Assembly: GCA_002104905.1 (NCBI GenBank)
Contig: MCFE01000619.1
Coordinates: 1 to 52,362, forward strand
Direction of reading: 5' to 3'
Origin: Basidiobolus meristosporus CBS 931.73
Lineage: Eukaryota > Fungi > Basidiobolomycota
Length of the DNA stretch: 52,362 nt
Below, piece after piece: positions 1 through 52,362 of this stretch (positions are counted from its first letter, which is position 1; the number at the start of each line of letters is the position of its first letter). The translations under genes were made by a program, and so were the position numbers. The notes under the pieces are model-generated. The model made no database searches, was not told the DNA's origin, and saw only the letters and a program-made list of their open reading frames with translations.

Positions 1-689
1 TTGCAGGGATTAATTGCAAAGACTGGCAGATTCAGCAAGTAAGGAGTGTGAAAAAGAGGCAATAGCAATCAATGCACACAAACATAGGAAGCAATAGAGT
101 GTCCAGGATCCAAGAGTGAGCAAATTGGCAGGGAATCAATCAAAAGCCACTTATACATCATTTTGATGAAAAATTTTGACTAAGTTTTTTGTGAAATCTG
201 GGGTGCAATTATTTTCAACTGTCTCTGGACAGTGTCTTGACAGGATCAGTATCTTAGTCATGGGACTTTAACTTTTGATGGCCTCTTGATGGGATCATCT
301 CAGTAATTTCTCATAGGGGATGGTCCCCACCCCCTATACATAGGTTGCCCCAGCCCACATTTGACAAGTAACTCCATTAGCTATTAATTGCATGTATTGC
401 TGTCAGCTCCTTGTTCCATCCCATCTACATAAGCAAGGCTGCTATATTCCACTGGTGGGTCTTCAGCTACCATACATCCTGGTCAGTGGCTGATAGAGCA
501 AGGCCATGCACCTTGCTCTCCAGTCAATACCATATATACTGGAAGAATCTCTTGGTATGTATATTACTGTTCCAGGATTCTATTCTCTTCAGTTTAGTAA
601 AATGATGAGATCATAATCTTGCTGCTTTGCTCACTGATAGGATCTCTACGCTGTTAACAATGAAAGATATGGAGGCAGTTGTAGTGGAG

Positions 690-900
690 GTGCTTGTCTC
701 CGCTGTTTGTCAGCTTACCCTATGAGAAGTAACTTGGTCCTGTGGGTGGATCCAAAGCAGATCAGCTGTCAAGATCCTACAATGAGGCTGTCATAATGCT
801 GACAGCTTGTAATTATTGACCATCTTTAAAATCTTATGATGGGATTGTAGCAGTGTTTGGCTGGTTTTGATGCTAAGCATATAAGTAAACTTGATGGTGT
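690..900 (-). mobile_element. Short fragment of the CACTA/En-Spm-like family (3' region)
   Basis: Reverse complement aligns by eye with ~16040-16250 and ~1980-2100. Boundaries approximate. Confidence 0.45.
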
Positions 901-944
901 TTGGGCAGATCTTAAGTCAAAGTACCTCCTTTAAATTTGACAAA

Positions 945-1560
945 TGATTAAGTGAGAACCTTATTATTTACTTGCTCTTCCAATCACTACCAATACCTCC
1001 AAGACTCTTGCAACAGGTTATGAGCCCCGGCTGTCACACTCAGCAATGTTTGCTACTGCTACCACTGGATTCTTGTATCTGCTGAAAAGTTGGATGGATC
1101 TAACTATCCAGACTGGAAGGTGCTGATTAAGATGCTGCTACAGGTATTGGGCCTTTGGGATACTGTCATGGGAGAAGAAAATCCCCCAAAGACATAGGAG
1201 AGGAAGCCTTAAAGTACCAAAAGAAAGAATAAAGTGCCTTTAACTGCATTTGCCTCTATATCAAAGACAAATTGCCAATTCAATGCTCAAGAGAGAAAGA
1301 CAATGAATACCAGGAAGGCATTAGAAGACACACACTAATTATGTTTAGCTGCTAAGAAAATGTACTTGGTAGAAAACTCTTTACTGCATATATGCTGCTA
1401 GAAGAAGAAATGAAAAATATAAGTAATAGAATTACCCTGTTGGTTGATAAGCTAACTACTGATGGGGATGTGATAGTTAGCATCTATAATAGCCATACAG
1501 ACAAGTTATAGGGCCTTGTATCAGCCCTAGTGTCTAGAACTGAAAATATGACCTTTAATA
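945..1560 (+). mobile_element. Copia family C 5' relic: LTR end, PBS and degenerate gag
   Basis: LTR ends ...CTTGCAACA at 1015, followed by PBS GGTTATGAGCCC (1016-1027). Downstream translation DGSNYPDWKVLIKMLLQVLGLWDTVMGEENP is a copia gag N-terminus, broken by stops and frameshifts. Confidence 0.75.
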
Positions 1561-1607
1561 CCTCTATGAAAAAAAATTTGTTCACATGGGTGATTCCAAC
1601 CTGGGGC

Positions 1608-1954
1608 AGTTGTAAAATTTGTAATTCCACCTAAATATTCACCTAACTTAATCACTGATATCATTACCTTCAAATACAGAGAATACTGACCAAGTTCCTT
1701 GGCAGGATTTACTTGGAATACTTTCACCAAAATATCAGGTATTGAAAACATGAATATTCTCAAATTTGTCCAAATAGCCTCAAGCTTTGCACACATGTTC
1801 TTGGGACCTTCCTTGATCTATTCTACATGTTTGTTATGCCAAGACCATGTAAAATTATAAATACTACTTTTGTATTCTATAAATCTTTAAGTGATAACCA
1901 CATAATCTACTTGTTTGCCCAATCACTTCCAATATTTCCAAGACTCTGACAACA
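1608..1954 (+). repeat. Solo LTR, copia family C
   Basis: Reverse complement of the LTRs at 17174-17519 and 38644-38993. Ends ACAACA; 5' TG is mutated to AG; no TSD found. Confidence 0.75.
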
Positions 1955-1959
1955 GGATT

Positions 1960-2960
1960 AACCATCAAGGTCCTGCAATAAAGCTATCATAACACCTGAA
2001 GCTTGGAATTATTGATCATCTACACTTTCTTATAATAAGATTGTAATGGCATTTTGCCAAATTTAGTGCCAAATGAAGTTAAGCACTTGACAGTGCTTCA
2101 GCAGCCTTTTGACAAGAGTTGCATGAAATTCTGATGGTCTTAATGTGCACTACATTTATTTGAGCAGACCTAGCCTGCCAATACATTCAGTTGCCTCATA
2201 TGGCAAGAAATCTGATGGTGTTCTGACTGCCTTGTTGCAGACCTCTGCTAGTACTACAATGGTAGTATGGCAGCCTACAGTTAGTACTGTGCAATATTAC
2301 TTTACCAGGTTACCAAATGGTATTTCCTTTTCTACTTCCCCTTGTGTCATTCATATATTCCACTGTAGGGTCACTGCTCTGTATTTGCTTTCCCACTACT
2401 ACTTTAGGTATTCCTCATATAGCTCAAATCATATATACTATGGCCTCCTGCTTACTAACCTCTATATTCATGCACACCTGCAGCAATTAACATGCTTCTA
2501 TCACCTCAACTTTATAGCTTTTCAGTGTGTCACTTGCAAAGTGGCTAAATACCTTGTATTGCTGGTAACATATAGATCTTGCAGACATATGCTTAGTTGC
2601 CTCCGCTTTTGCCCTGAATACCTCCTGAATATCTGCAAAGAGCTTTTTGGTATTTAGCCAGTATACTCTTTCTCCCTGCTGGACTCTAGTCCCCCTTATA
2701 GATACACTCTGCTTCTTGCTTGTATGAATTCTGTATTGGATGGTGTAGAAATTTGCTTGCATCTAATGGAACCCCAGCATACTATGGTAAAGTTGTGTTA
2801 ATACTGATTAGTTGCTTGTTGCATCCAACCCAACTCTGCATTACTTAACTGATTACCCATATATTGAGGCTGCTTAGCTTCTTAATGCCAAAGGTATTGG
2901 TATGTCCATTTGCACATCTATGCTCAGTATTTTCCAACTCTTCCCAACTTCTAATTTCCA
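1960..2960 (-). mobile_element. CACTA/En-Spm-like family fragment (3' part)
   Basis: Reverse complement is colinear with ~15180-16150 of the longer copy. ORF 2487..2762 is a remnant of it. Confidence 0.6.
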
Positions 2961-2964
2961 TGGT

Positions 2965-4285
2965 AAAAGTTGATCTCTCAGCTAATTTGGAGCATTGCAA
3001 AGCCTGCACATATGGGAAAAACGCTAGACAACTGCTCAAGAGTTATGGGCTAAACAAAGCTTACAAACAATTGGATCTGATTCACTGCAATTGATGTGGA
3101 CCTATGTAAAATATATTGCTAGGTGCAATCAAGTACTTAATCCCATTTATTGATGATTATATAAGATACACATTGGTCTACAGCATGGACAGAAAGGAAG
3201 AGGCACTCTCTAAGCTCAGGAGTTAATAGCCATGATGGAGAGAGAGACTGGTGAAAAAACAAGAAAATATGCACAGACAATGGTGAAAAATGTACCCCAA
3301 AACTATTCATTCACTTCCACAAGATTCATGAAATAGAGCAAGAGACATTATATCATACTCTCCGCAGTGAAATGGAGTGTCAGAATGTGCAAACAGATCC
3401 ATCATTTATGTGGCAAGAGTAATGATCCATGATATAAGTTATCCTATCATTTTTTGGGGGAATCAATTGCTACAGCTGTATAACTCAAAAGTAGCAGTAA
3501 TAGCAGAATACTTAGTGATTCTACTCTATTGAGGCATGGTATGGAAACAGTACAAGTACAGCGCATCTAAGATTATCTGGGTGTGAAGCATATGTCAAGA
3601 AGATGCCCAGGACTCATATGAGATTTGAACCAAAATTTGTAAAATGAATATTATGATCTATTGCAATCAGAGTAAGCAACATCATAGCAAAGAAGCTGAT
3701 TAAGTCCTGGGATGGGTTGTTTTATAAGAATTGAAGTTTTCACCAAAAATGACATCAGAAAAAGATGAAAATCTGATACTAAGTCCACCACCTGTCAAAG
3801 TTGCATCAGATCACAACAGTGAAGATATTGTACCTCCAGAGAACTCTACAATCATGGCACAGCATGAATCAGCACCCAGGCATATCCCAGAAGTTATCAT
3901 TCTGGTACTACAAAACAGGATATCCCACTATACCAGAAATTGCCCAGATTACTATAATAATGAGGGTACAAACTGAGCCTATGCCTAATCAGTGCATATT
4001 AATGTGCTCAGACTGTAAAAGAGGCTTGTATCAGCCCTCAGACAAAGTCTTGGGGAGCTGAAATGACTGAGGAGTGTTAGGCCATAATTGATAACAAAAC
4101 TTGGGACTTGGTGAAGTTACTAATCAACTAAAAATTGACTGGATGTAGATGTGTCTACAATAAGATAAAAGGCAGATGGTACAAGTGAAAGAAACAAAGA
4201 TATAATTATAGCCAAAGGATACTCTCAGACAAAAGGACAAGACTTTACTGAGACCTTTCCACCACTAGCCAAGTTTAGTGCATTA
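2965..4285 (+). mobile_element. Degenerate copia family C pol fragment (GAG-pre-integrase, integrase, start of RT)
   Basis: LEHCKACTYGK..LDLIHCN.CGPM at ~2985-3110; GYSQTKGQDFTETFPPLAKF at ~4215-4277; many stops. Parallels 37000-38400 and 44270-45800. Confidence 0.8.
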
Positions 4286-4292
4286 ACTTAAC

Positions 4293-4848
4293 AGACTTGT
4301 TCCCATGGATGGTGCCACATTGAGCCATCAGTGCCAAATGATGCTATAGTGTGCCAGGGAGGCCAAGTAAGTCTATACTTGGCCACAGAGTGTGAAACAT
4401 AGTTCTGCATCTTCATGCAAAGCAGCCCTATGTTTCACCCATTATACTGGAGAAAATCAATTTTTTGACCTTTTCTTTGGATCAATGTTGTGCATGATGT
4501 GTAAGAGCACAAAAGGACTGAAGATGTGCACCTGGTACTCAATACCCATGGTACTCTGAATCTAGCTCCGGTAGGTTGCATTATGTCACAAAAATTCATG
4601 GCTTTACCTTAGTCCACTGGTACTATCAGGCACTATACTAAGATATTTGCCCTAAAGTAAGACCTGTACAAAGCACTTTAAGTGTCAGATAGTACCAGTG
4701 AATCAAGATAGTGCCATGCATCTTTGTGAGATGATACAAGCCACAGGAGCTAGATTCAGAGTGCCACGGGTATTGAGTACCAGGTGCACATCTTCAATCC
4801 TTTTGTGCCCTTACGCATCATGCACAACATTGATCCAAAAAAAAGGTC
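4293..4848. mobile_element. MITE-related structured element (one TIR plus three inverted repeats)
   Basis: Starts AGACTTGTTCC, the same TIR as the MITE at 45419, and carries the same GTGCCA motifs. The copia fragment stops just before it. No right-hand TIR found. Confidence 0.55.
4467..4848. repeat. Long inverted repeat (168-bp arms, 46-nt spacer)
   Basis: 4467-4634 pairs with 4681-4848. Outer 103 bp have 6 mismatches, all transitions. Confidence 0.95.
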
Positions 4849-5282
4849 CCTATAACTACTAATGAATATTTATTTGTAACCAAAGTATTGAGCTACTATC
4901 CCCAACTTAGTTGGCATCTTCACAAAAGTATGGGCTGGGTTCAGCGTCCTTTGAGATGACAATGTACTAAAGCTTCCAAAGTCAAAACAACTGTATACTC
5001 CACCAGCAGGGACTTGATAAGAATGCAGCTGTGGTCAATAGTTACAAAGGCAGAAAAGTATCTTTGCCTGTACAAGAACAAGCTTGGGAAAGAATCAATA
5101 TGATAAAAGATACCTACTCTGAGTATTCCTCACAAGTAGTGCCTCCAAGGTCAGTTTGCTGTCAGCGTGGTTTCCTGGGAGTGTCCTGTGGTCTGGAGTT
5201 GGAAGTTCAGGTAGCAGTGATCACACTAATCAACAAGTTGGTATATTGATAAAGGGTATGATGATCTATTGTTGAGGGATAG

Positions 5283-5650
5283 TGTTGCAATTTAAGAAGT
5301 GATTTGGATATAAGGAACTTATCAAGAAATAGTGATAATAGTTGAACTGTTGTTTATTCATAAAGAAGCTCAGTATTTATACCTTTGTAGAAGTAATACA
5401 GCTGCAACACTAAGTAGGGAGGGTTTCTCAATATTCAGGAGCATTCTGTAACAGTTTCAGGGTTAGTACATAATGTTTGGTAATAGTGCTAATTTGATCC
5501 TGACTATAGGGGAATAATCATAAGATCATATATCTGGAGAAAGTGGCAAGTAAAGGCAGTAAATGAGTTGTACAGTGACTAAGAGTAGCCTAGAATTGTT
5601 AAGTAAATTTTTAGCTGCTGAATGATACCAAATAGTCCAATATTTCAACA
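5283..5650 (-). repeat. 3' LTR of copia-1
   Basis: 368 bp, TGTTG...CAACA, adjacent to PPT. Confidence 0.97.
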
Positions 5651-5662
5651 CTCCCCCTCAAC

Positions 5663-8600
5663 TTAATAATTTCTTAATCCCAATTTCTCTCTAAGGATCT
5701 CAAACTGTGGCCTAGCTAGTGGTTTTGTCAATATGTCTGCTACCATTTTGTCAGTTAGGCAGTAAACCAGCTCTACTAAGTTACTTTCTACAGCTTCCCT
5801 CACAAAGTGATGCTGTATATCAATGTGCTTAGTTCTGGCATGATTAGTAGGATATCTAGCTAATGGAATACAACTTTGATTATCCTTGTAAATACGTGTT
5901 GGTTCACCTGAATTAAAACTCAAGTCTTTGAATAATTTTTGTAGCCATATAGCCTCCTTAGTTGCTTGACATGCAGCCATATATTTGGCTTCAGTTGTAG
6001 ATAGTGCCACAGTTGGTTGTTTCTTGCAATTCCAAGTAATAGCTGCACCAGCATAAAGAAATACATAGCCTGTGGTAGAGCATCTGTCAATCAGATCCCT
6101 ACCCCAATCTGAATCAATATAACCATCAAATTTTTGCCTATTAGCTTCTCCAGAGTATTCCAGTACCACATTTATGGTACCTTGCGGATATCTGAAAATC
6201 CGCTTAACTGCTGCAATTTGATCTGATCCATAATTCTGCATGAATTGACTGACTATTCCAACTGCTACTGCAATATCTGGACGTGTAGACACCATCTAAT
6301 ACATTAGGCTACCGACCATTGATTGATAGGGAAAGTTTTGGTTCATATTTGAACCATTTTCATCTATAACTGGCTGAGATTTGCTTAATTTCAGGTTATT
6401 GTCCATAGGGGATGCTGCAGGCTTGCAATTTTCCATTTTGAAGCGTCTAAGAATGTCCTGATGTACTTAAACTGATTCAGCACAATTTTCTGAGTAGGTA
6501 TGTCAAACTTGACTTCAATTCCAAGAAAATAGCTCAATTTTCCAAGATCTTCCATCTTAAACTTGCTGAAGAGATCTGATTTTGTCTGTTTAAGTGCCTC
6601 TTGATCACTTGTAGCTATAATTAGGTTGTCCACATAAAGAACTAGGATGATCACACCCTTTTTGAGCTGTTTCACATATATACTGTGTTCTGCAGTGCTA
6701 TAAGAACCCAATTTCCTCTAGATATGTGTCAATCTTGTTAAACCATGCTCTGGGTGCCTGCTTAAGCCCATACAACAATTTTCTAAGTTTGCACACCTTA
6801 TGGGGGCTTTTTGGATTGGTAAAACCTTCTGGTTGCTCCATATATATAGTTTCTTGCAAATCCCCATTTAGAAAGGCTGTTTTGACGTCCATTTGGTGTA
6901 GATCTAGACTGTGTACAGCTGCCAGGGCTAGAACTGTCCTAATAAAGTTAAACTTGGCAACCGGAGCAAATGTTTCCTTAAAGTCTAGTCCCTGGATCTG
7001 GGAATAGCCTTTAGCTACAAATCTAGCCTTGTACTTATCAACTGCACCATTTGAGGTTATCTTGATCTTGTAGACCCATCTACATCCTATTGGCTTTCTC
7101 CCATTTGGTAAATCTACCAGTTCCCACATTTTTGCCTTGATCAGTGATTGGTACTCTTCCTGCATGGCTTGTTGCCACTTAGTAGCATCTGGACCTTGCA
7201 TTGCCTGTTGCAGATTCTGAGGTTTTGCACATAAGGCAAGATAAGCTTCTTCATGATCATTGGATGTCTGCCACCAGGATTCAGGGGCATTTCTTATTCT
7301 GGTAGATCTCTCAACTGGGATAATCTGTTCTGATCTGGAACTGGTAGAAGTTTCTTCCATCTCTGGCTGGATTTGGTACGTATCTTCTTCATTTGTGTTG
7401 ATTGCATCATCAGGCAGCTGGCCAATGATATCTGTGGCTTTCTGATCTGAATTCTCCTCAAATACAACGTCCCTGCTCTTGATCAACTTCTGAATTTTGC
7501 CATCATACACTCTATACCCTTTAGTATCTTCACAATACCCAAGAAAGATCCCTTTTCTACTCTTTGGTTCCAACTTTGAGCGTTTTTTGTCAGGGATGTG
7601 ATAAAAAACATCACTGCCAAAGATCCTAAGGTGCTGGAGATCTGGTTTTTTGCCTGTAAATGCTTCAAACGGTGTAAAACTACGTAGTGCTGTAGTTGGG
7701 CATCTGTTATTGATGTATACAGCAGTAGCAACAGATTCAGCCCAAAACTTGTAGTCCATTTCCTTAGCATGTAGCATAGATCTTCCCATCTCTACTATTG
7801 TTCTATTTGCACGTTCTGCTACTCCATTTTGCTGTGGAGTATGAGGAACTGTGGTCTGTTGAAGTATAACAGTAGATGAGCAGTATTTTGCAAACTCCTT
7901 TGAGCAGTATTCTCCTCCATTGTCACTTTGTAGTAGCTTCAATTTACACCCAGTTTGTGTTTCTGCCATATTCTTGAAGTGCTTAAACCTCTCTAAAGCT
8001 TCATCCTTTGTTTTGAGGCAGTACACCCATGTATATCTTGTCTTGTCTTCAATAAACGTCATAAAGTATCTCTTGGCTCCAAAGGACAGTGTTCTCATGG
8101 GGCCACATATGTCTGAGTGTACAATAGCCAGTATTTTGGTGGTATTGATGCCTTCTGAGCTCTTGAAACGTTGCCTAGCTTGTTTGCCATATGAACATCC
8201 CTTACAAACATTTAATTTGATCAGAATTGGGTATTTTAGGCCCAAAATAAGCTGATTTTTCACCAATTGGCTCATTTTCTGTTCCCCAATGTGTCCTAGC
8301 CTCCTATGCCACGTCTCCCAGCTGGTTTCATCAGTTTCAGCAATGTTGACATACTCAGGTACAATGATCTTGCATTGTAACTTGTATATATTGTGATCTC
8401 TGATTCCCAAAGCTAATTTTTGTCCATTTTCACTTAATATCGAGCAGCTCAGCTTAGTAAAAACGGATTTCAGTCTCTGAGTAGTTGCTTTACTGACTGA
8501 GAGTAGGTTCTTAGCTATTCCAGGTACATAGAGTACGTCAGTCAGTTTTCTGTTGTTGCTCTTGAGTTATCACTCATATTTAGTTGTATAGACCCACTGG

Positions 8601-9558
8601 CAGTAGCTTCCAATGCAGAGTTATCTCCCAGATAAACCTTTCTTACGGGAATAGTCTTGAAGTTGCTGAACCAATCCTTTATACCACAAATATGCTGTGA
8701 TGCTCCAGAGTCAATATACCATTCATTACTTTGGTTACTTGCACTCTCTTGTACAGTGACAAATAACTGTTCATCAGTAGTTATATGGTTTGCCTGCTCT
8801 AGTTTCTGTTTTTTGTCTGCTTGTTTCTTCTTGCATTCTCTTGCCCAGTGTCCTGGCTTTTTACAGCAGTTACAGCAGCCAGGTTTACTTCGGTTTTGTT
8901 GCTTTCCCTTCTTTTCTGTATGCCTTTCTGAACTGAATAAAGCATTATCTTCAATTTTCTCTGCTTGATCATTACGTCTGAGTTCTTCATGGAGAAGTCT
9001 TCCTTTGACATAGTCTAAAGTCAAGTTGTCTTCTCTGCTTTCAAAAGAAAGTATGAGTAGCTCATACTTGTCCGGTAGGCTGCAAAGCAGAAAGAGTATC
9101 TTTTCTTCATCATCTACACCAGCATTAATACTGTAAAGTTCTTCGGCAAGTGTCTCCATTCTGGTAATGAGTTGTAGCATGTCATCATCTGGCTTCTTCC
9201 TCATATTGAAGAACTTTTGTTTCAAATAAAGCTTGCTTGATACTGACTTTGCTCTAAAGATCTTCTCTAAGAATTCCCATACTGCTTTGGCAGTATTTGA
9301 GGCATGGATTTGTCCAATGAAGGAGTCTTGCACATTGATGTATATTGCATTGAAGGCCTTTCTCTCCTTCTCTTGAAACTTCTCCACATCTTCTGCTGCT
9401 CCTTTGGGCTCAACTTCCTTTTCTGTTACTATGTTCCAAAGCTTTCTTTCCTCAAGGTGGATCTGCATCTTGATTCTTCAAAGTCTGTAGTTCTTCCCAT
9501 CAAACCTCTCCTTTACGGGGAAGATGCTGGTATTGCTTTGTTTGCTGGTAGAAGTCAT
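5663..9558 (-). pseudogene. Disrupted copia gag-pol polyprotein
   Basis: ATG ~9558; in-frame TGA in YRL*RIKM; CCHC knuckle CCNCCKKPGHWAREC; protease WYIDSGASQH; WHRRLGH; integrase HSDICGP/SDNGGEY/NGVAERANR; RT with YVDN; RNase H. Frameshifts near 8545, 6700, 6455 and 6297. Confidence 0.95.
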
Positions 9559-9594
9559 CTTTAGAATAGATTAAGGCAATCGGGGCTCATAACC

Positions 9595-9963
9595 TGTTGC
9601 AATTTAAGAAGTGATTTGGATATAAGGAACTTATCAAGTAATAGTGATAATAGTTGAACTGTTGTTTATTCATAAAGAAGCTCAGTATTTATACCTTTGT
9701 AGAAGTAATACAGCTGCAACACTAAGTAGGGAGGGTTTCTCAATATTCAGGAGCATTCTATAACAGTTTCAAGGTTAGTACATAATGTTTGGTAATAGTG
9801 CTAATTTGATCCTGACTATAGGGGAATAATCATAAGACCATATATCTGGAGAAAGTGGCAAAGTTAAGGCAGTAAATGAGTCCTACAGTGACTCAGACTA
9901 GCCTAGAATTGTTAAGTAAATTTTTAGCTGCTGAATGATACCAAATAGTCCAATATTTCAACA
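9595..9963 (-). repeat. 5' LTR of copia-1
   Basis: 369 bp, followed on the minus strand by the PBS. Confidence 0.97.
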
Positions 9964-10449
9964 GATAGCCTCCCTTATATACTTTTCCCACTAGCTAAGT
10001 GATTACTAATCATGGTGTTCCAGAAGGTTCCAGATATCAATCAAAATCTGAATGACATCAGAATGACCTAAGAAGGTTCTAAGTAGGTACTGGAAGGTTC
10101 TAAAAGGCAGAGCACATCCAACCAATCAGGAATCAGTATTCTGAAACCTGTGTAACATGGGGATACCATATATGGTATGGAAATGGTAGGGATGGTGATA
10201 CAGGTTGATCATATGCCGTGGGTACTTGCCTAATATAGAAGTACTTATAGCTAGTAATTTTACATAAAGTGAGGGGTAACTTATGCAATAAGGTAAGCAG
10301 GTGTGATAGTCAACTGGCTTTTGGGATAGTACTAATTGGGCAAGACAAATGGGATAAAACTAAAAAAAGTGTAGTAGAGATATAGGGAAGTAAAAAATAA
10401 GGGAATGAGCACATTTGTCAGTGGGTGTCACTCTCACCCCACTACACCA

Positions 10450-12700
10450 CCAGTGGGTCTATACAACTAAATATGAGCAATAGCTCAGGGGCAACAACAG
10501 TAAGACTGACTGACATACTCCATGTACCTGGAATAGCTAAGAACCTACTCTCAGTCAGTAAAGCAACTGCGCAGTGACTGAAACTTGTTTTCACCAAGAT
10601 GAGCTGCTCAATATTGAGTGAAAATGCGCAAAATAAGCTTTGGGAATTGGAGATCACAGAATATACAAGTTACAATGCACAATCAATGTACCTGAGTATG
10701 TCAAGATTGCTGAAACTGATGAAACCAACTGGGATACATGGCACAGGAGGCTAGGACACATTGGGGAACAGAAAATGAGCCAATTGGTGAAAAATCAGCT
10801 TGTTTTGGGCCAAAAATACTCAATTCTAGTCAAATTGAATGTTTGTAAGGGATGTTGATATGGCAAACAAGCTAGACAATGTTTCAAGAGCTCAGAATGC
10901 ATCAATGTCACCAGAATATTGGCTGTTGTACACTCAGACATATGTGGCCCCATGAGAACACTGTCCTTTGGAGCCAAGGGATACTTTATGATGTTTATTG
11001 AAGACAAAACAAGATATACATGGGTGTACTTCCTCAGAAGAAAGAATAACGCTTTAGAGATGTCTAAGCACTTTAAGAACATGGCAGAAACACAAACTGG
11101 AAGTAAATTGAAGGTACTACAAAGTGACAATGGAGGAGAATACTGTTCAAAGGAGTTTGCAAAATACTGCTCATCTACTGTTATACTTCATCAGACCACA
11201 GTTCCTCATACTCCACAGCAATATGGAGTAGCAGAACGTGCAAATAGAACAATACTAGAGATGGGAAGATCTATGCTACATAATAAGGGAATGGACAGCA
11301 GGTTTTGGGCTGAATCTGTTGCTACCACATTTTACATCATGAACAGATGCCCAACAACAACACTATGTGATTCTACACCCTTTGAAACATAAACAGGCGC
11401 AAAACCAGATCTTCAGCACTTCAAGATCTTTGGCAGTGATGTTTTTTATCACATCCCTGATAAAAAACACTCAAAGTTGAAACCAAAGAGTAGGAAAGGG
11501 ATCTCTCTTGGGTATTGTGAAGATGCTAAAGGGTATAAAGTGTACAATGGCAAAAATCATATGTTAATCAACAGCAGAGATGTTTTATTTGAGGAGAATT
11601 CAGATTGCAAAGCCACTGAAATCATTGACCAGCTACCTGATAATGCAATTAACACTAATGAAGCAGATACATACCTAATCCAGCCAGTTACAGATGACAA
11701 TTCTACCAGTTCCAGATCAGAGCAGATTATTCCAGTTAGGAAATCTATCAGAATAAGAAAGGCTGCTGGATCCTGGTAGTAGATGTCCAATGATTGTGAA
11801 GAAGCTTATCTTGCCTTATGTGCCAAACCTCAGAATCTGGAACAGGCAATGCAAAGTCCACATGCTACTATGTGGCAACAAGTCATGCAGGTGGAGTACT
11901 AATAAATGATCAGGGCAAAACATGGGAACTGGCACATTTACCAAATGGGAGAAAGCCAATAGAATGTAGATGGGAGCACAAGATCAAAATAACCTCAAAT
12001 GGTGCCATTGATAAGTATAAGGCTAGATTGGTGGCTAAAGGCTACTCCCAGATCCAGGGACTAAACTTTGAAGAAACATTTGCTCTGGTTACCAAGTTTA
12101 ACTCCATTAGGACAGTTCTAGACCTGACAACTATACACAGTCTAGATCTACACCAAATGGACATAAAAACAGCCTTTCTAAATGGGGATTTGCAAGAAAC
12201 TATATAAATGGAGCAACCAGTAGGTTTTACCAATCCAAAAGACCCCCATAAGGTGTGCAAACTTAGAAATTTATTGTATGGGGTTATGCAGGCACTTGGA
12301 GCATGGTATAACAAGATTGACACATATCTGGAGGAAATTGGGTTCTTATAGCACTGCAGATCACAGTATATATGTGAAACAGCTCAAGAGGGGTGTGATC
12401 ATCCTAGTTCTTTATGTGGACAACCTAATTGTAGCTACAAGTGACCAAGAGGCACCTACACAGGCCAAGTCAAATCTCTTCAGGAAGTTTAAGATCGAAG
12501 ATCCTGGAAAATTGAGCTATTTTCTTGGAATTGAAGTCAAGCTTGATATACCTACGCAGAAAATTGTGCTGAATCAGTCTAGGTACATCACGCAATTCTT
12601 AGCTGCTTAAAAATGGAATATTGCAAACCGGCAGCTACCCCTATGGACAATAACCCAAAGTTAAGCAAATCTCAGCCAGTTATACATGAAAATGGCTCTG
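10450..12700 (+). mobile_element. LTR-less copia family A pol fragment (copia-2)
   Basis: Colinear with the reverse complement of ~6360-8610. ORFs 10640, 10919, 11477, 11818 and 12278 are its pieces; multiple stops. Confidence 0.93.
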
Positions 12701-12709
12701 TATGTGAAT

Positions 12710-12950
12710 GAACTCTTTATAGCCACCAATTACCAAGAAATATTGGAAGGGACTAATATGCAGCTTATTTTAGAAGTTCAAGATGTCAAATCAAAGAGAA
12801 CCCAGCTACAACTTGGAGATTATTCTCTCCATTGACAGAGGCACCCAGATTATAACCCCAAGTCTGTCCAAGTAGTGCTCAAGTAGTACCAATTAGAAGG
12901 CTATAGACTAGTAGCTACTCCAATAGAGACAAACAGCTTGGTCAAAATTC
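12710..12950 (+). mobile_element. Copia family C RT fragment
   Basis: Degenerate translation (..KYQLEGYRLVATPIETNSLVK) matches ORF 39592..40083 (KKYQMEDCIPAATPMETSLNLVK). Confidence 0.6.
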
Positions 12951-12979
12951 AGTTAAAGCAAGAGTGCCCGGTACCAATC

Positions 12980-15900
12980 TGAGTACTGATGAAAAAGTGA
13001 TATAAAAGCATTACATTGTTGAGTGTCATGCTGTTTGCCCCATGGACAAGATTACTTTGATGCAAAACCATAAGAGAAGAGAAAACAGACCATGTGGCTG
13101 TTGTAGCAAGCCTCTCAGCCATAGAGCATGCAGACAGCATAGCAAGTATTAATAGGATCATAGTCAGTGTTTTGCCACACAAGTCATATTTGACCATTCA
13201 CCAGTCACTTTGGTATTAACCAAATCTTGCCAGCCACTTGATACTTCTATAAAGGCATCTGGCCATACTTGTCACCTTGTGCTAACTGAGTCAGGAGTGT
13301 TTATGACACCTTAGGCTCACCCAAGCCTTCTGAATATGGCACACAAAGTGATAGTTCTGAAGAAGCTGGCTCACAGATGGATTGTGAGCCTATTTTCCCT
13401 CACAACAGTGCCCTCCATGAGCCTGGCAAAATCCCAAGGTGCCCAACTTGTCAGGAATCCACTACCATTTTGGGGAAACATTGTTCACACTCTGGATATA
13501 TTCTTGTAATACCCGGTGTAAAGAAGTTCATGCAGTCCAACAAATATTGTGAAGCTATAGAATACTGCACTCAGTATAATCAAGCGCAAATATATCAGAA
13601 ATATCTGATGGCAAAATTACAAACAGCTAAGAAGCAAGGGCTACTTTGAAGGTATGTATAACCATGCCTTTGCCTTGGCACTTGATGGACTATCATTAAA
13701 CAAGTACTCTGCTAGCAAATCCTGCTGGCAACTGATTCTCATTAACCTGAATCTGCCACCTATCTTATGGTATCAGAGCCAAAATCTGATGGTTGTATCA
13801 CTGTTATCAAGGCCTAAATCACCATCCAACCTGAATAGCTACCTGTATCCATTGCTGGGTGAATGTTGTATGCTTTCCATCAGGATAACAGTTAATGGCT
13901 GTCATTTAAAAGCACATATTGTCATCTGCATCAAAGATACCCCAGTCATCAGCAAGATAGCAGGCTCTTCTGAGTACAATGGACTGTATTGCAGTCAAAT
14001 GTGTGAGATCCAGGGGACTTACTCCATAACACATACACATTATTATTACCCAAACACCAACACTAAGAACATCATATTTCCGCAACAAGAAGATACCAAA
14101 GTCAGCATACAATTGCAGCAAAGCTGGCAAGCTATAAGCCATTGGCCAGAATATGGAATTAATTGCAAACCAGAGATACTTGAGATAGAGTGAAATTGTG
14201 GGTGCAAAAGCTTTCCACTAGGAGCAATGCATTTGCTTTTCAAAAGTATCCATATATTGATGACCATATTGTACATGGTGCATTTAAGCTAGATGAGACT
14301 TTTGATATACCAGAAAAATTTGAGAGAATTGGCAAGATATTACAGAGTATCTGCTATCCTAAGTATTTTGCACAGGCTCCAATGAACCTTCATATGTATA
14401 TGCAGCAATACAAGTGCATAGATTGGATGAACTGTATATGTATTTATTAAAATGGCCTTTGAAGCCATTTCTACCAAGAGTACATTGGAAGCATTGGGAG
14501 TCATATGTGGACATTGTAGGAATATGTTACAAGTGCTGATATAAGAGTTGAAGAGGAATAGGGAGTTTAGCTGGCATTGTACTCACAAAACCTTGAACTG
14601 ATCTTTAATGAGGTTCCATGAGCTCCTTATCTTCATGCTGTCTGATTGTACTCCCTAATGTAGGTTGTGGCTGATGACTCATTTGATTGCATCATCATCC
14701 GCACCCAATAAGATCCTACTTACTATATCTATTTCTGTCTGATAAGGATCCGCTAAATCATTTGCTGACTAACACCAATAATATACTGGTAGCCTAAACA
14801 TAATACTAACTGATTTGACTAAAACGGATCTAACTCAAACATTCAACCAGTAGATCATCATAAATACTTATTCAGAAGTGGATCACCAATGCCAACTTGA
14901 TGCATCTTCAGCTTTTGAGCAAAGTGTTTGTGAATGCAGTTGAACCATATACTAAAAGCACAAAGCTGAATGTGTAGATCTCTGCTGCTACTGTATCCGC
15001 TTTCTACTCTATCTTGCTTGGTGTGTGGAGAATATTGGACCTTGCCTTACATTTTGGGTGTTTCCTATGAAGCAGATGTGCAGGGAGATAGGAAGACAAG
15101 TCAAGTTGCTGGTACTACCATATCCTAATCTTATCAATAATATTACCTTCAAGTCTGTCATGGATGTGAAGAGATGATACATGGAGGACAGCCAGGAAGA
15201 GTTAGATTATACTGAGGACAGATGTGCAAATGGAGACACCTATCCCTATGGCATTAAGTAGCTAAGCAGCCCCAATGAATGGGTAATTAGTTAATTAATG
15301 CAAAGCTGGGATGGGTGCAACAAGCAAATAATTATGATTACAAAAACTCTACCAAGGTACGCTGGATTTCTCTTGGTAACAAGCCAGTTTCTACACCATG
15401 CAATACTGAATTCACTCAAACAAGAGCCAGAGCACACCTATAAGGGGGACTAGAATCTAGCATGGAGAAGGAATAAATTGGCAATATTCCAAAAAGTTCT
15501 TTGTGGATATTCAAGAGGTAATCAAGGCAGAGGTGGTGGCAACCAAGCATATGTCTGCAAGATGTATATGTTACTAGAAATACAAGGCATACAGCATCTT
15601 TGCAAGTATCACCCTAAAAAGTCACAAAGCTGAGGAGATAGAAGCATATCAATTGTGGCAAGTGTGTGCATTTGTAGAAGCTAGAAAGCAGGAGGCTATA
15701 GTATTTTTTGATCCAAACAGCATGCAAAATACCCAAGGTAGTAGTGAGTAAGCAAATAAAGGGGGGTAATTATACAGTGGAATATATACACTGTGCAAGG
15801 GGAGGTGGAAAAAGGAAATACCATGTGGTAAATTTATATGTTAGCATTGTAAAGAACTAGCTGTAGGTCCCATACTGCAATAATAATGCCATCAGCGGCT

Positions 15901-16250
15901 TGTAATAAGGCTGTCAAAACACTGTAAAGTTTTTTGCCATACAAGGCAATTGGATGTACTAGCTGGTTAGATCCACTCAAATTGTTATAGAGAGCCCCAA
16001 GGCTACAACAATACCTTGCCACCTTTGGTAAATCACCATACAAACACCATTATGTTTTTTAGCTTTATTTGAAGTTAAAATTAGCCAAATGCCATTATGA
16101 TCCCATAATAAGATTGTGTATAATGATCATTGATTCCAAGCTGCTGGTATTATAACAGTCTCTTGATGGGATCTTGGTGGCTGATCCAGAACTAACTTGG
16201 CTGTGGGATCAAGTTATTTTTCATAGGGTGGTTTAAGCTCAAAAGTTTAT
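12980..16250 (+). mobile_element. Degenerate CACTA/En-Spm (CMC)-like DNA transposon, longest copy
   Basis: N-terminal CxxC..H (RPCGCCSKPLSHRACRQH), CPTCQE, LALDG..CWQLILINLNLPP..NSYLYPL, C-terminal GPCLTFWVFPMKQMCREIGRQVKLLVLPYPNL. These resemble Transposase_21-type proteins. Interrupted by a solo LTR; no TIR found. Confidence 0.7.
14525..14862 (-). repeat. Solo LTR, gypsy family B, inserted in the CACTA transposase
   Basis: Homologous to 18106-18474. Flanked by AATA/AATA (14521-14524, 14863-14866). Confidence 0.8.
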
Positions 16251-16559
16251 ATGACACCATACCAGAGAGAAGCTACATCCTAACTTGGCCAATTATAGGC
16301 CAATTATGCTCAAATAAAATGCAGCAGAAATCCTGAGAGTGCAGCTACCTAATGGTAGGAGATATGATGGGATACAACCAGCACCTTAAAATATTTACTC
16401 TGATTGTAAGTACAGAATATTAAGGAAATTGAAAATTGTCTCAATGACCTGAAACTCTGTATATTTACTCCTATGAATCCTCTGCTAGCAACTGAATATT
16501 AGCATTTGCATGGCTCTGCAATCAGCTTAAATACTGTGCAGCAATGCAATACAAAACAA

Positions 16560-17880
16560 ATGACTATTATATAAATGTTTTAATTTGCCAAGTCACTTCT
16601 AATAAGTCTCTGATATCTGAAGACAATGAACGTACAGTGATATAACAGGTGATTGAGTGTCCACAACAGAAGGTGAGAAAACTGGTAGAAAACTTATAAA
16701 AGTCACTGATGTATTTCTTTGATGAGATGCTTTGACAATGCTTTTTGTGAAATCTGAGATGCAATTTCTTTCAGAGTCTTTACACAGTTTCCTAATGGCA
16801 TTAATACATTTGAGTCATTGGGCTTTGATTTTGCAATGTCTACTTGATAAGATCACCACAACAATTCCTCATATGGTATCTTCCTTACTCAACCAATTAC
16901 CCAAACATTGTGGCTACTTGAATACATACCCAGTTAATCCAGTCCTTGCATTTGTATTGTTGCACATGCGTATGAGATGTTTGAAGCTTGTGAGAAACAG
17001 CATAGGTAGTGGATACTCTCTAATATCTTGTCAATTCTTTCAAGTTTCTCCAGTATCACAACAGGCTCATTTGTGCTTAGACATAACAGTGAGCTACATG
17101 TATTCTGCTGGATGGCATAGAAAACTATTCTAGCAGTGGAATCAGGTAGCTAGCCAGGTGTGATGGTAGTTTATGATGTAAGAGTCTTGGAGATATTGGA
17201 AGTGATTGGGAGGACAAGTAGATTATGTGGTTTTCACTTAATGATTTATTGAATGTAATAGTATTATTTATACATTTGCATGGCCTTGCCATAACAAACA
17301 CACAGAATAGGTTAAGAAAGGTCCCAAAGCATGTGTGCAAACTTTGGGGCTGTTTGGACAACTTTGAGAATTTCATGTTCTGGGTACCTGGTATTGTGGT
17401 GAAAATATTGTAGGTATATCCTGACAGGGAATTTGACCTGTATTCTCTAGGATTTGAAGGTAATGATCAAGTGACTAAGCTAGGTGAATAATCAGGGAGA
17501 ATTGCAAATTTTTACAACAGTTTAGACTCAGTCAGCAGTGAGACTATCATCAGATATCTGCTCTGACACAATGAGATTAGTGGCAGATTCTGGCTAAATG
17601 AAGTTGGTTGCCAGCAGAGTTTGCTGGCAGTTTACCTACTTAGTGAGAAGCCATCAAGTGCCAAGGCAAAGGCATAGTCATATATAACTACAAAGTAGAG
17701 CTTGCTTTGTAGTTGTTTGCAATGTTTGCCAATGAATATTGTGGCAATGTTTGCACTTGACTGATGTGGAATTCTGTACTTTTTAGCTTGACAATGCTTG
17801 CTAGACTGCATAAGCTTCATTAGACAGGAAATTGCTTGAATATGTCCAGAGTGTGAAAGATGCTCTCCTCATATGGTGGT
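16560..17880 (-). mobile_element. Second CACTA-like transposase relic, convergent with the first
   Basis: Minus-strand YAFALALDGFSLS and KLPSHLASYLIPLLE match 13654..14193; 16930-17050 matches 14320-14440. Confidence 0.7.
17174..17519 (-). repeat. Solo LTR, copia family C, with TSD
   Basis: Homologous to 38644-38993. TSD GTTTA at 17169-17173 and 17520-17524; removing it rejoins the CACTA reading frame. Confidence 0.9.
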
Positions 17881-18105
17881 GGAGCTTATCAACAATAGTT
17901 ATAACTGTTCATCTGTGGTTTGCTCACCAAAAGCTCAGTATACATACCTGTTTAAAGATAAAACAACAGTAACACTAAGGTAGCTGAGTTTTCCAAAAGT
18001 CAGGAGCATTCTGGAACAGTTTAAGGGCTTAAACATAATTTTTCCTAAAAGTTGATTTGATCTTGACTGAAAGGGAGTAGGCAAAGAATCATAGATTGGA
18101 AATAA
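17880..18105 (-). repeat. Diverged, truncated family A-like LTR
   Basis: AAGCTCAGTAT..CAGGAGCATTCTG.AACAGTTT aligns with 5360-5460; truncated by the family B LTR. Confidence 0.6.
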
Positions 18106-19975
18106 TGTTGCAAGTCTTGGTATAAGAGTTGCAGAGGAATAGGGAGTTTAGCTAGTATTGTATTCACTTAAATTTAAACTGATGTTTATTGAGATTCCGG
18201 CAGCTCATTATAGACATTTTGCCAGATCAATTGCTGACTAATTATATTTCCTAATGTAGGCTGTGGCTGATGACTCATTTGATTGCATCATCATCACCCA
18301 ATAAGATCCTACCAAATGTATCTATTTCTGTCTGATAAGGATCTGCTGATTCATTTGCTGACTAATGCTACTGATTTGATGGATAATACTGATTTACTGA
18401 TAACCTAAACATATAGCTAATTGATTTGACTAAAAACTGATCTAACTTAAACATTCAAGCAGCAGATCATAACATTCTCCCCTGCTAAAGTTGAGAGAGC
18501 TCTCTTGAATTTCTTTTCTTGTGATGCCAATATTGTAATGGTTCAGTATTATCAGCAAGTCTTGCAAGCTTGAGTCTGTCCCTATGCACTAAGTCTTCTC
18601 AGATATTGCCTTGTTTGTCCACCAGTTGATAGGTTGCAAATGGACATTCTCTGATGATCTTGAATGGTTCTGTCTATTGTGGCTCAAACTTCTTCCAGGT
18701 GTTGTTTCTTAGCAATACAGAGTTCCCAACTGTCAATGCTTCTGGTGCTATAGTCTTATCAAATCTGTGCTTCATCTTTTCTGCACTTTGAGAAACTTTG
18801 GTCTGTGCCTCTTGATGTCTTTGTTCCAGTTGCTGGTGTCTACTTGGCTGACTGAGCTCATCTTCTAAGATATCTGTACGCTTTGGTTGTGTGAGATCTC
18901 CTGGAATCCTTGGTTCACATCCATACACTAAGCAAAATGGCAATTGCTGGGTGGTGTTGTGTACTCTGACTTTGCATGCAAAGAGTGCTTGGTCTACATA
19001 CTGATCCCATCTACTGACCACTCCATTTGCATACTTAGTCAGCATTTTTCCAAATATACCATGAAACCGTTCAGTGACTCCATTAGCTCTGGGGTGATAT
19101 GCTGAGGTTTTCAAGTGTTTGATCTGCTGCATTTCCAGGTAAGCTGTCAATGTCTTTGCCATAAAGCTTGCACCTCTTTTGGGTAGAGCCTCTACAGGGC
19201 ATCCAAACTTCAAAAGAATCTCATGGTAGATAAAACTTGCAACTTCTTGTTCACTGGCTATAGGTACAGCTTTAGCCACTGACCATTTAGTAGCATGGTC
19301 AATTGCTACTAGAATCCAACAGTTGCATTTCCTGGTAGTTAGCAGTCTTCAAATAAAGTCATTTCCCATCTTTTGGATGGTCTTACAGGTTCCAAGGCAA
19401 AGAGTTCAGCAATTCTCTGTGGTTGGCCTTGGTTGATTTAGCAGTGTGGGCATGTTTTCACTAGCTTTGCAATGTCATGTTTCATTCTGGGCCACCATGC
19501 TCTGGCTTTCACAAGGCTATAGGTTCCTTCAATTCCAAGATGTCCATATCCATTTTGTAGCTGATGTGTTAAATTTAGACAAGAAACATAAGGGCAATAA
19601 GTAATAGGGCTTCTATTAACAATTTGGTAGAGTGTTCCATCCTGTACTACAAATTTGCTGGCTTCATCCCGGATTATCTTCTTGATATCTTCATCCACCT
19701 CATCAGGAATGGCTTGGTCCTCCAAGTACTTTGGTTATAGGCTAGGCCAATCTGATTCATGCAACAAGTTGAGTTGTGCAACTTTATCTAATCTTGATAA
19801 GGCGTCAGCAACCATGTTGTTTTTTCCAGGGCAGTAGACAATCTCCAACTTAAATTGCCAAATATATTCACTCCATCTTGTCATTCTTCTAGAGAGTATT
19901 TTCTGAGTAAATATATACTTGAGGGAGGCATGGTCAGTCTTTACAATGCATTTGACCCCTTCAATATAGCATCTC
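18106..19975 (-). mobile_element. Gypsy family B 3' half (RNase H, integrase, PPT, 3' LTR)
   Basis: LTR 18106-18474; PPT GCAGGGGAGAA next to it. Integrase (SAYHPRANGVTERF), zinc finger (GHLG..WWP..C..C) and RNase H (KTDHASL..N..ADALSR) in ORFs 18674, 19438 and 19735. Confidence 0.9.
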
Positions 19976-20344
19976 TGTTGCAATATTGGACTATTTGTTA
20001 TCATTCTGCAGCTAAAAATTTACTTAACAGCTCTGGACTAGTCTTGGTCACTGTGGGACTAACCTACAGCTCTAACTTTGCCACTTTCTTCAGATCTATG
20101 ATCTTATGATTATTCCCCTATAGTCAGGATCAAATTAGCACTGATGCTAACTATTATGTACTAACCCTGAAACTGTTACAGAATGCTCCTGAATATTGAG
20201 AAACCCTCCTTACTTAGTGTTACAGCTATATTACTTCTACAAAGGTATAAATACTGAGCTTCTCTATTAATAAACAACAGTTCAACTATTATCACTATTT
20301 TTTGATAAGTTCCTTGTATCCAAATCACTTCTTAAATTGCAACA
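19976..20344 (+). repeat. Complete family A LTR, no TSD
   Basis: TGTTG...GCAACA, reverse complement of the copia-1 LTRs. Flanks ATCTC/GTGAC do not match. Confidence 0.9.
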
Positions 20345-20699
20345 GTGACCCCCCCAAAAGCTGAGCACAAGCAGGGCTGAGAGCCCCAAACATGTGGCAA
20401 AGAAGTATCAGGCAGCCAGAAGAGTGCAGGTAAGGGGCAAGCAGGCAATATTTTCTGAGATGTGAAGGCAATGATCTAAGTGACTACATTAGGTTAATAT
20501 TTTGGTGGCATTATATATTTTTACAGCAAAAAAACCTATGACTATCTCAGGAGCCTGCCACAGGGATAACTAATAGCCAGAAGCAAGCAATAAAGAATCA
20601 TCAGGTTGTCAGTGGAGTATCTTTGAGGAATAAACTTGCAAAATAGATGCATCAGTGTAGCAGTTATCAAGGATAAAAAGAAAGACAATACACAATGCT

Positions 20700-21133
20700 C
20701 TCATTTAAAGTAGATGTGTACAACTGGGCAGTGATAAGTGCAAAGGTAAATGGAAAAAATTCTAAGCAAGTCAGAGAAGTGGAAGCATGAGAAAATGCTG
20801 CAGTACACATCAACTAATGCTATCAGACCTGAGCTGGCTGAGTCCCATAATATCTAAGAAGAGTTAATCACAAGACAATAGCAGCTTTCCAAGAAGTTGG
20901 ATGCACAATCAGCTGAATCAGCTCCAGTGAAGTAGATGAGGCTACAGAGTAAGGTAATTTTTCTACCACTGCTAACACATGTGAAGAGACTGGTATATAA
21001 GGTGCTAGATGTTGCAGTGCCTGCTGAAGACCAACACATATGGGAATCAGTGAATAAAGAATGGCATAAAGTCATAGGGTTCCCACCAAAATCATGGAAA
21101 AAGGGGGTTACAGCAGAAACACTCATGGAGTAG
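20700..21133 (+). pseudogene. Myb/SANT-like ORF relic
   Basis: YNWAVISAKVNGKNSKQVR(E)KWK at 20719-20785, with a frameshift at ~20776. Continues through stops into ORF 20936..21133. Confidence 0.5.
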
Positions 21134-21172
21134 TGGATTTTAATGCAATTACTTGTGAATTGAGGGAGTATG

Positions 21173-21539
21173 TGTTATGGTCTACTGCTTGAGTGTTGAA
21201 GTTGTATCAGTTTTGCTCAAATCAATTAGTCTTATATTTTGCCTATCAGTATATCAGTGTTATATCTTAAATCAGTAGCATTAGTCAGCAAATGAATCAG
21301 CAGATCCTTATCAGACAGAAATATATATATTAAATAGAATCTTATTGGGTAATAATGATGCAATCAAAGAAGTCATCAGCCCTAACCTACATTAGGAAAT
21401 ATAATTAGTCAGTAACTGATCTGGCTAATATATACAGGGAGTTGCTGGAGCCTCAATTCAAATCAGTTCAAGCTTTAGTGAATACAATACTAGCTAAATT
21501 CCCTAGTCCTCTACAAATATTAGACCAAGACTTGTAACA
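21173..21539 (+). repeat. LTR, gypsy family B
   Basis: TGTTATGG...TTGTAACA, reverse complement of 18106-18474; no clear TSD. Confidence 0.8.
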
Positions 21540-21549
21540 TAGACACAAT

Positions 21550-22900
21550 GTTAGTGTTGGGTACAGGTACTTCTATAGGTCTTGACTATTAAGAAATGAG
21601 GTACATCCCAAGTTTCATATTTGTCAACCCTGTACTGAATCTCATGATATGATTGTAATGGTGTTTTGCTGTATTTACTGACAAATAAATATAATTCTGA
21701 AAGTGTTTGAGCGGTCTTTTGGCAAGAGTTACATGTTGTTCCAGCCATTTTCATGCACTCTACATCTATTTTCACAGACCTCACTGGCCAATACATTCTA
21801 TTGCCTTATATGACAAGGAACTTGACATTGCTCTGTTAGGCTTGCTTTGGACCTCCACTAGCATTATAGTGGGTGTACAGCAGCCTGTAACTGGTTCTGT
21901 ATATTGCTACTCTACCAATTTACTAAGTTGTATTTCCTACTTCTACCTCCACTTGCACCACTCATATATCCCACTGTAAAATCACCCCTCTTAATTTGCT
22001 TACCCATCACTACCTTGCATAGTCCACATACTGTACAAATAAAAAAAACTGTTGTTTCCTGCTTACTAACTTATACAAATGTGCATACCCACAGCAATTG
22101 ACACACTACTATCACCTGAGCCCTGGCTTCTTAGTGATTGGTAATGCTTGCTGTTGAATAAATCAAAAATGTTGGCACTTGCTTGATACTGAAAGCAGAA
22201 CCTTATAGCTTAATATTTGTTGGATTGCATGAGATTCTTTAGTTGGGGTAATAATAGTGTATATCCAGAGTTCAAACAATGTTCTTCTGCTCAATTGTTG
22301 GAATTCTCACAGATTTGACACTTTAATATGATGGCACTTGCCGCAGCATCACTTCACTCACTAGTACATCAATGACTGAGCATGCCTAGCTTTATAAAGG
22401 AACCTTAGCATTTTTTACACCAGTGTTGGCATATAATAAATTGGGATTTTGGCAGGCTCATGCAGAGTATTTTTGTTCAGGGGGATTAGCTCACAATTCA
22501 TTAGTCAGCTTTCTTCTTCCAAACCATCACTCTGCATGGCACATTTAAAAGGCTGTGGTGAGCCTATAGGCAACACAAACTTCCATGAGTTGGTTTGTGC
22601 AAGGTGAAAAGTGTGGTTAGGTGCGGTTATAGATGTATCAAGTGCTGGCCAATATCAATGGTACAGTAGTGACAGATGAATGGGTAAATATGACCTGTGC
22701 AGCCTTGTAGCACTTCTAATGCTCTCTGAATGCTTCATGGCTGAAAGGTTTGTCACAATGGCCACAAGGTCCTTTTTCTCTTCTCTTATAGCATTGATTT
22801 GAAGTAGTCTTATCCATGGGGCACACAGCTTTATGGTTAGCACATAATCCTATTATAGCACTTTTTTGTCAACACTAATATGAGTTGAAGACACATTTGT
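21550..22900 (-). mobile_element. Internally deleted CACTA-like relic
   Basis: 22430-22500 and 22720-22880 align with 13380-13450 and 12980-13140 (PCGHCDKPFSHEAFREH). 21650-22100 aligns with the 3' region at 15600-16150. Confidence 0.65.
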
Positions 22901-22909
22901 ATTTGAGAC

Positions 22910-24680
22910 TGTTATAATTTAATGCTTGAATGTCAAAGTTGGATTGGTTTATTAGTCAAATCAAATAGTTGTATGTTTTGCCTATCAGAACATCAATATT
23001 ATCAACCCAATCAGTAGTATTGCTCAGCATACATGTCAGCAGTTCCTTATCAGATGGAAATAGATATATTAATTAAGATCTACTTGGGTGATGATGATGC
23101 AATAAAATGAGTAATCAGCTACAACATACACTGGGCAATACAATTAGTGAGCAATTGATCTGGTAAACTCTATATAAGAGATGCTAGAGCCTCAATGGAG
23201 ATTAGTTAAAGTATTAGTGAGTGCAGTCCCAGCTAACCTACCTTTCCTCTACAACTTTTATAATAAGACTTGCAAAATTAGTAGCAGCAACAACCCCTGA
23301 CAAAAAAACTAAGAAAAGGCCAGTAGAATACCATCGTAATATCAGCTGAATTCCAAGTTTATCAAAATTGACTACTCCTCATATTTCTGTTGTTAGCTTA
23401 TGAGCAGGCAAGCAAACAAACTCTCCAGGAGGAGACTAGGCCAACTAGCATCCATCCCAAGTTTGGTAATTAGGTGCCCATTACTTCCATCAAAAATGGC
23501 ATTTGAATTTTGAACCAAAAACACCAGCTGAATACTAGCAGAATATTAACTGAAAATCAGATGAATTCCAAGTCTGAGATTTCTCATAGGGAACCAGAAA
23601 TGTCCCTTCTGAAGAATCAAGGAGCCCCCCTCAAGATGTCAGAAAATCAAGAATGGAAGTATGTTATACAGCACATCCTGGCCCAGCAGTAACAGTAACT
23701 CTATATCACCAGTCAGCAGCAACAAGGAAAAAAACCATGGCCTAGAAGCAGTAAGTCTTTGTCAAGAGAAAATGTAGTGTAAAGGACAACCAGTATCATG
23801 TTAGAGTCAATGTAAGCCTAGGCACTTGGCTCTTTCACATTGAAGAAGCTACATGAAAATTGCCCTAGAAAGCAAATAGCATTATGCAGCCACTTGTTAG
23901 ACAGTAACAGCCTTAAAGTTGAACCACATCAAGTTCTGGTCAGCTGATATGATAGGATGTACTACTATCTGCCAGAGATGAGTATGTGTTGGAAATTTAG
24001 GATGCTTTTGAGCCTCCACACCAGCAGCCACTACAAAGGTGGAAGTTGAAGAAGTTCAGACAGAAAGGAATGGTTCAAGAATGCATCCATGAGTACAGAT
24101 GTCTCCTTGCACAGATTGAGAGAGTGTATCCTTTAATCAAGTTAAATACTTTATTGAAGGCTTAAACAAAGAACTTGTGTGGAAGTGGATTATCAGATCC
24201 TCATACTATCATCAAGGTTGCTATTAATCAAGACTCTGCTAAGTTTTGAGTGGGAAAGCCTACAGAGATTAATCAGTGAAGCTACATTCACCATGAAAGG
24301 AGAAAATCAGAAGCAGTGCCAATGGAAATAGACACAATGCAGAAGAATCCCTGCTTGAAGAAAGCAAGAAGAAAGGACTGTCTGAATTGCTAACAGCATG
24401 GGGAAAACATCTCAAAGTACTACCCTGGAAAAAGAGATGAACACCAGTCAGCAAGAACCTTCAACCATGTTAAAATGCAAGAACATAAAGATAAGGAGGA
24501 TGAACCTGATGAAGACTCAGGACTAATATTCCTTATGTCAGAAGAATACTCATCCAAAATAACCTCAAACTTAGGAGAGCCATTGTACTTGAATGAAGTC
24601 ATTAATGTTGTACCTGCCAGGATCCTAATTGATTCAGGAGCCTTACAGATGTACATGCCATAGCAATTTCCCCTGAAAGC
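22910..24680 (+). mobile_element. Gypsy family B 5' half (LTR, gag, protease relic)
   Basis: LTR 22910-23277 followed by TTAGTAGCAGC (degenerate TGGTAGCAG-type PBS). Relic motifs LGTWLFHIEE, KYFIEGLNKEL, PMEIDT and ARILIDSGA. Confidence 0.75.
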
Positions 24681-25075
24681 TAGAATCATATTGGAAGCTC
24701 TGGTTGCCAAGTTCAGCTCCATTAGGACAGTTGTAGCCCTGGCAGCTCTACACAGCCTAGTTCTATACCATATGGATGTCAAAGCAGTCTTTTAAATAGT
24801 CATTTGAAAGAAACTATATATAAAGAGCAACCAGAGGATTTTATCTATCCAAAAGGCCCCCATACAGTGTGCAGATTAAGGTAATTGTTTTATTACTTAA
24901 GCAGGCACCTAGAGCATATCATAACAACATTGATACATCCAGAGGAGTTTGGGTTCATTTGTAGCACTGCAGATCACATTAGATATGTGAAGCAGCTCAA
25001 AAAGGGTGTGCTCATCCTAGTCCTTTATGTGGATGACCTAATAGTTGCTACAATTGACCAGGAGGCACTCAAACA

Positions 25076-28000
25076 TGTGGGTTATTACTGACTGTACTTG
25101 GTGAGTGGGAGAGCTTGTAGGTCAAGTCAGTACCACTTGGTTCAGAATAGCTTCCGATAGAAGGTAGTAAGGTAATAAAGACTTCTGTTTATTTTGTCCA
25201 AATCTTGTTGTTCTTCCTGGTTCAATTGGGTAGATATATATATCACTTGGGGGGGCTTAGACAATAGACAATGTGTTATAAAATAGGGGTGTGAACACCT
25301 TCCTGTTATGGTAAGTGTTCTAACTAGATAAGGGCAGGGATAGGAGGGGAGGACGTGTGGGGGAATCATAGGGAGGGTACTGGAGGACTTTGGGTAGGAC
25401 TCTGGAGGGAACTCTTGGGAGAACTCTTGGGCAAAGAGTGGGAACTACATTAGTAATCACATATCCCGGGGGTTAAGTGGGAGCTTTGTCCTCGAAGTTC
25501 TTTGACTAACTCGCTTCTCCAGGATTGATTTTGTTTACGGAGCATCTTGGTTCTCGCTAGTGGGAGGGGTATTGCCAGTTTTGGGTGAACTGTTTCCTTT
25601 GGCGCTTTCCATATGCATTCTTTTGTTCTCCCCTTTGGGCAAACTCCCTTGCGCATATTATTTGTACCTATATTGACTAAAATCTCCTCTAATAAACTTT
25701 GAATGTATCCCGTGTCTTCCTCTATCCTTGTCCTGATAATTGTTTAATCACACTTTGGTCTCAGTGATGATTGGTGGATCATCATGAAACGGTTTCAGAT
25801 GGGCTGGCGCTACATTGCTGATTGTCTTATTATTCAGGGTGATGGTGTACTTTGGTCTGTGGTCCAAACTGATAACGGTGCATGGGCCAATCCATCGGGG
25901 TGTAAATTGTGGGCAGAACTTGAGGCCTGCAACGGTTTGGTCGTACCACACCTTATCGCCTGGTTTCCACTTTCGTCTTGTTAGTTTCTCATTTTTGGGT
26001 GGAGGGGGAAGGTGCTTGTCAACATTTTCGAATACTTTTATGTATAGGTGGGCGATACAGTGTATCAACCTTTCTATATAGTTGTTATGTGTTGTCAGGG
26101 GGACACCTTCCATCGTCAATCCAGCTTCCTCCCGCCACTTGGGTCTTCGTCCATATAGGATTTCATATGGGGAGAAACCCGTCGTTTTATTCGGTGTGGT
26201 GCGCATTGCTAGGAGTGTCAGTGGGAGCAGCTCAGCCCATGATTGGGGAAGTTCCCAGTGAAGCTTCTCCAGTATGCGGCAACACGTCTGGTTCATCCTC
26301 TTGGTTAATCCGTTAGTCTGGGGGTGATACGTGGCTGTGAAGACTTGTTTCACACCCATCATTTCGCACAGGTGGGCCACGGTGTTGTTCAGGAAGGAAC
26401 CACCATTGTTGGACAGGAGTATCTGAGGATATCCGTGTTGGCAGATGAGACATTCTAGAATGAATCGGGCGGTTGTCTTCTGATCTTTATTGCTGACGGC
26501 TTGGGCTTCTACCCACTTTGAGAAATAATCGGTAGCAATTATTATGTATCATTCTCCTTTCTTTGTTTTCATAAAGGGGCCAACAAAGTCAATCCCTACT
26601 CGGTGGAAGGGCAGGTCAACCGGTATTGGTGCGGTTGTCCCTATCTTCTGACTCCGGATGAATCTTTTGCAAGTGGTGCATCTTCGTAACGTATTCGTAA
26701 CGTCGGTCATCATTTTTTGCCAATAAAACATTTTTCTTAACATCTTATATGTCGTTAGGGGGTTACTGTGTCCTAATGACATATGTCTTTCTCGTATGAT
26801 TTCTTCATGGGCTGCTAGTGGGGGTACCTCGGCTCTGGACTGTCCTTGGAGGAACCATAGTTGATTTTCTTGTACTTCGTACTGACACCATTTCCTTCAA
26901 AATTCTCTCTTCTGTTTGTTTGTAACAACATGTTTGGGATACCTCCCTTTCTTTTTAAAGCAGATTACGTCCTTGTACTCATCACTGACACGTATTTGGC
27001 AAACGGGATAGCGACTGAGGAAGTCTGCGTCCTGGTGTTTCTTGCCAGCGCGGTGAATTATTTCAAAGTCGTATTGCTGTAGTCGTAGGGCCCAACGTGC
27101 TAGTGGGCCGGTAAAGTCTTTAGTTTTCAATAGCCAGACCAGTGCGCTGTGGTCCGTTACTATTGTGAATTGGCGACCATATATGTATGTATGGAATTGT
27201 TTAATTGAATAAACAACAGCCAGACATTCTATCTTGGTAACGGGGTAGTGGCGTTTGTGTTTGTTTAGCGAACGGCTCACGTAACCAATCGGGTGGAATT
27301 TGCCGGGTTGGTGGTATTGTCCCAGTACGGCGCCTATACCGGTGAGGCTTCCATCACAGTTAATAAAAAATCTCGCATCCCAATTGGGAAATTGTAACAC
27401 TGGCGGTGACATCAGGGAATGTTTCAGCTGATCAAATGCTCTCTTTTGAGGCTCCAACCATACAAAACACTGACCCTTTTGCGTCAATTCGTATAGGGGG
27501 GCTGCTATTGTCGCAAAGTTTTTGACAAAGCGGCAATAGTAGCCGGCTAATCCTAGGAATCCCAACACTGAATTAATGTCCTTTGGTGCAGGTGCATTTT
27601 GAACGGCTTTCAGGAGTGATGTAGATGGGTATATTCCATCTGCCAAGATCTTGTGGCCCAGGAACAACAATTTTGTATACAGGAAATGGCACTTCTTGGG
27701 ATGTAGTTTGAGTTGGTTCTTGAGGAGGGATGTCAGGATACGTTGCATGTCGTGTATATATTCTTCTACATTGGGGGAATATATCGTGATGTCGTCCAGA
27801 TACACAAGGGCGCATTCCCATCGTAGATTTCCTAGCACCTTGTCGATCATCCTTTGGAACGTAGCGGGGGCATTGCACAAGCCAAAGGGTAGTCGGTTCC
27901 ATTTGTATAATCCAAACAATGTTATAAAAGCGGTTTTGGGTCGATCTTCTGGGGCTACTTCTAGTTGCCAATACCCGGAGATTAAGTCAAGAGAGCTAAA

Positions 28001-30791
28001 ATATTTAGCTCCGATTAATCTGTCCAAGAGGTCGTCTATTTGCGGTAGCGGATACACGTCCTTCCGGGTGATGGCGTTCAATTTCCGGTAGTCGATGCAA
28101 AAGCGTCACTTTCCGTCTTTCTTTGGGACTATCACTACGGGGGAGGCCCACGGAGACTGGCTCTCTGTAATGATGTAGTCTTTTAATAAAGTTTCAATTG
28201 TCTCTTTGATATAATCTGTGTCAATTTTTAAATTCCTATAGGCTTTTTGCTTGATGGGGTATTTGTCTGCAAGGTGGATTTGGTGATATACCCCAGGTAT
28301 ATGACCAATTACTTGGTTCTTAGAGAATACTTGGGCAAGCAGATGTATTCCTTCTAGGAATTTGTCTTGTAACGTAGGCGGTAGACCGGGGTCCACATCT
28401 AGTTTGGGGAGTTCTTCTTCTGGTTCTTTGTTTGGAGGTGGTCCTTGGTTGTTTCCGTCAACTTCCTCTAAGTTTAACAATGGCACTACTCTAGGCAATG
28501 TCACCGTGTGTCGCCCGTTGTTAACCACTAAGCATTTCAGGCTTTGCGTTTCAAATTTTGGTGGTATCCATACTTTAGGGATCAAGATTCCTTCCAGTTG
28601 CTTGGATGCTTTTGCTGCGGTTATCATTCTTCCGCTCGTTGAATAAGCTATTGGTGTTTCTAATGAGATCACCGTCTCACTGGCGGGTGGTATTTTTATC
28701 ACCTTTCGTGTGATGATCAGAGACTGCGATAGTTTCACCTCTTCAATTGTCACACTGTTGCTACGCGCCTTGCTCTCATCAGTGATATGAATCAGTGGGA
28801 TACTCTCGGTATCCCACCTGAGTTCAGATGCACTGTAAAGTATATCCATCTTATGTTGGATAAACCAACTCTCGCCAATGAGTAAGTTGTTGGCTGCAAC
28901 AGGTAGGACCACAACATCTTGGCGTATTATCAAGTTGCCTAGCCAAATGGGGCAATTAGGCACCACACCTACCGTTGTATCCAGTTGGTCATTCACTAGC
29001 CGTACTTGAATGGTGTCGTTGGGGACTATATTTAGTTTTAGACGTTTTGCTAATGACTCTGACATGATCAACGTAGAGGATCCTGTGTCGATAAGGGCAA
29101 GAATCTCCTTATTCTCTATACGTACCTTTACGTATGTACCTTTATTCGGTTTTTGCAGGACCGTCTGGTTGACATGGAGGGTTGTTATCTCCTTCAATCC
29201 CTCTATCAGTTCCTTGACTAGAGCCGGGGCCAGTCCCAGTAAATTGGTTATTGGGAGGGTTGCCTTGGTTTGCTCTAGTACCTTCACTATGGGGAATAGG
29301 CCATGGGAAGATGTGCTAGCGTTCTTTGTTCGCTTTAACACTTCTTCCCAAGGTTCATTCCGTACTTCTTCACCTAATTCCGCGCTCTTTCCTTTTGACG
29401 GAACCTCTACTTCAGGTTCCTTTGCCTCCTCTCTAGAAGCATCATGTTGACACTTCTTCTTCCGCACTTTGATTGTCCTGACCGGAGGGCTTAGATTGAC
29501 TGAGTCCCGTTGGCCTCCTTGCGAGGGACTCTGTCTTTTGACACCTTCTTCTCTTTTGTGTCCGGTACAGCTTCTCTTCCGTACCGTTTTTCACATTCAT
29601 GGGCCTGGTGACCTACTTCTCCACACACATAACACGGATACTGTCGTTGCGGTCGTTCCATCTGTTGGGTCAGGACTTGAACCTGGGCCTTTAGATCTAC
29701 AACAGCTTCCCAGAGTTTATCACCTTCTTTGGGGACTTCTTGGACATTGTTGATCAAGAGTTCTTGGACCTTTCGCCGTAATTCCTCTAACTCACGGTCT
29801 TTTGGGGAGGCAATTTTTCCTTTCTTACGGGGGATCCCTGTCCTTCGATCATTTGTATCACTATAGGGTAGCCCCCATAGCAAGATGACCCCTTGTACTT
29901 GTTCAACCAACTCTTGCAATGTTTTACATCCCTGTTGTTCTTTGGACGCCCTACATCTTATTTTGTCGTCTAAGCCCATGATGTAATACCTCATGAGCTG
30001 TCGTTTGGCAATTTTGTCCTTTGGGAGACATTGAACTTGTTGGAGAAACAGCTCAGTGTGGGCTTCATAGCTTTCACTGCTTTTCTTCCGCAAGGACAGT
30101 AGAAGGGCTTTGTAGTGCTATCGTTTGGCATATAGAAAGCGTGTCTTGTAGGCTTCTTCTAGTGCATCCCAGTTGTCTTTGACTGCGTCTTCCAACCCAT
30201 AATGCCATCGCCATGCTGACCCTTCCATATGTCTTGCAAACTCTCTTACTTTCTTATTGTCGTCCCATCCTGCATCAACCGCAACTCTCTCAAACTTATC
30301 AAACCACTCAAGGGCTTTCTCTCTCTTTCCCTTGTATGTTTTTAGTTTGATTGTAGTAGTCATTACCTCACTTGTGCTTATTTCCACAGAGACGGCACCA
30401 AATATGTGGGTTATTACTGACTGTACTTGGTGAGTGGGAGAGCTTGTAGGTCAAGTCAGTACCACTTGGTTCAGAATAGCTTCCGATAGAAGGTAGCAAG
30501 GTAATAAAGACTTCTGTTTATTTCGTCCAAATCTTGTTGTTCTTCCTGGTTCAATTGGGTAGATATATATATCACTTGGGGGGGCTTAGACAATAGACAA
30601 TGTGTTATAAAATAGGGGTGTGAACACCTTCCTGTTATGGTAAGTGTTCTAACTAGATAAGGGCAGGGATAGGAGGGGAGGATGTGTGGGGGAATCATAG
30701 GGAGGGTACTGGAGGACTTTGGGTAGGACTCTGGAGGGAACTCTTGGGAGAACTCTTGGGCAAAGAGTGGGTACTACATTGAGTACTCACA
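25076..30791 (-). mobile_element. Full-length Ty3/gypsy LTR retrotransposon (family F), recent
   Basis: LTRs 25076-25461 and 30405-30791 (5 substitutions + 1 indel). TSD AAACA at 25071-25075 and 30792-30796. PBS TGGTGCCGTC (30391-30400, minus), resembling a tRNA-His 3' end (inference). Domain order gag-PR-RT-RH-IN; no chromodomain seen. Confidence 0.98.
25748..30387 (-). pseudogene. Disrupted gypsy gag and pol
   Basis: CCHC CYVCGEVGHQAHEC; protease LIDTGSS; RT YLDD; RNase H; integrase GH..YW..C..C. In-frame stops at 30118, 28106, 26897 and 26549; extra base in the G run near 26820. Confidence 0.95.
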
Positions 30792-31971
30792 AAACAGACC
30801 AAATCAGATCTCTTTAGCAAGTTTGAAATGAAAGATCCTGGAAAATTGAGTTTTTTTATTGGAATTAAAGTCAAGATTGACATGCCTATGCGGAAAATTG
30901 TGCTGAGTCAGTCTAAGTAAATAAGGAAAATTCTTAGATGCTTCAAAATGAAAAATTGCAAAACTGAAGCTGCACTATGGACATCAATAAAAAATTGAGC
31001 AATTCTCAGCTAGTTTTAGGTGAAATGGATCAAATATGGACCAAAACTTTCCCTATCAATCAATGGTGGTAGCTGGATGTGATTGATGGTGTCTACATGT
31101 CCCAGTATTGCAGTGGCAGCTCAAATAGTCAGTCAATTCATGCAGAATTATGGATCAGATCAAATTACAGCAGTTAGGCGGATTTTCAGATATCTATAAG
31201 GTTCTATAAATATGATTCTGGAATACTTTGGAGCAGCTGATAGGGAGAAACTTAATGGTTATGGTGCTTCAGATTGGGGTACAAATCTGATTTACATATG
31301 CTCTACCACTGGATGTGTATTTGCTTATACTGGTGCAGCTATTAATTGGATTTGGAAGAAACAACCAACTATGGCCCTATCTACAGCTGAAGCTGAATTG
31401 ATGGCTGCTTGTCATGCAACTAAGGGGACTCTATGGCTACAAGAATCATTCAAGGACTAGGTTTTATTTCGGATGAACCAACATATATTTGCAAAGATAA
31501 TCTAAGTAGTATTGCATTAGCTAGGAATCATACTAATCTTGCCACAACTAAGCACATAGATATACAACACCAATTTGTGAGGGAAGCTGAAGAAAATAAC
31601 TTAGTAGAGTTAGTTTACTGTCTTATTGAAAAAATGGTGGCAAATATATTGACAAAACTGCTAGCTATACCACAACTTGAGAATCTCAGAGAGGAATCAG
31701 GATTAAGAAATTATTTAGTTCAGGGGGAGTGTTGAAATACTGGACTATCTGGTATCATTAAGCAGCTAAAAATTTACTTAACAATTCAAGACTAGTCTTG
31801 GTCACTATATCAACAACCTACTGCCACAACTTGCCACTTTCTGCATATCTATGATTCTATGATTATTCCCCTAGAGTCAAGATCAAATTAGCACTTTTTA
31901 CCAATCATGATGTACTAACCCTGAAGCTGTTACAGAATGCCTCTGAATGTTGAGAAACCCTCCTTACTTAG

Positions 31972-34900
31972 ACAGGAAGAAGGACCATCTAGCTTCTCTC
32001 AGGTTTGCTAATTTTGAGGTGGTAATATAACTGAGGTTCTTGGGGTCATAGAAGATATATATCATTTGGGCTGCACAATCAAGTAAGTGTCTCCATAGCT
32101 CAAAGACAACAATGATTACAAGTAGTTCCTTGTCATGGCTATCTTGGTTTACTTAAGCTGGAGTATATTTCCAAGAGTAGAATGTAATAGGGCGTGGCAT
32201 ATTCTTATCTACACACTGGGAAAGGATAGCACCAAGGGCAAAGTCAGAGGCATATACTTGTATGGTGAAAGCTTTCTTGAGGTCACGGTGGGGAAGCAGT
32301 GGTTTCTTGATGGAATCAAAGGACTTGTACTATTCCTCATTCCAGGCAAGGGGCAAATTTTTCTGAGTGAACTTTGTCAGGGGAATGATTATCTTAGAGT
32401 GGTTGGCAATCAATCTATAGAAGAGGCTGGCAAGTCCAAGGAAGGATTGCACTTCTGTTATGGAACAGCAGGTTTTTCAGGTCTGTAAGTCTACTTCTTT
32501 CTTGGGGTCCATTCTTGATCCATTTGAGCTTATAAGATAACCCAGGAATGCAACTTCTCTCTGGTCAAACTCACATTTTCTAGTTTGGCATAGTGGCCAG
32601 CAGTATCCAGCTTGGTCAAGACTTTTGTAACATGTGGATAATTCTCTTCTTGCCTTGTGGAGTAGATCAGGATATCATTGAGGTAGATAACCTCAAATTG
32701 GTCAAGGTATGCACAGAGCATGTCATTCATCATGTGTTGAAAGACAGCTGAGGCATTGGTGGGACCAAATAGCATAGCTTTATATGCAAAGTGACCATAT
32801 CTGGTTCTGAAGGCAGTTTTCCATAAAATGCCAGGCTTGATCCTGACAAGGTTATAAGCTCCTCTGAGATCAATTTTGGTCAATACTTTGGCAGCAGAGA
32901 ACTGATCCAGCAGGGTGTTGCTCAGTGGCATGGCTAGTGGCACCTGATTGCAATCTTAATCAATGCACAGTTGTCTACACACATTCTAAGTGTACCATCC
33001 TTTTTTTTGACAAAGAGGATTGGGGCACAAGCTTAGGATTTGGAGTGCTGAATAAAGCCTTTCTGGAGGTTTTCTTTGATTACTGCATGAAGCTCTTTCA
33101 ACATATGCTGTGAGAGGTTTTAGATAAGGCCAAAGGGTGGGGCTTTTCCATCTTCAAGGTTAATGGGCAATCATAGGGTCTATATGGTGGGAGAAGTTCT
33201 GTATTGTTCTTATCAAACATAAGGGCAAACTCTTTAGACTTGGCAGGTACTTCATTGGAGGGGGTTCCTTCAGTGATGATAGGCAGCTGGGTCTGGGGTA
33301 GCTTGGAAAAAAATAACTTTTTACGTGAAATGTTAGGTGGTTTCATGGAGTTGAAATGAGGGATTCTGGGGAATGTTAGGGTTTTTATATTCCAGCTGAT
33401 AGCTGGGTTATGGTGAATGAGCCTTGTGCTTCCAGCACCATGTGGAAGTGGCAAAATTGATGATGTTGGAGGCTAACATTGCATTGTTGCTATTATTGGA
33501 CAGCTAGAGTAGACTTGTCTCATGGATAACAGCACCAGAGCAGAGGGACCCTCCATCAATAACTTCTACTTGGACAGGACAGGATATTAGGATAGGGGGG
33601 ATTTTGTGCTTCTGGATAGAGGATTAGTCAATAAACAGGGCAAACATCAGAATATATGAGGGCAAGGACATGAACAGGGCTGGATTCAGGGTTATGGATG
33701 TTGACAAGCACTTTTAAGGACTGGATGGACTTGGTAGCATATGATCTTTAATGAATATGTTGAATTTTCATTAGATGGTCCAGTTGTAAGCCTGTCATTG
33801 TAACACAACACTGGAGTTTTCCAACAAGGAGAAGGCTGTTCACTAGATGGTTGCAGGAGCCAGAAGTTGAGCGTCTTATTAGGACAAGACTTGGCAAAGT
33901 GGCCTAGTTGGCCACAGTAAAGACAGAGGTTTGCCTTTGATGTCTAGATCTTTCTTTGGCAAGTTTCTCAAACTTGGCACTGTCAATTTGCATAGAAGCA
34001 TCATGCGTAGTATTAGGCAACTGGATTACTGGCAAGGAGGTTGGCTGATAAGTATATCAAAACCTCTGTTTCTTGTAGAAAAGGCAATTGTCACATTGGA
34101 CTGCTTGATGTATAGCTTTACCTACTGTAGCTAGGTCAGAGAGAGCAAGTAGTATATCACTGACTTCATCATTGAAGACATCATGAAACTGACTCATTAG
34201 GGCAGCATCATCCCAAAGGCTGAAATCACTGGCCAGTAGCCAGAACCCAGAAACATACACATATGCAGGTCTGTTTTTTTACTTCAAGTTCTTGATCTTG
34301 CTGGCAGCAGTTCTGGCTTGGTCAATATTGCCAACTGTTAGCTCCATTTCTGTGAGGAAGGCACAGTCTCAATGAGTGGCAGTGAGTTAGTTGCTACTAA
34401 AGGGGATACCATTTCTGGGTAGCTCTAAACCAACTTTTGCTTGACCTGTTGGGAACCAACTGGGCTGTAGCAACAAGTGGTGCTTGATTATATTTATGAA
34501 ACCTTGCAACTGGTTTTGGGAGCCACTGAGCTTGGTAGTTGAAGTGGTCCTGGGATCATGGCAAGAGGGAGTCTAGATAGGCTTTTGAGTATTTTGGCTT
34601 TGAAGCTGAGCAACAGAGCTTCTGAGATCTGCATTTTCTTGTTGCAGCTGGGTAAAGGCAGCCATGAGGCTTTCAAAGTTGTAATCTGGACTGGAAATGT
34701 TGGTGTCAAAGGAAGGGGAAAGGTTTCTTGAGCTTATTCAGGAATGCTGGTGCCTACTAGCTACTATGTGGGTTTTAAAGCCACTAGTTTGTCAAGAATA
34801 GAGTTATTGATCCACAATCCCCAACTTTGAATAGGTTAGCATCACTTCAGAAGGTACTGGCTTTGACATGCTTTGATAGTGTATTGTACTGAGGCTTCCA

Positions 34901-35359
34901 ATGCTGCAAATGTTGTAAAAAACACCTGAAGGGTAATAGAGTGAATGCAACTTTGGCCAATAATTTTACAACAATAAAGTATCCTTGCCGTTGGAGGACA
35001 AGACTAGGGAAAGAATCAGGGTAATACTTACAGTATTTATTCCTTTATACATTCATCTCAGGAAATTTGGGTAAAAGGAAGCAATCCTTTAGTCAGTCAA
35101 TAGCAGCCTGATAGAACTGTTATGAGTAAACACAGGGCATGAGAATAGAGCTAGGCAAGGCAGGACCAGGCAAGGACTTAGGTGGGATCAACAAGGCAAG
35201 GTGGATATGCAAGGCAAGGCTGTTTATTCAAGACCTGTGTTTCCTGACTGAGGAATAAACAGGAGGGGACAGAGCTATATTTATGTTTGACAATATGGAA
35301 GCCAAGAGATATTGGCTAATACTGATGGGGTTCTGTGGTGAAGCATGGTAAGTGTAACA
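31972..35359 (-). mobile_element. Degenerate Tf2/sushi-like gypsy (family G): LTR, gag, PR, RT, RH
   Basis: gag WDDAALMSQFHDVFNDEVSDIL; knuckle CLYCGQLGHFAKSC (~33885-33930); RT KIDLRGAYNLVRIK..WKTAFRTRYGH..YLND. Probable 5' LTR ~35020-35359 ending GTGTAACA; 3' end missing. Confidence 0.85.
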
Positions 35360-35539
35360 AGTTAGAAATATACTAAAGAACAGACTAAAACATCACATGG
35401 AGATATGCCAAGGGTTGGATGCTCATGTTACTAGGTCATGTGACATATGACTACCATGCATGGTATTGAGCTACATAAACTGCAAGGGGAAGCTTCCATA
35501 AAGTACTCCATTATGTAATGTTAACTTGAAGCTTTCAAG

Positions 35540-36620
35540 AAGTTGCTAGAATGTAGTTAATCAGTTTAGAAAGAACTGTGTTTCTTCATCATTTTGATTA
35601 GACCAGATCATGAAAGGTCAAGCATATGAAGCAATCATGATACCCTTGTTCTTCTACCTTTGATAGTTTCTGCTATTCCCAAGATACTTTCCTTGCATAC
35701 CAATGCTGGCACAAAATTTCTTTGCTTGCTTGAATCCAATATAATGCTTGTGGAACAGGTCAAGTGCATTCTGCTTGGCCTTGAGTTCCTGATGGTCTCA
35801 TGGTACAATGTCCTAAGGTGATGCTATGTTGGACTTTTAGCAGCCTCTTAAATATAAGCCCCCTCTTCATCATTGGACCCAACAGCTTCACAGATATTCA
35901 ATGTCTTTTGATTTTTACGCTTGGATAAAAACACTGCTGTCTCTCCCTTCCTGGCTGTGATAGATTTTGCTGTTGGCTTTAACTTTGGGCACTGTTCTTG
36001 TAATTGAAATACTCTGCACTGTTTCTCTACTGTTACATTAGGAAATGGCTTAATTCTTGGCTGTCACATTGAGCTACTGGAGTTCCTACTTTGCAGCAAA
36101 GATACTGCATTTTTACCTGGGGCATTGACTGCTCTACATATATTATCTACTCATTGTGCTTATGGACTCTTTTATGATTTCTCTGTGCCATTGCATATAT
36201 TCTATCTTCCACTGTACCTAATTGCCTTATAAGTTCTTTGGTATAAACTGAAAACATATTTGCTAATACAAGTAGTAGTGTTGTCATGGCAGCCACTTGC
36301 TGGTCTACAACCAGAGGCACTGTGTTTGCAATATTCTCATATGCATGAGCATTATGGTCAGCTTGCAACTCCACAGAAGTTCTGATTTGGCTATTTGACT
36401 GAGAGCCTGAGGAGTCTGCATTGTTACCTTCAGTGGGCACACTGTCAACACAGCTTTTTTTGGATGTAGCCCTGCTTGTTGCACTGCATGTCAAATCAAG
36501 CTGTTGTATAAGCTTCTTCTTCTGTCATCTGTGGGGTTTACTTGGGAACCAGATGACTTTACTTTTTTTTGGTGGTGCAGATATTGAAGTAAGTCAAATC
36601 AAGTCAGAACACTGCTGTAG
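35540..36620 (-). pseudogene. Unidentified degenerate ORF
   Basis: ORF 36147..36494 extends both ways through stops and frameshifts. CpG-depleted like the TEs; no motif recognised. Confidence 0.35.
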
Positions 36621-36719
36621 AAGTGAGAAATACTGCTTATGGTATATTTTGAGCCTAAGACTGCGGATACTAGTGACAGTTGTATTTTCTACTGGTATAT
36701 CAAGCTCCCAATAAACTGT

Positions 36720-38643
36720 TTTAGTTTTAGCTTACTAGAAGCACTTCTATATTGTTGATAAGCCTCTACATTGTAGAGCAACCCCAAACTAATCATGATA
36801 TAACACAACAATTCACTACAACATAATTTCCTTTGGAAACATTAGAGGAGAAGTATTCCTAGTGCTGTGGACCATCTATTGCAATCTACTAAGGTAACAC
36901 CAATGCTCTGACACAGGAGATTTAAACACATCAATTTTGATTATTTGTGCATAATGATCAGAGATCAGCTAATTTCCTGAGTAAATTTGCTCCCCCAGCT
37001 GGTTTGGAGCACTGTAAAGCCTGTATATATGTGAAACAAGCCATACAATTGCCCAAGAGCTCTGGGTTAATCAAAACTATGAAAAAATTAGATTGAACTC
37101 ACTCAGATATGTGTGGACCCATGCAAAATTTATTCTTAGGTGGGATGAAGTATTTAATCCCATTTATTGATGATTATGCATGATATACTTGGGTATACTT
37201 CATGGAGAGAAAGGAAAAAGCTTTATCTAAGCTTGGGTAGTTTAAAGCCATGGTGGAGAGAAAAACTGGTGAAAAAATCAAGGAAACATGCTCAGACAAT
37301 GGTGGCAAATATACCTCAAAACTCTTCATCCACTTCTGCAAGATTCATGGGATAAAGCAAGAGACTACTGTACCATACTCCTAATAGCAAAATGAAGTAG
37401 CAGAATGTGCAAACAGATTAATAGTTGATATGGCAAGATCTATGATCTATGATCAAAAATTGTCCTATGAATTTAGGCGGAATCAGTTGCCACAGGTCTA
37501 TACCTGAGAAATAGAAGTTACAATAGAATACTGTGTGATTCTACACCATTTGAAGCATGGCATGGATACAAACCAAGAGGAGCACATCTAAGTATATTTG
37601 GATGTATAGCATATGCCAAGAAACTGCCTGGAAATCAGCCAAATTTTGAGCCAAAGAGTGAAAAATGCATATTTTTTGGCTACTGCAATGAGAGTAAGGC
37701 ATTAAAGCTCTAAAATACCAAAGCAAAGAAGCTGATTAAGTCTAGGGATGTTTTACATGATGAAAATTCAAATTCTCACAAAAAATGACATCAGTTGATA
37801 ACAAAATTTTGATCTCAAGTCTACCAAAAGTCATGATTGAATCAGAGCAAAACAATGAAAACTCTTTCACTCTATAGGACTCTGCAACTGTAGTTCAGCC
37901 TGAATCAGTGCTCAGGAATATCCTAGAAGTGATCATTCTGGTATCAAATGCCTGGAGATCCCACCAGACATGAAATAGCCATCTTACTCTATCAATGAGT
38001 GTACAAACTTAACCTATGCCTATTTAGTCAGTATTGCTGAGCCCCAGACTGAAAAAGAGACCCTAAATAGCCCTCAGACAAAGTTTTGGAGATCTGCAAT
38101 CACTGAGGAATATCAGGCCCTGGTGGAAATCAAGCTTGGGACTTAGTCAAATTACCAATCAACCAAAAATCAATTGGATGCAGATGGTTCTTTAAGATAA
38201 AATACAAGGCTGATGGTATAGTTAAAAGATACAAGGCAAAAATTGTGACCAAAGGATACTCTGAAACAAAAGGATCTGACTATACTGACACCTTTGCATT
38301 GGTAGCCAAATTTAATTCCATCAGATTAATATTAGCTATTGCAGCCATACATGAGTTTTCATACATCAAATAGATGTAAAAACTGCATTTTTGAATAGAG
38401 AACTTGATGAGGACATGTATATGAGCCAGTCTGATAGGTTTGTTAACCTAGATAATCCCCATTTGGCCTGCAAGCTTAAGAAGACTGTACATGGTCTCAA
38501 ACAATCACCCAGAGCCTAGAATTGCAAGATAGATTCTTATTTGGAATCTTTGAGTTTCAAAAGAGTAATGCTGACTATAGTATATACTATAAGCCTGATA
38601 GAGCAAATCCAGTTCTATTAGCTCTATATGAGGATGATCTTTC
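36720..38643 (+). mobile_element. Copia family C pol relic (PR, integrase, RT start)
   Basis: HSDMCGPM at ~37100; colinear with 2965-4285 and the reverse complement of 44270-46170; many stops. Confidence 0.85.
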
Positions 38644-40247
38644 TGTTGTAAAAGTCTTGGAGATATTAGAAGTGATTTGGGAGAACAAGTAGATTATGTG
38701 TTTTCCACTTAATGATTTACTGAACATAAAAGTAGTATTTATACTTTTAGATGGTCTTGGCATTGCAAGCACATAAAATAGGTAAAGAAAGGTCCCAAAA
38801 ACGTGTGTCCAAAGTGTGGGGCTGTTTGGGCAACTTTGAGAATTTTCATTTTCTGGGTACTTGGCATTTTGGTGAAAATATTCTGAGTAAATCCCAACTA
38901 GGAATTTGGTCAGTATTCTCTAGGTTTTGAAGGTAATCATCTAAGTGGCTAAGCTAGGTGAGTATTTAGGTGGAATTACAAACTTTTACAACATTCCCAC
39001 TCAGATAAATGCTCATACTGACTAGTCCTAATTTTGACCTAAGATATTCAAACTTGTCTCCAGCTATTGGTTTGCTAAATATTTCTCCAATCACTACATC
39101 TGAAGGGCAGTAAACTAAGCTAGCTAAGTTATTCTCTATAGCTTCACATCTGAAATGATGTCAAATATCTATGTGCTTAGCTCTAGCATCAAAAGCTGGA
39201 TTTCTACTTAATTGTATGCATGCATGATTATCTTGAAGTAATGTAATAGGCATTTTTTGACATAGGGTTAAATCTGTAAAAAGCATTCTTAACCGCACTG
39301 CTTTTTTTGTGGCTTCATAGGCTGCAATATACTCTGCCTCTGTGGTAAAAGTGCCACATTTGGTTTCTTTCTTGAATTCCATGAAATTGCTCCTTTACAG
39401 TTGAGAAAGGTGTATCCTGTGGTGGATCTTCTGTCTCATAAATTTTGTCCCCAATTGGCATCAGTGTATCCCACAAGATCCTGTTCTGAATCCTTATAAG
39501 TGTATCTTAGGCAGATATCAGCAGTTCCTTTTAGGTATCTAAAAATCCACTTAACTGCTGCAATTTGATCATATCCATAGTTCTGATTATGCTAGCTGAC
39601 AACTCCCACTAAATATGAGATATCTGGACATGTTCCAAGCATTATGTACATCAGACTACCAATCATAGATTGATAAGGAAAGTCAGGGCTTTTGGATGGC
39701 ACCAAGCTCTCTTGATTTGGTTGAGTCTTGACCAAGTTAAGGCTCGTCTCCATTGGGGTAGCTGCTGGTATACAGTCTTCCATTTGGTACTTCTTTAGTA
39801 TATCTTGAATATACTTGGATTGGCTTAAGGTAATAGTCTGGGTACTTCTGTCTATGGAGAACTTAATCCCTAAGTAGTAACTGAGTTCTCCTAGATTGCA
39901 AATCTTGAACTCCTTATATAGGCTGGATTTAGTCTCTTCCAATGTTTCTAGGATATAGATGGCAATAATAACATCATCCACATATAAAGATAATAGTACT
40001 GAATTTGTTCTATCTGGCTTATAGTATATACTATAGTCAGCATTACTCCTTTTGAAACTCATAGGTTCCAAATAAGAGTCCATCTTGCAATTCCAGGCAC
40101 TTGGTGATTATTTGAGACCATATAGAGACCTTTTAAGCCTGCAGGCCCAGTGGGGGTTATCTTGGTCAAGGAACCCATTAGGCTGGTCCCTAAAAACTTA
40201 TATTTGGCTGCAATAGCCAATATTAATCTAATGGAATTAAACTTGGC

Positions 40248-43200
40248 TGTTGTGCATCAACAGTTAAAACTTAGCCAATTTCTCTCTGTTAGAAAATCTA
40301 GTACCCTAACTGATTTTCCCTAACCCATACATAACTAATCCCGGTTATGGTTTATTTTATCACTTCTCAGAATCTTTTTTAGCTGTCATACCTGATTAGC
40401 TTTCAAGTGGTTAATACATCCTCAACTGATCTGCAAAGCCTTTCCAAAGAATTAGTCATCTGGTATCCATCCAACCACTTAGTAGTTGCCAAGACATCAG
40501 CTGATTAATAATGCAATTTTTCATTTATCTTATGCACCTATTAGCACCCAAACAGATTTCAATTAGTCCAGTCTCTTAGCACTTACTAATTCAACTTGAT
40601 CAGAAAAATATAAATAAAGATTACTGAACCTTTTAGTTCAGTGTGCGTGTCAACAGTGTTGCAATATTCTGAGGAGTATTGGAAGTGATGTGGAGAACTA
40701 GGAGATTTACATGTTATTCACTTGTAGATTTATTGATCAAAAGTATGGTATTTATACTTTTGATAAAGTAGAGGAAACAAACGTGTAGAGTTTGTTAAGG
40801 AAGGTCCCAAGAATATGTGTGCAAAGTTTGGGGTCTTTTGGACGACTTTGAGAAAAATAATAATCTGGGTACCTGACAATTTGGTGAAAATATTCTAAGT
40901 AAATCCCGACAAGAAATCTATTCAGGACAGAATGCTAATCACAGAATAAGATCTATGTGACTAAGTTAGCATGAATATTTAGGTGACAATTCAATAATTA
41001 CAACACTCCCACTCAACAAAATATTCATGAGTAATAAATACATATTGTGAGTGTGCAATCTGTAATAAGTGTATAAGATTTAACTGTTTTGCATACTGGA
41101 CTAATATATTATCCAAAGGTGTATGCATTTGTGTTCAACTTAATAGAACAAGTAACTTGGAATTCAGTATGCATATCTACTTAGTAATATGCCTAAAAAT
41201 CTGAATGATCTGATCATAATACTAATCATCAACTTTGATCAGTTGTACGGGCTTGAATAATAAGCTGAGTCTAATTGACAGATTGTAATAATGGTATATA
41301 GCCTCTGGGCTATCCAATGCTTCTTATTTGAGCAAAATTGACCCACTTTTGGTCAAGTTAAGGTTTTGTCATTTATGGCAGATCTGGAGTTTCCTTATTT
41401 CTGGCCAACAGTCTAATCCATTTAGACAACTTCACTGTGTGTCCATATTAGGCTCAGGGACAGTTACTTCCATCATATAGATGCTATATGAGGTAAAAAA
41501 TAGTGACCTACTTTGGGTCAAGTTAAGGTTTTGTCATTTACGCCTGATCCGGATTATCCTTGTTTCCTGGCACTGTGGCACATATAACATGGCCAAAAAA
41601 GAAGGTTTTTGCTCAACTCTGAGCTGGGATGGCCTGCTCCCACTTGAACCACGTCTGTTTAGTGATTCAGATCCACAAATATGATCTAGAATGGTCATCT
41701 TTGTCTTCTTTAAATAGCAATAACTTTCTTTGGACTGATTACTTCATATGCGGTAGATTCAAAGTCCATTTGCTTCTTGATTTACCCAGTTTGGTATTGG
41801 ACAACACCATGGGTTGTTTGGTAGCTATTCTTAGAGTGCTTCTACTGATTTGGATTGATACAGCTGCTTTTGTCTTATCAGAATATACTTGTAGAATAGA
41901 GATTGGCGCTTTTCCAGAAGTGAGATTCTCCTTAACAAGGGCTTTGATTATCCTTATTCTCCTGATAGTTATTTTCAACCTTGAGCTCGGTTTCCAAGGC
42001 TAACTGATCTTCTCAGTGTCTTCAGAATCCATAAAAACCATCTGGTTGATCCTTGCACCTTTTTCTTTCAGCTCCATAGACAGCAGACATCAAGACTTCT
42101 GCACTAAATAATCTGTTCTAATATATACTACAATATCTAACAGATCCTGTTGAAGTTTCAAGGCTCTTCTGGGGTTTCTAGCTTGAGAACTTTGTACAAG
42201 AGGCTCCATAGAACATATCTGCATTGCCAGATAGTCCAAATATGGCCTACATAAGTTTTGACACCATTTGGGAAGTACCCTAGTTTCCGGTAGTAGTATT
42301 TTCCATTTTTTCTTCTGTTCTTTTTCTGCTGATGACCCAGGGATAATTCCTTTTGTGGGGTGGTTCTGGACTTCCTTGCAGGTGGGGCCACGGTGTTTTT
42401 GAGCACAAGAGTCTCCATGACATCATTGTTCCAGAATATCTGACTATTTGAGAGTGAAATAATCAAAATTGGCATCCACTTAGATCATTCATAACTTTTG
42501 ATAGAGTTGACCAAATTTGATCAAATAAACTGCATTTGATAGCTAGCTTCATCAATACTTTGGTATTAGACTCCAATATATCAGTATTTTGAGTTGCAGA
42601 ACTTGGCGGTGACTTGATCAATCAAAATTCTTTTGATCTGATCCAGAGAAGTTAAATATCACCAAGTGTTTTCTCCCACTGTAATAAGTGATATATATAT
42701 AACAAGTATAAAGTACTGTGTTATCTTCTGAGTGGCTCTTAGCTGTGTACTGACCAACTGTTGCTTGGTTGTATACTCCAATCAGGCTTGCAATTATATG
42801 CTTCACTCCTTTGGCTGGCGGTAGAATCTTCATGAGTTGATTTTGCTAAATTTGTATAATACTTTCTCCCACTGTTTTGAGACTTAAACAGAGTGATAGC
42901 ACGTCTAACAGCTCCATATTTAGCTCCTGGTACACTGGTTTCAGTATCAAAACACTTGATACAATTATAGCATTCTTCTAATGGATTGTGTAGTACATAT
43001 CCGTACTCCAGGTGGATATATATGTATTATATATCATTGGGATCCTTACAATTCAGGAAGCTTGTTTCTGAGATCTTTTTCCATCAGTAGATAGTCCAGA
43101 ATGGCGGCTAACAGCTCCAGTATTTGCATTCTCAGCTGTATTTTGAGTGGCAACAGATTTTTGGTAAAATCCTCCTCCGGCAATCATTTAATAATGATCT

Positions 43201-44261
43201 ATTTTTTTTTTTCGCAATTCAGGATAATATCCTATCCAAGAGCTCGTCTAACAGTCAATTGGGGTCATATGAATACATATTGCAGTATATTTCATTGTAG
43301 ATCTGGACCCTCAATTGCTGGAATTACGCAATTTTCTTCAGTAGTGGTAGAGCACCAACATACTATATTTCTTGACACAATTACATGCCAGTTTGATTGA
43401 CTCTTCTTCATAACTAACTTGGATAGTTACTGAAGGCATCTTTTGAAGGCAAGGCCTTCTTCTCCACAGCAATATCCTCATAAACATAGTCCTTTAGCAG
43501 CGGTAGTCTTCTTTAACCTTAGCGGAGCAATAGTGCGGAAAGTCTTTCTCCAGACTAGCAGAAAAGGATCCAAAGCATAGTAGACACCAAGAGGACAGCA
43601 AGCTTGGGGCTCATAACCTGTTGCAATATTCTGAGGAGTATTGGAAGTGATGTGGAGAACTAGAAGATTTACATGTTATTCACTTGTAGATTTATTGATC
43701 AAAAGTATGGTATTTATACTTTTGATAAAGTAGAGGAAACAGACGTGTAGAGTTTGTTAAGGAAGGTCCCAAGAATATGTGTGCAAAGTTTGGGGTCTTT
43801 TGGACGACTTTGAGAAAAATAATAATCTGGGTACCTGACAATTTAGTGAAAATATTCTAAGTAAATCCCGACAAGAAATCTAGTCAGGACAGAATGCTAA
43901 TCACAGAATAAGATCTATGTGACTAAGTTAGCATGAATATTTAGGTGACAATTCAATAATTACAACAAACAGAACTAAGATTGTGCCTCAGCAAAATTAA
44001 GATTTCAACAATTCTGTTCTAGTTTCCACCCAAGCCTAGCATATCTAGCATTCCCAAGAACACCAAGCCTAGCCTGTATAGCAAGCCAACTCTGTTGCCT
44101 TTATAGCCCAACTCAGCAATATATAAGACCAATATTAGACCAGTACTTCTCTGCTAATATTTCTGTCACCCTTGGCAATTCTAAGATTCTGCGTGTTGTT
44201 GTTACATAGGTTCAGTAATCTCATTCAACAGTATTATTACACTTTTCTCTTGGATACAACA
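40248..44261. repeat. Solo LTR (family E, ~700 bp; 40248-40656 + 43973-44261) inserted in the copia C RT
   Basis: TGTTG...CAACA termini; flanks TTGGC/TTTGC (1 mismatch). Removal restores in-frame RT FALVAKF. Confidence 0.75.
40657..43967 (-). mobile_element. Non-autonomous copia-type LTR element (D), 3311 bp
   Basis: 349-bp LTRs 40657-41005 and 43619-43967 with 4 differences. TSD AACAG (40652-40656, 43968-43972). PBS GGTTATGAGCCC (43607-43618, minus); PPT GTTGAGTGGGAG (41006-41017, minus). No minus-strand ORF longer than 105 aa in the internal region. Confidence 0.95.
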
Positions 44262-45418
44262 TTTGCTACCAGTGCAAAGATCTCAGTATAGTCAAATCCT
44301 TTTGTTTGATAGTATCCTTTGGCCACAAGTCTTGCTTTGTATCTTTCAATTGTACCATCAGCCTTGTATTTTGTCTTTAAGATTCATCTGCATCCCATTG
44401 ATTTTTGGCAATTTGGTAATTTGACTAAGTCCCAAGCTTGATTTTCCATCAGGGCCTGATATTCCTCAGTCATTTCAGATCTCCAAAACTTTGTCTGAGG
44501 GCTATTTAGGGCCTCTTTTACAGTCTGGGGCTCAACAATATGGACTGAATAGGCATAGGCCAAGTTTGTACCCTCATTGATGGAGTAATTTGGTCTATTT
44601 CTGGTGCAATTGGATCTCCAGGCATTTGATACTGGAATGATCATTTCTGGGATATTCCTGGGCACTGCTCTAGGCTTAACCATGGTTGTAGAGTCCTCTG
44701 GAGTGAAAAAAACTTCATTGTTTTGCTCTGATTCAGTCCTGACAATTGGTGGACTGGCAATAAGATTTTTATCATCATCTGATGTCATTTTTGGTGGAAA
44801 CTCTGAATTTTCATCAAAAAACACATCCCTGGGCTTGATAAGCCTCTTTGCTTTGGTATTAAAGAGTCTGTATGCTTTAATCTCATTGCAGTAGCTCAAA
44901 ATATGTATTTTACACTTTTGGGCTCAAGTTTTAACTGATTTCTGGGCAGTTTCTTGGCATAAGCTGTACACCCAAATATGCTTAGATGTTCTCCTCTTGG
45001 TCTGTACCCATATCATGCTTCAAATGGAGTTGAATTACAAAGTATTCTGGTGTAACTCCTATTTCTAAGGTATACAGCTGTAGCAACTGATTCCACCCAA
45101 AAATCATAGGATAATTTTTGATTGTGGATCATAGCTCTTACCATATCAATTATTGATCTGTTTGCACATTCTGATATTCTATTCTGCTGTGGGGAGTATG
45201 GTGCAGTAGTCTCTTGCCTTATCCCATGAATTTAGCAGAAGTGGATGAAAGGTTTTGAGATAGATTCTCCACCATTGTCAGAGCATTTTTTCTTGATTTT
45301 TTCACTAGTTTCTCTCTCCACCATGGCTTTAAACTCCCTGAACTTAGATAGAGCTTCTTCCATTCTCTCTATGAAGTGGACCCATGTTTATCTTGTATAA
45401 TCATCAATAAAAGTGATT

Positions 45419-45629
45419 AGACTTGTTCCATTGTGCCATTGATTGTAGTGCCAGAGAGCATTGTATATTTTGTTATTAATTTGATATTTTAGGGTTATAT
45501 GCATGTCAATTTTGATCCCAAATTGACACTGTATGGCACTATCTGGCATTCTGTGGTATGATCAGGCACCATCTGGCATGCTATGGCACTATTGGGCACT
45601 ATGATCAGTGGGAATGATGGAACAAGTCT
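45419..45629. mobile_element. 211-bp MITE
   Basis: TIR AGACTTGTTCCA / TGGAACAAGTCT; ATT on both sides (45416-45418, 45630-45632); subterminal GTGCCA/TGGCAC repeats. Removal restores the copia integrase sequence seen at ~37141-37170. Confidence 0.9.
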
Positions 45630-47651
45630 ATTAAATACTTCATCCCACCTAGGGATAAATTTTGCATAAATCCACACAGATCTGAGTGAATTAGATATAA
45701 TTTTTCTTGGTTTTGATTAACCCAGAGCTCTTGAACAGTTGTCTGGCATATTTCCCATATATGCAGGTCTCACAGTGCTCCAAACTAGCTGGGGGATCAA
45801 TTTTTACTCCAGAAATTAGCTGACCTCTGATCATTTTGCACAAATAATCAAAAATGATGTGCCCAAATCTCCTGTGCCAAAGCATTGGTGCTTCTTCATT
45901 TAAGTTACTTATATTGGCTGCCAAATGTGATGGAATATTAGTCAACTTGTATAGATTCTGATCTCTGATACCCAAAGCAGTATGGGCACCAATTTGATCA
46001 GTGATCCTGCATGCAGAATTTTCAAAGCTGAAGCTGAGTTCTTCTGCAGTGGCCTTACTTACAGATAGTAGGTTCTTGGTTATTTCTGATACATAGAGTA
46101 CCTCTTCAAAGGTCAGTGTATGGTCCCCTTCATTGCTTCCAGGGCTTACTTGGATAGTTCCTTCTTGCACTGCATCAAGCGTTCTATTGTCACCTATGAA
46201 AACCTTCTTGATTTGAATCTCTTAATATTGGGTAGAAGTCCTTTTTGGTGTGTAAAGTGTTGAGATACTCCAGATTCAATGTACCATATCTGAGAATCCT
46301 TGTTTGTGGTCATATTTAGTGCAGATATGAATAGTCTATCTTCAGTTGTTGCAGCATTTCCATATTCAGGCTTCTTTTGCTGATTATCTTTCTTTTTGAG
46401 ACACTGGTCTGATGTGTGTCCTTTCCAGTTGCAGTAGTTACAAAACAGGTTGCTGTTGCCTTTGTAGGGTCTTGGGTACCTCCTTTGTTGGTTAGCATTG
46501 CTTATTAAGGCATTTTCTTCTTCCTTCTTATTGGCACTTGATTTTCTTAATTCTTCATCCAGGAGCCTTCCATATAGGCAATTTAAGGTCAAATCTTCAG
46601 TTCTGGACTCTAGGGCTGATACAAGGCCCTGAAACCCGTCTGTCAGGCTATTCAGGATTGTAACTATCACATCCTCATCAGTAGTTGGTATGCCCACAGA
46701 TTCCATCTCATCTACCAGCAGGGTAATTCTGTTAATTAGATTTTTCATTTCTTCTCCTGGCAGCATCTTTGTAGTAAAGAATTTTTGTCTCAGATACATT
46801 TTCTTGGCAGCTCAACATGACTGGTAGGTGTCTTCTAATGCTTTCCAGGCATTCTTTGTTTTGAAGAAGGTTCCAAAGAATCATGTACAAAGAATGAGGT
46901 TGAAAAGGCAAACTTTCAGAATGCCACCAAAGCTCAAGATAGCTCTACCTAACCCAACATCCCAAACAAACGACATATGAACTCAATGGTTCATAGTCCA
47001 GCAATTGGCCGAATGGAGGACTCCTGGGCTTTTTGCCATCTGCGTAATGGAGAAGAACCCATAAAAGATCTTGCCAAATCAACCCAAACACCACCTGGAG
47101 TTTGGAAACATTGGCCAGAAATGAGATCGTGATTACAATTAGGCGCCGAACCAAACATCCACTCACAATGGGCCACCATATTATCATTATGATGATGATG
47201 ATGATTTGCGATACGTGGTGTTGAGCACATTCAAGCACATTCAGATCATGCAATCCCAGGATAGTGGCTATGCGAGGTTATTTGTGGGTTGGACCTAATC
47301 AATGCGTCACTGGGAGACCATTAGCTTCGGATTCATTGCGTCTTATCGACCACGCCGATCTCTGGTCGCCAAGAGATGACCATGCGACAATCTCGCCCAG
47401 ACAGCCAATAGAGATCGGAAGATTCCAAAGGAAGAAGAGGATGGGAAGAGTTCGATTCACCTTCCCGTGGTTGAAGAAGTTGCCTAATGCGTAAGATAGC
47501 CGTTTCAGGTTTCGATTCACCAGCCAATCTGCAGACCGAAGACCGATTCCCTGGAATTCAAGGGATCCTAGGGTCATTGTCCTGGTCGGGTAAATATTTC
47601 ACTCGTGTGGCCTATAAATGGGATGAAAGGGCACAGTGGCTATCGATTATC

Positions 47652-49582
47652 ATGAGTCCTTTCAATAGATTGCATTTTTCCAAGCCGCATCAGCAGCAGC
47701 AGCAGCAGCAGCAGCAGGAGGACAGCCTCCCCTATTTCACCCGGACGTGGAACGAGACGGACAGAGTGTCCGTGGTCAAACTGATCCTCGTGGCGATAGA
47801 GCAGCTTGGGGACAGGGAGTCTGATTGGATATCCCGGTTCCGAGAGAGCGTATTTCATCACTTCGCAATCGTCGACCCGATAGGTAAATCCAGTCAAGTC
47901 AACGCCACCCATGTCCCATGGCACTAACCAAACTTTGCATGCACCCCTTTAGAGCAACGATCGCTGGTGGCGGAGGGATACCGGAAGATGGAGGAGCAGG
48001 GTGGTTTGATGATCGACGCGTTGGCCAGATCCCTCGCTGGCCCAAGTAGAGATCTACGCATGGAGGTCCTCTGGGATTTCCTCTTGATTTGCCTCGGTTT
48101 GCTCGACACCCACCAGGAACGCGGTACGGAGTCAAGAAAGGAGATCAAGAAGCACCAGGAGCACGAGAATAAAGTCGGCGAGTACGACGCGCGATCCCGA
48201 GCCGCTCTGTTCCGCCTGGCGAGCATCCTGTACCTCCCGGCCGAATACGCTCTTCACACCGAGCAACGCGTAGCCGAGGCACTTTTCCTGGCCAAACTGT
48301 CCGGGCAAGATCCGGGGGACGCCATGGAGGAAACCACAAAAGCGAGTGTCGACGCGCGTTCCAGAAAGAAGAAGTTGAGGTGGATCGCCACCGGAGTTTC
48401 TGCCGTGGTTGGCGCCACGGCCATCGGGCTTACAGGTGGTCTGGCGGCACCGTTGGTCGTAGCGGGAGTAGGTGCACTTGGTCTTGGCGGCACAGCATTC
48501 CTCGCCTCGACTACGGGAGTGGCAGTCATCTCCTCGTTGTTCGGGATTGCTGGAGGTGGATTAACCGGTAAGCCAGGCTATAGCTCAGACGCAGTCCATT
48601 CAAGCGCCACTAACCAGGTTATGCTTCATAGGATTGAAAGTGACCAGAAGGATGCGCAGCCTGAGGGAATTCTACTTCAAACCTATCCATGTGACCGAAC
48701 AGGCTCCGTCCACACCTTCCCTCAACGTGACCATCGTAGTCCCCGGCTACCTGCGAACCCTGGATGACGCAACCTTCCCGTGGCAGATGAACTTCGCCAA
48801 CCAGCCACCTCACGACACATATAGTTTGGTATTCGAATCACAGGAGCTGCTCTCGTTGGGAAACGCCTTGGACTCTTTTCTCGCCACCAAGGCCGCCAGC
48901 ATGACGGCCAAACAAATCATCAAACACACGGCCATGGCACCGCTGATGGCGTCGATAGCACTCCCCATGTCCCTCATCAAGGCAGGGAATTTGATCGATA
49001 ACCCATGGATCACCGGGATAGACAGGGCGAAGAAGGCAGGTCTTATCCTAGCGGACGTGTTGGTCGAGAGAGTGCAAGGCCACCGGCCGACTTCTTTGGT
49101 AGGTGGAGGAGGAGGTTGATCGCAAGTTGCGGCACCATGCTAACCCTTTTGTTTCCCACCACAGGTCGGCTACTCCCTGGGTGCGTTGGCCATCTTCGAA
49201 TGCCTTGTGGAGCTCGCGAATCGCGGGAAATCCGGCCTGGTAGACGAAGGTAAGTTGGACTCGCATGAGATCTCCTCGAGATCGGCTGGCTAACAACGAT
49301 GTAGTGATCTTGCTAGGGGCCCCGATCACGATTGACCCCAAGCGCTGGATGGCGGCTTCCAGCGTTGTTTCGCGCCGGTTTGTGAACGGCTACTCGAAAA
49401 ACGACTGGGTGCTTGGTTTTCTGTTCCGAGTGCATAACCTGAGCCTCAATGCGGCCGGCCTGGAACCAGTGGACATTCCGGGGATTCGCTCGGTCGACCT
49501 TACCGAAGTGGTCAGTGGACACAACACCTACCTCGACCATCTGGACATCGTGCTAAAGCATGTGGAGGCATCCGGTTTATAA
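47652..49582 (+). CDS. DUF726 / TMCO4 (yeast Mil1-like) alpha/beta-hydrolase-fold protein, 558 aa
   Basis: Model join(47652..47883,47953..48567,48632..49098,49165..49249,49305..49582) = 1677 nt, GT-AG introns with CTAAC branch sites. ATAIGLTGGLAAP Gly-rich segment, GHRPTSLVGYSLGA nucleophile elbow, VNGYSKNDWVL, H near the C-terminus. Start codon inferred. Confidence 0.9.
47690..47718 (+). repeat. (CAG)n tract encoding poly-Gln
   Basis: HQQQQQQQQQE in exon 1 of the DUF726 gene. Confidence 0.9.
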
Positions 49583-49720
49583 TGAATGGATCGATTTATT
49601 GGAATTCCCGGCATTGCCAGCATTTCATGTATATTCTAGAGCTTGTTGGTACCTTGATTGTATAAACATCCCCCTAATAAAGTGGTATTTCAGCAAACGA
49701 CATTGCGGAAAGGGTTGGCT

Positions 49721-50266
49721 TCATAACAGGCAGAGGTCCACCACGGAGCCGAGGATGTTCGCATTGACATCGATCAGCCTGTTGCACGGAGTCTGCGTCG
49801 GGGTGGCCGTGGAGGTAGCGGTTGAGGTCCCTTCCGTTGTGGACACGGAACTGGTTGTTGTTGGATCGGCGGTGACTGCTGTGGTGTCGGGAGTGCTGGT
49901 TGCGGAAGGAGCACGGGTGTAGTCGTCATCCCTGGAATGGTGTCCATCTTCGTTGTAGCCCTCTTCGCCGTTCCCCGACACGTCACGAACGTCATAAACC
50001 TGGTTATTCTGTTGGTTTCCCCTTCTGCCGTACTGGTCAGCGGAGCCGTCGGCTGCTCTATATTGCTGAGGCGGATTCCGACCCCGAGAGTACGAGCCAC
50101 GTAGATCAGCCTTGATCGGCGTATCTCTGTACCTATTGGAAACATCTCGCTTGGATCTGGATGTTGTAATGATATGGAAGTAGCTGGGAGAAGCATCGAT
50201 CGCCCGGGCGTAAGTGCCCTCCAGGACGCAGAGAGCCAAGGCGAAGTAAAGAGGGGAAATTTTCAT
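49721..50266 (-). CDS. Secreted low-complexity protein, 181 aa, unknown function
   Basis: Single open ORF; signal peptide MKISPLYFALALCVLEGTYA; RSKR site; Thr-rich linker; C-terminal Cys pair. Confidence 0.85.
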   Translation of the reverse strand: MKISPLYFALALCVLEGTYARAIDASPSYFHIITTSRSKRDVSNRYRDTPIKADLRGSYSRGRNPPQQYRAADGSADQYGRRGNQQNNQVYDVRDVSGNGEEGYNEDGHHSRDDDYTRAPSATSTPDTTAVTADPTTTSSVSTTEGTSTATSTATPTQTPCNRLIDVNANILGSVVDLCLL

Positions 50267-50444
50267 AGGAAACTTGAGTGAGTTGGATAATTAGCTTATC
50301 GACGCCACCCAGAGGGCCGGTATTTATATTGGAGTGTTTAAGACACGGACTCGGGCGATTTATGAATACATCGGATTTTGTACAAGAAAGAAGGAAATTT
50401 ACACAGATTCATGAAACGTCGAAGATATCAAACGCCGTAGAATT

Positions 50445-51106
50445 TCAGCCTACCACCAACACGATGGCAGCTAGGAAGATGCACAGATGAGAGCGGCTAA
50501 ACGTCAAGTAAGCGCCTCCACTTGGATAGGGTGTTCTGGAAATCCCCGCATACGGGTCGGCTTTTTGGACCATCGATGGGCTAGGGGAATACGTGGGCGA
50601 GGCGCTATTTTGGTCAGTGATCGCGACAGGAGTGTACGAGAGTGTAACGGTGCTCGTACGGACGGGCTCGAAATTTTGCGAGGCTTCGGAAAAGCTAGTG
50701 GACGGAAGGTCTGGGGAGTCCGTTGTGACAGTTGGTTCGTTCGTTGGTGACGGAAGGTTCTGACGTATCTCGAAGTAATGACTGTATGACCAGTCTCCTG
50801 CCTTGCCAATACGAACGGTGTAATTTGCCCCGGTGGGGTATCCTGAGGCACTTGCCACTTGAAAGATCCACCTTCGGACGGTACTTCGTTGGCGATCACC
50901 ATTCTTGGTGACAGATTGTATTCGGGGCCCGAAAATAGCCCGAGGTCAACAGTTTGTGTGGAGTTGGTTTCAGGCTTGATTTTCCATGCCAGAGTGACAT
51001 TACTTCCGATTTCCCAGACGGTCCCTTCCACGGGGGCGGTGAGATAAACTTCAGCAGCTGCTCTAGCCAGGTGGATGAGAATAAGGAATGCAAAATAGAA
51101 GTTCAT
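50445..51106 (-). CDS. Ser/Thr-rich, probably GPI-anchored cell-wall protein with a Kre9/Knh1-like N-terminal domain; 1-nt frameshift
   Basis: MNFYFAFLILIHLARAAAEVYLTAPVEGTVWEIGSNVTLAW..GSFKWQVP in one frame; NYTVRIG..YSHYFEI, Ser/Thr stalk and hydrophobic tail in the other. The span is 662 nt, one short of 221 codons. Confidence 0.8.
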
Positions 51107-51818
51107 TTCGGTATCCAATGGCCGGCACACCCGTACAATTTTATAGCCTTTAACCAGCCCTACGTGTTCGCGTTTGCTATGCGGCAACACCGGCGTCCGT
51201 GCAACCTAATCATTGTTTTGGCTGGGACACACCGTCCGACTCGGGAAACAATCAGATCAATGATCATCGGTTAACTGGTTGGTCAATTAACTCATTTCTG
51301 GAAACGATGTTTCTGATTGTCCCACGGAAATCACATCAAAGCCACTTAGTCCTGGAGCCCCAAAGTATTCCGAGTCGATTCTACACTCCAGCAGCTGTCA
51401 ATTCCTTCGCACTTCACGTGCAACCTCATCCAAATGAGAATGTTACCACCGGACCTTGGTGGAGATCTGATTGGTGGAGGGCGGTCTTATATTGCATAAT
51501 ACATAAAAATATAAGCTTTCATGTGGGAATCTCGGACTCTCTGCGTGGGTGAATTCGGATAAAGAGGGGTAAGAAAGGGTTGTTATGTTGTGGTGATTGG
51601 GTGGCCAGGAGGTTCACTTGAAGGATGACAGGTAACATGAGGGTGTAAATCAATTTTTGAGCAGTCTAAACCCCTTGGATCCAAGTCCGTCACCCCACCC
51701 ATTTGCCAATATTTTAGGTACGCCTATCTTGACGTGTCCGTCTTTTCTTATTAGTGTGTGCTCTCTTCTTAGCTAACTTGTCACTTCTCCTTCCGTTATC
51801 TGTATAGCTTTACCAAAT

Positions 51819-51892
51819 GTATGTTCAACTCTCCCTGGTAGTCATGCGGATGCCCGTCGTGTTTCTAACCTATGAATGTTGCTTTATTCCAG
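51819..51892 (+). other. Probable 5'-UTR intron of SDH4
   Basis: GTATGT donor, CTAAC branch site and TTCCAG acceptor, 7 nt upstream of ATG 51900. Confidence 0.55.
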
Positions 51893-51899
51893 CATTATC

Positions 51900-52362
51900 A
51901 TGGCTTCTCGTGCTCTCACCACTTCCACTCTTCGCCACTGTTCTTTGGTTGGTCCCAGCATTCGTCTAGGTGCCATCCGTAGCTTCCAAACTGGTAAGTT
52001 GATAGGGATATAAGTTGGTGTTTCTCAATTGGTGCTAATAATCCCAAAGGTCGTGTCACTTCTTTGAAGAACACCAAGCCTGCCCAAGGTGAGGCTGTGG
52101 CCAAAAACGCCGATGGCTTGACCATTCACGCAGTGAGCCGTAGCCACGGCTCTATGCATTGGAATATCGAGCGTGCCCTCTCCGCCTCCTTAATACCCTT
52201 AACTTTCTACCCCCTTATCTATGGAGCCCATCCCATCGTTGATTATTCCCTTGGTGTTATTATCCCCGCCCATTGCCACATCGGTTTCCAAGCAATCATC
52301 ACCGATTATTTGCCACACCGTAAGACCCCAGTCCTCAACGTGGCAACTACCTGGGCACTTCG
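51900..52362 (+). CDS. SDH4: Succinate dehydrogenase cytochrome b small subunit (CybS/SDHD family), 3'-truncated by the window edge
   Basis: join(51900..51993,52050..>52362). Arg/Ser/Thr-rich presequence, then HGSMHWNIERALS..VDYSLG..HCHIGFQAIITDY. Not in the ORF track because the frame runs off the end. Confidence 0.93.

Follow-up and report, generated by a model that had tools for sequence, protein, structure and literature searches.

Structure of the element and its terminal signals

How can an LTR element without a recognisable gene be the product of a recent insertion, and what kind of sequence does it carry between its LTRs? The question is raised by a complete minus-strand LTR element of 3311 bp, found at 40657-43967 of a contig of the fungus Basidiobolus meristosporus CBS 931.73, of which the whole analysed stretch (52,362 nucleotides) is referred to as the window. 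In our reading, this is very probably a young, gene-less element of the copia type that was mobilised by the enzymes of another element. The comparisons below involve two relatives within the window: a coding copia (copia A, 5283-9963) and a copia family present as several copies (family C). The features of the element, in window coordinates, are as follows.

43968-43972, no strand: target-site duplication AACAG, upstream copy when the element is read in sense
43619-43967, minus strand: 5' LTR, 349 bp, tips TGTTGTAATT...TATTGCAACA, delimited by the identity of the pair and collinearity with family C
43711-43718 (5' LTR) and 40749-40756 (3' LTR), minus strand: TATAAATA box, putative promoter, in a block conserved with three family-C LTRs
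43691-43696 (5' LTR) and 40729-40734 (3' LTR), minus strand: AATAAA, putative polyadenylation signal, conserved in all four aligned LTRs
43606-43618, minus strand: PBS GGTTATGAGCCCC, 13 nt, directly after ...TTGCAACA, the same 13-mer as in copia A
41006-43618, minus strand: interior, 2613 bp including PBS and polypurine tract, no detectable homology
41334-41401 and 41499-41566, no strand: two 68-bp direct repeats within the 3' portion of the interior, 84% identical to each other
41006-41016, minus strand: polypurine tract TTGAGTGGGAG, abutting the 3' LTR and resembling the tracts of copia A and family C
40657-41005, minus strand: 3' LTR, 349 bp, from the comparison of the LTR pair
40652-40656, no strand: target-site duplication AACAG, downstream copy

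The two flanking AACAG copies match perfectly over 5 bp, and the LTRs, with tips TGTTG...CAACA, are 98.85% identical, with 4 substitutions and no gaps across 349 bp. The original prediction had counted the same four LTR differences and had described a perfect duplication and an intact PBS and polypurine tract, all of which we found again. Taken together, the direct TG...CA LTRs, the short target-site duplication and the copia-type PBS and polypurine tract make up a chassis of the Ty1/copia type. The AATAAA of the 5' LTR lies 15 nt downstream of the TATA box and, judged from the sequence, the TATAAATA box may serve as promoter and AATAAA as polyadenylation signal. The PBS presumably matches a half-molecule of the initiator Met tRNA.

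Kinship with the copia elements of the window

The terminal signals are shared with other copia elements of the window. The PBS is identical in copia A (9582-9594) and likewise in a family-C remnant (1016-1028), and the polypurine tract reads TTGAGTGGGAG here, TTGAGGGGGAG in copia A and TGAGTGGGAA in a family-C copy. The target-site duplication of copia A is 5 bp long as well (CTATC). As had been proposed, the LTR is a distant relative of those of family C, being collinear and 71-74% identical over its full length to three of them (1609-1955, 17170-17519 and 38643-38992). The LTR length, the TATA and AATAAA blocks, the PBS, the core of the polypurine tract (TGAGTGGGA) and the start of the LTR (TGTTGTAA) are all held in common with this family. 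However, there is no likeness to family C anywhere between the PBS and the polypurine tract and, unlike the element, the family-C copies of the window are older and decayed. For the 500-nt segments that follow the PBS and precede the polypurine tract, Smith-Waterman scores against copia A and family C stayed at shuffle level. Thus, with no similarity past these two signals, neither the leader nor the 3' untranslated part shows a common packaging signal, and the leader RNA is without an unusually stable fold (z -1.1).

Age of the insertion and nesting in an older copia

The LTR pair is the youngest in the window, the pairs of a Ty3 element and of copia A being 98.0% and 97.3% identical, respectively, in agreement with the earlier view that this is one of the most recent insertions here. 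The element interrupts the RT region of an older family-C copia, which was delimited by tblastn with the copia A proteins, HMM matches and LTR alignment, and whose 5' LTR was not found.

38643-46850, minus strand: host copia of the insertion, an older family-C copy
38643-38992, minus strand: its 3' LTR
39023-39642, minus strand: its RNase H
40054-40197 and 44264-44902, minus strand: its RT, interrupted by the insertion
44899-45975, minus strand: its IN
46203-46850, minus strand: its gag

The host is still recognisable, with HMM matches of 27-156 bits, which sets an upper limit to the decay that the interior of the younger element can have undergone in place. Given that this interior scores at noise level (see below), it must have been gene-less already when it was inserted, which means that the enzymes were needed in trans. 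That the coding loss came before the insertion, as originally suggested, is thus supported by both the young LTRs and the nesting. With its complete cis signals and an interior that was non-coding at insertion, the element is a non-autonomous LTR element.

As for the route of copying, RNA would be transcribed from the 5' LTR, under the TATAAATA box, and would end in the 3' LTR at AATAAA. The transcript may then be packaged by the Gag of a coding copia, the helper being most likely a relative of family C because the LTRs are homologous. Reverse transcription would be primed at GGTTATGAGCCCC by the half-molecule of the initiator Met tRNA, with plus-strand priming at TTGAGTGGGAG, and the helper integrase, acting on the TGTTG...CAACA tips, would produce the 5-bp target duplication. 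No intact helper copia is present within the window, where the read-through of copia A has at least 7 lesions and the family-C copies are decayed. One copy of the element lies in the window, and it may belong to a multi-copy family.

Coding capacity and homology of the interior

Stop-free runs in the interior do not exceed 126 codons (plus strand) and 110 codons (minus, sense strand), in accordance with the lack of a long ORF noted before. Among 30 stop-to-stop pieces of the interior, no match to a retroelement family was found in Pfam at E up to 10, the matches obtained being unrelated chance ones only. In tblastn, the best match of 15 transposon ORFs of the window (copia, Ty3) had an E of 0.067 and lay on the wrong strand, and tblastx of the interior with the copia A and family-C gag regions reached 0.09 with non-collinear matches. 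Against unfiltered custom HMMs, for which 53 copia polyproteins and 38 gag sequences were used, the best scores of the interior were -1.3 (pol) and 2.8 bits (gag) versus shuffle maxima of 2.4 and 3.9, whereas nearby decayed copia pieces reach 20-156 bits on the same models; the interior is indeed less recognisable than the older relics around it. By Pfam, BLAST and custom HMMs, a gag-pol in PR-IN-RT-RH order is absent, and the element is thus not an autonomous copia.

The traces of gag, knuckle, protease and integrase that had been read from the minus strand as following the order of a copia did not hold up, as Pfam, BLAST and HMMs all place them at chance; the quoted peptide strings are present in the minus-strand translations and carry no statistical weight. 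Two candidates picked out by eye, the zinc-knuckle-like CYNCIKC (~42985) and KYYYRKLGYF (~42300), were rejected, with zf-CCHC unmatched. By chance, one CxxC is expected per strand of the interior's length.

Searches for other relatives were equally empty. The interior had no match in Rfam at E up to 1; a word search (5.8 billion) found nothing for the pieces 41623-42000 (plus strand) and 42742-43026 (minus strand); and HMMER against 1.84 billion representatives gave no match at E up to 0.001 for the piece 42093-42422 (minus strand). The nearest ESM Atlas clusters of this last piece are retroviral Gag at 0.79-0.81, inside the tool's stated noise range, and its AlphaFold model, predicted alone, has a pLDDT of 44; another interior piece had no usable match in the ESM Atlas. 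An exact look-up of 19 ORFs of the window found none on record. The window holds no second copy of the interior, nhmmer giving one weak 60-nt match at 16273-16334.

Origin of the interior

Possibly, though this is rather unlikely, the interior derives from a copia gag-protease-integrase region that has decayed to the extreme, RT and RNase H having been lost in a long non-autonomous lineage. Such a past could account for the composition of the sense strand, where the interior has 131 stop triplets versus 192 expected (z -5.4), an effect size as in the near-intact copia A, with the other strand at expectation. The shortage is strongest in one part of the interior.

42050-43615, minus strand: strongest sense-strand stop-triplet shortage, z ~ -3 per 522-bp block, plus strand at expectation

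The reading path with the fewest lesions has 12 in this part, versus 20.6 in shuffles, and 21 across the whole interior, versus 33.3 +/- 3.3, which is comparable to the old relic at 36983-38558. Between the interior and copia A coding DNA, the strand-asymmetric trinucleotide profiles are correlated (r 0.67, shuffle sd 0.22), and the base composition (A 34.5%, T 27.9%) is like that of copia interiors and unlike that of the LTRs. The Gag clusters of the ESM Atlas point in the same direction, though within the noise range. Against a copia past stand the complete lack of profile or pairwise signal, with weak matches that are non-collinear, and the relics with equal ORF decay, which still reach 20-100 bits. 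Moreover, once stop density is allowed for, the ORF lengths are not over-dispersed (z 1.1), and accordingly no single local frame is conspicuous. The non-coding LTRs in sense orientation are likewise short of stops (89 versus 113 expected), so that a composition effect of the sense strand may account for part of the bias. Codon-usage scoring, trained on the transposon ORFs of the window, mainly reflected the stops and had no discriminating power. The stop shortage and the copia-like base composition are thus a hint of a coding past, rather than a proof of one.

The interior could instead be a captured host transcript or another transposon, brought between the copia LTR, PBS and polypurine tract by template switching, which we consider unlikely. 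It resembles no part of any copia, and the coding-like sense strand would suit a captured mRNA. No donor was found, however, given that Pfam and Rfam had no match, that the three pieces searched (one on the plus strand, two on the minus strand) lack relatives in large protein collections, and that beyond the weak 60-nt match the window contains no further copy. The same three fragments without relatives, together with the coding-like sense strand, would be explained if the interior were a frame-broken orphan gene of non-copia type, possibly Gag-like. This is a doubtful and quite improbable reading, under which hitch-hikers on a copia chassis, with varied cargo, would be currently active in an early-diverging fungus.

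It is very unlikely that indel errors of the assembly mask a genuine ORF, such as one for an orphan Gag, in an element of the gag-only, TR-GAG-like type. Masking would fit the marked stop shortage without a continuous frame, and there is a run of eleven A on the sense strand at ~43205-43215; yet about 21 lesions in 2.6 kb predict ~5-6 indels between the LTRs, where none is observed, and ORFs of 300-570 codons survive in other elements of the window. Decay in place of an old autonomous copia with LTRs homogenised by gene conversion is scarcely credible, having nothing positive in its favour and against it the nesting in a recognisable older copia, which leaves less time in place than the host had, an interior of 2.6 kb versus 3.9 kb in copia A, a perfect target-site duplication and an LTR pair without an indel.

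Comparison with known non-autonomous elements

Whatever the source of its interior, the element that we take to have been copied in trans can be compared with several described types. LARDs, as far as Kalendar et al. (2004) are cited in PMC13570524, are usually >4 kb, are known from the Triticeae with gypsy-type partners and have as their hallmark an interior conserved among copies. Like them, our element has LTRs, PBS, polypurine tract and target-site duplication around a non-coding interior and would depend on the proteins of a coding partner, whereas it is 3.3 kb long, carries copia-type signals, comes from a fungus and is known from one copy. The copying by another element's enzymes put forward in the original description is supported by an interior that was non-coding at insertion. 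At 3311 bp, the element falls outside both the strict LARD (>4 kb) and the strict TRIM (<1 or 1.5 kb). With TRIMs and "long-TRIMs" it shares a non-coding body, intact cis signals and the movement in trans, but the classical TRIM is <1 kb with LTRs of 100-250 bp, versus LTRs of 349 bp and an interior of 2.6 kb here. TR-GAG elements are also short LTR elements without pol, comparable in size range and possibly in a gag-like past; they keep an open gag ORF, in contrast to the 110 codons at most and the 2.8 bits on the gag HMM found here.

Non-autonomous LTR elements form a size continuum, in which the class of 1.5-4 kb is unnamed (PMC13570524), and the element is a clean example of this class. 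Parasites of parasites are already well known, and their working principle is unchanged by this case. The element points to a recent activity of copia-type machinery in this genome that served a gene-less rider, the two having primer site, polypurine tract and LTR tips in common, and it is of use for repeat annotation in a poorly sampled lineage, with only 49% identity between the copia pol of the window and its best relative.

Both Ty5 and Drosophila copia are known to be primed by a half-tRNA (PMC10886601, PMC5371799, bioRxiv 10.1101/2025.04.25.647736). The element has the hallmarks of these two, a half-tRNA PBS and TGTTG/CAACA tips (PMC10886601; bioRxiv 10.1101/2025.04.25.647736), while Ty5 and Drosophila copia are autonomous with a gag-pol, which is missing here. 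In a metagenome scan with the 22-mer that joins LTR end and PBS, the same junction was found in two unrelated soil copia contigs.

Structure, age and nesting of the young element

The element at 40657-43967, read on the minus strand, is genuine: it is a young LTR element of copia type, non-autonomous, and adds an ordinary new example to a known kind. Its LTRs start with TGTTG and end with CAACA, they differ by four substitutions (three transitions and one transversion) and no indels, and AACAG flanks the element on both sides. The near-identical LTRs, perfect target duplication, primer site and polypurine tract of the original prediction were all recovered. The LTR-pair identity of 98.85% compares with 98.0% for a Ty3-type element and 97.3% for the coding copia at 5283-9963 (minus strand, hereafter copia A). 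Searching by tblastn with the copia A proteins, we found the young element inside an older minus-strand copia of the same orientation (host copia, 38643-46850).

Features of the young element, the host copia and the Ty3-type LTR pair
40657-41005 and 43619-43967: LTR pair of the young element, direct repeats of 349 bp each
43618-43606 (-): primer site, GGTTATGAGCCCC, directly after the 5' LTR end ...TATTGCAACA
41016-41006 (-): polypurine tract, TTGAGTGGGAG, directly before the 3' LTR start TGTTGTAATT
46850-46203 (-): host copia gag (tblastn)
45975-44899 (-): host copia IN (tblastn)
44902-44264 (-): host copia RT, piece before the insertion (tblastn)
40197-40054 (-): host copia RT, piece after the insertion (tblastn)
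39642-39023 (-): host copia RNase H (tblastn), then a family-C LTR at 38643-38992
25064-25461 and 30394-30791: Ty3 LTR pair, 98.0% identical

Both RT pieces are separated from the young element by ~726 bp of unassigned DNA directly flanking it (40198-40656 and 43973-44239), and the insertion site was therefore something that had already interrupted the RT. This flanking DNA, which shows neither terminal inverted or direct repeats nor copia HMM signal, may be an earlier insertion or a rearrangement.

Homology searches of the interior

The interior (41006-43618) has no other copy within the window, and Pfam, run at E up to 10 on 30 stop-to-stop pieces that took in every minus-strand stretch of at least 28 codons, gave no retroelement family. 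We also searched every six-frame piece, unfiltered, with custom HMMs trained on sequences collected with copia A (53 copia polyproteins, 38 gags). The interior scored at most -1.3 bits with the pol HMM and 2.8 bits with the gag HMM, against maxima over 40 shuffles of 2.4 and 3.9 bits, whereas the same HMMs gave 27-156 bits for the host copia and 19-35 bits for the poorest relic (2951-4279). An interior harder to recognise than older relics had been predicted, and these scores bear that out; the gag, protease and integrase motif strings described there are present, yet no more than chance would provide. Three interior pieces had no relatives in big protein collections. One piece reached retroviral-Gag clusters of the ESM Atlas at 0.79-0.81, a score that, per the tool, one-third of shuffled sequences attain, and a single-sequence fold of an interior piece had a pLDDT of 44. 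None of 19 window ORFs looked up was on record, and the best relative of the copia A pol was 49% identical.

Since the young element has spent less time at its site than the host copia, which remains easily recognised, its interior was gene-less when inserted, and this holds even if gene conversion homogenised the LTRs. Reverse transcriptase and integrase for an insertion with a target duplication therefore came from another element. The proposed mechanism, copying by another element's enzymes, is supported by the nesting in a recognisable host, but the reading of the interior as a decayed gag-PR-IN is not, the HMM and Pfam results being at noise level.

Non-autonomous LTR elements are well known, among them TRIM, LARD, TR-GAG and many unnamed intermediates, and in the literature LARDs are a routine annotation category in fungi. 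At 3.3 kb, the young element lies between the usual limits for TRIM (<1 kb) and LARD (>4 kb), in the unnamed middle range discussed in PMC13570524, a paper that also reports many families in which neither domain remnants nor a partner can be traced.

Sense-strand residue of the interior

Counted over all frames, stop triplets on the sense strand of the interior number 131, whereas first-order Markov shuffles predict 192 (z -5.4); on the opposite strand they number 170 versus 158 expected. This residue could be that of a worn-out gene or a composition effect of the sense strand. The stop ratio of 0.68 is that of copia A (194 versus 266 expected), the most depleted triplets in both are TAA, CAT and TAG, and the two share an excess of TAT, TAC, CCG, CAA and TGG. 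The strand-asymmetric trinucleotide profiles of the two correlate at r 0.67 (shuffle sd 0.22, maximum 0.64 in 300 shuffles). The least-lesion reading path takes 21 frame changes or stops versus 33.3 +/- 3.3 in shuffles, comparable to the old relic at 36983-38558, and the base composition is like that of copia interiors and unlike that of LTRs.

Counting against a coding past, the ORF lengths of the interior are not over-dispersed after allowing for the lower stop density (z 1.1), and the concatenated LTRs, which were never coding, also have fewer sense-strand stops (89 versus 113) and a trinucleotide profile that correlates with that of the interior at 0.43-0.53. In every retroelement interior of the window, the sense strand carries a trinucleotide bias that goes further than its dinucleotide content (TAA, TAG and CAT low; TAT, TAC, CAA and TGG high). 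Since a weaker form of this bias also occurs in the non-coding LTRs, coding may not be its sole source. Assembly error is an unlikely cause of the frame breaks, since 21 lesions in 2.6 kb predict ~5-6 inter-LTR indels and none is seen.

LTR kinship and cis signals

As predicted, the LTR is a distant relative of family C: it aligns end to end with the LTRs of this copia family at 1609-1955 (+), 17170-17519 (-) and 38643-38992 (-) at 71-74% identity, versus 81-84% among the three themselves, with the TATAAATA block, the AATAAA block and both tips conserved. The copia A LTR resembles it at the tips and nowhere else.

Copia A, flanked by the target duplication CTATC and with ORFs matching Retrotran_gag_2, Pol_BBD, gag_pre-integrs, rve, SH3_retrovirus and RVT_2, has a 13-nt primer site identical to that of the young element after ...AATTGCAACA, and its polypurine tract is TTGAGGGGGAG. 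The same primer site occurs in a family-C remnant at 1016, and the family-C copy neighbouring the young element reads TGAGTGGGAA then TGTTGTAAAA. The primer site is the complement of GGGGCUCAUAACC, the initiator Met tRNA anticodon stem-loop. Ty5 and Drosophila copia are known to use this half-tRNA as primer (PMC10886601, PMC5371799). Tips of the TGTTG/CAACA form, combined with this primer site, have been described as hallmarks of Ty5 (bioRxiv 10.1101/2025.04.25.647736). Scanning metagenomes for the 22-nt junction of LTR end and primer site returned two soil contigs.

Junction (LTR end and primer site, AATATTGCAACAGGTTATGAGCCCC) in soil contigs
L001:314-338 (Ga0137420_1030069)
L002:92-121 (Ga0137419_10179798)

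Each contig carries an unrelated copia element in which this junction is present, so the signal set belongs to a copia lineage in general and is no peculiarity of the young element. In L002, a gag-like ORF continues from the junction.

Other features of the window

The copia A LTRs measure 368/369 bp and its ORFs 308 aa (gag, Pol_BBD), 570 aa (IN, start of RT) and 210 aa, read-through taking at least 7 lesions; a partial copy lies at 10640-12348 (+), with 79% protein identity. The Ty3-type element (25064-30791, -) has 398-bp LTRs and ORFs with zf-CCHC, aspartyl protease, RVT_1 and RNase H. The family-C remnant at 931-1608 comprises the final 85 bp of an LTR, the primer site (1016-1028) and a gag start with 76% DNA identity to 46568-46862; a further family-C LTR, oriented the same way, truncates it at 1609. 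An ORF at 13654-14193 (+) matches Transposase_21 (tnp2, CACTA/EnSpm type; E 2.5e-12). Transposons fill the window except at its right end, which is rich in G+C (as much as 56% over 48-50 kb); there, an ORF at 47967-48767 (+) matches DUF726 and is probably a host-gene exon.
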